A stretch of 64,000 bases of DNA from Ranitomeya imitator (lineage: Eukaryota), in NCBI RefSeq assembly GCF_032444005.1, contig NC_091284.1, forward strand, positions 181,102,001 to 181,166,000, in the 5' to 3' direction. How positions within the stretch are numbered: position 1 is the stretch's first letter; each line of letters starts with the position of its first letter. Under the pieces are notes generated by a model. That model saw nothing but the letters and a program-made list of their open reading frames with translations, searched no databases and had not been told where the DNA came from. The position numbers and the translations under genes were made by a program. Positions 1-64,000 of this stretch are shown here, one piece after another.

Positions 1-14
1 ATAGACAGAATTTT

Positions 15-28
15 AATTTTAGTATATA
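15..28. repeat. Left copy of 14-bp target-site duplication (AATTTTAGTATATA) flanking the PLE dimer
   Basis: Identical 14-mer at 15-28 and 9228-9241, directly outside the two outer PLE ends. Confidence 0.8.
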
Positions 29-226
29 TAAATGACCAGGGTCACCCGCACACAATATCAGCTGGTGCTTAGGAAGAAAAAAATAGTACAATGTAATAGA
101 ACAACCTCCAGCACTCTTATAAGAAAAAAGTAAAGAAGTCTTGTATCCAATGATGAATTCTTTATTATTATAATTATTTGTTCTGGGAGTTCACAGCCAT
201 GACAACAGGATATAACAGAAAATTTT

Positions 227-263
227 CCCAACGTTTCGACCATAAAATGGTCTTTGTCAAGGG
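227..263 (-). ncRNA. Minimal type I hammerhead-ribozyme-like motif (U3/A8 core variant) in PLE 3' region
   Basis: Minus strand reads CCC-UUGACAA-A-GACCAU(UUU)AUGGUC-GAAA-CGU-U-GGG: 3-bp stem I, 6-bp stem II, palindromic ACGU stem III. Confidence 0.65.
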
Positions 264-1618
264 TACAATCTATATAAAAAAACATAGTACAGTATATGTA
301 CAAAACAATATGGATCAATCATATGTAAAAGGAAAAAAAATTAAATAAGCGCAAAAAGGTCAATGCTACTGTTACATAATAACTATAAATTTGCATATTA
401 TGTGAACTCTAAAAAGGAAAAGAAAAAATTATATGAATAAAAATGTGTATATATACATAAGATATATTATAATAAGGCCAATAAACATTATATGTTCTCC
501 AATCTAGAATATATGTGGGCAAAAGAAAACGCGGTTCATTAAACCAATATATCAAAATAACTAATAAATAATAATAAATATAGTCCCATTAGAGGTCAGT
601 ACCGTGAAAGACCGGGCAAAAAATAAACATAAACTGATAGAATTAGCTGGTCGCTTTGCAATACACAGGTACTAAACAAATTTCATAGCATATCAGCCGC
701 GATATAAGTGAACAATAGAGAGCTAATGGAAATGTATCCCCAACAAAGGGCCCAGAAAACCAAAAGAAAAGAAATAAACTGCAGGCAAAATGGATCCAAA
801 TGTGCTATAGGAGTAATAATAGTTACCTGTATAAGAAAACAAGATTCCAGACAGCAGTCCCAGAGCAGTAGTATACCGGCGTGCGGAAGGACCTTATATA
901 GGGCAGTGATGCAATATCCTGCCTATCATGTGATGAAGCCGAGAAGTCCCGAAACAAGCCGAGATGGGACACAAAGTAGAGCGCATGCGTCGTAGCAATA
1001 GAGCCGGAGACATCCGAAAAGAGCCGAAGAAAACGGAGAAAGAGAAAAAGGAAGGAGAAAGAACTGCGCAAGCGCAGAGAGATAAGGTGCCGCAGAGAAG
1101 TGCGCATGCGTCATAGCATAGAACCGGAGACATCCGAAAAGAGCCGAAGAGCGCGGCGAAAGAGAAGGAGGAAAAGAGAGGGCTGCGCAGCCGCAGAAAA
1201 TTAAGGAGCCGCTAATAGATTCAAGAAATAGGATAAGGTGAAGAGGTAAAAACTACTTGGGAAAGAGCTAAATAAGAAGAGAGGGAAAAAGGAAAAGGGT
1301 ATAAACAGGAAGAGCAGAAAAGGAAAAAGGGAAAAGAAACAAGAAAGACATGCCCAAAGAAAGGGGGGATACATTACCAGTGCATCAAGAAACCTATGAT
1401 AATAAGAACAAAACAAAAAGGAGAAATTATTATACACAAAAACTAGACAATGTGACATATGACAAATGACAATACATTTAGTAGCTAATCTCATACTCCC
1501 TATTCAGTCCCCACGGTTCCAGTGTTTGTAATGTAAAAATCCAATAAGATTCCCTAGATTTCAGCCTCTTGATCCTGTCTCCTCCTCATCTGGGCAAAGC
1601 TACACACTCTATCACCTG

Positions 1619-3964
1619 TTATTTCAATTGTGACACATTGTGTCCAGCGGCGGCAAAGTGTGCTGGGATAGGCAACATGAGTTTTTGACACCTAATGGTG
1701 GATTTGTGCTGAGATATGCGGTCTCGGATATGTTGGGTAGTCTCCCCAACATATCCGAGACCGCAAGGACACTTGATCAAATATACAACATAAGAAGAAT
1801 TGCATGTAAAAAAACCATTTATATTAAACAACTTTCCAGACCGGGGGTGTGAGAAGGTCTTGCCCTTTGTAATGTTCGAACATTGCAAACAATGAAGACA
1901 AGGGAACGTGCCCCATTTCTGAGTAACAAGAGTCCTCTGTGTGTAATGGGGTTTGTCAGAACCAATGTCAGCTCTCACCAAAAGATTTCTAAGATTAGAA
2001 GGTTTTTTGTAACACATAATAGGGGTGTCATTGAATTCGGGTATATTAGGATAAGCTTTGCCTAGTAAATCCCAATGACGTAAGACACAATTTTTTATCT
2101 TATAAAGATATGGATGGAATGTGCTGACAAAGGGTATTCTCTGTCTCCCCAGACTTTCTTTGTTGCTCATAATATTAGTTCTGGCCTTTTGAAGTGTTCT
2201 CAAAGGATAGCCACGTTGTAAGAATTTAACTGACATCTCCTGATATCGCACGGTCTGTTTACCCTCATTAGGTATTATCCGAGATAATCGGTGATATTGA
2301 GAAGTGGGTAAAGACTGTTTAACATGTCGGGGGTGACAACTGCTATGATGCAATAAACTGTTCTTGTCGGTTGGTTTACAGTATAGGTCCACATCAAGAT
2401 TACCATCAGCTTCTAATGTAATCATTGTATCCAAAAAATTGATGGATATTGCGCTCTTCTGCATAGAAAATGACAAATTGGGAACACAGGAATTCATATC
2501 ACTTATGAACTGAAGGAGAAGATCCTCCTCCCCCTTCCAAATCATAAAAACATCATCTATATACCGTTTCCAGTATATAGAATGTGTTTGGAATAGTGAA
2601 TGTGTATAAACGTAACTTTCCTCGAAAGCCGCCATGAAAATGTTCGCATATGGTGGTGCCATGTTTGAACCCATGGCCGTCCCGGTTTTTTGTATATAGT
2701 ATTGATCGCCAAACAAGAAAAAATTCTTATGTAAGACCAGAAACAATAAATCCACACAAAACTGGAGTTGATCAGGAGAAAAATTGGTGTGTTTGGTCAA
2801 GAACCATTGGACTGCCTCAATACCCCTTTGATGGTTAATACACGTATACAGACTATTCACATCTAACGTAACAAGTGTACACCCAGAGGCCACCGGAGTG
2901 ATGGCATGTAATTTAGAAAGAAAATCTGTAGTGTCTTTAAGATACGAAGAAATGTTCTGTAGTAAGGGAGTAAGAATATGGTCCAGGGTAATAGCAAGAG
3001 GAGAGAGAAGTGAATTAGTTGATGCCACGATGGGTCGTCCTGGTGGGTTCATTAAGTCCTTATGCACTTTCGGCAATATGTAAAACACCGGTGTCATAGG
3101 TTGAGTATTGATAAGGTATTCACTTAGTTTAACATCAATCGTACCTTTACCTTTATATTTTTCCACAATCTGGCGTATCTCTCTCGCTACATCAAAAGTA
3201 GGATCTCGATCAATTGGCTGATAAGTAGTTCCATCACTAAGTTGTGTTTGTATGATAGATGTATAATGGGATTTGTACATGACAACTATAGAGCCCCCCT
3301 TATCGGCGGGTTTAATTACAATCCGCATATTCTCTTTCAAACTCCTCAATGCATCTTTTTCTATAACAGATAAATTTCTATTTATACGCATTGAGCCTTT
3401 TTGAATGGATTTCAAATCGAATTCAACATCCCTTTTAACAAGTGAGATATATACCTCAATAGGATGATAAATACGTGGAGGATTATAATTACTTGGGACT
3501 CTGAGGCCTAATTGTTTCAAATGAAATGATGTTGCAGATTGACTGGGATTAGTAGCATCAGCAGTCCTTTCCTCAACTGGATTACTGTTAAAGTGTACTT
3601 TGAGTCTTAGAGACCTAAAAAATCGGTGTAACTCTTGATCTAATGTAAAACCGTTAAAGGAGGGGGTGGGGCAGAATGATAGTCCTTTTTGTAGGACATT
3701 GTATTCAGTGGGTGAGAGATTATAGGATGGTATATTGTAGACAATCTGGTTGTCCCTACCTGAGATCGTGTGCGTATCCGTGAACTCTCGAAGATTGTAT
3801 TGTCTGCGACCCCTCCTCGTCGGCTTTTTGTACTTTTCCCCGGCCTCTGCTCTAAAAAAGGAAGGGGAGTACGAGACACAAATTCGCTTTCGGAACCTGA
3901 TGACGTTGAAGAGTTGCCACGACGGTAACTCCTTCTTTCCTTGTAATAATTTGAGTCCCGCCAT
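1619..3964 (-). CDS. PLE ORF2: reverse transcriptase + Cys linker + GIY-YIG endonuclease (C-terminus cut by nonsense codons)
   Basis: 781-aa ORF with NLSPTEYNVLQKGLSFCP, IKPADKGG, GTAMGSNMAP and RYIDD motifs. TAT>TAA at 1619-1621 and CGA>TGA further on, relative to copy 2. The conserved tail WIFTLQTLEPWGLNREY continues to about 1490. Confidence 0.9.
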   Translation of the reverse strand: MAGLKLLQGKKELPSWQLFNVIRFRKRICVSYSPSFFRAEAGEKYKKPTRRGRRQYNLREFTDTHTISGRDNQIVYNIPSYNLSPTEYNVLQKGLSFCPTPSFNGFTLDQELHRFFRSLRLKVHFNSNPVEERTADATNPSQSATSFHLKQLGLRVPSNYNPPRIYHPIEVYISLVKRDVEFDLKSIQKGSMRINRNLSVIEKDALRSLKENMRIVIKPADKGGSIVVMYKSHYTSIIQTQLSDGTTYQPIDRDPTFDVAREIRQIVEKYKGKGTIDVKLSEYLINTQPMTPVFYILPKVHKDLMNPPGRPIVASTNSLLSPLAITLDHILTPLLQNISSYLKDTTDFLSKLHAITPVASGCTLVTLDVNSLYTCINHQRGIEAVQWFLTKHTNFSPDQLQFCVDLLFLVLHKNFFLFGDQYYIQKTGTAMGSNMAPPYANIFMAAFEESYVYTHSLFQTHSIYWKRYIDDVFMIWKGEEDLLLQFISDMNSCVPNLSFSMQKSAISINFLDTMITLEADGNLDVDLYCKPTDKNSLLHHSSCHPRHVKQSLPTSQYHRLSRIIPNEGKQTVRYQEMSVKFLQRGYPLRTLQKARTNIMSNKESLGRQRIPFVSTFHPYLYKIKNCVLRHWDLLGKAYPNIPEFNDTPIMCYKKPSNLRNLLVRADIGSDKPHYTQRTLVTQKWGTFPCLHCLQCSNITKGKTFSHPRSGKLFNINGFFTCNSSYVVYLIKCPCGLGYVGETTQHIRDRISQHKSTIRCQKLMLPIPAHFAAAGHNVSQLK

Positions 3965-4485
3965 CTACAGACTTGTTCCCGGTGATAGTCCTCAGCGTCG
4001 CGCAAGAATTTGGATCGTTTTCTCTCTTGAAGTTGGGATCTGAATTCCTCAATAGTCTTGTTAGTTTTCTGTAAAATAAAGTCAAATTTATCCATAGTTA
4101 ATGTACTACTCAGTTGTTGTTGAATAGAGGTGATCTGTTCCTTGATCGTTGAAAGTTCCTTATGGAGATACTCAATGGTGAGAATGATTATGTCCATAGA
4201 GCATTTGTTCAAAATGCTTTCGAATTTCTGGCAAAAATCCGGTTTATCCTGGAAGAGTGTGGGTCTGAGGGAGACTCGAAGTCCTCTAGGTATCCTCTTG
4301 ACCTTATGATATTCAGCTAATGTCACATAGTGTAGTTCAAGAGCTGTTTTCCTTCTTAGCTCTCTCTCCAAATCACGGGATCTGATCTCTTCTGAAGGGG
4401 TATGTAAAAATTCCCCTGAAATAGTAACACGAGAGATGATTTCTTCTGGCTCTGCTGGGCCATAAGATAAAGTATTAAATGACAT
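3640..4485 (-). CDS. PLE ORF1: 281-aa helical/coiled-coil protein with basic, Ser-rich tail; overlaps ORF2
   Basis: ATG-initiated open frame inside the element boundary; amphipathic segment (LHKELSTIKEQITSIQQQLSS); its 3' part is conserved in frame in copy 2 (4567-4932). Confidence 0.75.
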   Translation of the reverse strand: MSFNTLSYGPAEPEEIISRVTISGEFLHTPSEEIRSRDLERELRRKTALELHYVTLAEYHKVKRIPRGLRVSLRPTLFQDKPDFCQKFESILNKCSMDIIILTIEYLHKELSTIKEQITSIQQQLSSTLTMDKFDFILQKTNKTIEEFRSQLQERKRSKFLRDAEDYHREQVCRWRDSNYYKERRSYRRGNSSTSSGSESEFVSRTPLPFLEQRPGKSTKSRRGGVADNTIFESSRIRTRSQVGTTRLSTIYHPIISHPLNTMSYKKDYHSAPPPPLTVLH

Positions 4486-4607
4486 GTATCTGGTTTTCGA
4501 GGTGCAGTGAACCCAAAAAATTTCAAATATAAATGACCAGGGTCAGAGAGAAAACAATCCAAATTCTTGCGCGACGCTGAGGACTATCACCGGGAACAAG
4601 TCTATAG

Positions 4608-7600
4608 ATGGCGGGACTCAAATTATTACAAGGAAAGAAGGAGTTACCGTCGTGGCAATTCTTCAATGTCATCAGGTTCCGAAAGCGAATTTGTGTCTCG
4701 TACTCCCCTTCCTTTTTTAGAGCAGAGGCGGGGGAAAAGTACAAAAAGCCGACGAGGAGGGGTCGCAGACAATACAATCTTCGAGAGTTCATGGATACGC
4801 ACACAATCTCAGGTAGGGACAACCAGATTGTCTACAATATATCATCCTATAATCTCTCACCCACTGAATACAATGTCCTACAAAAAGGACTATCATTCTG
4901 CCCTACCCCCTCCTTTAACGGTTTTACATTAGATCAAGAGTTACACCGATTTTTTAGGTCTCTAAGACTCAAAGTACACTTTAACAGTAATCCAGTTGAG
5001 GAAAGGACTGCTGATGCTACTAATCCCAGTCAATCTGCAACATCATTTCATTTGAAACAATTAGGCCTCAGAGTTCCAAGTAATTATAATCCTCCACATA
5101 TTTATCATCCTATTGAGGCATATATCTCACTTGTTAAAAGGGATGTTGAATTCGATTTGAAATCCATTCAAAAAGGCTCAATGCGTATAAATAGAAATTT
5201 ATCTGTTATAGAAAAAGATGCATTGAGGAGTTTGAAAGAGAATAAGCGGATAGTAATTAAACCCGCCGATAAGGGGGGCTCTATAGTTGTCATGGACAAA
5301 TCCCATTATACATCTATCATACAAACACAACTTAAGGCCCCTTCACATTAAGCGACGCTGCAGCGATACCGACAACGATGCCGATCGCTGCAGCATCGCT
5401 GTTTTGTCGCTGGAGAGCTGTCACACAGACAGCTCTCCAGCGACCAACGATCCCGAAGTTCCCGGGTAACCAGGGTAAACATTGGGTTACTAAGCGCAGG
5501 GCCGCGCTTAGTAACCCAATGTTTACCCTGGTTACCAGCGTAAAAGTAAAAAAAAAAAACACTTCATACTTACCTACCACTGTCTGTCCCCGGCGCTCTG
5601 CTTCTCTGCACTCCTCCTGCACTGACTGAGCACAGCGGCCGGAAAGCAGAGCGGTGACGTCACCGCACTGCTTTCCGGCTGACCGACGCTCACAGCCAGT
5701 ACAGGAGGAGTGCAGAGCACAGCGCCGGGGACAGACAGCGGTAGGTAAGTATGTACTGTTTTTTTTTTTTTTTACTTTTACGCTGGTAACCAGGGTAAAC
5801 ATCGGGTTACTAAGCGCAGCCCTGCGCTTAGTTACCCGATGTTTACCCTGGTTACCAGTGAAGACATCGCTGGATCGGTGTCACACACGCCGATCCAGCG
5901 ATGTCCACGGGAGATCCAGCGACAAAAAAAAGTTCTGGACTTTGTTCAGCGACCAACGATCTCCCAGCAGGGGCCTGATCGTTGGTCGCTATCACACAGA
6001 ACGATTTCCTTAACGATATCGTTGCTACGTCACAAAAAGCAACGATATCGTTAACGATATCGTTATGTGTGAAGGTACCCTTAGTGATGGAACTACTTAT
6101 CAGCCAATTGATCGAGATCCTACTTTTGATGTAGCGAGAGAGATACGCCAGATTGTGGAAAAATATAAAGGTAAAGGTACGATTGATGTTAAACTAAGTG
6201 AATACCTTATCAATACTCAACCTATGACACCGGTGTTTTACATATTGCCGAAAGTGCATAAGGACTTAATTAACCCACCAGGACGACCCATCGTGGCGTC
6301 AACTAATTCACTTCTCTCTCCTCTTGCTATTACCCTGGACCGTATTCTTACTCCCTTACTACAGAACATTTCTTCGTATCTTAAAGACACTACAGATTTT
6401 CTTTCTAAATTACATGCCATCACTCCGGTGGCCTCTGGGTGTACACTTGTTACGTTAGATGTGAATAGTCTGTATACGTGTATTAACCATCAAAGGGGTA
6501 TTGAGGCGGTCCAATGGTTCTTGACCAAACACACCAATTTTTCTCCTGATCAACTCCAGTTTTGTGTGGATTTATTGTTTCTGGTCTTACATAAGAATTT
6601 TTTCTTGTTTGGCGATCAATACTATATACAAAAAACCGGGACGGCCATGGATTCAAACATGGCACCACCATATGCGAACATTTTCATGGCGGCTTTCGAG
6701 GAAACTTACGTTTATACACATTCACTATTCCAAACACATTCTATATACTGGAAACGGTATATAGATGATGTTTTTATGATTTGGAAGGGGGAGGAGGATC
6801 TTCTCCTTCAGTTTGTAAGTGATATGAATTCCCGTGTTCCCAATTTGTCATTTTCTATGTAGAAGAGCGCAATATCCATCAATTTTTTGGATACAATGAT
6901 TACATTAGAAGCTGATGGTAATCTTGATGTGGACCTATACTGTAAACCAACCGACAAGAACAGTTTATCGCATTATAGCAGTTGTCACCCCCGACATGTT
7001 AAACAGTCTTTACCCACTTCTCAATGTCACCGATTATCTCGGATAGTATCTAATGAGGGTAAACAGGCCGTGCGACATCAGGAGATGTCAGTTAAATTCT
7101 TACAACGTGGCTATCCTTTGAGAACATTTCAAAAGGCCAGAACTAATATTATGAGCAACAAAGAAAGTCTGGGGAGACAGAGAATACCCTTTGTCAGCAC
7201 ATTCCATCCATATCTTTATAAGATAAAAAATTGTGTCTTACGTCATTGGGATTTACTAGGCAAAGCTTATCCTAATATACCCGAATTCAATGACACCCCT
7301 ATTATGTGTTACAAAAAACCTAATCTTAGAAATCTTTTGGTGAGAGCTGACATTGGTTCTGACAAACCCCATTACACACAGAGGACTCTTGTTACTCAGA
7401 AACGGGGCACGTTCCCTTGTCTTCATTGTTTGCAATGTTCGAACATTACAAAGGGTGAGACCTTCTCACACCCCCGGTCTGGAAAGTTGTTTAATATAAA
7501 TGGTTTTTTTACATGCAATTCTTCTTATGTTGTATATTTGATCAAGTGTCCTTGCGGTCTCGGATATGTTGGGGAGACTACCCAACATATCCGAGACCGC

Positions 7601-7789
7601 ATATCTCAGCACAAATCCACCATTAGGTGTCAAAAACTCATGTTGCCTATCCCAGCACACTTTGCCGCCGCTGGACACAATGTGTCACAATTGAAATATC
7701 AAGTGATAGAGTGTGTAGCTTTGCCCAGACGAGGAGGAGACAGGATCAAGAGGCTGAAATCTAGGGAATCTTATTGGATTTTTACATGA
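4608..7789 (+). pseudogene. Disrupted RT/GIY-YIG ORF2 of PLE copy 2
   Basis: Split by the MITE at 5335-6080; TAG at 6860-6862; 3-bp deletion in KKPSNL; TTA>TGA at 7787-7789. Confidence 0.9.
5335..6080. mobile_element. PIF/Harbinger-type MITE, 746 bp, TTA TSD
   Basis: TTA at 5332-5334 and 6081-6083; removing it restores CAA CTT AGT GAT (QLSD) as in copy 1; imperfect TIRs AGGCCCCTTCACAT / GGGTACCTTCACAC; internal inverted repeats. Confidence 0.9.
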
Positions 7790-9047
7790 CAAACACTGGA
7801 ACCGTGGGGAATGAATAGGGAGTATGAGATTAGCTACGAAATATATTGTCATTTGTCATATGTCACATTGTCTAGTTTTTGTGTATATTAATTTCTCCTT
7901 TTTGTTTTGTTGTTATTATCATAGGTTTCTTGATGCACTGGTAATGTATCCCCCCTTTCTTTGGGCATGTCTTTCTTGTTTCTTTTCCCTTTTCTGCTCT
8001 TCCTGTTTATACCCTTTTCCTTTTTCCCTCTCTTCTTATTTAGCTCTTTCCCAAGTAGTTTTTACCTCTTCACCTTATCCTATTTCTTGAATCTATTAGC
8101 GGCTCCTTAATTTTCTGCGGCTGTGCAGCCCTCTCTTTTCCTCCTTCTCTTTCGCCGCACTCTTCGGCTCTTTTCGGATGTCTCCGGTTCTATGCTATGA
8201 CGCATGCGCACTTCTCTGCGGCACCTTATCTCTCTGCGCTTGCGCAGTTCTTTCTCCATCCTTTTTCTCTTTCTCCGTTTTTTTTGGCTCTTTTCGGATG
8301 TCTCCGGCTCTATTGCTACGACGCATGCGCTCTACTTTGTGTCCCATCTCGGCTTGTTTCGGGACTTCTCGGCTTCATCACATGATAGGCAGGATATTGC
8401 ATCACTGCCCTATATAAGGTCCTTCCGCACGCCGGTATACCACTGCTCTGGGACTGCTGTTTGGAATCTTGTTTTCTTATACAGGTAACGATTATTACTC
8501 CTATAGCACATTTGGATCCATTTTGCCTGCAGTTTATTTCTTTTCTTTTGGTTTTCTGGGCCCTTTGTTGGGGATACATTTCCATTAGCTCTCTATTGTT
8601 CACTTATATTGCGGCTGATATGCTATGAAGTTTGTTTAGGACCTGTGTATTGCAGAGCAACCAGCTAATTCTATCAGTTTATGTTTATTTTTTGCCCGGT
8701 CTTTCACGGTACTGACCTCTAATGGGACTATATTTATTATTATTTATTAGTTATTTTGATATATTGGTTTTGTGAACCGCGTTTTCTTTTGCCCACATAT
8801 ATTCTAGATTGGAGAACATATAATGTTTATTGGCCTTATTATAATATATCTTATGTATATATACACATTTTTATTCATATAATTTTTTCTTTTCCTTTTG
8901 AGAGTTCACATAATATGCAAATTTATAGTTATTATGTAACAGTAGCATTGACCTTTTTGCGCTTATTTAATTTTTTTCCTTTTACATATGATTGATCCAT
9001 ATTGTTTTGTACATATACTGTACTATGTTTTTTTTATATAGATTGTA

Positions 9048-9084
9048 CCCTTGACAAAGACCATTTTATGGTCGAAACGTTGGG
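9048..9084 (+). ncRNA. Minimal hammerhead-ribozyme-like motif (U3/A8 variant), PLE copy 2
   Basis: CCCTTGACAAAGACCATTTTATGGTCGAAACGTTGGG, identical to the motif in copy 1. Confidence 0.65.
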
Positions 9085-9227
9085 AAAATTTTCTGTTATA
9101 TCCTGTTGTCATGGCTGTGAACTCCCAGAACAAATAATTATAATAATAAAGAATTCATCATTGGATACAAGACTTCTCTACTTTTTTCTTATAAGAGTGC
9201 TGGAGGTTGTTCTATTACATTGTACTA

Positions 9228-9241
9228 AATTTTAGTATATA
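9228..9241. repeat. Right copy of the 14-bp TSD
   Basis: AATTTTAGTATATA, same as 15-28. Confidence 0.8.
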
Positions 9242-10399
9242 GTCACCTAAGGTAACTTTGCACTCAGTCTAAGTTCCCACGATGAGATTTTGGTGTATTT
9301 TTGATACAGCAAAGTTGGTGGGATATATAGAAATCTCCTGCCCAGCGTAAACTGACCTGCAGTGTGTTTTCAATATGCACAATGTCAATTTTTCTTGCGG
9401 GTATGGGGAGTTTTATGTGCAGATTTTCCCCATTGAGTCGCATTACATGTGGAGAATCCGCTAGGAAAAAAACGTACATGAGAGTTTAGCACGTTTTCAA
9501 AGCAGAAAAGTATACCAAACACAAAAATGAATGAAACGAATGAAAAAACGCAAGTAAGCTAATTTGAATAATACTTGCAAAAATGGAGCAGAAATTCTCC
9601 AGCTTCAAAAATTCACCAAAAAATAGGAATATAGCATCAAAGTGTTGATTTACAAAGCCTACTCTTGTTACGTAACAGCAATATTGAGTCTTGCTTTTCT
9701 ATTGACCCAGAGTTGTATTAAAAATTATTATGTGCATATTCTTTCACTGACCTTGATGTTAACACATTCACTACAATTTCTCTTCTGTTAGCTTATAGTC
9801 TTTGATTCTATTTGTAATGTCTGGTGTTACACAAAAGCATTCTCAGCCTCTGTAATAATTTCCATCAATTTCAATCCCAACAATTGTTTTCTGAAAGGGC
9901 CTGAAAACAATGCTAAAGCTGTGTTTTATTTAGTTTATATATAGATGATTTGTGTTTCATTTGATTACAGCTTGTCAATATTACAGTTAAAGGGAACCTA
10001 TCATCTCGGAAAACACTATTTACCTGCAGATATTGGGATAATCTGCAGCTAAACAGCATTATAATGCTGCCCGGCTGCCTTGCTGAAAATGAACTTACAT
10101 CTTCTCGGGAACACCCGGGTTTCAGTCATATGGATGTAATGGATCGGTTACCTGTAAGCATGTCCTGGAACTTTTTGTAAGATGGTGAGCATTGCTCAAG
10201 AAGACGTAGTGGCAAAAGAGAGTTGAATTTTATAAACGGGGTGGGCCATGTATATGGATACACCTAAATAAACTGGGAATGGTTGGTGATATCAACTTCC
10301 TGTTTGCTCAGGCGCCCTCCCTATGGTGGGGGAGCTCGAAATAGTAACCATCAACATGTCATTTGCCAGAAGTCCTTTTTGAAAAATGCGTGCTGTCTC

Positions 10400-10560
10400 T
10401 TTAAGAGACCGGAAGCGCGCGCGCGACCTAAACACTCTGCCTGAGAACCTGCTGGCAGCGCGCCAGGAAGCAGAGAAGGAAGGGAAGGCAGAGGCTGTAT
10501 CCTGACAGCATGGAACCTGCACAGAGCGGGAGTCCCAACTGGGAACCCGCGGAGGTACAG
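10400..10560 (+). promoter_or_regulatory. Possible CpG-rich promoter and short first exon of an unidentified host gene
   Basis: CCGGAAG (ETS-like) plus a CGCGCGCG run; ATG at 10510 gives MEPAQSGSPNWEPAE followed by a weak GTACAG donor; no downstream exons recognised. Confidence 0.25.
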
Positions 10561-10612
10561 GAACCGGACCGGGTGTAACATCTATCTCACCTATTATTAT
10601 GTTTATTATATA

Positions 10613-12227
10613 CTAGATGGTGGCCCGATTCTAACGCATTGGGTATATTCTAGAATATGCATGTCCTCGTAGTATATTGCCCAGTCAAATAGTATATTGC
10701 CCAGGCTCATACTATATTGCCCAGCCACGTACTATATTGCCCAGCCACGTACTATATTGCTCAGTCACGTACTATTTGCCCAGCCACGTAGTATATTGCC
10801 CAGCCACATAATATATTGGCCAGCCACGTAGTATATTGCCCAGCCACGTAGAATATTGCCCAGCCACGTAGTATATTGCTCAGCCACATAGTATATTGCC
10901 CAGCCACATAGTATATTGCCCAGCCACGTAGTATATTGCCCAGTCACGTAGTATATTGGCCAGCCACGTTATATATTGCCCAGCCACGTATTATATTGCC
11001 CAGCCACATAGTATATTGCCCAGCCACGTAGTATATTGCCCAGCCACATAGAATATTGACCAGCCACGTAGTATATTGCACAGCCATGTAGTATATTGCC
11101 CATAAACGTAGTATATTGCTCAGTCACGTAGTATATTGCCCAGCCACGTAGTATATTGTCCAGCCATGTAGTATATTGCCCAGCCACGTAGAATATTGCC
11201 CAGCCACATAGTATATTGCCCAGTCACGTAGTATATTGCCCAGTCACGTAGTATATTGCCAAGCCACGCAGTATATTGCCCAGTCACGTAGTATATTGCC
11301 TAGCCAAGTAATATACAGCACAGAGCCACGTAGTATATTGCCCAGCCATGTAGTATATTGCCCAGTCATGTAGTATATTGCCCAGTCACGTAGTGTATTG
11401 CGCAGCCACGTAGTATATTGCCCAGCCATGTTGTATATTGCCCAGTCACGTAATATACAGCACAGAGCCACGTAGTATATTGCCCAGCCACACAGTATAT
11501 TGCACAGCGACGTAGTATACAGCACAGAGCCATGTAGTATATTGCCCAGCCACGTAGTATACAGCACAGACACGTAGTATATTGCCCAGCCAGGTAGTAT
11601 ATTGCCCAGTCACGTATGTAACAGGTTAAAAAATAAAAAAGAAACATACTCACCATCCGAAGAGCCCATTGTAGTTCCGGCGCTTGTGAGCGGTGTCCGG
11701 TCCCAGGATTGGTATGAGCGCAGGACCTTCCATGACATCGCGGTCACATGACCGTGACGTCGTGGTCACATGACCGTGACGTCATACAAGGTTCTTCTCC
11801 CATAGCATCTTTGGAAGCGGAACCTGCCGCTTGCAGTGCCGAGGAGAGGACGCGACGGCGGAAGGTGAGAATAAGGTTTTTTTTTTATTATTATTATTTT
11901 TAACATTAGATCATTTTACTATTGATGCTGCGTATGCAGTTGGGGACACACAGGGTTAATAGTGGCGGTAACGGAGTGCGTTACCCGTGGCATAACGCGG
12001 TCCTTTACCGCCGGCATTAACCCTGTGTTAGCATGACCGGAGGGGAGTATGTGGGCGACAGGCTCTGACTGCGGGGAGTAAGGAGCGGCCATTTTCTTCC
12101 GGACTGTGCCCATTGCTGATTGGTTGCGGCAGCCATGACAGGCAGCTGCCGAGACCAATCAGCGAATGAATAACCGTGACAGAAGGACAGACGGACGGAA
12201 GTGACCCTTAGACAATTATATAGTAGA
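10613..12227 (-). mobile_element. Non-autonomous Helitron
   Basis: Minus strand starts TC (TCTACTATATAATTG) and ends with a hairpin (CCCAATGCGTTAGAATCGGG) then CCACCATCTAG; inserted between A and T; no TSD. Confidence 0.85.
10667..11615. repeat. 20-bp minisatellite (GTAGTATATTGCCCAGCCAC)n inside the Helitron
   Basis: Dozens of directly abutting units with variants such as GTAGTATACAGCACAGAGCCAC. Confidence 0.95.
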
Positions 12228-12319
12228 TTTGTAATGATTTTTTTGGGTTAATAAATTTGATATTTTCTTTATTTATTCTAATGTTTTTGGGTCTCCTTCT
12301 TGGCATAACCTTGTATGTA

Positions 12320-13889
12320 CACTACGGTTCCAAAGTTTAGGGTCAATTTTGTGTTTTCCATGAAAACTCATACTTTTATTAATCAAATGAGTTGCCAAAT
12401 GAATTGAAAATTTAGCCCAGACATTGACAAGGTTCGAAAAAAAGATTTTCATTTGAAATAATAATTTTCTCCTTCAAAGTTTGCTTTCGTCAAAGAATGC
12501 TCCCTTTGCAGCAATTACAGCATTGCAGACCTTTGGCATTCTAGCAGTTAATTTGATGAGGTAATCTAGAGAAATTTCGTCCCATGCTTCCAGAAGCCCC
12601 TCCCACAAGTTGGTTTGGCTTGATGGGCACTTTTTGCATACCATACGGTCAAGCTCTGGTGACTTCGCTAGCCACTCCATTACAGATGGAATACCAGCTG
12701 CCTGCTTCTTCCCTAAATAGTTCTTGTATAATTTGGAGGTGTGCTTTGGGTCATTGTCCTATTGTAGGATGAAATTGGCTCCAATCAAGCGCTGTCCACA
12801 GGGTATGGCATGGCATTGGAAAATGGAGTAATAGCCTTCTTTATTCAAAATCCCTTTTACCTTGTACAAATCTCTCTCTTTACCAGCACCAAAGCAACCC
12901 CACACCATCACATTATCTCCACTATGCTTGACAGATGGCGTCAGGCACTCTCCCAGCATCTTTTCAGTTGTTCTGTGTCTCACAAATGTGTGATCCAAAC
13001 ACCTCAAATTTGGATACGTCTGTCCACAACACTTTTTTCCAATCTTCCTCTGTCCAATGTCTGTGTTCTTTTGCCCATATTAATCTTTTCCTTTTATTAG
13101 CCAGTCTCAGATAGGACTTTTTCTTTGCCACTCTGCTCTGAAGGCCAGCATCCCGGTGTCGCCTCTTCACTGTAGATCTTGACACTGGTATTTTGCGTAT
13201 ACTATTTAATGAAGCTGCGAGTTGGGGACCTGTGAGGCGTCGATTTCTCAAACTACAAACTCTAATGTACTTGTCTTGTTGCTCTGTTGTGCAGCGGGGC
13301 CTCCCACTTCAATTTCTACTCTGGTTAGAACCTGTTTGTGCCCTCCTCTGAAGGGAGTAGTACACAGCGTTGTAGTAAATCTTCAGTTTCTTGGCAATTT
13401 CTCGCATGGAATAGCCTTCATTTCTAAGAAAAAGAATAGTCTGTTGAGTTTCACATGAAAGTTCTTTTTTTCTGGCCATTTTGAGAGTTTAATGGAACCA
13501 AGAAATGTAATGCTCCAAATTCTCAACTAGCTCAAAGGAAGGTCAGGTTTATAGGTTTTCTAATCAGCCAAACTGTTTTCAGCTGTGCTAACATACTTGC
13601 ACAAGGGTTTTCAAGGGTATTCTAACCATCCATTAGCCTTCTTACACAGTTAGCAAACACAAAGCACCATAAGAACACTGGAGTGATGGTTGTTGGAAAT
13701 TGGCCTCTATACACCAATAAAGATATTGCATTACAAACCAGATGTTTGCAGCTAAAATAGTAATTTACCACATTCTCAATGTGTAGAGTGTATTTCTGAA
13801 TCATTGAATGTTAGCTTCATTGGAAAATTGTGCTTTTCTTTCAAAAAGAAGGAAATTTCTAAGTGACCCTAAATTTTAGAATGGTAGTA
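12320..13889 (-). mobile_element. Degenerate Tc1 transposon
   Basis: TA-flanked TIRs (CACTACGGTTCCAAAGTTTAGGGTCA); fragmented transposase (VLWTDVSKFEVFG, VKHSGDNVMVWGCF). Confidence 0.85.
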
Positions 13890-14644
13890 TATATACAGTT
13901 AGGTCCATATATATTTGGACAGAGACAACATTTTTCTAATTTTGGTTATAGACATTACCACAATGAATTTTAAACAAAACAATTCAGATGCAGTTGAAGT
14001 TCAGACTTTCAGCTTTCATTTGAGGGTATCCACATTAAAAAAGATGAAGGGTTTAGGAGTTTCAGCTCCTTAACATGTGCCACCCTGTTTTTAAAGGGAC
14101 CAAAAGTAGTTGGACAATTGACTCCAAGGCTATTTCATGGACAGGTGTGGGCAATCCCTTCGTTATGTCATTCTCAATTAAGCAGATAAAAGGCCTGGAG
14201 TTGATTTGAGGTGTGGTGCTTGCATTTGGAAGGTTTTGCTGTGAAGTAAACATGCGGTCAAAGGAGATCTTCATGCAGGTGAAACAAGCCATCCTTAAGC
14301 TGTGAAAGCAGAAAAAACCCATCCGAGAAATTGCTACAATCTTAGGAGTGGCATAATCTACAGTTTGGTACATCCTGAGAAAGAAAGAAAGCACTGGTGA
14401 ACTCATCTAAAAAAAAGACCTGGGTGCCCACGGAAGACAACAGTGGTGAATGATCACAGAATAATCTCCATGGTGAAGAGAAACCCCTGCACAACAGCCA
14501 ACCAAGTGAACAACACTCTCCAGGAGGTAGGCGTATCAATATCCAAATCTACCATAAAGAGAAGACTGCATGAAAGTAAATACAGAGGGGTCACTATACA
14601 GTGCAAGCCACTTTTAAGCATCAAGAATAAAAAAGGTAGACTGG

Positions 14645-15165
14645 TAGTGTTGAGCATTCCGATACTGCAAATATCGGGTATCGGCCGATATTTGCTGTAT
14701 CGGAATTCCGATACCGAGTTCCGATATTTTTGCGATATCGGAAATCGGAATCGACGTGTGCGGTGCGTATGGTTCCCAGGGTCTGGAGGAGAGGAGACTC
14801 TCCTTCAGGCCCTGGGATCCATATTCATGTAAAGAATAAAAATTAAAAATATGGATATACTCACCCCTCTGGCGAACCCTGGCTATCACCGCTGTGAGCG
14901 TCTGCCTCCGTTCCTGAGAATGCAGAGAGTGAAGGACCTTTGATGATGTCACGGTCAGGTGAGCGGTCACCTGACCGCGACGTCATCGAAAGTCCTTCAC
15001 TCACTGCATTCTTAGGGACGGAGGCAGACACTCGCAGCGGTGACAGCCAGGGTTCGTCTGAGGGGTGAGTATATCCATATTTTTTATTTTTATTCTTTAT
15101 TTTTTACATGAATATGGATCCCAGGGCCTGAAGGAGATTTTCCTCTCCTTCAAACCTTGGGAACC
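14645..15165. mobile_element. hAT-type MITE fragment (TAGTGTTGAGC terminus)
   Basis: hAT-like terminus, CCGATA-rich subterminal repeats and an internal inverted repeat; related to 31644-32624; right end missing. Confidence 0.65.
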
Positions 15166-15257
15166 ATCCAGAATGATGGAAAGAGAAAAGTATGGCAAAG
15201 ACGTGGTACAGCTCATGATCCAAAGCATACCATATCATCTGTAAAACACGGCGGAAG

Positions 15258-16501
15258 CCACACAGTGCAGGAGCTTTGGAATGCCATCAAGCAGCTGAGT
15301 GACGTGTGGTTTGTGCCAGCGAATCTCCAGCCAGGCATGGTAGTGTGTGACAATGGCTGAAATCTGGTGGCAGCTCTGGGTTTAGGCAACCTCACCCACA
15401 TCCCATGTCTGGCACATGTGCTCAACTTGGTCGTGCAGAGTTTTTTGAGCGACTATCTGGATCTTGATGCACTGCTGCACAAGGTCCGCATAGAGTGCGC
15501 TCACTTGCGGTATTCCAGCATGGCAAGATCGCGCATTGCAGCTCTACAGCGCCGATTCTGCCTTCCGGAACATCACATCATATGTGACCTACCCACCAGG
15601 TGGAATTCAACGTTATATATGTTGGAGAGGTTGTGTGAGCAGCAGGCAGCAGTAATTGAGTACCAGCTGCATCAGGCACAAACAAGTCTCACTGCGCGCC
15701 GTTCACACCACCACTGAGTGGGCCTCTATGATGGACATCTGCCACATTTTGCGTGCCTTCGATGATTCCACGTGGATGGCGAGTGCAGATGATGAACTAG
15801 TCAGCATGACTTTCCCCCTTATCTACCTGCTTGAAAAAACACTGCAAGCACTAAGGGAAGAGGTTTTGGAAGAGGTGGAGAATGAGGAGTCACAAATGCC
15901 ATCTGCTTCTGGACAGTCTGCGCAATGTGGTTCCTCACAAAGGCCTAGGCAGGGGACACTTTGTGAGGAGGATGAGGAGGAGTCAAAGGAGGAGGAAGAC
16001 ATATGTCCAGGGGAGGGAGGTACACAATACTCTAGTAGTCAGTATGCAGAGTGAGGGTGAGGTGATGCAGAGCAGGCAGAGATCACGCCTCAAGCAGGGG
16101 AGAGCATTTTTTGGCCAGTTGGCAGTCTGCAGCACATGGCTGATTTCATGCTGCAGTGCCTGAGAAACGACCGCTGCATCGCCCACATTCTCAACACGGC
16201 TGATTTTTGGGCCTAATAACACAGTTGAACCGGGAGCATAAAATGCAGGAGTACTAAGATGCACTGGTGCATTCCATCATGTTCTCCATTCCACCCGAGA
16301 GCAGTGCTGCTAGTGCTTTACAAAGCAGCTCAGTGCGTCGAGGCAGTGGAGGAAGCTCTGCACAAAGAGGGAGCAGAAGCAGCGCCTCAGCACAAGGCAA
16401 GTCGCATGCAACTATCCTCCAATAACGTTGACCAGCTTACTTTTCTGAAAATGAACAAGGCCTGGATCTCGCAGGAATTTGCCAGTCCTCTTCCAGATTA
16501 A
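15258..16501 (+). pseudogene. hAT (ZBED-like) transposase relic
   Basis: IPCLAHVLNLVV, DLPTRWNST, and hAT dimerisation-type tail LSSNNVDQLTFLKMNKAWI; frameshifted. Confidence 0.85.
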
Positions 16502-16559
16502 ATAATTGGTTGGCAACAGTATCCAGGTCTCCTGTTGTGTTCATGTTTCAACCACCTGA

Positions 16560-16980
16560 ACTGTAATCCCTGGGCTCCAGCACCGCCAGTTGCTGCTCAG
16601 AAGTGCCGTCTGCACAATCAACACATGCTCCAGTGTTATTGGGGTTCAGTAACGTCAGCTGATCCCCTGCTGTGTGTCCGGCAATTTCTCCTGCTCTGTC
16701 CACATTCACACTACTACTGATTTTAAACTTGCTCCAATTAGGCCTCTGCCTCCACTATGTTTCTAGTATTTACCCTGGGCCCCAACACCGCCAGTTGCTG
16801 CTCAGAAGTGCCATCTGCACAGTCAACACATGCTCCAGTGTTATTGGGGTTCAGTAACGTCAGCTGATCCCCTGGTGTGTGTCCGGCAGTTTCTCCTGCT
16901 CTGTCCACAGTCACACTACTACTGATTTTAAACTTGCTCCAATTAGGCCTCTGCCTCCACTCTGTTTCTAGTACTGTAAG
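16560..16980. repeat. About 205-bp tandem duplication in the hAT 3' region; a further unit resumes at about 22340
   Basis: CCAGCACCGCCAGTTGCTGCTCAGAAGTGCC...TTATTGGGGTTCAGTAACGTCAGCTGATCCCC repeated. Confidence 0.8.
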
Positions 16981-17879
16981 AGAGTGTCACCCCAGCCTGT
17001 ACACATGAACCATACTTTAATCAGGCTTACATTAGCATTCCTTGCCCTGTATCTGGTGGGGGCATGCTTGTCTTTGTTCCCCTCTGCAGGGGGCATCTCC
17101 AATACACAAACCTGTAGAGAGACTGCAGACAGGGTGTCTGGAACTTTCTTAATCCTTGAAGCTATGTTTAAGGGGGTGGGTGTTGGGATCAGCCCCTTTG
17201 TTGGGCAGAGATATTAACCCCTTCATGACCCAGCCTATTTTGACCTTAAAGACCTTGCCGTTTTTTGCAATTCTGACCAGTGTCCCTTTATGAGGTAATA
17301 ACTCAGGAAGGCTTCAACGAATCCTAGCGGTTCTGAGATTGTTTTTTCGAGACATATTGGGCTTCATGTTAGTGGTAAATTTAGGTCAATAAATTCTGCG
17401 TTTATTTGTGATAAAAACGGAAATTTGGCGAAAATTTTGAAAATTTCGCAATTTTCACATTTTGAATTTTTATTCTGTTAAACCAGAGAGTTATGTGACA
17501 CAAAATAGTTAATAAATAAAATTTCCCACATGTATACTTTACATCAGCACAATTTTGGAAACAAAATTTTTTTTTGCTAGGAAGTTATAAGGGTTAAAAT
17601 TTGACCAGCGATTTTTCATTTTTACAACGAAATTTACAAAACCATTTTTTTAGGGACCACCTCACATTTGAAGTCAGTTTGAGGGGTCTATATGGCTGAA
17701 AATACCCAAAAGTGACACCATTCTAAAAAATGCACCCCTCAAGGTACTCAAAACCACATTCAAGAAGTTTATTAACCCTTCAGGTACTTCACAGCAGCAG
17801 AAGCAACATGGAAGGAAAAAATTAACATTTAACTTTTTAGTCACAAAAATTATTTTTAGCAACAATTTTTTTATTTTCC

Positions 17880-20050
17880 CAATGGTAAAAGGAGAAACTG
17901 AACCACGAAAGTTGTTGTCCAATTTGTCCTGAGTACACTGATACCTCATATGTTGGGGTAAACCACTGTTTGGGCGCACGGCAGGGCTTAGAAGGGAAGG
18001 AGCGCCATTTGACTTTTTGAATGAAAAATTGGCTCCACTCTTTAGCGGACATCATGTCACGTTTGGAGAGCCCCCGTGTGCCTAAAAATTGGAGCTCCCC
18101 CACAAGTGACCCCATTTTGGAAACTAGACGCCCCAAGGAACTTATCTAGATGCATAGTGAGCACTTTGAACCCCCAGGTGCTTCACAAATTGATCTGTAA
18201 AAATGAAAAAGTACTTTTTTTTCACAAAAAAATTATTTTAGCCTCAATTTTTTCATTTTCACATGGGCAACAGGATAAAATGGATCCTAAAATTTGTTGG
18301 GCAATTTCTCCTGAGTACACCAATACCTCACATGTGGGGGTAAACCACTGTTTGGGCACATGGTAAGGCTCGGAAGGGAAGGAGCGCCATTTGACTTTTT
18401 GAATGAAAAATTATCTCCATCGTTAGCGGACACCATGTCGCGTTTGGAGAGCCCCTGTGTGCCTAATCATTGGAGCTCCCCCACAAGTGACCCCATTTTG
18501 GAAACTAGACCCCCCAAGGAACTTATCTAGATGCCTAGTGAGCACTTTAAACCCTCAGGTGCTTCACAGAAGTTTATAACGCAGAGCCATGAAAATAAAA
18601 AATAATTTTTCTTTCCTCAAAAATGATTTTTTAGCCTGGAATTTCCTATTTTGCCAAGGGTAATAGGAGAAATTGGACCCCAAATGTTCTTGTCCAGTTT
18701 GTCCTGAGTATGCTGATACCCCATATGTGGGGGTAAACCACTGTTTGGGCGCACGGCAGGGCTCGGAAGGGAAGGCATGCCATTTGGCTTTTTAAATGGA
18801 AAATTAGCTCCAATCATTAGCGGACACCATGTCACGTTTGGAGAGCCCCTGTATGCCTAAACATTGGAGATCCCCCACAAATTACCCCATTTTGGAAACT
18901 AGACCCCCAAAGGAACTAATCTAGATGTGTGGTGAGGACTTTGAACCCCCAAGTGCTTCACAGAAGTTTATAACGCAGAGCCATGAAAATAAAAAATAAA
19001 AATTATTTTCTCAAAAATGATATTTTAGCCTGCAATTTTTTATTTTCCCAAGGGTCACAGGAGAAATTTCACCCCAAATGTTGTTGTCCAGTTTCTCCTG
19101 AGTACACCGATACCCCATGTGTGGGGGTAAACCACTGTTTGGGCACACGCCGGGGCTCGGAAGTGAAGTAGTGACGTTTTGAAATGCAGACTTTGATGGA
19201 ATGCCCTGCGGGCGTCACGTTGCGTTTGCAGAGCCCCTGATGTGGCTAAACAGTAGAAACTCCCCACAAGTGACCCCATTTTGGAAACTAGACCCCGAAA
19301 GGAACTTATCTAGATGTGTGGTGAGCACTTTGAACCCCCAAGTGCTTCACAGAAGTTTACAACGCAGAGCCGTGAAAATAATAAATACGTTTTCTTTCCT
19401 CAAAAATAATTATTTAGCCCAGAATTTTTTATTTTCCCAAGGGTTACAGGAGAAATTGGACCCCAAAAGTTGTTGTCCAGTTTCTCCTGAGTACGCTGAT
19501 ACCCCATGTGTGGGGGTAAACCACTGTTTGGGCACACGCCGGGGCTCAGAAGGGAAGTAGTGACTTTTGAAATGCAGACTTTGATAGAATGGTCTGCGGG
19601 CGTCACGTTGCGTTTGCAGAGCCCCTGGTGTGCCTAAACAGTAGAAACCCCCCACAAGTGACCCCATTTTAGAAACTAGACCCCCCAAGGAACTTATCTA
19701 GATATGTGGTGAGCACTTTGAACCCCCAAGTGCTTCACAGACGTTTACAACGCAGAGCCGTGAAAATAAAAAATCATTTTTCTTTCCTCAAAAATGATGT
19801 TTTAGCAAGCAATTTTTTATTTTCACAAGGGTAACAGGAGAAATTGGACCCCAGTAATTGTTGCGCAGTTTATCCTGAGTATGCTGGTACCCCATATGTG
19901 GGGGTAAACCACTGTTTGGGCACACGTCGGGGCTCGGAATTGAGGGAGCACCATTTGACTTTTTGAATACAAGATTGGCTGGAATCAATGGTGGCGCCAT
20001 GTTGCGTTTGGAGACCCCTGATGTGCCTAAACAGTGGAAACCCCTCAATT
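17880..20050. repeat. About 390-bp tandem array (about 6 units) inside the piggyBac-like element
   Basis: GGGGTAAACCACTGTTTGGG recurs near 17961, 18343, 18736, 19130, 19519 and 19907. Confidence 0.9.
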
Positions 20051-20143
20051 CTAACTCCAACACTAACCCCCCCACACCCGTAACCCTAATCCCAACTGTA
20101 GCCATAACCCTAATCACAACCCTAACCCCAACCTTAACCCTAA

Positions 20144-20433
20144 GGCTATGTGCCCACGTTGCGGATTCGTGTGAGATTTTTCAGCATCATTTTTGAAAAA
20201 TCCGCGGGTAAAAGGCACTGCGTCTTACCTGCGGATTTTCCGCGGATTTCCAGTGTTTTTTGTGCGGATTTCATCTGCGGATTCCGCACGGTATTTTCCG
20301 CACCATGGGCACAGCGGATTTGGTTTTCCATAGGTTTACTTGGTACTGTAAACCTGATGGAACACTGCTGCGAATCCGCAGCGGCCAATCCGCTGCGGAT
20401 CCGCAGCCAAATCCGCACCGTGTGCACATAGCC
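20144..20433. mobile_element. Harbinger MITE with TAA TSD
   Basis: TAA|GGCTATGTGCCCACG ... CGTGTGCACATAGCC|TAA; GCGGAT-rich interior. Confidence 0.85.
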
Positions 20434-20442
20434 TAATTCTAA

Positions 20443-20763
20443 AGGTATGTGCACACGCAGCAGTTTCCCATGAGTTTACAGTTCAATGTAAACCTATGGG
20501 AAACAAAAATCGCTGTACACATGCTGCAGAAAAACTGCATGGAAACGCAGCGGTTTACATTCCGCAGCATGTCTCTTCTTTCTGCGGATTCCGCAGCGGT
20601 TTTACATCTGCTCCAATAGAAAACCGCAGTTGTAAAACCGCAGTGAAATGCGCAGAAAAAACATGGTAAATCCGCCATAAATCCGCAGCGGTTTAGCACT
20701 GCGGATTTATCAAATCCGCAGCGGAAAAATCCGCAGAGGACCAGAATACGTGTGCACATACCC
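20443..20763. mobile_element. Second, adjacent Harbinger MITE
   Basis: TAA|AGGTATGTGCACACG ... CGTGTGCACATACCC|TAG (TSD with one mismatch). Confidence 0.75.
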
Positions 20764-20927
20764 TAGCCCTAACCCTAGCCCTAACCCTAGCCCTAACCCT
20801 AGCCCTAACCCTAACCCTAGCTCTAACCCTAACCCTACCCCTTGCCCTAACCCTAGCCCTACCCCTAACCCTACCCCTAACCCTAGCCCTAACCCTAGCC
20901 CTAACCCTACCCCTAACCCTAACCCTA
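20761..20927. repeat. Telomere-like (CCCTAA/CCCTAG)n tract
   Basis: Directly visible alternating hexamers; a degenerate continuation lies at 20083-20143. Confidence 0.9.
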
Positions 20928-22429
20928 TTCTAACATTAGTGGAAAAAAAAAATTCTATATTTTTTTATTGTCCCTACCTATGGGGGTGACAAAGGGGGGG
21001 GGTCATTTATCATTTTTTTATTTTGATCACTGGGATAGATTATATCTCAGTGATCAAAATGCACTTTGAACGAATCTGCCGGCTGGCAGATTCGGCGGGC
21101 GCACTGCGCATGTGCCCGCCATTTTGGAAGATGGCGGCGCCCAGGGAGAAGAAGGACGGACCCCGGCAGGATCGGTAAGTATGATGGGGTGGGGGGGAGC
21201 ACGGGGAGGGGATCGGAGCATGGGGGGGTGGATCGGAATGCGGGAGGGGTGGAATGGAGGACGGGGGGGGGTGGAACGGAGCACGGGGGGGTGGAACGGA
21301 GCACGGGGGGTGGAACGGAGCACGGGGGGGTGGATCGGAGTGCGGGGGGGGTGATTGGAGCACGGGGGGGTGATTGGAGCACGGGGGTGAGCGGACAAGA
21401 GCACGGGGGGGAGCGGAGCACAGGACGGAGGGGAGCGGGGCAGTGTACCGGACAGATCGGGGGGCTGGGGAGGGCGATCGGTGGGGTGGGGTGGGGGCAC
21501 ATTAGTATTTCCAGCCATGGCCGATGATATTGCAGCATCGGCCATGGCTGGATTGTAATATTTCACCCGTTATAATAGGTGAAATATTACAAATCGCTCT
21601 GATTGGCAGTTTCACTTTCAACAGCCAATCAGAGCGATCGTAGCCACGGGGGGGTGAAGCCACCCCCCCTGGGCTAAACTACCACTCCCCCTGTCCCTGC
21701 AGATCGGGTGAAATGGGAGTTAACCCTTTCACCCGATCTGCAGGGACGCGATCTTTCCATGACGCCGCATAGGCGTCATGGGTCGGATTGGCACCGACTT
21801 TCATGACACCTACGTGGCGTCATGGGTCGGGAAGGGGTTAAGAGTGGTAGGACAACAAGCCACATCTTCTGTTAATCGATGCTGTGTGCTTTGAAGGACA
21901 AGGTTCTGCTGCTGCAGCTGGATCCTGGTATCATGTATAGAGATTGGAGATCATTTTGCCACATGGAATTGTGAGGTCTCACCACCCTACTGGATTTAAG
22001 GACTGAATCTGAAGACTGTAGTTGTGAGGTGACTTGGGAAGGGCTGGGATCTTATGCTGAGGCGAGATCCTAGTGCCAGAGTGTGGAAGGTAAAAAGCTA
22101 CTACGTTGTACTGTGTTGTGTCCCTCATCTGCTGGAGCCATTGAATTCACTAAAGGACTATTTCTATTTCCCTGGTGTCGGATTGCCGGGTGGCGCCCCC
22201 GGATTTGCTCCCTTTCTGTGGACTCATTGTGGACTCATTGTGGACATTGCAGAATTACTTTCATTTAAGTTATCTCAGTTCCCTATTCCAATAAATCTTG
22301 TTGGATTGTTTATCGGCCTTGTGTCTCTTTCTGCTCTGTGTTATTGGGGTTCAGTAACGTCAGCTGATCCCCTGCTGTGTGTCTGGCAATTTCTCCTGCT
22401 TTGTCCACATTCACACTGCTACTGAATTT

Positions 22430-23200
22430 AAACTTGCTCCAATTAGGCCTCTGCCACCACTCTGTTTTTAGTATTTACCCTGGGTTCCAGCACCGCCAGC
22501 TGTTTCCCGGCAGTGTCTTTGGCATGGGTACTCCCTCCTGCCCAGCCTGGCTGCTGCCTATCTGAGTTCCAGTACCATTAGCTGGTTCTTTGAAAGTTAA
22601 TCTTGAATATTTCCCCCTGGGTTCCAGTAACATCAGCTGGTTACAGGCAGTGCTTTTGGATTAGGTGCCTCCATCTTGGTATCCGAGTTCCACCAACGTC
22701 TGCTGGTCCTTGGTAGTGCTTTCTGGCACAGGTACCTCCTGCTTAGTAACCGGGTTCCAGTACCATCATCTTGTCCTCGGTAGTTCCATTGGCTCTTGTA
22801 CCTTCTGCTACCCATCCGGGTTCCAGCACCACCAGCTGTTTCCCGGCAGTGTCTTTGGCACGGGTACTCCCTCCTGCCCAGCCTGGTTCCAGCACGCCAA
22901 CTGTTTCCGGGTAGTGTCAAAGTTACTTTGCCTCCAATACGTTGTCCTGTCGTGTTGCGGTCGGATTAGCCGACTCTATGGTGCCTGCAGTTTAGGTGCT
23001 TCCTATGTGGGCTGCGGGATCTGGCAATGAAGGCTGGTTCCGTAGTGCCAATGGGACAAGCACCCCCTGTAGGACTGTGGGCTTCGGTAACTCTGGCCGG
23101 CTCGCGGCCTTGCAACTTTTTTTTTTCATGTTTACCTTCTGATGCCTATTTGAGTTCCAGTACCATTAGCTGGTTCTCAGAAGAGACAGAAGACCAAGAA
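22430..23200. repeat. Degenerate short tandem repeats (GGGTTCCAGCACC/GAGTTCCAGTACC) in the hAT subterminal region
   Basis: Recurrent TTCCAG(C/T)ACCA motif with duplicated blocks (22490-22555 and 22820-22890). Confidence 0.7.
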
Positions 23201-23479
23201 GCAGAAGAAGAAGAAGCTGCAGAACAAAAATCAGAAGAACATTAAGCATAAGACTAAAAAACAGAGCAAAAGATATTATCTAAATTATAAGCAGAAGAAG
23301 ACAAAGCAGTGTATGGGGGTTAGTCCATTCCTCCTTGTGGTGCCTCTGGAAACTACCTGCTGCTGCAGGCCAAACTGAACGCGGACAAATCCTGTTGTAA
23401 ATCTTTTGTGACAGGCAGAACGGAAGGTGTAATCTTCAAACTTTTATAGATAACAACTACAGGAATGTCTGTCACAAAT

Positions 23480-23700
23480 AAGAATATGATGAAAAAGAAG
23501 AACAGGAAGAAGATGAAGAAGTAGAATATGAAGAATAATAATAATAGTTGAATAAGAAGAATGTGAAGAATGTAAAAAAAGGATAATAGGAAGAAGGTGA
23601 AGAAGAAGATGAATAAGGTGAAGAAGAAGTTGATGAAAAAGATGCTGCTGCTGAGGATGATGAAGGAGAAAGTGTGGGAGAAGTAAAAAAGAAGGTGAAG
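23480..23700. repeat. GAA/GAT-rich low-complexity tract
   Basis: Visible purine-rich trinucleotide repeats. Confidence 0.85.
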
Positions 23701-23959
23701 AGCATGGAAGTAGTGAAACATAAATATCTGACAAAATATAAAAAAGCTTAACATAGTCAATATCTTTGTAACTCCGAACGTCTTACATTTTTTTAAAATT
23801 CCTGCTATTCCATTTGATTGGGCTAAACCTCTATGCCTTTAAAGTCTCCTCCACCTCCCCCAATACATTCTACATTTTTCTTAGTGGTTTTCCTTCATGT
23901 AGAATTAAACTACATGGAAAGAAAGGGTTTATTTTAATTCCAATATTTTTGTCCCATTG

Positions 23960-24071
23960 ACTTGCATTGGTTTCCGGTATCGGAATCGGCGATATTCAAT
24001 ATTTTTTGGGTATCGGTCCGATCCAATCCGGTCCGATATTTCCCAATATCGGAAGGTATCGCTCAACACTA
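23960..24071. mobile_element. Right terminus of a hAT element (…GCTCAACACTA)
   Basis: hAT-type TIR with CCGATA/TATCGG subterminal repeats; probably the end of the element carrying the 15258-16501 transposase; no matching TSD found. Confidence 0.6.
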
Positions 24072-25259
24072 ATTCTGAGGTATTCAGAGACATACTGTGT
24101 GCTCAGATCCAGCCAAATGCAGCAAAACGGATTGGTCGTCGTTTATACTACAGATGGACAATGACCCAAAAAATAAAGCCAAAGCAATCCAGGAGTTTAT
24201 TAAAGCAAAGAAGTGGAATATTCTTGAATGGCCAAGTCAGTCACCTGATCTCAACCCAATTAAGCATGCATTTCACTTGTTAAAGACTAAACTTCTGACA
24301 GAAAGGCCCACAAACAAACAGCAACTGAAAACCACCGCAGTGAAGGCCTGGCAGAGCATCAAAAAGGAGGAAATAGAGCGTCTGGTGATGTCCAGAAAAC
24401 TTCAGGCAACAAAGGGTTTTCAACCAAGTACTGAAATGAACATTTTATTTAAAATTATTGAATCTGTCCAATTACTTTTGGTCCCTTTAAAAACAGCGTG
24501 GCACATGTTAAGGAGCTGAAACTCCTAAACCATTCATCCAATTTTAATGTGGATACCCTCAAATGAAAGCTGAAAGTCTGAACTTCAACTGCATTTGAAT
24601 TGTTTTGTTTAAAATTCATTGTGGTAATGTCTATAGCCAAAATTAGAAAAATGTTGTCTCTATCCAAATATATATGGACTTAACTGTATGCTCTATATCT
24701 AGCCATCTCTTTGATACCCACGGTTATTTTAGGTTCTATACTTCTCACTAGGATTTCTTTATAGGTTAACATGTAAAATTTGGCTTGGTCATTAAAGGGA
24801 ATGTGTCACTTCATATTTCGTATATAAATTGCGGCCACCGCCATCAGGGGCTTATCTACAGCATCCTGTATTGCTGTAGATAAGCCCCCGATGTAACCTG
24901 AAAGATAAGAAAAACAAGTTAGCTTATACTCACCCAGGGGTGGTCCTGGTTCGGCCCGTCCGATGGGCATCGCGGTCTGGGTCCGGCACCTCCCATCTTC
25001 ATATTATGACGTCCTCTTCTTTACTTCCTGCCGTGGCTCCTGTGCAGGCGTACTTTATCTGCCCTGTTGAGGGCAGCGTAAAGTACTGCAGTGCGCAGGC
25101 ACCGGGCCTCTCTGACCTTTCCCGGTGCCTGCACACTGCAGTACTTTGCTCTGTGAGTGAGAGCCTGTCAGCTGTTACGGAAGTAGACATGACTGCTGCT
25201 TTTGTGTCACCTAGCACAACACATCTTTCTCAATCCACCAGAACATATCCACATGCACC

Positions 25260-26850
25260 TTACTCACAGTCCAGCAGTTTGTCTGCTCTCCATACTGTAC
25301 CCTCTTTCAGCACAGCAGCTAGCCCTCGGTCCCGCAGTTGTGGTCACGTAAAAGAATGTTTCCCCTCCACATGCCAAAGCTAAGAGATTGAACTCCACCA
25401 TCTCCAATCTGTTGGTCACGGAAATGCCTTTCCACCTTGTGGATACAGATGGTTTCAGAAAGTTGATGGCTGTCGCAGTTCCCCAGTCCCAGTTGCCCAG
25501 TCACCATAGCTTCTCTAAGAAAGCTGTGCCTGTGCTACATGAGCATGTCACAGACAAGATCACCCATTCCCTGAAAAAATCTGTCTGCCAGGGTGCATTT
25601 CACCACTGACACCTGGACGGGCAAATATGGGCAGGGTCATTACATCTCACTGACTGGGCATTGGGTGACTCTGGTGGCTGTGGGGGAAGGTGATCAAGGG
25701 TCTGCTCCACAAGCCTTTGAATCCCCAAGGATTGCGGTACAAATCTCTGTATCTAACAGGTCCACCACTGCTTCGGCTTCCTCCACCTCCTCTAGGGCCT
25801 CCACTTGTGCCTCAACCTCTTCATTAATCAGACACATGTTCCAACAGTGCAGATAGAATCCCCCTGTTATGGACTGACCTGGGTTGGAGTAGTGGAATTG
25901 CAATCACTAAGGGCAGCACCGGCAGGTAGCATAGTCAGGAACACCCAGGGTTGGTACACAGGTGCAGCAATGTAGTTTACAGAATCAGCAGGTGAAAGAA
26001 AGTTGACTAAAAGCTAGTAGTTCAATAATCTCACAAGGGAGGAAGTGCAATGCCAGGTTTAACTAGGGTGTTCAATCAGGTTGGAGCCAATCAGGAATTC
26101 AGGGTGGAGACAATCAGAAACAACACAGGTACTTATATCTGGGTTAGAAAGGAAATGTACAGCAAGCTGAATAGCTCAAAGGGAAGGGTACTGCCTTGTG
26201 CACAAGAGCCGTTGGGTTTGTATCCTAACACCCCCACCTCCGTACTGCGCAGGTACGGCTAACTGCAATCATGCAGTGTGCAAATTAATATGCCTTGAAG
26301 ATCGCAGTTACACAGCTCAAGAGTTGTAGACAGCTATCCATGCCAAATTAGAGCATTGGCTGTCTCTACTGAACCTGGAGCTAGGGAAGGATGTGTGCGA
26401 TAAAGGTGCAAACCTGCTGGTGTTTCTACACTGCGAAAATCTCACACACATGCCTTGCATGGCTTACATCCTCAACACATTGTTGTACAGCAATTTCTCT
26501 GCCACTATCCGGGCCTGGATGCGCTGCTGCAGAAAGCACAGTCGCTGTGTGCTCACTTCCGATGATTGCACCCCACAGATCATCGCCTTGCGTTACTACA
26601 GATGTCTTTCAGCCTACCAGTTAAACATTTGTTTTGCAATGTTCTGACACGGCGGAATTTCACTTGGCACATGTTGCAGCAACTGTGGCAGCAACGAGGA
26701 ACCCTGGTGCAGCATGTAATTTTGCATTGCCTGTGCCAATGCAATATGGAGATAGTGCAAATCATGCTTGCAGGGTGGACACAAATAAAGGACCTCTGCA
26801 CCCTTCTGCACAGTTTTGAAATGGCTACTAAGATAGTTAGTTGAGCTGTT
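25260..26850 (+). pseudogene. hAT transposase relic interrupted by a solo LTR
   Basis: LLVTEMPFHLVDTDGFRKLM, HFTTDTWT, CDKGANL, HMPCMAYILN motifs; frameshifts. Confidence 0.8.
25865..26230. mobile_element. Solo LTR, 366 bp
   Basis: TGTTA...TAACA termini; 5-bp TSD CCCCC (25860-25864 and 26231-26235). Confidence 0.8.
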
Positions 26851-26859
26851 ACATCAAGT

Positions 26860-28050
26860 ATTAGGGCTCCCAGCAAAGGCTTACATTGCTTCCTTAGCCA
26901 CCATGTGTTAATTGAAACTTCACTTCCTTGCTCTAAATGCTGGCCCAGAACCTGATACAACATGCATGGAATATTGTTGACTGCAGCTGTGCCATTCTAA
27001 AATTTCTACTGTAGGTGAATTAATCAGTCAACTACCTGGGTTACTCTCCTTATTTTTTCTACCAATTGTAGTTTACTAAGCTGAGATGCGTGCCACCTGA
27101 GTGTGGTTGAGCGAAAAAAAAGTTTGAGTTTGAGTTATTGCATGAAGTATCAGTGCTCCCAGCACAGCTGGCCTACACTGGTCGCTCACCCACCTCGTCT
27201 TAATTTAAACTTAAATTCAAGGCTCTAAATGCTGGCCCAGTCCCTGATACCACATGCATGGCCTATTGCTGACTGTTGCTGTATAATTATAAAATGTGCA
27301 TACCTGTGTTACTATCCTGACATTTTTCTACCAATAGTAGTCTATGAAACTGATGTTTGTGCCAACTGGCTGAGAAACTAAAGAAATGAGCTGTTGCATG
27401 AGGTATCAGGGCTCCCAGCAAAGAAGGCTTACATTGCTCCCTTAGCCACTACATCTTAATTGAAACTTCAATTCCAATCTGTAAATGCTGGGCCAGACTG
27501 TGATACCTCATGCATGGGCCATGGCTGACAGCTTCTGTGCCATTATAAAAGGTTCTTCTGTGGGTCAATTGATCAGTTAACAATCTGTGTTATTTTCCTT
27601 ACATTTTTCTACCAATAGTACTGTATGAAACTGATGTGTGCCATCTGAGTGTGGCTGGAATAAAAAAGAAATTGTAGGTGTTGCATGATGTATCAGGTCT
27701 CCCAGCTAAGAAGGCTTACACCAGGGGTGTCAAACTGCATTCCTCGAGGGCCGCAAACCATGCGCGTTTTCAAGATTTCCTTAGCATTGCACAAGGTGCT
27801 GCAATCATTATGTGTGTAGGTGATTAAATTATCACCTGTGCAGTACAAGGAAATCCTGAAAACATGACCTGTTTGCAGCCCTCGAGGAATGCAGTTTGAC
27901 ACCCCTGGCTTACACTGCTCCCTTAACCACCAGGTCCTCATTGAAACTTCAATTTCAAGCTGTAAATGCTGGGCCATGCCCTGATACGAAATGCATGACC
28001 CATGGATGACTGCTGCTGTGCCATTTGCAAATTTCTACTCTGGGTCAATT
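26860..28050. repeat. Degenerate tandem repeat, unit about 260-290 bp
   Basis: GGGCTCCCAGCA...GGCTTACATTGCT...AAATGCTGGCCC...CATGCATG recurring about 4 times. Confidence 0.7.
27722..27907. mobile_element. hAT MITE, 186 bp
   Basis: TIR CAGGGGTGTCAAACTGCATTCCTCGAGGG; 8-bp TSD GCTTACAC on both sides. Confidence 0.92.
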
Positions 28051-28354
28051 AATGCCACTTTTCGTGGCATCTGACCCTAAGTTTAGCTGTTTGGTTAGCT
28101 TTTTGTCACCCCTTAAGGTGTTGTGTATATGTTTGATTTGGCCTCCCACTGAATCCAATGGGGTTCGGGTACGTTCGTCGACTCTTTCACGAATATTTAA
28201 ACGTTGGCAAATCAAAGGCTCACTCATCTCTAGTCACAAGTCCTTTAACCTGCGGGAGTCTAGAAGACCTCAAGAAGAGGAGACAGACTGGTAAGTATTC
28301 TACGGTGTGTGCATGTCTATCTACCTATCTATTATCTATCTATCTATCTATTTA

Positions 28355-28849
28355 TCTAGGCCATGTGAAAACACAGACAAACGTTCAATATGAATCATAC
28401 TTCTCAAAAATATTTTTTCATAAACATTTTTTCAAAAAAATTTTTTTCATAAAACTTACAGTTATAGATAAAATGAAGATTCTTAGCGCATAAATTGGCC
28501 AATTCATGTGTGTCCATCAACCACGGCAAGGTGGTCTCCCTCTGATGGGTCCTACTCTACCATATATGCCACTCTTGGGCCACCAGCCTACAACTCTGGA
28601 CAAACATGTCACTCTGGGCTAAACCTACAATTTATGGGCAGGTAGAGTTGATTACCGCCACCTGCAAGGTCAATGGGAGGAGTGCAAGATCAGTCTGGAT
28701 GCAGCCACATCCATACACACTAAACAGAGAAAAAAAAAGAAAAAAAAAGTTTTATGAAAAAAAAATTTTTGACATTTTTTTTATGAAAAAATATTTTTGA
28801 GAAGTATGATTCATATTGAACGTTTGTCTGTATTTTCACATGGCCTAGA
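28355..28849. mobile_element. Foldback/MITE-like element with long terminal inverted repeats
   Basis: TCTAGGCCATGTGAAAACACAGACAAACGTTCAATATGAATCATACTTCTCAAAAA mirrored at 28790-28849. Confidence 0.7.
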
Positions 28850-29122
28850 TTCATGTACATGTGCTGCTGTGTTCTTTTATATCTATATGATACAGCTTGC
28901 AGCTTGCATGTGTTCACATTGGGAGTGCTGGTTGGCTTTTTTTTTTTCTCTCTCTGTCTATTTATCTATCTATCTAGAAAAATTGAAAAAAACTGCACAG
29001 TTGAAAATAGGGTGCAAACGCCTCACGGGCACATACCAGTTCTTTTACATAGGTTTACATAGATTCAAAAAAATTTGAAGCAGCACACCATATCCAGATT
29101 CACAAAGTGCTCTTTAATAGCA

Positions 29123-29164
<42 letters not shown>

Positions 29165-29889
29165 CACTTTATTTAGAAAGGAGGATCTGAGTAATTTTAC
29201 ATAACAATACAAAGGTTTTATTAATACAAACATTTTTTTTGTCAAAGATACACATTAACTCTAAAATTGTATGTGGGTACACAGGGTTTTGATACAAAGG
29301 TGAAGGAAAAGCAGTGGCCGGAGGCTATGGTCAGGATTAGAGATGAGCGAATATTTCAATGTTCAGTTTGGATTGCAATTGACGAATTTGCAATATTCGC
29401 CGATTAATTATTTGAATATTCGTTGAACATTACCGAACGCCATTTACATCAATGGGAGGCAAAAACAAACGCATGCACAACACCTTATAGCGGCCCCAAA
29501 TGCTGCCAAAACACATCAAATGAGGGACAGACACCAGGAATGTGGCCTCAATTCACCCACAGTATAAATTGTAGCATGGCACTGCAGCAGCCAGGCATGA
29601 GGTATTGGGGTCTGGGACAGCATTTACAGCTTTCAATTGAATGTCACAGTAAGACGAGGTGGGCGAGGGATAGGTATAGGTCCCCTTTGCTGGGAGCCCT
29701 GATATCACATGCAACAACACTACCTGCTTTTATGCTGAGCCACACTCAGGTGGCACAAATATCAGTTTTGTAGACTATCTAGACTACCATTGTCAGAAAA
29801 ATTTAAGGATAGTTACATGAGTAGTTGAGTACAAGGAAGTGGAGACCTGACATCTTGGAGGACTACTGCTACAGGCAACACACATGAAG

Positions 29890-30660
29890 GAGACCCAACC
29901 AGGAGTGTTCACATTTCCAAAAATTATTGGCAGACACCACAAAAGTGGCATCAATTTCACCACAATAGAAATAGTATAATAGGGACCTACTGGTCTTTAC
30001 TACACCCAATGCAGCAGATGGACCCCCAACAAGGAGTGTTCACATTTGAAGAAATGAGGGCCTCACACCACAGAAGTTGCATCAATTTCACCACAGTAGA
30101 AACAGTATAATAGGGACCGACAGTTCTTTCATTACACCCAATCCAGAAGATGGACACCCAACCAGGAGTGTTCACATTTCCAAAAAATTATTGGCAGACA
30201 CCACCAAAGTGGCAATAATTTCACCACAGTAGAAATAGTGTAATAGGGACTGACAGGTGTTCCACTTCACCCAATCCAGCAGATAGACACCCAACCAGGA
30301 GTGTTCACATTTCCAAAAATTATTAGTAGACACCACAAAAGTGGCATCAATTTCACCACAGTAGAAATAGTATAATAGGGACCGAAAGGTCTTTCACTAT
30401 ACCCAATCCAGAAGATGAACACCCAACCAGGAGTGTTCACACTTCCAAATATTATTTGCAGACACCAACAAAGTGGCATCAATTTCACCACAGTAGAAAT
30501 AGTATAAAAGAGACCGGCAGGTCTTCCACTACACCCAATCCAGCAGATGGACACCCAATCATTAAAAAATGAGTGCCTGACACCACCGAAGTGGAATAAC
30601 TGTCATGAGAATAGTATAATTGGGACCAAGACGTCTTCCAGTACAGCTAACCCAGCAGAT
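29890..30660. repeat. About 132-bp tandem repeat (about 6 units) in the hAT subterminal region
   Basis: ACCCAACCAGGAGTGTTCACATTTCC near 29893, 30022, 30156, 30289, 30421 and 30553. Confidence 0.88.
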
Positions 30661-31643
30661 GTAGACAAACCATGACTGTTCATATTTCCACAAATTTGTG
30701 TTAAAATCAGCAGCAGAAGCAGCAGCTGCCAGAACATGTGGGGATTGCCTGTTTCTTAAGCAACTCCCACATGTATTCAAGCTGTCTAGCAGCCGCAAAT
30801 CATGCAGCTGCATCGACATAAACTAAATCTCTGAGCACGCCAAAATACTCGGAGGCCACCCAAGCATGCTCGGAGAAACCCGAGTAATGAGCATACTCTC
30901 CCATCACTGCTCACCACATGTAAGACTAGGACTCTGTTGTGCTAGTGCATGAGTTGGTCTAAAAAAATGTGTCAAAGGACTCAAAGAAATTGCTTCTTCC
31001 ACTTCCACCACTGCTGCTGCTACTAATGTTTTGGCGATGACAAATTGATGTGCCGCTGGTTGGAAGTCTACAGCTGCGATGCAAACTGTGTCTTTCACTG
31101 CTGTCTTGGGGAAAAGCGTGTTTCATAATTCCAGCATTGGTGGGTCCCTTTCTAAGGTGGGAATCATCTGGCAAAATTTGGTTTTATAACGTGGATCTAA
31201 TAAAGTAGCAACCCAGTAGTCAGCATTATTCCTAGTCATAACTATACAGGGATCATGTTGCAGATAGTGGCTGTGTTGTGTTGGTGGCTGGGTAACAATG
31301 AGGCTCATTTCATCTGTCCACTCCTGCCAACCACGAACAACAGGGAGGGGAGGATTATCCTCTTCATCTGATAGTTGCTGGCCCATCACCCCTTCCTCCT
31401 CCATTTGTTAATTGGATCTTGCACCTTTGATAACAGAGTTTGTCTGTTATCTGCAGCCACCCTAGATCACAGTAATCCACCCTCCCTTGGCACTTGCAAG
31501 TGTGATGACAGTCTTGAACTTAGAGACAATGTTATCCCTTCCGTGTCCTCCTCTGCTTCCTCATCTTCTTCTGGGACCACCATCTCCTCCCGCAGGCTAT
31601 TCAAAGTCTGCTCCAGCATATAGATGATCGGAATAGTGATGAT

Positions 31644-32624
31644 TAGGGTTGAGCGACCTTTACTTTTATAGGATCGGGTCGGGTTTCACGAAACCCGACT
31701 TTTGAAAAAGTCGGGTCGAGTGAAATCGGCCGATCCTATAAAAAAGGCGGGGTCAGGGTCGGCCGAAACCTGAAACCCAATGCAGTGCATTGGGTTTCCA
31801 TGGTTCCCAGGGTCTGAAGGAGCGGAAACTCTCCTTCAGGCCCTGCGATCCATATTTTAGTGTAAAATAAAGAATTAAAATAAAAAATATCGCAATACTT
31901 ACCCTCTGACGCGCCCTGGTACTAACCGGGAACCTTCCTTCCATAGAATCAGCCTTCCAGGACCTTGCGGTGACGTCGCGGTGACGTCGCGGCTTGTGAT
32001 TGGCCGCGCGGCCGCCCATGTGACCGCTCGCGCGACCAATCACAAGCCGCGACGTCACCGTGACGTCACCGAAGGTCCTGGAAGGGCTGATTCTTAGGAA
32101 GGAAGGCTGTCGGAAAGAAGCAGGGCGCGTCCGAGGGTGAGTATATACCTAATTGGAATATACTCACCCTCGGACGCGCCCTGCTTCTTTCCGGCAGCCT
32201 TCCTTCCTAAGAATCAGCCCTTCCAGGACCTTCGGTGACGTCGCGGCTTGTGATAGGTCGCGCGAGCGGTCACATGGGCGGCCGCGCGGCCAATCACAAG
32301 CCGCGACGTCACCGCGACGTCACCGCAAGGTCCTGGAAGGCTGATTCTAAGGAAGGAAGGTTCCCGGTTAGTACCAGGGCGCGTCAGAGGGTAAGTATTG
32401 CGATAGTTTTTATTTTAATTCTTTATTTTACACTTAAATCTGAATTCCGATACCAATTCCCGATATCTTAAACATATCGGGAATCGGTATCGGAATTCCG
32501 ATTCTAGATTCAAAAGATCGCCGACTTCATGGCCGACCCCACACTGGGGTCGGGTTTCATGAAACCCGACCTTGCCAAAAGTCGGCGACTTTTGAAAAAT
32601 TTCGACCCGTTTCGCTCAACCCTA
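31644..32624. mobile_element. hAT MITE, 981 bp, nested in the hAT transposase relic
   Basis: TIRs TAGGGTTGAGCGA / TCGCTCAACCCTA; 8-bp TSD GTGATGAT; long internal hairpin centred near 32150. Confidence 0.9.
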
Positions 32625-34302
32625 GTGATGATAATGATGGCGTCGTCAGTGCTAACCATCTTAGTAACCATTTCGAAAGTGTGCAGAAGGGTGCAGAGGT
32701 CCTTAATCTGTGCCCACTCTGTAATCGTGATATGCGCCACATCCGTGCTGCATTGGCCCAAGCTGACATGACATACTGTGTCAGGGCTCGATGCTGCTGC
32801 CACAGATACTGCAACATGTGCAGAGTGGAATTCCTACATGTCGGCACATCGCATATAAACCTGTTAACTGGCATGAACATAGGCCTCTATATTGATACAA
32901 GTCGATGAGTAGAGGGGAGCGAACTGCGGAAATAAGCACACAGCTTACGTGTTTTCTGGAGCAGCTCACCCAGGCCAGGATAGTGGCTGAGAAAATGCTG
33001 TACCACCAGGTTAAGGATGTGAGCCATGCAAGGCACGTGTGTGAGGTTGCTGACCGTAGGGCCGCTACCAGGTTCACACCATTATCGGACATGGCCTTCC
33101 CTGGATGCAGGCTCACCGGAGACAGCCATTGATCAAACTCAGCCTGGAGAGCTGTCCACAACTCTTCAGCGATATGACAGCCACACTGGACACTATCTAG
33201 CTACACTTTCTGACTGATACACAACTGCCTAACTAACTAGCTAAAATCTTGCTTTTAACAGTGGCAGTATCAGGAGAAGCCTCTCTGCGCTGTTACAGTG
33301 TCAAAATGGCGCTAAAACAAGATGTCCGCTATTTATATGGAGAGGGTTATGTGATTTCAGCAGCCAATGACACAAGCTGTAGTGTCAAGACATTGTGGGT
33401 GTTTCCTGCACCCTGATTGGCTAGCGACAATGTGCACACATGAAGTTAAGAAAAAAAAATGACAAGAGTAACGCTCCTCTGAGTTCTGCAAACCCCTCCC
33501 CTCATCAAACACGTGCCACACGCACATGAAACACCACCATTATCGTTTGCTAAAATGCTGAAAATATTTTTGTGGCAACACAAATATTTTCCTGTACTTT
33601 TACCGAATGTTACCGACTTTTACCGATTTTATAAAATTTTGCTTGGGTTTCCGATCACGAATCCGAATGTGCCATATTCGTGCTGAATTTATGTTTGGCA
33701 ATCGTTTTCTGAACAAATTCGCTCATCACTAGTCAGGATTACACAGTTATGAAGCGAATCACAAGTTTGTTGTATCAGTAGAAATATTCACGAGACTTTT
33801 ATCCAAGATTTTCAAGATATAACAACCAAACACAGGCATGATAATTTAATTACTAAACAAAGACAAGCCTTGCAGGAACAAAAGACATTTGATGATAAAA
33901 CCGTCTGACAAGGGTGGAAATATTGCTTTATGGCCTAAGGTCAAGTACGAGAGGGAAACCTACAAACATCTAAGGAATACTTACCTCAAATTAGACCACA
34001 ACACTTTAAGTACCTTCTCAAATGAGCTTGAAGAAATCTTGACAAGAGCCTTTGAGAAGGGAATTGACCCAAGCAAATTCCTGATGGACTTCTGACCAAA
34101 TCCCCCCAAATTCTCACATTGCACTTAATTCCAAAAGTACAGAAAATCCCATTGATTCTCTGGGGCATTCCATTGTCTCTGACCTGGGAGGGCTACGCGA
34201 CCCTGTATGTTATTGATTACTACCTCAAACCTATAGTTGAGTCGCTCCCCTCCTACACCAGAGACACAGTGGATGTCCTGACCCGAATCAATGGGATACA
34301 AC

Positions 34303-34795
34303 TGTCATGGTTAGGACATGGTTAATGTCCTGTTCATTCAGGGCTAATTTTGCTGGCCTCCCTTTGGATCTGGGAAGGGTAGTTATACTCACTCCAGACT
34401 AGGATTCCCTGTCAGCTATACTTTCGTCTTGTCTGTGTGCCTGACCCCTGGAGTGTGTGCTTGGTTTGCAATTGTGTTCCCTGCTCTCAGTGCTTTACTC
34501 TGCTCGTTTGTTTTTTGGATTTCTGACCTCTGGCTTCTCTTCTGACAATCCCCTGTCTCTCCCCTTTTGTACCTCGCTCATGATCTCTTGGTTCTGATCT
34601 TAGCTTGTTTGACTACTCTCCTGTGTGTATTGTCTCCTCTGAACCCCGGCGTCTGGCTCCACTCCCGACCTCCTCCCACTCTGTCACATGGTTCATGTCC
34701 TGTTTGTTGCCTGGTTACTAACCCAGCGCTTTGCTCAGCTCCCTTGCTGCTGTGTGCAGCTCTCTCCGCAGCAGTAAAACTTGGGAGTTGTGACA
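34303..34795. mobile_element. Solo LTR, 493 bp, inside the PLE RT
   Basis: TGTCA...TGACA termini; 5-bp TSD ACAAC/CCAAC (one mismatch); removal restores GIQLEGDMILVTAD. Confidence 0.82.
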
Positions 34796-36648
34796 CCAAC
34801 TAGAAGGGGACATGATTCTAGTTACAGCAGATACCAAAATGCTGCTTACCTGCATTCGCCATGAGGATGGCTTCTTCCTGGAGATGTGCAACTGGGATGG
34901 CATATCTGTGATTTAATTATGGAACTACAGACTTACATTCTAACTCTTAATTTTTTTGTATTCAAGGATATTTTCTACTTGCAGCAGCGTGGCACTACCA
35001 TGATTATGTCCTGCGCTCCATCCTGTGCCAACCTTTTCCTAGGATATTGGGAGAGGGAGGTTTTTGGCGGCGATGACACTGGGCCTCAGAGCATGTGCAA
35101 TGCTGGTTGTGCTACATTGGTAACCTGTTCATCATCTGGCAAGGGCCAGAACATGAATTACAAAAATGTATGCAGCAATTAAACTCTAACAGGTTTAACA
35201 TCAAGTTTACCTATTCTATGAGTGGGGCAATGGTGGACTTCCTGGACATTAAAATTGAGACTGACCAAGATCATTTTTTGCAAACAGATGTATTCAGGAA
35301 GTCCACCTCGATCAACTCTTTGCTGCATGCGAGTTCCAGCCATCCCTACAGTACCATAAAGCCATCCCAGTTGATCAATTCCTCAGGATGAGGTTGATCT
35401 GTTCCTTTGAGCCCAATTTTGAATCCCAAGCTTTGGATATTACAAATGGATTCAAGGCAAAGGGAACCAGCAATAGGTGCATTAAGGCGGGTATTCTAGA
35501 GCAAAACAGGGCACACGGGACAAAGTCCAAGCTAAAGAGGAAAAAATAAAATAGCTAGCACTCCGTAATGCTGTAAATCAATCCTTTCTTCTATTACCTG
35601 GACCCGGTGTAGAGTCTGATCGATGCAAAACAGCTGTCGTTCTTTCCTGTACCTGCTTTCCCGCATCCATGTACTACTTGCATTGAATAAAGAAAGGATT
35701 GTTTAACTGCATCACGGAGTGCAACCTATTTTTTTCTCTTTGGCCTGGAAATTTATATGACGCTGATAGTTTCAGATGTTGCACCCGGGATTTTGCAAGC
35801 CGTACACTGCTGTTCCGCTGAGTAAGCTTGAAAAGGTATGTTTTAAGTTGTTTGGTGCTGGTTTTTCTCATTTTCCACAGGTGCACACCAGACAAGTTAT
35901 TGCATCCCCAAACAAAAAAGAAATATGTGGATGATATGACTTGTTACATTTCTACTTATAATGGGGAGTGAGCCACTATGAGATCGTGTCTCGAAAAACA
36001 TTGGGGGATCCTTTAAACAGATCCCACACTTACAAAACTTCTAACTGATCACCCCCTTATGGCATCAAGACAAAGCAGTAACCTAATAAATATTCTTAGG
36101 AGTAGCCACTACATCCCTGCTTCTGACATGAAAAAAAACTTTTTGGGGTCAAAGGGACTTTGCTCTGGTTGTATCACATGTGGAAATTGCATTTTGTGCA
36201 AGAACATCTGCTGCAGCTCAACCTTTGTGTCAGTGGATCGAAAGAAGAAGTTTTCCATCAAACAGCACATTACGTGCAGTACAACTCAGGTTATTTACTA
36301 TGCTACATGTCCTTGCCCTAAAGTATATATCGGTTTAACATCATGGCACCAGGGAACTCGCACACGCGAACATGTCCATGACGTCATGGCTCCAGAGACA
36401 GATATCACACAGCTTAAAATATTACTCTGCCATTTTAGACTATTCCACAAATGTAACCCCAAGTTACTCTAGGTCAAAGTCATTGAACATGTTCAGTGTG
36501 GTATTAGGTGAGGTGATAATAAATGTCGAAAAGTATAGAATGTATATACACTGGCTCTTAATCACCTGGAAGGATAACATGGAAGAGCCACAAAAGCTGC
36601 AGGTGGTTAAAACAGGTTCTGTGCAAAACTCTGTTGAAAAAATAAATC

Positions 36649-36955
36649 CACTAAATAATAATACTATTAACCACCGCACTAAAAGAGGCTAGAATATCGC
36701 TATACTTACTTATAATATAGCTGTTTCTGTGTTGTGTGGGGATCCTTATGCATAGAAGGGTACACCCAGTTATAGTAGTTTACTGAAAGGTATAAATATA
36801 CATCTTTTGTATATTTACCTTTCAGTAAACTACTATAACTGGGTGTACCCTTCTATGCATAAGGATCCCCACACAACACAGAAACAGCTATATTATAAGT
36901 ATAGCGATATTCTAGCCTCTTTTAGCGCGGTGGTTAATAGTATTGTTATTTAGTG
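36649..36955. repeat. Near-perfect palindrome, about 150-bp arms with a 7-nt loop
   Basis: Arms mirror around ATCTTTT at 36802-36808. Confidence 0.92.
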
Positions 36956-37698
36956 ATAATAAATGTCTCCTGGCCTAGAAAGAATGCAAGTGGATTACCA
37001 TACTGGGCAAAATGGTACCCAATGGATGCACTGGGCTTCTCCTCCTTCCTATAACACCCCAAAAGTAATCATAGGGATTTTGTTCAATATGAGAATGCTG
37101 TTCTCTTTCCCAGTAATATCTATCTCCTGTTTCGGCCATTTTAATTATATGTTTGTCCGTTTCAATTGATTTTAACCCCTTTCCGACATCGGGCGTAATA
37201 GTACGCTGATGTCGGACTCCCTCCCTTTGATGTGGGCTCTGACGGTGAGCCCACATCTTTCCCAGCATATATCAGCTGTTATGAACAGCTGACATGTACC
37301 CGCAATAGGCGCGGGCAGAATCGCGATCTGACTGCACCTATTAACTAGTTAAATGCGGCTGTCAGATTCTGACAGCGGCATTTAACAAGCGCTTCCGGCA
37401 ATTGTGCTGGAAATACGCACACCGGTGACCATTGTCACATGATCGCGGGTCACTGGTGGGCAACCAGAGGTCTCTTGGAGACCTCTATTCTTGTCACTGC
37501 CAGCTTGCTGTGAGCACCGCCCAGTGGTCAGCGCTAAGAGCAATTGAGTAATTCAGCTACATATAGGCGAACTGATCATCGCCTATATGTAGCTGAGCCG
37601 ATTGGGCTTTTGGCAGCTTCTAGTCTCCCATGGAGACTATTGAAGCATGCCAAAAGTAAAAAAAATGGTTTTAAATATATATAAGAAATCAAAAAATA

Positions 37699-39305
37699 CA
37701 GTGGGGCAAAAAAGTATTTAGTCAGTCAGCAATAGTGCAAGTTCCACCACTTAAAAAGATGAGAGGCGTCTGTAATTTACATCATAGGTAGACCTCAACT
37801 ATGGGAGACAAACTGAGAAAAAAAAATCCAGAAAATCACATTGTCTGTTTTTTTAACATTTTATTTGCATATTATGGTGGAAAATAAGTATTTGGTCAGA
37901 AACAAAATTTCATCTCAATACTTTGTAATATATCCTTTGTTGGCAATGACAGAGGTCAAACGTTTTCTGTAAGTCTTCACAAGGTTGCCACACACTGTTG
38001 TTGGTATGTTGGCCCATTCCTCCATGCAGATCTCCTCTAGAGCAGTGATGTTTTTGGCTTTTCGCTTGGCAACACGGACTTTCAACTCCCTCCAAAGGTT
38101 TTCTATAGGGTTGAGATCTGGAGACTGGCTAGGCCACTCCAGGACCTTGAAATGCTTCTTACGAAGCCACTCCTTCGTTGCCCTGGCGGTGTGCTTTGGA
38201 TCATTGTCATGTTGAAAGACCCAGCCACGTTTCATCTTCAATGCCCTTGCTGATGGAAGGAGGTTTGCACTCAAAATCTCACGATACATGGCCCCATTCC
38301 TTCTTTCATGTACCCGGATCAGTCGTCCTGGCCCCTTTGCAGAGAAACAGCCCCAAAGCATGATGTTTCCACCACCATGCTTTACAGTAGGTATGGTGTT
38401 TGATGGATGCAACTCAGTATTCTTTTTCCTCCAAACACGACAAATTGTGTTTCTACCAAACAGTTCCAGTTTGGTTTCATCAGACCATAGGACATTCTCC
38501 CAAAACTCCTCTGGATCATCCAAATGCTCTCTAGCAAACTTCAGACGGGCCCGGACATGTACTGGCTTAAGCAGTGGGACACGTCTGGAACTGCAGGATC
38601 TGAGTCCATGGTGGCGTAGTGTGTTACTTATGGTAGGCCTTGTTACATTGGTCCCAGCTCTCTGCAGTTCATTCACTAGGTCCCCCCGCGTGGTTCTGGG
38701 ATTTTTGCTCACCGTTCTTGTGATCATTCTGACCCCACGGGGTGGGATTTTGCGTGGAGCCCCAGATCAAGGGAGATTATCAGTGGTCTTGTATGTCTTC
38801 CATTTTCTAATTATTGCTCCCACTGTTGATTTCTTCACTCCAAGCTGGTTGGCTATTGCAGATTCAGTCTTTCCAGCCTGGTGCAGGGCTACAATTTTGT
38901 TTCTGGTGTCCTTTGACAGCTCTTTGGTCTTCACCATAGTGGAGTTTGGAGTCAGACTGTTTGAGGGTGTGCACAGGTGTCTTTTTATACTGATAACAAG
39001 TTTAAACAGGTGCCATTACTACAGGTAATGAGTGGAGGAAAGAGGAGACTCTTAAAGAAGAAGTTACAGGTCTGTGAGAGCCAGAAATCTTGATTGTTTG
39101 TTTCTGACCAAATACTTATTTTCCACCATAATATGCAAATAAAATGTTAAAAAAACCAGACAATGTGATTTTCTGGATTTTTTTTTCTCAGTTTGTCTCC
39201 CATAGTTGAGGTCTACCTATGATGTAAATTACAGACGCCTCTCATCTTTTTAAGTGGTGGAACTTGCACTATTGCTGACTGACTAAATACTTTTTTGCCC
39301 CACTG
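37699..39305 (-). mobile_element. Full-length Tc1 (IR/DR type), 1607 bp
   Basis: TA TSD; long (over 200 bp) TIRs starting CAGTGGGGCAAAAAAGTATTTAGTCAG. Confidence 0.95.
37915..38937 (-). pseudogene. Tc1 DD34E transposase (340 codons) with one premature stop
   Basis: MVKTKELSKD start at 38937; TGA at codon 57 (38767-38769); DETK, DNDPKH-34-E and [12 protein letters not shown] intact. Confidence 0.92.
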
Positions 39306-41704
39306 TATAAAAGTTCAAATCACCCCCCTTTCGCCCCAATCAAAATAAAACAATAAAAAAAAATCAAACATACACATATTTGATATCACTTCGTTCAGAA
39401 TCGCCTGATTTATCAATAAAAAGAGGATAAACGTGATCGCTAAACGGTGAGAAAAAAAGTAAAAACGTCAGAATTACATTTTGTTGGTCGCCGCGACATT
39501 GCATTAAAATGCAATAATGGGATATCAAAAGATCGTATCTGCACCAATATAGTATCATTAAAAACATCAGCACGGCAAACAAAGAATAAGCCCTCACACA
39601 ACCCGAGATCACGAAAAATGGAAATGCTACGGGTATCGGAAAATGGCACAATTTTTTTACATTTTTTTTAAACAAAGTTTGTATTTTTTTTTCACCACTT
39701 AGATAAAAAAGAGCCTATATATGTTTGGTGTCTATGAACTGGAGAATCATACAGGCAGGTCAGTTTTAGCATTTAGTAAACCTAGTAAAAAAGCCCAAAA
39801 AAAACAAGTGTGGGATTGCACTTTTTTTGCAATTTCACCACACTTGGAATTTTTTTCCCATTTTCTAGTACATGAAATCGTAAAACCAATGGTGTCTTCA
39901 AAAGTACATCTTGTCCAGCCAAAACAAGCCCTCACATGGCCATATTGATGCAAAAATTAAAACTTTATGGCTCTGGAAAGAAGGGGATCGAAAAACGAAA
40001 ACACAAAAACGAAAATACCTCCAGGGGTTAAGGGGTTAAATGAAATGTCATCTGACAGTACAAAGGTGACATCAACCACACAAATTTGAACGCCACCAAC
40101 ACAGGGCAGGTGGGAAGAGCCAGGGAAAATGCCAGAATTTATGCATTTAATAGATGTGCCTCTTGTGGGGCAGCTGTAGGCTACTATTTATAGGCTGAGG
40201 GGCAATATCCATAGCCCCTTACCAGCCTGAGAATATCAGCTCAAAACTGTGTGCTTTAGCTTGGCTGGTTGTTAAATAACTAAAAAATACAGCATGGTGA
40301 CTATTCTTGATAACCAGCCTTGCTGAAGCTGACAGCTGAGGGTTGCAGCCTGCAGCTGTCAGTTTTGTCTGGTTGGTTATCAAAAATAAGCAGAACCCCA
40401 TGTCATTTTTTTTGGGTCTCCCATTTTAATAACCAGGAAAGGCTAAATATACAGCCGTGAGCTGATATTTATTGTTTGGGAACCTTTATGTTTCTTTCTC
40501 AGAATATTAACAGGGGACCCACTCATTTTTTTTCAATTACTTTTTTAATTGTCAACAAGAACAGTAAGGTCACTTGAGTTCATAACAGTTGTTTCTCTTG
40601 CTTTGCAAGTGCCAGTGCTGGACTAATAAACGGCAGTGAGTCCGGCACTTGGCACTCCGGCATTCCATAGTCCAGCACTGGAGCTACTGTGAGACCTGGT
40701 GGCTTGAACTCAGGTAACCTTTCAGGTTACCTGGGTTCAAAGCCATGGGGTCTCCCAAGTGCATCGAACGCATGCGTACGCATGTCCTTGCGTACCAATG
40801 CGTTCCCATAGAAAGTAATGCGTTGTTTATATGCACTCATCCGCAAGCATATGCCTGCGTATATTTGACGCCTCAAAAAATGCAATATGTTGCGTTTGCC
40901 AGTCACTGCAAAATGACGCATCTGCATACATCCGCATACAAACTGATGTCAGTGCCTATCCCTGCGTACACAATGTTAAAGATAGGTATGCAAGGCTCCT
41001 GCGGACAGTAGGCAGGCTTAGGCTGCGCAAAAAAAGCTAATGTGAAACTGGCCTAACAGGGGACAGTGATGTGAGCTGTCTTCTTCAGCACTCGGCACCA
41101 GGGAACAGCACAAACAGTACCACTGATTTCCAGGAGTCGATTTGTGTCACACTGATGATGCAGGGATGTCATCCATGTGTCATGAGTGTACACATGTGCG
41201 GGATGTTTTGCGGCACATTCTGCTACCAGAAACACTGAATCTGCATTTCTACAGCCATCAGCACAATTTTATTGAAGACCATCAGAAGATCAATCTGCGT
41301 AACTGACACTCGCCCTGAGGACAGCTTAGGTGCAAACATGAGGCAGATACAGAATTTTCTAAGATTAATACAGTCTTAAGCCGGGGTCACACTAGCGTTA
41401 AATACGGATGAGTGCTATGCGATAAAACATCGAATAGCACTCGGACCAGTGTTAATCTGTGGGGAAGCTCACATCATTGTTTTTTTTCTTGGGCGTATTC
41501 AGCGTGCTAGTGAAATCGCAGCATGCTGCAATTTTACGCATTTATTGGCCGAGTCTCGCCAATGCAAGTCTATGGGTGTGAGAAAAAAATCAGACAGCAC
41601 ACAGACCAACAGAGTGACTTGCGAGAAATACGCAAAAGATTTAGACGTGAGAGTCCTCAGTGGTTGATACCTTTTAATGGCTAACTGAAAAGATGGTAAC
41701 AAAT

Positions 41705-41744
41705 TGCACGCTTTCGAGACTACACAGGTCTCTTCATCAGGCAA
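41705..41744 (-). ncRNA. Minimal hammerhead motif with canonical CUGAUGA core in a short PLE-end fragment; probably inactive
   Basis: UUGC-CUGAUGA-A-GAGAC(CUGUGUA)GUCUC-GAAA-GC-G-U-GCAA; the position expected to be U16.1 is G. Confidence 0.7.
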
Positions 41745-42017
41745 AGACTAATACAGGCAAAGACTAATCCACCCTCATCCACCTCTCTGGGTCACAATCA
41801 GGTTGGGCCACAAAGTACCAAAAGCACTCATGCTGTCATCCCGCCATTAAAGTGTCATCAGGATTAAACGTTTAGTTTTGTTTCAAAGTTGTTGTTGACC
41901 CTGTAATAGTGGCCCAATATGCCATATGCTTTAAATATGGTATTTTTGTGTGTAACAATCATGGTTTCATTTAAAAAAGTTAATTCAATGTGTGGTTTCT
42001 GCTGTAACAAATATATA

Positions 42018-43669
42018 CAGTTATATGAAAAAGTTTGGGCACCCCTATTAATCTTAAGCTTAATGTTTTTCAAAAAATTGTTTTTTTTTGCAACAGCTAT
42101 TTCAGTTTCATATATCTAATAACTGTTGGACACAGTAATGTTTCTGCCTTGAAATGAGGTTTATTGTACTAACAGAAAATGAGCAATCTGCATTCAAACA
42201 AAATTTGACAGGTGCATAAGTATGGGCACCCCACCAGAAAAGTGACATTAATATTTAGTAGATCCTCCTTTTGCAAAAATAACAGCCTCTAGTCACTTCC
42301 TGTAGCTTTTAATGAGTTCCTGGATCCTGGATGAAGGTATTTTTGACCATTCCTCTTTACAAAACAATTCCAGTTCAGTTAAGTTTGATGGTCGCCGAGC
42401 ATGGACTGCCCTCTTCAAATGATCCCGCAGATGTTCAATGATATTCAGGTCTGGAGACTGGGATGGCCATTCCAGAACAGTGTAATTGTTCCTCTGCATG
42501 AATGCCTGAGTAGATTTGGAGTGGTGTTTTGGATTATTGTCTTGCTGAAAGATCCATCCCCTGCGTAACTTCAACTTTGTCACTGATTCATAAACATTAT
42601 TGTCAAGAATCTGCTGATACTGAGAGGAATCCATACGTCCCTCAATTTTAACAACATTCCCGGTGTCGGCATTGGCCACACAGCCCCAAAGCATGATGGA
42701 ACCTCCACCAAATTTTACTGTGGGTAGCAAGTGTTTTTCTTGGAATGCTGTGTTTTTTGGCCGCCATGCATAACGCCTTTTTGTATGACCAAACAACTCA
42801 ATCTTGGTTTCATCAGTCCACAGGACCTTCTTCCAAAAAGAAATTGGCTTCTCCAAATGTGCTTTTGCATACCTCAGCCGACTCTGTTTGTGGCGTGCTT
42901 GCAGAAACGGCTTCTTTCGCATCACTCTCCCATACAGCTTCTCCTTGTGCAAAGTGCGTTGTATAGTTGACCGATGCACAGTGACACCATCTGCAGCAAG
43001 TTGATGCTGCAGCTCTCTGGAGGTGGTCTGAGGATTGTCCTTGACTGATCTCACCATTCTTCTTCTCTGCCTTTCTGATGTTTTTCTTGGCTTGCCACTT
43101 CTGGCTTTAACAAGAACTGTACCTGTGTTCTTCCATTTCCTTACTATGGTCCTCACAGTGGAAATTGACAGGTTTAATCTCTGAGACAGCTTTTTGTATC
43201 CTTCCCCTGAACAACTATGTTGAATAATCTTTGTTTTCAGACCATTAGACAGTTGTTTTGAGGAGCCCATGATGCCACTCTTCAGAAGAGATTCAAACAG
43301 GAGAACAACTTGCAAGTGGCCACTTTAAGTAGCTTTTCTCATGATTGCATACACCTGGCTATGAAGTTCAAAGCTCAATGAGGTTAGAAAACCAAAAAAA
43401 GTGTTTTAGTAAGTCAATACAATGTAGGTAGGAGTATTTAAAACAAGAAAATGATAAGGGTGCCCATACTTATGCACCTGTCAAAGTTTGTTTGAATGCA
43501 GATTGCACATTTTCTGTTAGTACAATAAACCTAATTTCAAGGCAGAAACATTACTGTGTCCAACAGTTATTAGATATATGAAACTGAAATAGCTGTTGCA
43601 AAAGAAACAATTTTTATAAAACATTAAGCTTAAGATTAATAAGGGTGCCCAAACTTTTTCATATAACTG
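42018..43669 (-). mobile_element. Full-length Tc1 (IR/DR type), 1652 bp
   Basis: TA TSD; TIRs CAGTTATATGAAAAAGTTTGGGCACCC with an inner direct repeat GGTGCATAAGTATGGGCACCC. Confidence 0.95.
42248..43270 (-). pseudogene. Tc1 DD34E transposase, nearly intact; last 15 aa lost to a TGA
   Basis: MGSSKQLS start; DETK and DNNPKH-34-E; YRK*LEAVIFAKGGSTKY*. Confidence 0.9.
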
Positions 43670-43799
43670 TAGATGATGTGTTTAATATCACTATTAGAGC
43701 ATTATTAGGCCAAAACATCACACACTTCAAACATTAACGTAACTTTATTGTTAACAAAATTATTAGAAATCACAACATAGACACTATATTGTCTTGCCA

Positions 43800-44600
43800 T
43801 GGAGTATATTCCTCTGGTGAAGCAAAATAATTAGTAAACACATCACGCACTTTAAGTTCAGAGGGCTGACAAAGTCATGGATTCTGGTGAGGTTGTGAAG
43901 TATTACACCGGCTTTAATAACCTCATTCACATTTCCTTCAATAAGTTGAATGGCTGACTGCAGGGCCCACTATTTGGCACAGAGAATGCCAAAAGCACAC
44001 TCCACCAATCGTCATGCGCGGGATAGGTAAAAACTAAAGACTCTGCACCGATGGTCCAGGGCTCTACGTGGATAGGGCCTCATGACATTTTGGTTCAATT
44101 GAATGGCCTCATCAGCAACCATCACATAAGGCACCGCTTCCATAGTAGACCCTGGTAGCTGAATTGGGGGTGGGAGGTCCAAGTCATTACTGCGAGGCTG
44201 CCGACCCATTTTGGAAGAATTGAAGACTCTGCAGTCTCCAGTTCTTCCATAAGCCCCAATATCTACAGTTGTAAACCTGTAAGTGCTGTCAACCGGGGCC
44301 AACAACACTACAGAAAAAAATTGTTTGGAATTGTGATATTGGGACCCTGAGTTGGGCGGCTTACGAACACAGATGTGCTTCCTATCCAGGGATCCTATGC
44401 AGTTTGAAAACTGGTACATTTTCTCAAAGCCACGGGCTATCCGCAGCCAGTCTTCTTTTTTGGGCTCAGGCATTACCGATTGATGCAGTCGGGACCATAT
44501 TTCTGAGCAAGTAGAATGGACAATGCCTGAGATGGTGGATTTCCCAATTAAGAACTCAAGATGAAGACACGCATAGAAGAGCCCAGTGGATAGGATTCTT
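43800..44600 (-). pseudogene. Older Harbinger transposase relic
   Basis: FSNCIGSLDRKH, FSVVLLAPVD, VMVADEA motifs; frameshifted; a different family from the 9-kb element. Confidence 0.85.
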
Positions 44601-44987
44601 TAAAAAAAAAAAAAAAAGATTAAAGGACATATCCATGCATCATGTTAACAGTTTAGGAAATCATAAAAGTTATGGACAATGCAAGCTAAGTCCTGGCTCA
44701 ACAAGTGTCAACAGTCTTAAATGGCTTCGGAACATATCTAAATTACAAACAGCAGGGAATGTGAAATGCAAAATGTACTGAACAAATTAATGTTGGAAAA
44801 AGGGAACAAACCAATAAAACAAAAGGAATGGAACAGTGTATTTAGGTAACCCCCCCAAAAAAAAACATAAGCATGTGTGGGGTCGCAAGCATTCAGCAAA
44901 GCATCGCATTAGCTAAGCATCAAGTCAAAGGGCAGTTACTCCATAGCAAGGAACTAACATCCATCTTCTCTCTTCTCTCTTTACACA

Positions 44988-45250
44988 GGTAATCATGTAA
45001 TTCAACCCCTGAACTGAACTACCTTGCATGTCTTTTTACTCCATTCAATATCGTCAAGCTTCATGAATGGTAATTATGTCATTCAACCCCTAAACTGAAC
45101 AACCTTGCATGTCTTTTTACTCCATTAAATATCAGCAAGCATCCTGAATGGTAATCATGTCATTCAACCCCTGAACTGAACTAGCTTGCATGTCTTTTTA
45201 CTCCATTCAATGTCAGCAAGCATCCTGAATGGTAATCTTGTCATTCAACT
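44988..45250. repeat. 81-bp tandem repeat (3+ units)
   Basis: GGTAATCATGTCATTCAACCCC at 44988, 45069, 45150 and 45231. Confidence 0.88.
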
Positions 45251-46170
45251 CCTTTGCTAGAATTCATCAGTTAAGGTACCGTCACACTAGACGATTTTAC
45301 AACGAGAACGACAACGATCCGACCAAAATAAGATCGCTGGAACGTCGCTGTTTAGGTCGCTGCAGAGATGCCAAACACACCAACCTACGAACGATGCTGG
45401 AGCGATATAGTGACGTAACAGCGACTCACAGATCGTCCTCGCTAGTCGTTTGCTCAGTGTCACACAGCAAGAGTGTAACGATCTAACGATGCAGACGTAG
45501 CCAGATAGGTGTGTTTTCTGCACAGGGAGACACCCAGGATGTGACGTTACGGCGTCCCGGAATATAAACCGCAACTCTACAGCGATTGATTCATATTGTT
45601 GGAGCGCTGTGTCTTCACGGTCTTCTGCCTTTCCAGCGTCCTGTTCGGAACGATCCTTCGCCAGCTACGATCCTCTTCTCCCGTGGACGTTCTGTCTAGA
45701 ACGTATTCTACTGCAGGCGTCTTCATCGTTTCTTTTCTTGCTCATCAACGGTATGAAATGTCTTTCAGTTGTTTGTTTCTTTTGTGTATAGTTATGGCTA
45801 TTCAATAATGTTTATCTATGTATATGGTGTAATGATGGATAAAACACCTCCGGCAGCCATCTTGTGCATCTGGCAAGCAGACGCACAAGATGGAGGCATT
45901 ACTATGCGATTTGCAAACTCAGTTGCGCTGTCTGCCAATTTTGCACACACCATATGGAAAGGTAAACTAGCTGTCTGCCAATTTTGCACACACTATATGG
46001 AAAGGTTAACTAATTCTCTTGTGTCTGCCTTGGCTGGCCCTGGCGTGCTCCGCTAGTAAATAAAACAGCACACAACTTAAAGGAACGAAATTTTTTTTTT
46101 TTTAGAAACTGAACTGTTTTTTTTTTTTTTTCAACAAAACACTACAGAAAAACAGAAAAAAAAAACATTT

Positions 46171-48381
46171 TTAACGCCCGCGCGCCAAAAGGTGTCGCAG
46201 CGTGCGTCCATGTTGCTGCACTTGATGCTGCAGCAGCACTACTGTGCGCTCCAAGAGCGCTACTGTCCGCTCCAGTCCCTCTTGTTTGGCCAGCAGCTCT
46301 CTCACAGTGTCCGGTTCTGTAGATCGAAGATAGAATAAAAGTCTTTTTTTTTTGTCCTGTCCCAGAGGTCTTTTTTTTATTGGTTGCATTTTATTAGTCG
46401 CTGTCAAATGTGACATCCCACCGATAACCCCTCCCACTGTCTGTATACTTACGGAGAAGGGACGCCTGTTGTCCATCACTGGAGCTGCTGACCACCCATC
46501 CCCTGTCTCGGGCCAGAGTTCCCGGAGCTAAAAGTAATCAAAATCATATCTGTTTAACAATTGAACTCGCTGTGGGGAACCGCTCGCAGTTTATCGTCAC
46601 TTACGAATGCTCGCCTCTGGGGAGAATGATGCCGAGCCGGGGGAGGAAGATGGGTAGCGGAAGGGCGGAGTAGTGGACTGCGGTGGGGTTACTGCATCTG
46701 TAATGTATACAATATTTCAGCTCACCTCTTATGTCCCATATGCCGTTATAATTTTGAAATGAATGATGGATAACTTACGTGACGGTCCAGCTTGTGGGCT
46801 GCTGCTGCTGCTGCTGGAAGATGTGGGGGAGGATAGTACCCTCTGTAGCCGGCGGCGTCTCTCTACACAAAAATAAAAGAAACACCATGTTTAGACAACA
46901 AAAGTACAGAGCTGTAGACATCACAATAAAACTAGACAATATTGACAGCAAAAGTTAGGAGCCTGAAATGAATGATGGATAACTTACGTGACGGTCCAGC
47001 TTGTGGGCTGCTGCTGGCCGCTGTGGTGGAGGTCAGTGCCCTCTGGTGCCGGCGGCGTCTTTCTACACAAAAATATAAAAAAAAAAAATCGCCATGTTTA
47101 GACAACAAAAGTACAGAGCTGTAGACATCACAATAAAACTAGACAACATTGACAGCAAAAGTTAGGAGCCTATCGAAATTCGGCAGCATCTGTAATGTAT
47201 TCTATATTTCTGCTCCCCTGTAAAGTCCCATATGCAGTTATAAAATTGAAATGAATGATGGATAACTTACGTGACGGTCCAGGCTGTGGGCTGCTGCTGG
47301 CCGCTGTGGTGGAGGCCAGTGCCCTCTGGTGCCGGCGGCGTCTTTCTACACAAAAATATAAAAAAAAGAAATCGCCATGTTTAGACAACAAAAGTACAGA
47401 GCTGTAGACATCACAATAAAACTAGACAACATTGACAGCAAAAGTTAGGAGCCTATCGAAATTCGGCAGCATCTGTAATGTATTCTATATTTCTGCTCCC
47501 CTGTAAAGTCCCATATGCAGTTATAAAATTGAAATGAATGATGGATAACTTACGTGACGGTCCAGGCTGTGGCCTGCTGCTGGCCGCTGTGGTGGAGGCC
47601 AGTGCCCTCTGGTGCCGGCGGCGTCTCTCTACACAAAAAAATTAAAAAAAAGAAATCGCCATGTTTAGACAACAAAAGTACAGAGCTGTAGAAAAAAAAA
47701 AAAAAAAAGAGGCCATTTGCGGGAAGGAGTAAAAATCAATTTTGACAAGCTAAATGTAATTACATATATAGAACATAGGAAGCACCTCACGGCAGTGCAC
47801 GTCTCCTGTTTCCCCCTACTGGCAGTGCGAGCAGGGTTGCCAACCTCCACGTAATGATTTCAGGCCAATCGGGATTACAATTGCGGACATCCGTATAAAT
47901 TAAATATGGGGGGTGGAGATTATGGAATTCATGACCTGACCAATTTTTACGCGACAACGCATTTTTGCGCTTGGACACTATAGAAATTTGAAAAGAAAAT
48001 ATTAAATTTTTGTCCTCGTAAGTCCCGGACAAGTTGGCAACCACGGGCACGAGTCTCCCATTTCCCCCCGCTCGGTACCGTGCGTCTTCCAATTCCACCA
48101 TTCTGATACTTGCCTTGCTTTGCCTCCGCTCGCAAGTGTGCCAGATGGAGTGGCTGCTTATAGCGCAGGTCGGCCCACTTCTTGCGCAGTTGCAGCGCAC
48201 TGCGCCGGATGCTAAACCTCCTCTCCATCATTTCTGCAATGCGGCCCAGCACTGCATTCTTGTGCAAATTTGGGTGGGCAGGCCGGCTCCTCCGTCCCTC
48301 ATAGTCGAGGGCATCCATTCTGTCCACAAAAAAACGCACCTCGGCCTGCCCCAGAGGAGCACAGCGCTGTCTCGCCGCCAT
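46171..48381 (-). CDS. Predicted 8-exon Myb/SANT-like (trihelix-type) + coiled-coil protein, about 296 aa (copy A)
   Basis: Exons 48114-48381, 47554-47628, 47271-47345, 46988-47062, 46779-46862, 46605-46697, 46453-46527, 46171-46316; all introns phase 1; N-terminal F.DRMD...VLGRIAEMM...LQLRKKWADLR motif. Confidence 0.72.
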
Positions 48382-48671
48382 TTTCTAAAGATAGACGCTG
48401 TACGGCACCGCCTAACCACGCCCAGAGGAGGTCCTAGCTGCGGCGCGATCGGCATCGCTATAGCGTCTCTGATTATGCACAGCGTCGCGTTTGTGACGCC
48501 GGCTCCAGACATCCTTTTTTTTTTTTTGGCGTTCCCGTTACCAAGTCACAGCGTTTATTGTCTTGCTTTCAGTTTTGTAGTAGCTTGTATCGTAATTTTG
48601 GGATGTTAATGAGGTGCAGCTGTAGTGTTAAACGCTGCTTATTACACATGTAAATATAAATTTCCATTAAA

Positions 48672-48948
48672 TCCTATGTTCACATTTCTGTAGAACAGGG
48701 CAGCGTCTGAGATGCAACGCTGAACAGATATGTGAGCACATGCCCAACGCCGCTTTTTGTGACCCATGCATTAACTTTTCCATGGTTTTAGGGTCAGAAA
48801 AAAAACATCATGCATCGTCCTCTGTGTCCTGACGCATGATTCACAAAACGATAGGGCAACACATGTTATTTCAGGCCCCTAGGTAAAATATAGTGGCACA
48901 TGCATTGCCGTGGCTGCACCGAACAAAACGCTAATGTGAACTTTGCCT
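48672..48948. mobile_element. Degenerate Harbinger MITE between the Myb-like gene and the transposase
   Basis: Imperfect TIR ...GTTCACATT / AATGTGAAC... with TAA/TTA flanks. Confidence 0.45.
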
Positions 48949-49068
48949 TATAACAAAAAAAAAAAAAAAAAAAGATGTGTGAACACTATTTAACAGTATT
49001 GGTTGTCTTGTGTCACTTTAGCAAATCATATGTAATAATTATTTTTTATTGTGCTTTTTCAGGTTGCC

Positions 49069-50328
49069 ATGTCTCTTTCGGATGTACCTGCGATTGTAGC
49101 GGCTGCATTGCTGTTAGAAGCTCAGAACCAGCTGGAGGCTGAAGCGCGAAACAATCGTGCAAAGCGACAGCGCCGCATGTGGACCAGACAGTGGCTGCAG
49201 AAGAGGAATCAATTGTCCCACATGGGCCTAATCAGGGAACTGAAGGAGAACAACCCGCATGATTTCAAGAACTACCTGAGAATGTCCGAGGATTCATTTA
49301 ATTTCCTACTTGAAGCTGTGGAACCTTATATTAGGCGGCAAAATACAAGGATGCGAGCTGCTGTCCCTGTGGATGAGAGACTGGCTGTTACGCTCCGGTT
49401 CCTGGCGACTGGAAGGTCTATGCAAGACTTGCATTACTGCGCTGCGATTTCCCGAACCCTACTCAGCGTCATAATTCCGGAGACATGTAAAGCAATTATC
49501 TCTGCTTTACACCAAAATTACATGCCTTTCCCGGAGACCCCGGATGATTGGAAAGAGATTTCAAGGGGATTTCATGAGCAATGGCAGTTCCCTAATTGCG
49601 GGGGTGCCTTGGATGGGAAACATGTCCGCATCACCCAACCACCACACTCCGGCTCCTTTTATTATAACTATAAGGGTTATTTCAGCGTAATTCTGATGGC
49701 CCTCGTTAATGCGAACTACGAATTTGTAAGTGTGTCTGTAGGGATTAACGGGAGATTATCTGATGGCGGAGTTTTGGAGCTAACCGATTTTGGGGACCGC
49801 TTGAAAGAAAACAAACTGGCCTTGCCTCCCAACAGTGACACTACTGAAAACATGAACTTTGTGTTTGTCGGAGATGAGGCGTTCCCACTGCATCCCAACC
49901 TTTTGAAGCCATTCTCCCAGAAAACTCTGACACCTGAGCGGCGCATATTTAATTACCGGCTTTCGAGAGCTAGACGCGTTGTGGAGAATGCGTTTGGAAT
50001 CATGGCAAACCGATTTCGTGTTTTCCACACTGCAATGAACATGAAACTATCGTCTATAGACTCTGTGGTTCTTGCTTGTTGCGTCCTCCACAACTTTTTG
50101 CGCCGCCGTGATGCCACTGCATACAGCCCTCCACAGTATGTAGACTCTGTTGACCCTGCAAACGGGGATATAACCCAGGGAGAATGGCGTCTAGATGAGC
50201 ACAGGGTTTCTGGCCTGGAAAGTCTGGGATCCGGAAGGAACAATGATGACGCGACAAATTGCAGGGAAAAATACTGTGACTTTTTCAATGGTCCAGGGGC
50301 TGTCTCATGGCAGCACCAACAATTGTAG
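49069..50328 (+). CDS. Harbinger (HARBI1-like, DDE_Tnp_4-type) transposase, 419 aa from the ATG at 49069, intact
   Basis: FKNYLRMS, ERLAVTLRFLATG, GALDGKH, FVGDEAF, RVVENAFG; a splice acceptor (TTTTTCAG at 49055-49062) suggests a 5'-UTR intron. Confidence 0.95.
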   Translation: MSLSDVPAIVAAALLLEAQNQLEAEARNNRAKRQRRMWTRQWLQKRNQLSHMGLIRELKENNPHDFKNYLRMSEDSFNFLLEAVEPYIRRQNTRMRAAVPVDERLAVTLRFLATGRSMQDLHYCAAISRTLLSVIIPETCKAIISALHQNYMPFPETPDDWKEISRGFHEQWQFPNCGGALDGKHVRITQPPHSGSFYYNYKGYFSVILMALVNANYEFVSVSVGINGRLSDGGVLELTDFGDRLKENKLALPPNSDTTENMNFVFVGDEAFPLHPNLLKPFSQKTLTPERRIFNYRLSRARRVVENAFGIMANRFRVFHTAMNMKLSSIDSVVLACCVLHNFLRRRDATAYSPPQYVDSVDPANGDITQGEWRLDEHRVSGLESLGSGRNNDDATNCREKYCDFFNGPGAVSWQHQQL

Positions 50329-50571
50329 CGCAACTGTCGGCATATCTTTTACCATTTATTAGGGATTACATTTGTTTTTGTTCATCCGCTCTCGTGTACC
50401 ATTCTTTTTAGAACCCAACCAATTTCTTTGTCAAGTAACAATGTCAACATAACGATATATTGATTTATGTACATTGTCTTGTTCTTTTTATTCCATTCCA
50501 ATTAAAATATTGAACTATGAAAATACTCTACTTCTGTATCAAACATATGAACCATGGGAATCAACAACCTC

Positions 50572-50705
50572 NNNNNNNNNNNNNNNNNNNNNNNNNNNNN
50601 NNNNNNNNNNNNNNNNNNNNNNNNNNNNNNNNNNNNNNNNNNNNNNNNNNNNNNNNNNNNNNNNNNNNNNNNNNNNNNNNNNNNNNNNNNNNNNNNNNNN
50701 NNNNN
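50572..50705. other. Run of 134 N
   Basis: Seen directly; mirrored by 146 N at 57835-57980. Confidence 0.99.
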
Positions 50706-50983
50706 AGCACTCCCAAAGTTTCATGTGAAAAAAAAAATGGAGATTTAATCGACCCACATCACTGCGCGACGTTTCAGCTCACTGAACCTTTTTCAAGGCT
50801 CGAAAAAGGCTCAGGGAGCCGAAACGTCGAGCAGTGATGTGGGTCGATGAAATCTCCATATTTTTTTCACATGAAACTTTGGGAGTGCTGCCTTCTTTTT
50901 CCTATTTTGTATATATGTTGGATAAATGCTTGGACCATTCTATCCAGGGGGCTAGGCACCCGCTATTGGTGAGCATTGTGCTG

Positions 50984-50986
<3 letters not shown>
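50706..50986. mobile_element. Inverted pair of PLE-end fragments with back-to-back hammerhead-like motifs, followed by (TA)n at 50987-51039
   Basis: About 92-bp arms (50706-50797 and 50799-50889) mirror each other; each arm starts UYGAAAAA-stem II-GAAACGUC. Confidence 0.65.
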
Positions 50987-51042
<56 letters not shown>

Positions 51043-51303
51043 GATTATAATGCATTTGGTATTGTACAGTATGCATGTCCACTTTGCATATTGCCCACCC
51101 ACATAGTATTTTGCCCATCCAGAGAGCCACGTAGTATGGAGACAAATTTGAAAAATATATATATTTTATTTGTTTTCACATGACATTTTCATGTGGCACA
51201 AGGATTAATTACCGGGCGTCAGGCCAATGACTGCAGGGCAGTAGGCAGAGTGGATTATGGACGTTATAAAACTGAAGTCTATAGTGTTTTCAAGACAAGA
51301 TCC

Positions 51304-52684
51304 CTACAAATTTTGATAGTAGGTGCCCATCTCGCTGTACCGGTCCGTGGACGTAGGAGGTCCTTGTGAAAAGTCTGCAAAAGAAGGAGGTGCAGGTGGT
51401 GTCCAGAACTGAGAATGATGTGGGCCTGGTCTGCGGACAGGAGTGCTGTGCATGGGCTCCTGTGGTGGTCCCAAATAAAACTGGCTACTGGGCTGACGCT
51501 CAGTGATGTTCAACATAGATGTGTCGCTCAGTTTTCCAGCGGCTGCCGCGTTCAGAACGTCAAACATCAATCGCTCCGCGTGAGATCGTTGGGTAACGTC
51601 CAATTTTTTTAACCGTTCCTCAACCAAGGTTGGGAATGCGGAGAGCTGGGTTGCCGCATGCTTGGACAAGATGTTGTTAGCCATTGCCAGGAGATCCACA
51701 GGTGTCCCCGCTGTCGACTTTCTTTTGCGAGATGGCCGCTGTCGACGTCTCTGATCCTCGAGACACGGGCTTCTGGAGGACTGATGGGACTGGACATCGT
51801 TCCCTTCTGGTCTTTCCCGCTGTTGAAGAGGCACCTGCGATTCAAGCAAAAAGAAAAAAAAATTAAAAGTCAATAACATACAAACAACTCAGCCTAGAGC
51901 CCCACCTCTCCAACACCTCTATTCCTGTTCATGGGAAGCTATGAGGAACTAGGTAGCAAACCACAGGGGTTACAGAGCTTTCAGAGCTGGGCTGAACTAC
52001 ATTGGGCAGCAATACTGTATGTACAAATGTGCGGAAGACACAATATGTTAATGTATTTATCTTTATGTTATAGACTTTTGAAATTATTAAAAATGCATTT
52101 AAAGGAGGGGGGAGTACTGTTTGGACATACTTCTCAGAACAGGAAGTGACAACTGTTATTAACAGGGGGATTAAACATGAAAAATGTGAATCATTATTAT
52201 TGGAAACCATGCAGTCTCATAAACCTACAAGACACACGGCATGCTACTAGAAGGGAAGCTAGGGGGTACTTACATGCTCGTCCGGAGACTCGGGCAGGTT
52301 CTCTTCAGGCGATGGTGCACATATGCTTGTGACAGTCTGGCACGGACGAGGAATTTCCTGGTCCCGAGTGAACGCCAGCAGGTCATAGTACCACAACTTG
52401 GGCACATAGACGTCGTCAGTTCCGGCCCCAGACTTCAGCGACTTTTCCACCTTGTTCAACTCTTTTTTGTAGACTGTGCGGAGAGCCTGGATTTTTTTAC
52501 GCACAATGTGTTCATCCACCGTCTCAGTGGGATGATGCTCCTTGTAGATGGCCACCAGCTTCTCATACGCATCTTTCTTTTTGTAGCGGTTGCTGTAATC
52601 CGCCGACTTTATCTTCCACAAGCAGGGCAGGGAGCGGTACATCTCTATGAGTGCCCGAACACAGTCTTGTTCATTGGCAGACAT
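51304..52684 (-). CDS. Two-exon MADF-domain DNA-binding protein with BESS-like C-terminal motif, 313 aa (copy A)
   Basis: Exon 1 52274-52684 (LIEMYRSLPCLW...YSNRYKKKDAYEKL...KIQALRTVYKKE...PKLWYY); phase-0 GT-AG intron; exon 2 51304-51834. Confidence 0.88.
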
Positions 52685-52929
52685 CTAAAAAAAGAATAAA
52701 AACATGAAGCAACATCAAGCAAGAAAGTTGTGGCCCCTGTGCCTTTCCTAATGTGAGCAGCCTTCTCTTGTATGGGATGGGCCGTGCGCTCTTTCCTTTT
52801 GGTAGCCACCATTTTAGTGATGGAATGGTTCGTATGTTTTTTTTATAATATTAATACCAATTTTGGGGCTTGAAAATGGCAGATTAAAAAAAAAAAAAAA
52901 AAATTACCATGAAAGATTTAATAAGAACG

Positions 52930-53200
52930 CTGATGAGTTCAAAATCTCCAACCAGGTCGCTCACAAGAAGCTAGAGAACGATGTAAAGGTCTCGATTTAC
53001 AACCACGACGCTCACGAGATGTTAAATCAATACGGATCAGAATTCCAGATTTCAAAACAAGACGCTCACGAGAGGTTATAAAACAAAGACGCTGCAAAGA
53101 TCTTGATTTCCAACCAGAACGCTTACGAGATGGAGAATGAACACGATGCAGAGTTGTGGATTTCCAACCTATTGCAAGATGCTCGTAGTTGAAGTACGCA
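52930..53200. repeat. Degenerate tandem repeat, unit about 55 bp (5 units)
   Basis: ATTTC(C/A)AACCAGGACGCTCACGAGA-like motif recurring; translates as ISNQDAHE-like repeats. Confidence 0.65.
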
Positions 53201-53329
53201 CAAGTGATTGAACAGTTGACTCAAGCTTTTTATATCGGAACCTTGCTATAGAACCTACCTATAGATGATCCCGCTGTGGCCTATCACAGTTCACAGGGAG
53301 ACATCACACCCACTCCATTGTATAACGTT

Positions 53330-53990
53330 ATGGCGTCACCATTTTTTTTTTATTAAATAAAGTAAAAGCCTTTTTTTGTAATGGCTGTTGTAATCCCCAT
53401 GTAGGCTGTTGCGACAGATGGCATCTCCTTTTGTAAAGTCATGTTATGGCGTCACCTTTTTTAATGTCATTATGTCCTCCCCTTTGTCATTGTAATGTAT
53501 TATAAAGACCCCCTTTATTTATAATGTAGACACCACATCACAGACTATTGCGACACATGGCATCTCCTTTGTAAAGTCATGTCCTGAGGTCACTTTTTTA
53601 ATGTTATAATGTAATGTAAAGGCGTCTCCTTTTGTAATTGTTATGTATTGTAAAGACCTCTTTTATGGAATGTACACACCACCTCCCAGGCTTTATCAGG
53701 ACAGAGGGAGTCACCTTTTGTAATAGCGTATCCTTTTTTTTATTTTAGGTAATACTTTATCACTTGGCGGTCCCCTATCCTTTGTAATTGCATATTTTAA
53801 TATTAATATATTAATATATATTAATATATTGTATTAATCAGGCGATATGTATTGGACCTAGGCTATCATAGTATGGGAAGTTTATGTGATCGTGGTAAAT
53901 TGATATTTTCCAAGAAAACGTTTAAAATTTAAATCTATTACGGGCGTCACTGCAATGTATTGTAAAGGCGTCTCCTTTTTAATGTACAAC
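53330..53990. repeat. Subterminal repeated motif GGC(G/A)TC(A/T)CC in AT-rich spacers
   Basis: At least 7 copies visible, mirrored at about 54526-55186. Confidence 0.7.
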
Positions 53991-55831
53991 GCCTACCTGG
54001 CTAGAGCAAGACGCTGCGACGGCCCCTATGATCGTTGCTGGCGTCGTTGCTTTTGGTGTCAAACACAACGATACACGCCAATCGAACGACAAAATAAAGT
54101 TCTGAACTTTCAGCGCCGACTAGCGACATCACAGCGGGATCCAGATCGCTGCTGCGTGTCAAACACAACGATATCGCTAACGAGGACGCTGTTACGTCAC
54201 AGATCGTTGTCGTTCTCGTTGTAAAATCGTCTAGTGTGACGGTACCTTTACATGGTTCCCAGTACTTAAGGTACCGTCACACTAGACGATTTTACAACGA
54301 GAACGACAACGATCTGTGACGTAACAGCGTCCTCGTTAGCGATATCGTTGTGTTTGACACGCAGCAGCGATCTGGATCCCGCTGTGATGTCGCTAGTCGG
54401 CGCTGAAAGTTCAGAACTTTATTTTGTCGTTCGATTGGCGTGTATCGTTGTGTTTGACACCAAAAGCAACGACGCCAGCAACGATCATAGGGGCCGTCGC
54501 AGCGTCTTGCTCTAGCCAGGTAGGCGTTGTACATTAAAAAGGAGACGCCTTTACAATACATTGCAGTGACGCCCGTAATAGATTTAAATTTTAAACGTTT
54601 TCTTGGAAAATATCAATTTACCACGATCACATAAACTTCCCATACTATGATAGCCTAGGTCCAATACATATCGCCTGATTAATACAATATATTAATATAT
54701 ATTAATATATTAATATTAAAATATGCAATTACAAAGGATAGGGGACCGCCAAGTGATAAAGTATTACCTAAAATAAAAAAAAGGATACGCTATTACAAAA
54801 GGTGACTCCCTCTGTCCTGATAAAGCCTGGGAGGTGGTGTGTACATTCCATAAAAGAGGTCTTTACAATACATAACAATTACAAAAGGAGACGCCTTTAC
54901 ATTACATTATAACATTAAAAAAGTGACCTCAGGACATGACTTTACAAAGGAGATGCCATGTGTCGCAATAGTCTGTGATGTGGTGTCTACATTATAAATA
55001 AAGGGGGTCTTTATAATACATTACAATGACAAAGGGGAGGACATAATGACATTAAAAAAGGTGACGCCATAACATGACTTTACAAAAGGAGATGCCATCT
55101 GTCGCAACAGCCTACATGGGGATTACAACAGCCATTACAAAAAAAGGCTTTTACTTTATTTAATAAAAAAAAAATGGTGACGCCATAACGTTATACAATG
55201 GAGTGGGTGTGATGTCTCCCTGTGAACTGTGATAGGCCACAGCGGGATCATCTATAGGTAGGTTCTATAGCAAGGTTCCGATATAAAAAGCTTGAGTCAA
55301 CTGTTCAATCACTTGTGCGTACTTCAACTACGAGCATCTTGCAATAGGTTGGAAATCCACAACTCTGCATCGTGTTCATTCTCCATCTCGTAAGCGTTCT
55401 GGTTGGAAATCAAGATCTTTGCAGCGTCTTTGTTTTATAACCTCTCGTGAGCGTCTTGTTTTGAAATCTGGAATTCTGATCCGTATTGATTTAACATCTC
55501 GTGAGCGTCGTGGTTGTAAATCGAGACCTTTACATCGTTCTCTAGCTTCTTGTGAGCGACCTGGTTGGAGATTTTGAACTCATCAGCGTTCTTATTAAAT
55601 CTTTCATGGTAATTTTTTTTTTTTTTTTTTAATCTGCCATTTTCAAGCCCCAAAATTGGTATTAATATTATAAAAAAAACATACGAACCATTCCATCACT
55701 AAAATGGTGGCTACCAAAAGGAAAGAGCGCACGGCCCATCCCATACAAGAGAAGGCTGCTCACATTAGGAAAGGCACAGGGGCCACAACTTTCTTGCTTG
55801 ATGTTGCTTCATGTTTTTATTCTTTTTTTAG

Positions 55832-57212
55832 ATGTCTGCCAATGAACAAGACTGTGTTCGGGCACTCATAGAGATGTACCGCTCCCTGCCCTGCTTGTGG
55901 AAGATAAAGTCGGCGGATTACAGCAACCGCTACAAAAAGAAAGATGCGTATGAGAAGCTGGTGGCCATCTACAAGGAGCATCATCCCACTGAGACGGTGG
56001 ATGAACACATTGTGCGTAAAAAAATCCAGGCTCTCCGCACAGTCTACAAAAAAGAGTTGAACAAGGTGGAAAAGTCGCTGAAGTCTGGGGCCGGAACTGA
56101 CGACGTCTATGTGCCCAAGTTGTGGTACTATGACCTGCTGGCGTTCACTCGGGACCAGGAAATTCCTCGTCCGTGCCAGACTGTCACAAGCATATGTGCA
56201 CCATCGCCTGAAGAGAACCTGCCCGAGTCTCCGGACGAGCATGTAAGTACCCCCTAGCTTCCCTTCTAGTAGCATGCCGTGTGTCTTGTAGGTTTATGAG
56301 ACTGCATGGTTTCCAATAATAATGATTCACATTTTTCATGTTTAATCCCCCTGTTAATAACAGTTGTCACTTCCTGTTCTGAGAAGTATGTCCAAACAGT
56401 ACTCCCCCCTCCTTTAAATGCATTTTTAATAATTTCAAAAGTCTATAACATAAAGATAAATACATTAACATATTGTGTCTTCCGCACATTTGTACATACA
56501 GTATTGCTGCCCAATGTAGTTCAGCCCAGCTCTGAAAGCTCTGTAACCCCTGTGGTTTGCTACCTAGTTCCTCATAGCTTCCCATGAACAGGAATAGAGG
56601 TGTTGGAGAGGTGGGGCTCTAGGCTGAGTTGTTTGTATGTTATTGACTTTTAATTTTTTTTTCTTTTTGCTTGAATCGCAGGTGCCTCTTCAACAGCGGG
56701 AAAGACCAGAAGGGAACGATGTCCAGTCCCATCAGTCCTCCAGAAGCCCGTGTCTCGAGGATCAGAGACGTCGACAGCGGCCATCTCGCAAAAGAAAGTC
56801 GACAGCGGGGACACCTGTGGATCTCCTGGCAATGGCTAACAACATCTTGTCCAAGCATGCGGCAACCCAGCTCTCCGCATTCCCAACCTTGGTTGAGGAA
56901 CGGTTAAAAAAATTGGACGTTACCCAACGATCTCACGCGGAGCGATTGATGTTTGACGTTCTGAACGCGGCAGCCGCTGGAAAACTGAGCGACACATCTA
57001 TGTTGAACATCACTGAGCGTCAGCCCAGTAGCCAGTTTTATTTGGGACCACCACAGGAGCCCATGCACAGCACTCCTGTCCGCAGACCAGGCCCACATCA
57101 TTCTCAGTTCTGGACACCACCTGCACCTCCTTCTTTTGCAGACTTTTCACAAGGACCTCCTACGTCCACGGACCGGTACAGCGAGATGGGCACCTACTAT
57201 CAAAATTTGTAG
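55832..57212 (+). CDS. Two-exon MADF/BESS-like protein (copy B)
   Basis: Exons 55832-56242 and 56682-57212; CAT|GTAAGT donor and CGCAG|GTG acceptor. Confidence 0.88.
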
Positions 57213-57473
57213 GGATCTTGTCTTGAAAACACTATAGACTTCAGTTTTATAACGTCCATAATCCACTCTGCCTACTGCCCTGCAGTCATTGGCCTGACGC
57301 CCGGTAATTAATCCTTGTGCCACATGAAAATGTCATGTGAAAACAAATAAAATATATATATTTTTCAAATTTGTCTCCATACTACGTGGCTCTCTGGATG
57401 GGCAAAATACTATGTGGGTGGGCAATATGCAAAGTGGACATGCATACTGTACAATACCAAATGCATTATAATC

Positions 57474-57553
<80 letters not shown>

Positions 57554-57556
<3 letters not shown>

Positions 57557-57834
57557 CAGCACAATGCTCACCAATAGCGGGTGCCTAGCCCCCTGGATAG
57601 AATGGTCCAAGCATTTATCCAACATATATACAAAATAGGAAAAAGAAGGCAGCACTCCCAAAGTTTCATGTGAAAAAAATATGGAGATTTCATCGACCCA
57701 CATCACTGCTCGACGTTTCGGCTCCCTGAGCCTTTTTCGAGCCTTGAAAAAGGTTCAGTGAGCTGAAACGTCGCGCAGTGATGTGGGTCGATTAAATCTC
57801 CATTTTTTTTTTCACATGAAACTTTGGGAGTGCT
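57554..57834. mobile_element. Inverted PLE-end pair with hammerhead-like motifs (copy B); (TA)n at 57477-57553
   Basis: Mirror of 50706-50986. Confidence 0.65.
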
Positions 57835-57980
57835 NNNNNNNNNNNNNNNNNNNNNNNNNNNNNNNNNNNNNNNNNNNNNNNNNNNNNNNNNNNNNNNNNN
57901 NNNNNNNNNNNNNNNNNNNNNNNNNNNNNNNNNNNNNNNNNNNNNNNNNNNNNNNNNNNNNNNNNNNNNNNNNNNNNNNN
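57835..57980. other. Run of 146 N
   Basis: Seen directly. Confidence 0.99.
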
Positions 57981-58223
57981 GAGGTTGTTGATTCCCATGG
58001 TTCATATGTTTGATACAGAAGTAGAGTATTTTCATAGTTCAATATTTTAATTGGAATGGAATAAAAAGAACAAGACAATGTACATAAATCAATATATCGT
58101 TATGTTGACATTGTTACTTGACAAAGAAATTGGTTGGGTTCTAAAAAGAATGGTACACGAGAGCGGATGAACAAAAACAAATGTAATCCCTAATAAATGG
58201 TAAAAGATATGCCGACAGTTGCG

Positions 58224-59483
58224 CTACAATTGTTGGTGCTGCCATGAGACAGCCCCTGGACCATTGAAAAAGTCACAGTATTTTTCCCTGCAATTTGTCG
58301 CGTCATCATTGTTCCTTCCGGATCCCAGACTTTCCAGGCCAGAAACCCTGTGCTCATCTAGACGCCATTCTCCCTGGGTTATATCCCCGTTTGCAGGGTC
58401 AACAGAGTCTACATACTGTGGAGGGCTGTATGCAGTGGCATCACGGCGGCGCAAAAAGTTGTGGAGGACGCAACAAGCAAGAACCACAGAGTCTATAGAC
58501 GATAGTTTCATGTTCATTGCAGTGTGGAAAACACGAAATCGGTTTGCCATGATTCCAAACGCATTCTCCACAACGCGTCTAGCTCTCGAAAGCCGGTAAT
58601 TAAATATGCGCCGCTCAGGTGTCAGAGTTTTCTGGGAGAATGGCTTCAAAAGGTTGGGATGCAGTGGGAACGCCTCATCTCCGACAAACACAAAGTTCAT
58701 GTTTTCAGTAGTGTCACTGTTGGGAGGCAAGGCCAGTTTGTTTTCTTTCAAGCGGTCCCCAAAATCGGTTAGCTCCAAAACTCCGCCATCAGATAATCTC
58801 CCGTTAATCCCTACAGACACACTTACAAATTCGTAGTTCGCATTAACGAGGGCCATCAGAATTACGCTGAAATAACCCTTATAGTTATAATAAAAGGAGC
58901 CGGAGTGTGGTGGTTGGGTGATGCGGACATGTTTCCCATCCAAGGCACCCCCGCAATTAGGGAACTGCCATTGCTCATGAAATCCCCTTGAAATCTCTTT
59001 CCAATCATCCGGGGTCTCTGGGAAAGGCATGTAATTTTGGTGTAAAGCAGAGATAATTGCTTTACATGTCTCCGGAATTATGACGCTGAGTAGGGTTCGG
59101 GAAATCGCAGCGCAGTAATGCAAGTCTTGCATAGACCTTCCAGTCGCCAGGAACCGGAGCGTAACAGCCAGTCTCTCATCCACAGGGACAGCAGCTCGCA
59201 TCCTTGTATTTTGCCGCCTAATATAAGGTTCCACAGCTTCAAGTAGGAAATTAAATGAATCCTCGGACATTCTCAGGTAGTTCTTGAAATCATGCGGGTT
59301 GTTCTCCTTCAGTTCCCTGATTAGGCCCATGTGGGACAATTGATTCCTCTTCTGCAGCCACTGTCTGGTCCACATGCGGCGCTGTCGCTTTGCACGATTG
59401 TTTCGCGCTTCAGCCTCCAGCTGGTTCTGAGCTTCTAACAGCAATGCAGCCGCTACAATCGCAGGTACATCCGAAAGAGACAT
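58224..59483 (-). CDS. Harbinger transposase (copy B), intact
   Basis: Protein identical to copy A; one synonymous difference seen (CCG at 49531-49533 vs CCA, position 59019). Confidence 0.95.
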   Translation of the reverse strand: MSLSDVPAIVAAALLLEAQNQLEAEARNNRAKRQRRMWTRQWLQKRNQLSHMGLIRELKENNPHDFKNYLRMSEDSFNFLLEAVEPYIRRQNTRMRAAVPVDERLAVTLRFLATGRSMQDLHYCAAISRTLLSVIIPETCKAIISALHQNYMPFPETPDDWKEISRGFHEQWQFPNCGGALDGKHVRITQPPHSGSFYYNYKGYFSVILMALVNANYEFVSVSVGINGRLSDGGVLELTDFGDRLKENKLALPPNSDTTENMNFVFVGDEAFPLHPNLLKPFSQKTLTPERRIFNYRLSRARRVVENAFGIMANRFRVFHTAMNMKLSSIDSVVLACCVLHNFLRRRDATAYSPPQYVDSVDPANGDITQGEWRLDEHRVSGLESLGSGRNNDDATNCREKYCDFFNGPGAVSWQHQQL

Positions 59484-60170
59484 GGCAACCTGAAAAAGCA
59501 CAATAAAAAATAATTATTACATATGATTTGCTAAAGTGACACAAGACAACCAATACTGTTAAATAGTGTTCACACATCTTTTTTTTTTTTTTTTTTTGTT
59601 ATAAGGCAAAGTTCACATTAGCGTTTTGTTCGGTGCAGCCACGGCAATGCATGTGCCACTATATTTTACCTAGGGGCCTGAAATAACATGTGTTGCCCTA
59701 TCGTTTTGTGAATCATGCGTCAGGACACAGAGGACGATGCATGATGTTTTTTTTCTGACCCTAAAACCATGGAAAAGTTAATGCATGGGTCACAAAAAGC
59801 GGCGTTGGGCATGTGCTCACATATCTGTTCAGCGTTGCATCTCAGACGCTGCCCTGTTCTACAGAAATGTGAACATAGGATTTAATGGAAATTTATATTT
59901 ACATGTGTAATAAGCAGCGTTTAACACTACAGCTGCACCTCATTAACATCCCAAAATTACGATACAAGCTACTACAAAACTGAAAGCAAGACAATAAACG
60001 CTGTGACTTGGTAACGGGAACGCCAAAAAAAAAAAAAGGATGTCTGGAGCCGGCGTCACAAACGCGACGCTGTGCATAATCAGAGACGCTATAGCGATGC
60101 CGATCGCGCCGCAGCTAGGACCTCCTCTGGGCGTGGTTAGGCGGTGCCGTACAGCGTCTATCTTTAGAAA

Positions 60171-62381
60171 ATGGCGGCGAGACAGCGCTGTGCTCCTCTG
60201 GGGCAGGCCGAGGTGCGTTTTTTTGTGGACAGAATGGATGCCCTCGACTATGAGGGACGGAGGAGCCGGCCTGCCCACCCAAATTTGCACAAGAATGCAG
60301 TGCTGGGCCGCATTGCAGAAATGATGGAGAGGAGGTTTAGCATCCGGCGCAGTGCGCTGCAACTGCGCAAGAAGTGGGCCGACCTGCGCTATAAGCAGCC
60401 ACTCCATCTGGCACACTTGCGAGCGGAGGCAAAGCAAGGCAAGTATCAGAATGGTGGAATTGGAAGACGCACGGTACCGAGCGGGGGGAAATGGGAGACT
60501 CGTGCCCGTGGTTGCCAACTTGTCCGGGACTTACGAGGACAAAAATTTAATATTTTCTTTTCAAATTTCTATAGTGTCCAAGCGCAAAAATGCGTTGTCG
60601 CGTAAAAATTGGTCAGGTCATGAATTCCATAATCTCCACCCCCCATATTTAATTTATACGGATGTCCGCAATTGTAATCCCGATTGGCCTGAAATCATTA
60701 CGTGGAGGTTGGCAACCCTGCTCGCACTGCCAGTAGGGGGAAACAGGAGACGTGCACTGCCGTGAGGTGCTTCCTATGTTCTATATATGTAATTACATTT
60801 AGCTTGTCAAAATTGATTTTTACTCCTTCCCGCAAATGGCCTCTTTTTTTTTTTTTTTTTCTACAGCTCTGTACTTTTGTTGTCTAAACATGGCGATTTC
60901 TTTTTTTTAATTTTTTTGTGTAGAGAGACGCCGCCGGCACCAGAGGGCACTGGCCTCCACCACAGCGGCCAGCAGCAGGCCACAGCCTGGACCGTCACGT
61001 AAGTTATCCATCATTCATTTCAATTTTATAACTGCATATGGGACTTTACAGGGGAGCAGAAATATAGAATACATTACAGATGCTGCCGAATTTCGATAGG
61101 CTCCTAACTTTTGCTGTCAATGTTGTCTAGTTTTATTGTGATGTCTACAGCTCTGTACTTTTGTTGTCTAAACATGGCGATTTCTTTTTTTTATATTTTT
61201 GTGTAGAAAGACGCCGCCGGCACCAGAGGGCACTGGCCTCCACCACAGCGGCCAGCAGCAGCCCACAGCCTGGACCGTCACGTAAGTTATCCATCATTCA
61301 TTTCAATTTTATAACTGCATATGGGACTTTACAGGGGAGCAGAAATATAGAATACATTACAGATGCTGCCGAATTTCGATAGGCTCCTAACTTTTGCTGT
61401 CAATGTTGTCTAGTTTTATTGTGATGTCTACAGCTCTGTACTTTTGTTGTCTAAACATGGCGATTTTTTTTTTTTATATTTTTGTGTAGAAAGACGCCGC
61501 CGGCACCAGAGGGCACTGACCTCCACCACAGCGGCCAGCAGCAGCCCACAAGCTGGACCGTCACGTAAGTTATCCATCATTCATTTCAGGCTCCTAACTT
61601 TTGCTGTCAATATTGTCTAGTTTTATTGTGATGTCTACAGCTCTGTACTTTTGTTGTCTAAACATGGTGTTTCTTTTATTTTTGTGTAGAGAGACGCCGC
61701 CGGCTACAGAGGGTACTATCCTCCCCCACATCTTCCAGCAGCAGCAGCAGCAGCCCACAAGCTGGACCGTCACGTAAGTTATCCATCATTCATTTCAAAA
61801 TTATAACGGCATATGGGACATAAGAGGTGAGCTGAAATATTGTATACATTACAGATGCAGTAACCCCACCGCAGTCCACTACTCCGCCCTTCCGCTACCC
61901 ATCTTCCTCCCCCGGCTCGGCATCATTCTCCCCAGAGGCGAGCATTCGTAAGTGACGATAAACTGCGAGCGGTTCCCCACAGCGAGTTCAATTGTTAAAC
62001 AGATATGATTTTGATTACTTTTAGCTCCGGGAACTCTGGCCCGAGACAGGGGATGGGTGGTCAGCAGCTCCAGTGATGGACAACAGGCGTCCCTTCTCCG
62101 TAAGTATACAGACAGTGGGAGGGGTTATCGGTGGGATGTCACATTTGACAGCGACTAATAAAATGCAACCAATAAAAAAAAGACCTCTGGGACAGGACAA
62201 AAAAAAAAGACTTTTATTCTATCTTCGATCTACAGAACCGGACACTGTGAGAGAGCTGCTGGCCAAACAAGAGGGACTGGAGCGGACAGTAGCGCTCTTG
62301 GAGCGCACAGTAGTGCTGCTGCAGCATCAAGTGCAGCAACATGGACGCACGCTGCGACACCTTTTGGCGCGCGGGCGTTAA
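60171..62381 (+). CDS. Predicted 8-exon Myb/SANT-like + coiled-coil protein (copy B)
   Basis: Exons 60171-60438, 60924-60998, 61207-61281, 61490-61564, 61690-61773, 61855-61947, 62025-62099, 62236-62381; 891 nt, one open frame; first donor AG|GCAAGT, all others GTAAGT. Confidence 0.72.
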
Positions 62382-64000
62382 AAATGTTTTTTTTTTCTGT
62401 TTTTCTGTAGTGTTTTGTTGAAAAAAAAAAAAAAACAGTTCAGTTTCTAAAAAAAAAAAAATTTCGTTCCTTTAAGTTGTGTGCTGTTTTATTTACTAGC
62501 GGAGCACGCCAGGGCCAGCCAAGGCAGACACAAGAGAATTAGTTAACCTTTCCATATAGTGTGTGCAAAATTGGCAGACAGCTAGTTTACCTTTCCATAT
62601 GGTGTGTGCAAAATTGGCAGACAGCGCAACTGAGTTTGCAAATCGCATAGTAATGCCTCCATCTTGTGCGTCTGCTTGCCAGATGCACAAGATGGCTGCC
62701 GGAGGTGTTTTATCCATCATTACACCATATACATAGATAAACATTATTGAATAGCCATAACTATACACAAAAGAAACAAACAACTGAAAGACATTTCATA
62801 CCGTTGATGAGCAAGAAAAGAAACGATGAAGACGCCTGCAGTAGAATACGTTCTAGACAGAACGTCCACGGGAGAAGAGGATCGTAGCTGGCGAAGGATC
62901 GTTCCGAACAGGACGCTGGAAAGGCAGAAGACCGTGAAGACACAGCGCTCCAACAATATGAATCAATCGCTGTAGAGTTGCGGTTTATATTCCGGGACGC
63001 CGTAACGTCACATCCTGGGTGTCTCCCTGTGCAGAAAACACACCTATCTGGCTACGTCTGCATCGTTAGATCGTTACACTCTTGCTGTGTGACACTGAGC
63101 AAACGACTAGCGAGGACGATCTGTGAGTCGCTGTTACGTCACTATATCGCTCCAGCATCGTTCGTAGGTTGGTGTGTTTGGCATCTCTGCAGCGACCTAA
63201 ACAGCGACGTTCCAGCGATCTTATTTTGGTCGGATCGTTGTCGTTCTCGTTGTAAAATCGTCTAGTGTGACGGTACCTTTACTGTTGTAGCTCCAGGGGG
63301 GGATCTCTGTAGATGTTTATCTCAGGAGAGGTGATATATTATAGAGATGTCAGGACTGCGTCTTTGATCATCACATTAGCTAAGCATCAGGCCAAAGGGC
63401 AGTTACTCCATGGCAGTTAGTCAGGGCAGGAGTCAGGTAACCCACACTCTGCTCTCCCTTTTATCCATGTGCTTTATTCCTATCCTCCTATATTCCCTTG
63501 CCATCCAAATTCACCGCCCAATCCCCCTTCATCACAACTCCTATACATCAGTCCCTCTATACTTTCCTCTCCCATGTACAGCTCCCATGCACTTCTCACC
63601 TTCCTGAAAAACGTCAGTCCATCTTGCACAAACACACTGCACAAAAAATCTTCGTACAATTTCAAAAACTTCTTGCTTTTTATCTTCCTACTCCTACTGA
63701 TTTCGGCGGACATCTCCCCCAACCCCGGCATTATTGCCCTGGGTGGCATATGGGGCCTGGTGGGCAGAGGGGGCCCGCATCGGGCCCCGTCTCATTTCCT
63801 CACCGGGCCCCTACTGGCAGGCGAAACCGGGCCCTTAGCGGCGCTGCAGCAGTTTAATGCTATTGATGAGCGGGCCCGTGCCTGCATGTCAATAGTTAAC
63901 AGCCGCCAGCCAATTAGAGGCTGGCAGCTGTTAGGGGTCGAGTTCCCGCTTCTGCACAGGGGGAATCTCGAGCCACTTCCGCTGCGGTCTCCCATTCTTG

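Follow-up and report, generated by a model that had tools for sequence, protein, structure and literature searches.

The window, a stretch of 64,000 nt from Ranitomeya imitator, carries on its minus strand a decayed copy of a large family of two-frame, Neptune-type Penelope-like elements (PLEs). Comparison of the copies argues that -1 ribosomal frameshifting at a U_UUU_UUA heptamer within the upstream ORF1 is the likely source of the reverse transcriptase-endonuclease (RT-EN) protein in this family, and that the ORF1 protein probably derives for the most part from a spliced RNA lacking the whole RT-EN frame.

The element and its local copies

On re-reading the sequence, the ORF1 coordinates proposed in the first-pass annotation were confirmed, as were the heptamer TTTTTTA (ORF1 offset 626, read as CCT TTT TTA GAG) and an ORF2-frame ATG at offset 521, which is immediately preceded by TAG (Table 1). 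This ATG is a by-product of a conserved Trp codon. TTTTTTA is the sole XXXYYYZ motif (Z not G) in ORF1 phase inside ORF1. The same heptamer is indeed found in copy 2, and the accompanying caution that the two copies are close kin was justified; copy 2 is a twin from the same insertion, inverted, truncated at its 5' end and 98% identical to copy 1, and thus gives no independent evidence of heptamer conservation. The predicted fusion of about 1000 aa has the right length (1002 codons), but this is counted through two stops in the endonuclease tail of copy 1, at 1621 and 1588. Copy 2 carries a 745-nt insertion plus further in-frame stops, and both local copies are decayed. Since only about 60 nt of element sequence lie upstream of ORF1 at this locus, the promoter is probably missing, and with both copies decayed the frameshift claim concerns the family and not the window copy. 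The last 39 codons of ORF1 lie past a conserved splice donor.

ORF2 matches Pfam RVT_1 (E 2.8e-9), and a GIY-YIG motif was located C-terminal to the RT, its Pfam match (E 0.0038) falling below the cut-off in the truncated window copy. A CCHH motif is present as well, its two Cys falling between GIY and YIG (VVYLIKCPCGLGYVGET, HKSTIR and HFAAAGH), and CLHCLQC at 1900 (CxxCxxC) matches the CX2-5CxxC pattern of the RT-EN linker, a pattern that Nematis has too. A pLTR with tandem or inverted copies is indicated by the inverted twin and by the 3' UTR, which matches the 5' flanks of family copies. This predicted domain set fits the Neptune-type EN+ PLEs as defined in the available text of PMC8557442, with which the window family shares an RT plus C-terminal GIY-YIG with CCHH, the CxxCxxC linker, the pLTR and tandem or inverted copies. 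Each search of the Ranitomeya imitator genome returned about 13,000 first-look candidates, and the family copies are spread over many contigs.

By analogy with Penelope, the TATA-like box and the CAG/GTAA donor of the pLTR are predicted to supply a tandem copy lying downstream with its promoter and a 5'-UTR intron. A hammerhead core was noticed upstream of ORF1 in 8 of the 23 families described below and is degenerate in the window family; the Rfam scan gave zero hammerhead matches, and its hairpin matches were confined to the insertion of copy 2.

Table 1. Features of the element, in window coordinates; a slash marks a splice junction or the break between frame-0 codons.
Feature	Position	Strand	Description or basis
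ORF1	3640..4485	-	281 aa without splicing; helices to about residue 176, tail rich in S/R/G and disordered
-1-frame AUG	3962..3964	-	A/TGG at conserved ORF1 Trp175; -1 frame open to heptamer in most, not all, families
Slippery heptamer T_TTT_TTA	3853..3859	-	ORF1 phase, Phe210-Leu211; exact in 176/180 copies; column counts
Dual-coding stretch	3760..3852	-	frame 0 codes for the ORF1 tail, frame -1 for the N-terminal linker of RT; stop counts, four-fold-site divergence
Predicted 5' splice site CAG/GTAGGG	3754..3762	-	last exon base 3760, intron from 3759
RT-endonuclease frame (-1)	1478..3853	-	Pfam and motif location; stops in window copy
RT-EN landmarks	N1 motif from 3745; YIDD 2563; CxxCxxC linker 1900; GIY-YIG 1789	-	
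Predicted 3' splice site TAG/GTT TCT TGA	1385..1420	-	with pyrimidine tract; exon from 1393 adds Val-Ser-stop
TATA-like box	900-894	-	in pLTR (3' repeat; feature span 820..900); alignment of family 3' ends
Conserved CAG/GTAA donor	about 826	-	in pLTR; alignment of family 3' ends
Degenerate minimal hammerhead-like core	229..260	-	in pLTR
Inverted 5'-truncated twin (copy 2)	4545..9233	+	begins within ORF1; heptamer 4713-4719
Hairpin-rich insertion in twin	5335-6079	+	

The structure model of ORF1 is all-helical up to about residue 176 (pLDDT 79) and disordered beyond, the conserved tail ending in RIRTRSQ at codon 242. A profile search with ORF1 recovered 1938 clusters (50% identity) at E<=0.001, the named relatives being proteins of poison frogs, toads, tree frogs and Xenopus. 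No Pfam family above the cut-off, no PDB sequence match below E 0.1 and no Atlas match was obtained for ORF1, and fold comparison gave no match at E<=0.001, the best (Z 8.8) being generic bundles; this lack of family and fold matches shows neither novelty nor absence. The earlier description of ORF1 as gag-like is appropriate for its position and role only, as no capsid likeness was found for the protein and its sequence lacks a CCHC zinc knuckle.

Conservation of the offset and the heptamer

Genome searches and region retrieval yielded 250 loci, of which 238 were resolved and 12 unresolved; after 38 duplicates were dropped, 200 distinct copies remained, taken as top matches or picked by hand, which fall into 23 families with ORF1 identity down to 40%. 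The RT-EN frame lies at -1 relative to ORF1 in 180 of these copies, at 0 in 18 and at +1 in 2, and the single-ORF trait of canonical PLEs is absent, with the -1 offset in 22 of the 23 families. The expectation that the heptamer would be kept in the ORF1 frame with ORF2 at -1 was borne out in the same 22 families among own-genome copies: T_TTT_TTA is exact and in ORF1 phase in nearly all -1 copies (Table 1) while the flanking bases vary, and all seven heptamer columns score 21.8-22.0 of 22 families when weighted by family, the neighbouring columns being free. Given the background codon use of ORF1 (TTT 0.50, TTA 0.19, third-position T 0.26), protein constraint alone would give the heptamer in about 0.025 of cases per family. 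The families share ancestry and the counts are therefore not independent events; at the family level the heptamer is conserved beyond chance.

The -1 frame is protected from the heptamer onwards. It contains 0.0007 stops per codon past the heptamer vs 0.043 before it, is open to the N1 motif in 173 of 180 copies, and past the heptamer shows 1 stop where synonymous shuffling predicts 50.4. Divergence at four-fold sites likewise falls to 0.21/0.18 after the heptamer, against 0.43/0.39 in the ORF1 core. These results refute the argument that a single-ORF element inherited the offset as an indel and that its two-frame copies are dead or trans-complemented, as offset, heptamer and -1-frame constraint are kept across families. 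That argument could draw on a true in-frame family (family 20) and on 9 scattered in-frame single copies, but 22 families diverging to 40% identity keep both frames intact with an invariant heptamer and include near-identical young copies, and family 20 is nested among the -1 families. In its 9 copies RT-EN is in frame with ORF1, the heptamer is found in none (0/9), the -1 frame is full of stops and intact members have open frames of about 1000 aa; it forms one clade within the -1 families in a quick, midpoint-rooted tree of 61 rows from own-genome copies, built without families 2, 10 and 19. The remaining 9 in-frame copies are single mutants within -1 families, several of them chosen for their long frames. 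The frameshift reading thus passed the tests by comparison of families, in that offset and heptamer persist in 22 of 23, the -1 frame shows protection past the heptamer, and the in-frame family is without the heptamer.

Two other readings of the T-run itself were weighed. If TTTTTTAG served as a 3' splice site, RT would be translated from an RNA spliced into the site. A pyrimidine run with AG does occur at the heptamer in 143 of 176 copies, PLEs carry introns and the pLTR holds a donor. Against this, families 12-14 read T6A-TC/CC/AA, 33 of the 176 heptamer copies are without G after the heptamer, AG is missing from 6 of 8 intact metagenome heptamer sites, and an acceptor tract would tolerate C, which the heptamer columns do not; also, no such splice joint was seen among the compared contigs of four sequencing runs, which is a weak point. 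We consider this reading highly improbable. Slippage of RNA polymerase on the T6 run, adding a U to make an in-frame message, is very unlikely; an additional T stands at 3853 in a contig of run X2 (depth 3.2) and one genomic copy carries an in-frame T7, but the seventh base of the heptamer is held at A, and if RT came from T7 RNAs, cis-preference should presumably fix T7 in new genomic copies, whereas it stands in frame in only 1 of 191 copies outside family 20. Ribosomal slippage at the heptamer is the likely reading.

As regards the strength of the signal, the remark that no strong stimulatory hairpin is visible agrees with our scans, which concern local structure only. A stimulatory stem-loop or pseudoknot of a -1 signal would lie 5-9 nt downstream of the slippery site. 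Local folding revealed no downstream stem-loop at the heptamer (mean z 0.1/0.0; 0 of 22 below -2), a local scan of 27 representatives gave pseudoknot scores under those of shuffles, and a scan around the heptamer for G-quadruplex-like sequences found no conserved signal. According to the available part of PMC3561942, U6A without structure yields about 0.1% frameshifting. A low rate may suffice here, since ORF1 would be supplied by spliced RNA; otherwise the stimulator may be of another kind than local RNA structure.

Beyond this genome, ten metagenome contigs carry ORF1 at 28-45% identity. Nine of them reach the RT, and eight of these have N1 at -1, the ninth being a degraded in-frame copy; their sites read T6A in 4, T6G in 4 and are mutated in 1, the T6G sites violating the 'Z not G' rule for slippery heptamers given in the part of PMC3561942 available. 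Among 69 distant ORF1 proteins, 3 of which are cluster mates of one, F-L or F-F is found in the disordered tail of 63, with 4.2 expected. The killifish Neptune repeat.CL27, inspected by eye in the available supplement of PMC12602865, shares two ORFs with the second at -1, the N1 motif before the first AUG and a slippery-like heptamer: G_UUA_AAU stands where its ORF1 (73-492) terminates in W-L-N-stop, the N1 motif is found at -1 inside the 173-nt gap before the ORF2 AUG at 666, and a GC-rich stem starts 5-6 nt past G_UUA_AAU. It differs in this stem-bearing heptamer and in its ORF1, which is SGNH-like by eye. Its authors call the two ORFs non-overlapping, and the word 'frameshift' does not occur in the main text as available (PMC12602865).

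Probable splicing of ORF1 and the likely sources of RT

As argued above, ORF1 protein probably comes for the most part from a spliced RNA. The ORF1 frame is conserved up to TRSQ and then meets a donor, CAG/GTA in 149 and CAG/GTG in 30 of 187 scored copies (background: CAG 0.47, GTA 0.20), and family 20 also has this ORF1-end donor. With the acceptor in the 3' UTR, the entire RT-EN frame sits in the predicted intron. TAG/GTT-TCy-stop is found at 1393 in the window and at all 7 of the family loci whose 3' end could be read, 2 further loci having no readable end. The 3'-UTR acceptors often come with a branch-like motif and add an in-frame tail of 1-7 residues, these mini-exon tails being conserved by clade (xR-stop, xRLY-stop, MPS-stop, TGADPR-stop and FTSGGPR-stop); the acceptor calls rest on a crude rule of our own, which fires at other sites too. 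The TRSx motif occurs in 61 database proteins; 53 of them stop within 8 residues of it and 18 end in exactly the predicted tails, though these 18 annotated frog proteins are gene models which may lack an RNA basis, some perhaps being from the same species. A contig of run X3 (depth 55) covers ORF1 between 4517 and 3758 and resumes at 919, so that 2838 nt with the RT-EN frame are skipped; this single record belongs to a sibling family, with 98 differences over 760 nt, is RNA only by supposition and has a joint known by coordinates only. In the same run, the RT is covered at a depth of 0-15 for the greater part of its length. Taken together, a spliced ORF1 RNA very likely exists. The gag/pol-like expression scheme first suggested is supported as regards the slip but is incomplete, as the ORF1 protein probably comes mainly from spliced RNA and not only from ribosomes that fail to slip. 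The ORF1-end donor lies less than 40 nt from N1, which, given the size limit of introns, is too close to join ORF1 to an intact RT, and so splicing does not replace the slip.

It may also be argued that ORF2 is translated alone from the AUG at 3964, by way of an internal promoter, a truncated RNA or re-initiation, and that the heptamer has some other role. In 108 of 174 copies this AUG is present and no stop closes the -1 frame before the heptamer; the frame is open over that stretch in 108 of 135 copies with the AUG vs 4 of 39 without it, so that loss of the AUG accompanies gain of a stop in 35 of 39. The stretch is free of stops in 14 of 22 family representatives, where about 3 would be expected, and shows mild synonymous constraint (0.33 vs 0.43). 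The -1 frame is thus selectively open from the Trp AUG, and initiation there may contribute. On the other hand, the young, multi-copy families 5, 6, 22 and 23 and most of family 16 retain the heptamer even though 4-7 stops interrupt this stretch; in families 5, 6, 16 and 23 most copies are without an AUG in an open -1 stretch, and one metagenome copy (L259) has a stop directly before the heptamer. Six AUGs lie upstream of that at 3964, acceptors are not enriched before it (36 of 108 vs 16 of 66), and the in-frame family 20 joins ORF1 to RT. On these sequence patterns, we regard the AUG as a possible additional route to RT, at somewhat less than an even chance, and as an unlikely sole route.

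The frameshift reading, together with splicing, suggests the following scheme. On unspliced RNA the ribosome would slip -1 at U_UUU_UUA to yield a product of about 1000 aa, ORF1 residues 1-211 followed by RAEAG..., whereas RNA from which the RT-EN intron is removed would be the main source of the helical ORF1 protein. The slip rate would be low, given that no stimulator is seen, and ORF1 protein, with a putative RNA-binding or particle-forming role, would be in large excess over RT. As only the unspliced RNA encodes RT, cis-preference would favour copying of the RNA that still holds the intron, a possible reason why these elements retain introns. In many families the AUG, 100-120 nt upstream of the heptamer, may add a shorter RT product. 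More tentatively, and with the balance somewhat against it, three controls may be stacked here, namely RT-EN as an intron, a U6A slip without an RNA-structure stimulator and a switchable AUG giving ORF1-free RT; the stimulator would then be a trans-acting protein, a nascent peptide or a G-rich signal.

Relation to known elements and significance

Canonical EN+ PLEs are described in the literature, including the available text of PMC8557442, as single-ORF elements, to which the window family adds an upstream helical ORF1, the -1 offset and an intron over the RT-EN frame. The legend to Fig. 1 of the same study (Craig 2021, PMC8557442, as available) states that ORF1 of PLEs can be frameshift-separated, with a pseudoknot. 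That frameshift marking may also include Neptune. The remark on frameshift and pseudoknot reportedly refers to the Athena/Terminon elements of bdelloid rotifers. Within the PLE class these resemble the window family in having a coiled-coil-type ORF1 that is frameshift-separated from RT, but they have no endonuclease and are telomeric, whereas the window family has GIY-YIG, copies over many contigs and no pseudoknot found in the local scan, and does not belong to them on the first two counts. With HIV-1 gag-pol, as treated in the available part of PMC3561942, the family has in common the identical U_UUU_UUA and the enzyme frame at -1; it is without protease, integrase and LTR, neither a local stem-loop nor a capsid fold was found in it, and it is not a retrovirus. 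Ty1/Copia elements, in the accessible portion of Oberlin 2017 (PMC5580714), similarly use a short spliced RNA for the structural protein and the full-length RNA for the enzymes, but in Copia there is one frame and splicing replaces frameshifting, whereas the window family would use both together; family 20 corresponds to the copia-like state (PMC5580714, same portion). A two-frame layout with frameshifting was not found described for a Neptune-type PLE in the literature searched, where matches were confined to Craig 2021 and papers on rotifers, and 'Penelope' is absent from the available text of the Atkins 2016 review. Frameshifting and a spliced structural RNA are each known, and it is their combination in a vertebrate EN+ PLE that appears new.

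The usual teaching on EN+ PLEs is that they have a single ORF, and little is known of their life cycle; the two-frame family departs from the single-ORF picture. If the present reading is true, this very abundant lineage of amphibian elements possesses its own structural-type protein, currently listed among the 'uncharacterized' host genes of many frog genomes, with a ratio to RT set by splicing and frameshifting, and predictions of RT that start at the first AUG yield truncated proteins. The family would then provide a natural series of U6A sites without evident stimulator, and in family 20 a natural experiment in which frameshifting was lost. The long-standing question of why PLEs retain introns could also be tested directly on it. 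Should the three stacked controls prove true, they would constitute a new class of vertebrate frameshift signal, with more than 20 natural variants, and would explain how the intron is kept through retrotransposition.

Conserved motifs of ORF1 and the ends of copy 1

Two short motifs of ORF1 of the Penelope-like element (PLE) were found to be conserved. A serine-acidic patch, S-S-x-S-[DE]-x-[DE], lies 10-20 codons 5' of the slippery heptamer in nearly all of the 27 representative copies, and is a candidate nascent-peptide stimulator or a candidate set of phosphosites. The tail motif R-[MIV]-x-T-R-S-Q is retained across frogs, and may resemble the M-x-L-R-S-G of nucleosome-binding peptides. Both ends of copy 1 carry an identical 18-nt motif, located ~50 nt 5' of the position of the ORF1 AUG, which suggests a fixed unit boundary.

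Positions of the motifs and mobile elements in the window
Feature	Position	Strand
18-nt motif, ends of copy 1	25-45 and 4526-4543	
ORF1 tail motif	3760-3780	-
Patch before the heptamer	3880-3910	-
Insertion in copy 2	5335-6079	
Unrelated PLE, 3' fragment	35700-36700	+
Two transposase ORFs	37915-38727 and 42293-43270	-
18-kb palindrome	45265-63287	

Other mobile elements in the window

The insertion in copy 2 (745 nt) is MITE-like and hairpin-rich with TTA at each end, and similar sequence was noticed in the 3' UTR of the PLE locus L191. The fragment of the unrelated PLE is decayed and keeps remnants of CxxCxxC and GIY-YIG. The two transposase ORFs, presumably Tc1/mariner-like, are accompanied by ~160-nt terminal inverted repeats. 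The palindrome is near-perfect (19-nt centre, arms of ~9 kb) and is either a recent inverted duplication or an assembly artefact; it carries a Myb-like ORF, and a 419-aa ORF for a putative Harbinger-like transposase.

A predicted further intron and apparent host fusions of ORF1

Since a conserved AG|GTGAGT donor follows the terminal mini-exon by ~25 nt in the 3' UTR of loci L181, L184, L187 and L192-L194, a further intron is predicted in the ORF1 message of these families (12-15). Apparent fusions of ORF1 with host domains (BED finger, KRAB-ZNF, V2R, Hook and spinster) were observed in nine gene models of ORF1-related proteins (P0014, P0016, P0020, P0021, P0031, P0034, P0047, P0056 and P0058), reflecting either annotation error or exonization via the ORF1 splice sites.

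What the first reader, a model, noticed from the sequence alone, without database searches (positions are those of the whole stretch)
45274..54247. Three-gene Harbinger: one transposase with two unrelated, intron-containing DNA-binding partners
Seen: between perfect 46-bp TIRs lie (i) an intact DDE transposase, (ii) a convergent 2-exon MADF + BESS-like gene, and (iii) a divergent predicted 8-exon gene with a Myb/SANT-like N-terminus, an Arg/Ser/Pro-rich middle and a C-terminal coiled coil. All splice sites join into open frames in both copies. Established: Harbingers typically need a transposase plus one Myb/SANT or MADF protein; extra ORFs have been reported only occasionally. Inference: this may be a young, active three-component system in which the second protein is a cofactor, an anti-silencing factor or an autoregulator.
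Basis: partly seen in the sequence, partly recalled or inferred. Interest (0 to 1): 0.8.

Follow-up and report, generated by a model that had tools for sequence, protein, structure and literature searches.

The report
Three-gene Harbinger transposon in poison frog
A very young, transcribed Harbinger jumping gene of the poison frog Ranitomeya imitator carries three genes, not the textbook two: its cutting enzyme plus two different DNA-binding helper proteins, a set that related frog elements as far away as Xenopus also keep.

Summary
Window 45274-54247 is an 8,974-bp PIF/Harbinger element with perfect 46-bp TIRs and a TTA duplication on both sides. A second, inverted copy lies 15 bp away at 54269-63278 and differs by one substitution.

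It holds three genes:
- an intact 419-aa DDE_Tnp_4 transposase;
- a 2-exon, 313-aa MADF gene;
- an 8-exon, 296-aa gene with a trihelix Myb/SANT domain, a disordered Arg/Ser/Pro repeat middle and a C-terminal heptad helix.

The assembly gap lies between the convergent 3' ends of transposase and MADF, so no reading frame crosses it.

RNA contigs confirm the last three introns of gene 3 and a fourth joint. They do not show its first (GC-AG) intron, which rests on conserved intron position and phase in Xenopus and on RefSeq models of close paralogues.

New here: the transposase mRNA starts at the left end and splices across 3.3 kb, so gene 3 sits antisense inside the transposase's 5'UTR intron.

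The same trio occurs in other orders in Anomaloglossus, in another R. imitator lineage, and inside a TIR-bounded X. laevis element. Gene 3 is therefore a conserved transposon gene, not a passenger. Its role is inferred only.

This scan had already noted three- and four-gene Harbingers elsewhere in this genome.

The parts
45271..45273 (.). left target-site duplication TTA of copy 1
45274..45319 (+). left TIR, 46 bp, perfect
45274..45750 (+). transposase 5' non-coding exon. It reaches at least to the element's first base and has 4 short uORFs.
   Evidence: Joint 45750|49063 in X1. Matching loose ends in X2 and X10.
45410..45423 (+). subterminal 14-mer GTGACGTAACAGCG. A weaker copy lies at 45541-45554 and the mirror copy at 54187-54200. 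Candidate protein-binding site.
   Evidence: 8 matches against 0.14 expected. Six lie in subterminal places of the two copies; two 2-mismatch matches lie elsewhere in the window.
45751..49062 (+). transposase 5'UTR intron (GTATGA..TTTCAG), 3,312 nt, which contains all of gene 3 on the other strand
46171..46316 (-). gene 3 exon 8: heptad helix and stop codon. It holds a 21-nt (one heptad) tandem duplication at 46235-46274.
46453..46527 (-). gene 3 exon 7
   Evidence: RNA joints on both sides
46605..46697 (-). gene 3 exon 6
   Evidence: RNA joints on both sides
46779..46862 (-). gene 3 exon 5, the oldest unit of the repeat-exon array
46988..47062 (-). gene 3 exon 4, a 75-nt repeat exon. Its inclusion is not shown by RNA.
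47271..47345 (-). gene 3 exon 3, a 75-nt repeat exon. Its inclusion is not shown by RNA.
47554..47628 (-). gene 3 exon 2, a 75-nt repeat exon. RNA contigs join it or exon 3 to exon 5.
48114..48381 (-). gene 3 exon 1: trihelix Myb/SANT-like domain, ATG at 48381, GC donor AAG|GCAAGT after 48114
49069..50328 (+). transposase CDS, 419 aa, DDE_Tnp_4, D182/D269/E306
50501..50517 (+). ATTAAA signal and probable transposase mRNA 3' end, 55 nt before the gap
   Evidence: Contigs end at 50502-50517; an adapter follows at 50517 in X2.
50572..50705 (.). assembly gap in the intergenic stretch between the convergent 3' ends. Left unfilled.
50706..50889 (.). 184-bp palindrome that abuts the gap (29-nt perfect outer arms)
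51304..51834 (-). MADF gene exon 2: basic cluster RRRQRPSRKRKS, BESS-like motif, Pro-rich tail, stop codon
52274..52684 (-). MADF gene exon 1 (MADF domain)
52924..53980 (.). arrays of short repeats upstream of the MADF gene: 51-57-bp period at 52924-53169, and six GGCGTCACCTTTT-type units at 53314-53980
54202..54247 (-). right TIR
54248..54250 (.). right target-site duplication TTA of copy 1
54269..63278 (-). copy 2, inverted: MADF 55832-57212 (+), gap 57835-57980, transposase 58224-59483 (-), gene 3 60171-62381 (+)

Best explanation
This is an autonomous, recently mobile PIF/Harbinger DNA transposon of Ranitomeya imitator. Its standard gene set is three genes.

(1) A DDE transposase. Its mRNA starts at the left end and is spliced over a 3.3-kb 5'UTR intron.
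(2) A MADF-domain protein with a basic cluster and a BESS-like motif.
(3) A NAIF1/MSANTD-type trihelix protein with a disordered, repeat-prone middle and a C-terminal coiled-coil helix. It is encoded antisense inside the transposase's intron.

Shown: the anatomy, the intact frames, transcription and most splices, and conservation of the trio across anuran Harbinger lineages in three different gene orders.

Inferred, by analogy with Harbinger3_DR and rice Ping/Pong: one Myb-like partner binds subterminal sites, brings the transposase into the nucleus and recruits it to the ends. Here that job would be shared by two DNA-binding partners. Each would read its own subterminal motif (candidates GTGACGTAACAGCG and ACAACGAT). 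The coiled coil of gene 3 would dimerise and help pair sites or ends.
For: Anatomy:
- TIR, TSD and DDE_Tnp_4.
- Two copies that differ by one base.
- 19 member sequences in the transposase's 90% cluster.

RNA:
- Spliced contigs from three studies support the transposase 5' intron.
- Contigs from two to three runs each support four gene-3 joints.

Gene 3 is a real protein family:
- The exon-1 domain finds 44 proteins; every named one looked up (28 of the 30 checked were frog proteins, the rest unnamed) is a frog protein.
- 14 of 20 aligned sequences (19 homologues plus this exon) hit Myb_DNA-bind_5.
- The AF2 model has pLDDT 88. Its best structural matches are TSNARE1, FSBP, NAIF1, MYPOP, MSANTD3/4 and GT-1.
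- A full-length paralogue folds as trihelix, disorder, then a long helix.
- 10 of 13 a/d positions of the C-terminal segment are hydrophobic.
- Paralogues differ by whole heptads.

The trio is linked elsewhere:
- Anomaloglossus: Tnp> G3> <MADF (probably).
- Another R. imitator lineage has the same order.
- X. laevis element L002:5911-11499 has perfect TIRs and TTAA flanks and holds Tnp> <MADF G3>.

Intron 1:
- Its position and phase are identical in X. laevis.
- RefSeq models P0207, P0206 and P0156 join the exons at the same point.

Cis motifs:
- The subterminal motif is enriched and faces inward at both ends.
- Its core recurs near the Xenopus element's left end.
Against: - No RNA joint was seen for gene 3's first intron. 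Contigs of three runs read through the GC donor.
- Several RefSeq models of paralogues (P0209-P0213) lack the Myb exon.
- The joint into exon 5 comes from an exon-2/3-type donor, so exons 3 and 4 may be skipped, or the contigs may have collapsed the repeats.
- The public annotation calls no gene 3 beside identical or 89%-identical transposases.
- This exon's own Pfam scores are below the curated cut-offs.
- No test of DNA binding, protein interaction or need for transposition exists.
- No dN/dS could be computed, because no DNA of paralogues could be fetched.
- Repbase and Dfam could not be searched.
Confidence: 0.8

Rival explanations
1. Gene 3 is a conserved transposon gene but not a transposition cofactor. 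It would act as a regulator, for example a self-limiting repressor that competes for end binding, or a factor that deals with host chromatin or silencing. Its antisense nesting in the transposase intron would couple the two transcripts.
For: - It overlaps the transposase pre-mRNA in antisense.
- Its depth in RNA contigs is much lower than that of the transposase.
- A read-through product of exon 1 would be a 144-aa DNA-binding domain without the helix.
- Insect and nematode Harbingers manage with the MADF protein alone (PMC9710019, PMC13668399).
Against: - The nesting is peculiar to this family. Relatives keep gene 3 in other places and orientations, so nesting cannot be its conserved mode of action.
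- Its fold is that of the canonical vertebrate Harbinger partner derivatives NAIF1 and TSNARE1.
Confidence: 0.3
2. In this particular family gene 3 is split. The Myb exon is not spliced to the downstream exons because of the weak GC donor. The element would then make a short Myb-only product and, from another start, a repeat-plus-helix product.
For: - No exon 1-2 joint in four runs, and read-through contigs in three.
- An X2 contig joins exon 5 to an upstream exon that is not in this window.
- RefSeq models P0209-P0213 start elsewhere.
Against: - AAG|GCAAGT is the usual form of working GC donors (my knowledge).
- The intron's position and phase are conserved with Xenopus.
- P0207, P0206, P0156 and P0208 are joined at that point.
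- The read-through contigs can be transposase pre-mRNA, whose intron covers this stretch, or DNA.
- Contigs drop rare forms.
Confidence: 0.3
3. Gene 3 is a passenger: a host gene fragment or a separate nested element caught inside the Harbinger, without a function for it.
For: - The public annotation does not call it beside the closest transposase copies.
- Its middle part evolves freely, and all four differences among the repeat exons change the protein.
Against: - No inverted repeats of its own surround it, only A/T runs.
- It has introns and no transposase of its own.
- The same family is linked to transposase and MADF in four lineages and lies within the TIRs of the Xenopus element.
- The N-terminal domain and the C-terminal helix are conserved while the middle varies.
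Confidence: 0.07

Closest known systems
Harbinger3_DR of zebrafish (transposase + Myb-like protein; Sinzelle et al. 2008, as summarised in PMC9710019)
   Same: DDE_Tnp_4-type transposase, TIRs, 3-bp TWA duplication, and a separate trihelix/Myb-like protein gene. Subterminal short motifs are likely partner binding sites.
   Different: Two genes there, three here. This element adds a MADF gene. Its Myb-like gene has 8 exons with an expanded exon array and a C-terminal coiled coil. The transposase has a 3.3-kb 5'UTR intron.
Insect and nematode PIF/Harbinger elements with a MADF partner (PMC9710019; PMC13668399)
   Same: Transposase plus MADF gene. The nearest non-frog relatives of this transposase are insect proteins at about 54% identity.
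   Different: Those papers describe them with the MADF gene as the only partner. No trihelix/coiled-coil gene is reported.
HARBI1-NAIF1 and the MSANTD3/MSANTD4/TSNARE1 genes (domesticated Harbinger genes; PMC9392472)
   Same: The gene-3 N-terminal domain gives its best fold matches to TSNARE1, NAIF1, MSANTD3 and MSANTD4. Its layout, an N-terminal Myb/SANT domain with a C-terminal coiled coil, is that implied by MSANTD4's full name (my knowledge).
   Different: Those are single-copy host genes. Gene 3 is multi-copy and lies within TIRs. Sequence identity is only 12-24%, and Foldseek E-values are weak (0.2-1) although probabilities are high.
Rice Ping/Pong (ORF1 Myb-like + TPase)
   Same: It needs both a Myb-like protein and the transposase (as cited in PMC9710019).
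   Different: Plant lineage, two genes, no MADF gene.

Membership tests
PIF/Harbinger DNA transposons | DDE_Tnp_4 / Plant_tran-type transposase with the catalytic D, D, E | tested here: met
   PF13359 E=4.6e-32, full profile 1-158. D182, D269 and E306 lie in conserved or invariant columns.
PIF/Harbinger DNA transposons | Terminal inverted repeats and a 3-bp TWA target-site duplication | tested here: met
   46-bp perfect TIRs. TTA on both sides of both copies.
PIF/Harbinger DNA transposons | A second gene for a Myb/SANT/MADF-type DNA-binding protein | tested here: met
   Two such genes: MADF and a trihelix protein.
PIF/Harbinger DNA transposons | Mobility that depends on transposase plus partner | not testable with these tools
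   Only indirect signs: near-identical copies, each with its own TSD.
MADF domain proteins (PF10545) | Match above Pfam's gathering score | tested here: met
   57.7 bits against a cut-off of 22.
BESS motif (PF02944) | Match to the BESS profile | tested here: not met
   No hit at E<=5 in this protein or in 9 relatives. Support is only a motif seen by eye (SAFPTLVEERLKKL..AERLMFDVL) and a UniRef label on P0124.
Myb/SANT-like trihelix domains (Myb_DNA-bind_4 / _5; NAIF1, MSANTD type) | Match above Pfam's gathering score | tested here: inconclusive
   This exon scores 18-19 bits against cut-offs of 27 and 21.7. 14 of 20 aligned sequences match PF13873 at E<=0.01, best 1.9e-5.
Myb/SANT-like trihelix domains (Myb_DNA-bind_4 / _5; NAIF1, MSANTD type) | Three-helix fold like GT-1 or NAIF1 | tested here: met
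   AF2 pLDDT 87.9 with helices 12-24, 37-56 and 62-88. Top PDB matches are GT-1 and Zeste. Top Swiss-Prot model matches are TSNARE1, FSBP, NAIF1, MYPOP and MSANTD3/4, probability 0.9-1.0, TM 0.6-0.68.
Coiled-coil C-terminus | Heptad periodicity over several heptads and a helical prediction | tested here: met
   10 of 13 a/d positions are L/I/V/M/F in one register. The paralogue's helix 188-226 has pLDDT 85-90. Length differences between paralogues are whole heptads. Oligomerisation itself was not tested.

The most novel reading that the evidence does not exclude
Frog Harbingers form a three-component transposition system. The MADF protein and the trihelix/coiled-coil protein would both be needed. 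Each would read a different subterminal motif, and the coiled coil would pair sites or ends. That would be a division of labour not known for any cut-and-paste DNA transposon. It could also explain why vertebrates domesticated several kinds of Harbinger partner genes (NAIF1, MSANTD3/4, TSNARE1).
Probability: 0.3. Interest if true: 0.75.

Novelty: new variant of a known kind. Interest (0 to 1): 0.6.

Why it matters
PIF/Harbinger elements are defined in the literature by two genes (PMC9710019, PMC13668399, PMC9392472). Here one element family carries both known kinds of partner at once, a MADF protein and a NAIF1-like trihelix protein. The set is kept in frogs as distant as poison frogs and Xenopus, even though the gene order is reshuffled.

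That makes a concrete question testable: what does a second DNA-binding partner add to a cut-and-paste transposase?

The copies here look intact, so native proteins are available for the test without any reconstruction.

The element also gives a living transposon counterpart for the MSANTD4-type layout (Myb/SANT domain plus coiled coil). It shows a transposase gene whose 5'UTR intron houses another transposon gene on the opposite strand.

Tried and rejected
- Nested element: a search for inverted repeats around gene 3 gave only A/T runs. Rejected.
- Fourth gene: a six-frame profile search of the whole window with the gene-3 domain found one copy per element and nothing else. This family has no fourth paralogue, unlike other families noted by the scan.
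- BESS: Pfam found nothing.
- Profile search of solved structures by sequence: no meaningful hit, best E=0.09.
- Loose ends of RNA contigs (alternative upstream exons) were sought in the window and none is there. They come from other copies.
- DNA of paralogous loci for dN/dS or TIR checks: the frog assemblies were too large to be served. Only X. laevis DNA came back.
- X. laevis P0147 and P0186 were not on record.
- Literature searches for three-ORF or third-ORF Harbingers, or for Harbinger + MADF + Xenopus, gave nothing relevant.
- The full spliced gene-3 and MADF proteins of this window could not be handed to the search and fold tools, because they have no single reference. Exon pieces and database paralogues were used instead.
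- The gap was left as it is. Only distances were compared: another place that encodes the identical transposase has its MADF gene 277 nt further away, which is too little to hide a gene.


Full report
WHAT IS THERE

The stretch 45274-54247 (8,974 bp) is bounded by perfect 46-bp inverted repeats, 45274-45319 and 54202-54247. TTA flanks it on both sides.

A second copy lies inverted at 54269-63278. It has its own TTA duplications and sits only 15 bp from the first. The copies differ by:
- one substitution (49533 G against A, synonymous in the transposase);
- the length of a (TA)n run;
- the estimated length of an assembly gap.

All three coding sequences are identical in the two copies.

The transposase is 100% identical to an annotated protein of Ranitomeya imitator. 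That protein stands for a cluster of 19 sequences, with sister families at 98, 89 and about 70% identity. So the genome is that of a poison frog and the family is multi-copy.

THE GAP (asked to be tested first)

N runs lie at 50572-50705 in copy 1 and at the mirrored place, 57835-57980, in copy 2.
- The transposase stop codon is at 50326-50328, 243 nt before the gap.
- The MADF stop codon is at 51304-51306, 598 nt beyond it.
- The only 'ORFs' across the gap are runs of X.
- RNA contigs of three runs end at 50502-50517, just after an ATTAAA at 50501. In one run a sequencing adapter follows. The transposase mRNA therefore probably ends 55 nt before the gap.

The gap is intergenic, between two convergent 3' ends, and no reading frame depends on it. 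Whether the two sides are contiguous cannot be told. A 184-bp palindrome (50706-50889) abuts the gap in both copies, which may be why assembly failed there. Elsewhere in the public annotation, the MADF gene beside an identical transposase lies 277 nt further away, so the missing part is short.

TRANSPOSASE

- The CDS is 49069-50328 and encodes 419 aa. It matches DDE_Tnp_4 over the full profile (E=4.6e-32).
- D182 (ALDGKH), D269 (GDEAF) and E306 (VENAFG) lie in conserved columns of an alignment with 12 relatives from frogs, insects, a shrimp, a sea slug and an acorn worm.
The joint is seen in X1, and loose ends in X2 and X10 carry exactly the letters of the other side.
- The transposase mRNA therefore starts at or before the left TIR. 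It has a non-coding first exon of about 477 nt with four short uORFs. It is spliced to a site 6 nt before the ATG.
- All of gene 3 lies inside that intron on the opposite strand.

MADF GENE

- On the minus strand: exon 1 is 52684-52274, the intron is 52273-51835 (GTAAGT..CAG) and exon 2 is 51834-51304. The product is 313 aa.
- The MADF domain scores 57.7 bits against a cut-off of 22.
- The junction (..SPDEH|VPLQQ..) is the one in the annotated relative P0121.
- The public annotation calls a 313-aa MADF gene of the same 1,381-nt span beside the identical transposase and beside the 89% sister family.
- Pfam finds no BESS motif in this protein or in nine relatives. 'BESS-like' rests on a pattern seen by eye and on a UniRef label of P0124.
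- This gene was not covered by the read-laying run.

GENE 3

The minus-strand model has eight exons:
- 48381-48114
- 47628-47554
- 47345-47271
- 47062-46988
- 46862-46779
- 46697-46605
- 46527-46453
- 46316-46171

It gives an open 296-aa frame, and all internal exons are in phase 1-1. Exons 2-4, each with its intron, form a 283-bp tandem array at 98% identity, and exon 5 is an older unit.

RNA evidence:
- GT-AG joints on the minus strand were seen for 46317-46452 (X1, X2), 46528-46604 (X1, X2, X10) and 46698-46778 (X1, X2).
- A further joint spans 46863-47553 (X1, X10). It links an exon-2/3-type donor to exon 5. Either exons 3 and 4 are skipped, or other copies have fewer units, or the k-mer contigs collapsed the repeats.
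- The first intron (donor AAG|GCAAGT, a GC donor, after 48114; acceptor before 47628) was not seen. Contigs of X1, X9 and X10 run through the donor.
- These read-through contigs may be transposase pre-mRNA, whose intron covers this stretch, or DNA.

Indirect support for the first intron is good:
- RefSeq models of close paralogues are joined at the same residue: P0156 in R. imitator, and P0206 and the full-length P0207 in R. variabilis. P0207 is about 72% identical to this N-terminal domain by my reading of the alignment.
- The X. laevis homologue P0157 has its first intron at the same codon and in the same phase, with a GT donor.
- Against this, models P0209-P0213 lack the Myb exon.

I put the chance that exon 1 is joined as modelled at about two in three.

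WHAT GENE 3 ENCODES

- Exon 1 alone finds 44 proteins at E<=0.001. Of the 30 looked up, 24 carry a source's name and 6 do not; every named one comes from a frog: Dendrobatidae, Aromobatidae, Hyperoliidae, Ranidae, Dicroglossidae, Eleutherodactylidae, Leptodactylidae and Pipidae.
- Of 20 aligned sequences (19 homologues plus this exon), 14 match Myb_DNA-bind_5 and 12 match Myb_DNA-bind_4. This exon itself stays under the cut-offs.
- The AF2 model of exon 1 has pLDDT 87.9 and a three- to four-helix bundle.
- Among solved structures it resembles GT-1 and Zeste most. Among Swiss-Prot models it resembles TSNARE1, FSBP, NAIF1, MYPOP and MSANTD3/4. Several of these are known domesticated Harbinger partner genes (PMC9392472).
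- The Atlas look-alikes are Myb_DNA-bind_5/4 clusters, including NAIF1 (a lead only).
- The full-length paralogue P0207 folds as trihelix (pLDDT about 90), then about 85 disordered residues, then one long helix at 188-226 (pLDDT 85-90).
- In this copy's last 47 residues, 10 of 13 a/d positions are hydrophobic in one register.
- Paralogues differ there by whole heptads. This copy has a 21-nt tandem duplication at 46235-46274.
- The middle part differs in each lineage and often holds its own tandem repeats.

IS GENE 3 PART OF THE TRANSPOSON?

- No inverted repeats of its own surround it.
- In Anomaloglossus baeobatrachus the homologue P0145 lies between a 418-aa DDE_Tnp_4 gene and a convergent 304-aa MADF gene. 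Two further loci there show the same spacing, with an unnamed 253-aa gene that I did not verify.
- In another R. imitator lineage, P0146 lies between a DDE_Tnp_4 gene and a MADF gene.
- In Xenopus laevis I could read the DNA:
  - L002:5911-11499 is bounded by 20-26-bp perfect inverted repeats, with TTAA on both flanks. That fits a TTA or TAA duplication.
  - It contains a decayed transposase (6260-7568, DDE_Tnp_4 E=2.9e-31).
  - It contains a decayed MADF gene on the other strand (8979-8024).
  - It contains P0157 (10001-10843).

The trio thus occurs in three orders:
- <G3 T> <M here;
- T> G3> <M in the two dendrobatoid lineages;
- T> <M G3> in Xenopus.

A gene that stays linked through such reshuffling, and lies inside the TIRs, is a transposon gene and not a passenger. 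This window's family has only one such gene per copy.

HOW IT LIKELY WORKS

Established for Harbinger3_DR and Ping/Pong, as summarised in PMC9710019: the Myb-like partner binds subterminal motifs, binds the transposase and is needed for its nuclear import and for transposition.

By inference, the frog elements split or double that role between a MADF protein and a trihelix/coiled-coil protein.
- All three proteins carry basic clusters: RAKRQRR in the transposase, RRRQRPSRKRKS in the MADF protein and RRRR in each repeat exon of gene 3.
- A 14-mer, GTGACGTAACAGCG, faces inward near both ends. It gives 8 matches in the window against 0.14 expected; six are subterminal in the two copies and two, each with 2 mismatches, lie elsewhere.
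- Its core GTGACGTA recurs twice near the left end of the Xenopus element.
- ACAACGAT is also concentrated at the ends.

These are candidate binding sites, nothing more. Which protein binds what, whether the helix dimerises, and whether gene 3 helps or restrains transposition are open.

Which of the two partners is ancestral is also open. The transposase's nearest non-frog relatives are insect proteins, whose elements use MADF. Yet the gene-3 fold is that of the vertebrate partner derivatives.

COMPARISON AND NOVELTY

The papers I could search describe Harbingers with two genes. None describes a MADF plus trihelix trio. Repbase and Dfam could not be searched, so a consensus annotated with three proteins may already exist there.

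This scan had already noted three- and four-gene Harbingers on other pieces of this genome, with follow-ups reaching Xenopus too. I saw those notes only after my own tests, and they agree.

I rate this a new variant of a known kind. It is a real, conserved departure from the two-gene rule, with two features special to this family: gene 3 nested antisense in the transposase's 5'UTR intron, and an expanded exon array.

Noticed in passing
window 45271-63281: Two copies that differ by one base lie tail to tail 15 bp apart, each with its own TTA duplication, and form an 18-kb near-perfect palindrome. This could be local re-insertion, gene conversion between the arms, or an assembly effect. Both arms carry a gap at the mirrored place.
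   Followed up: partly
window 50706-50889 (and mirrored in copy 2): A 184-bp palindrome with 29-nt perfect outer arms directly abuts the assembly gap. It may be a hairpin or MITE-like insert and the cause of the gap.
   Followed up: no
window 46964-47692 and 46755-47171: The tandem 283-bp units each hold one 75-nt phase-1 exon plus its intron. The close paralogues P0156 and P0207 have two and one such exons, so the array grew in this family. All four nucleotide differences among exons 2-4 change the protein.
   Followed up: partly
window 46235-46274; alignment A3 columns 380-405: The C-terminal helix of gene-3 proteins gains or loses whole heptads in different paralogues (for example LQGTAAR units in P0208 and P0209). 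This copy has a 21-nt duplication.
   Followed up: partly
window 45000-45253: An 81-bp tandem repeat (3.1 units, 91% matches) lies in the host DNA and ends about 20 bp left of the insertion.
   Followed up: no
window 52924-53980: Dense arrays of short direct repeats lie between the MADF start and the right end: a 51-57-bp period, and six GGCGTCACCTTTT-type units. They are possible promoter or binding arrays.
   Followed up: no
RNA contigs on window 46862 and 46476: Contigs that match exons 5-8 continue upstream into letters absent from this window. One reads as a possible alternative first exon with its own ATG. Other copies or isoforms may therefore lack the Myb exon.
   Followed up: partly
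protein P0213 (R. imitator): A RefSeq model starts with residues that look like the end of a MADF protein's BESS-like motif (QRTLAERLIMEAVNKG) and runs on into gene-3 repeat exons. It is a chimeric model or a rearranged family.
   Followed up: no
L002:5911-11499 (Xenopus laevis, CM030347.1): A 5.6-kb Harbinger with perfect 20-26-bp TIRs holds a decayed transposase, a decayed MADF gene and an annotated three-exon gene-3 homologue. Its ends share CAACGATC and GTGACGTA with the Ranitomeya element.
   Followed up: yes
window 15-9241: The scan lists another first-reader note here about a head-to-head Penelope-like element pair. I did not look at it.
   Followed up: no
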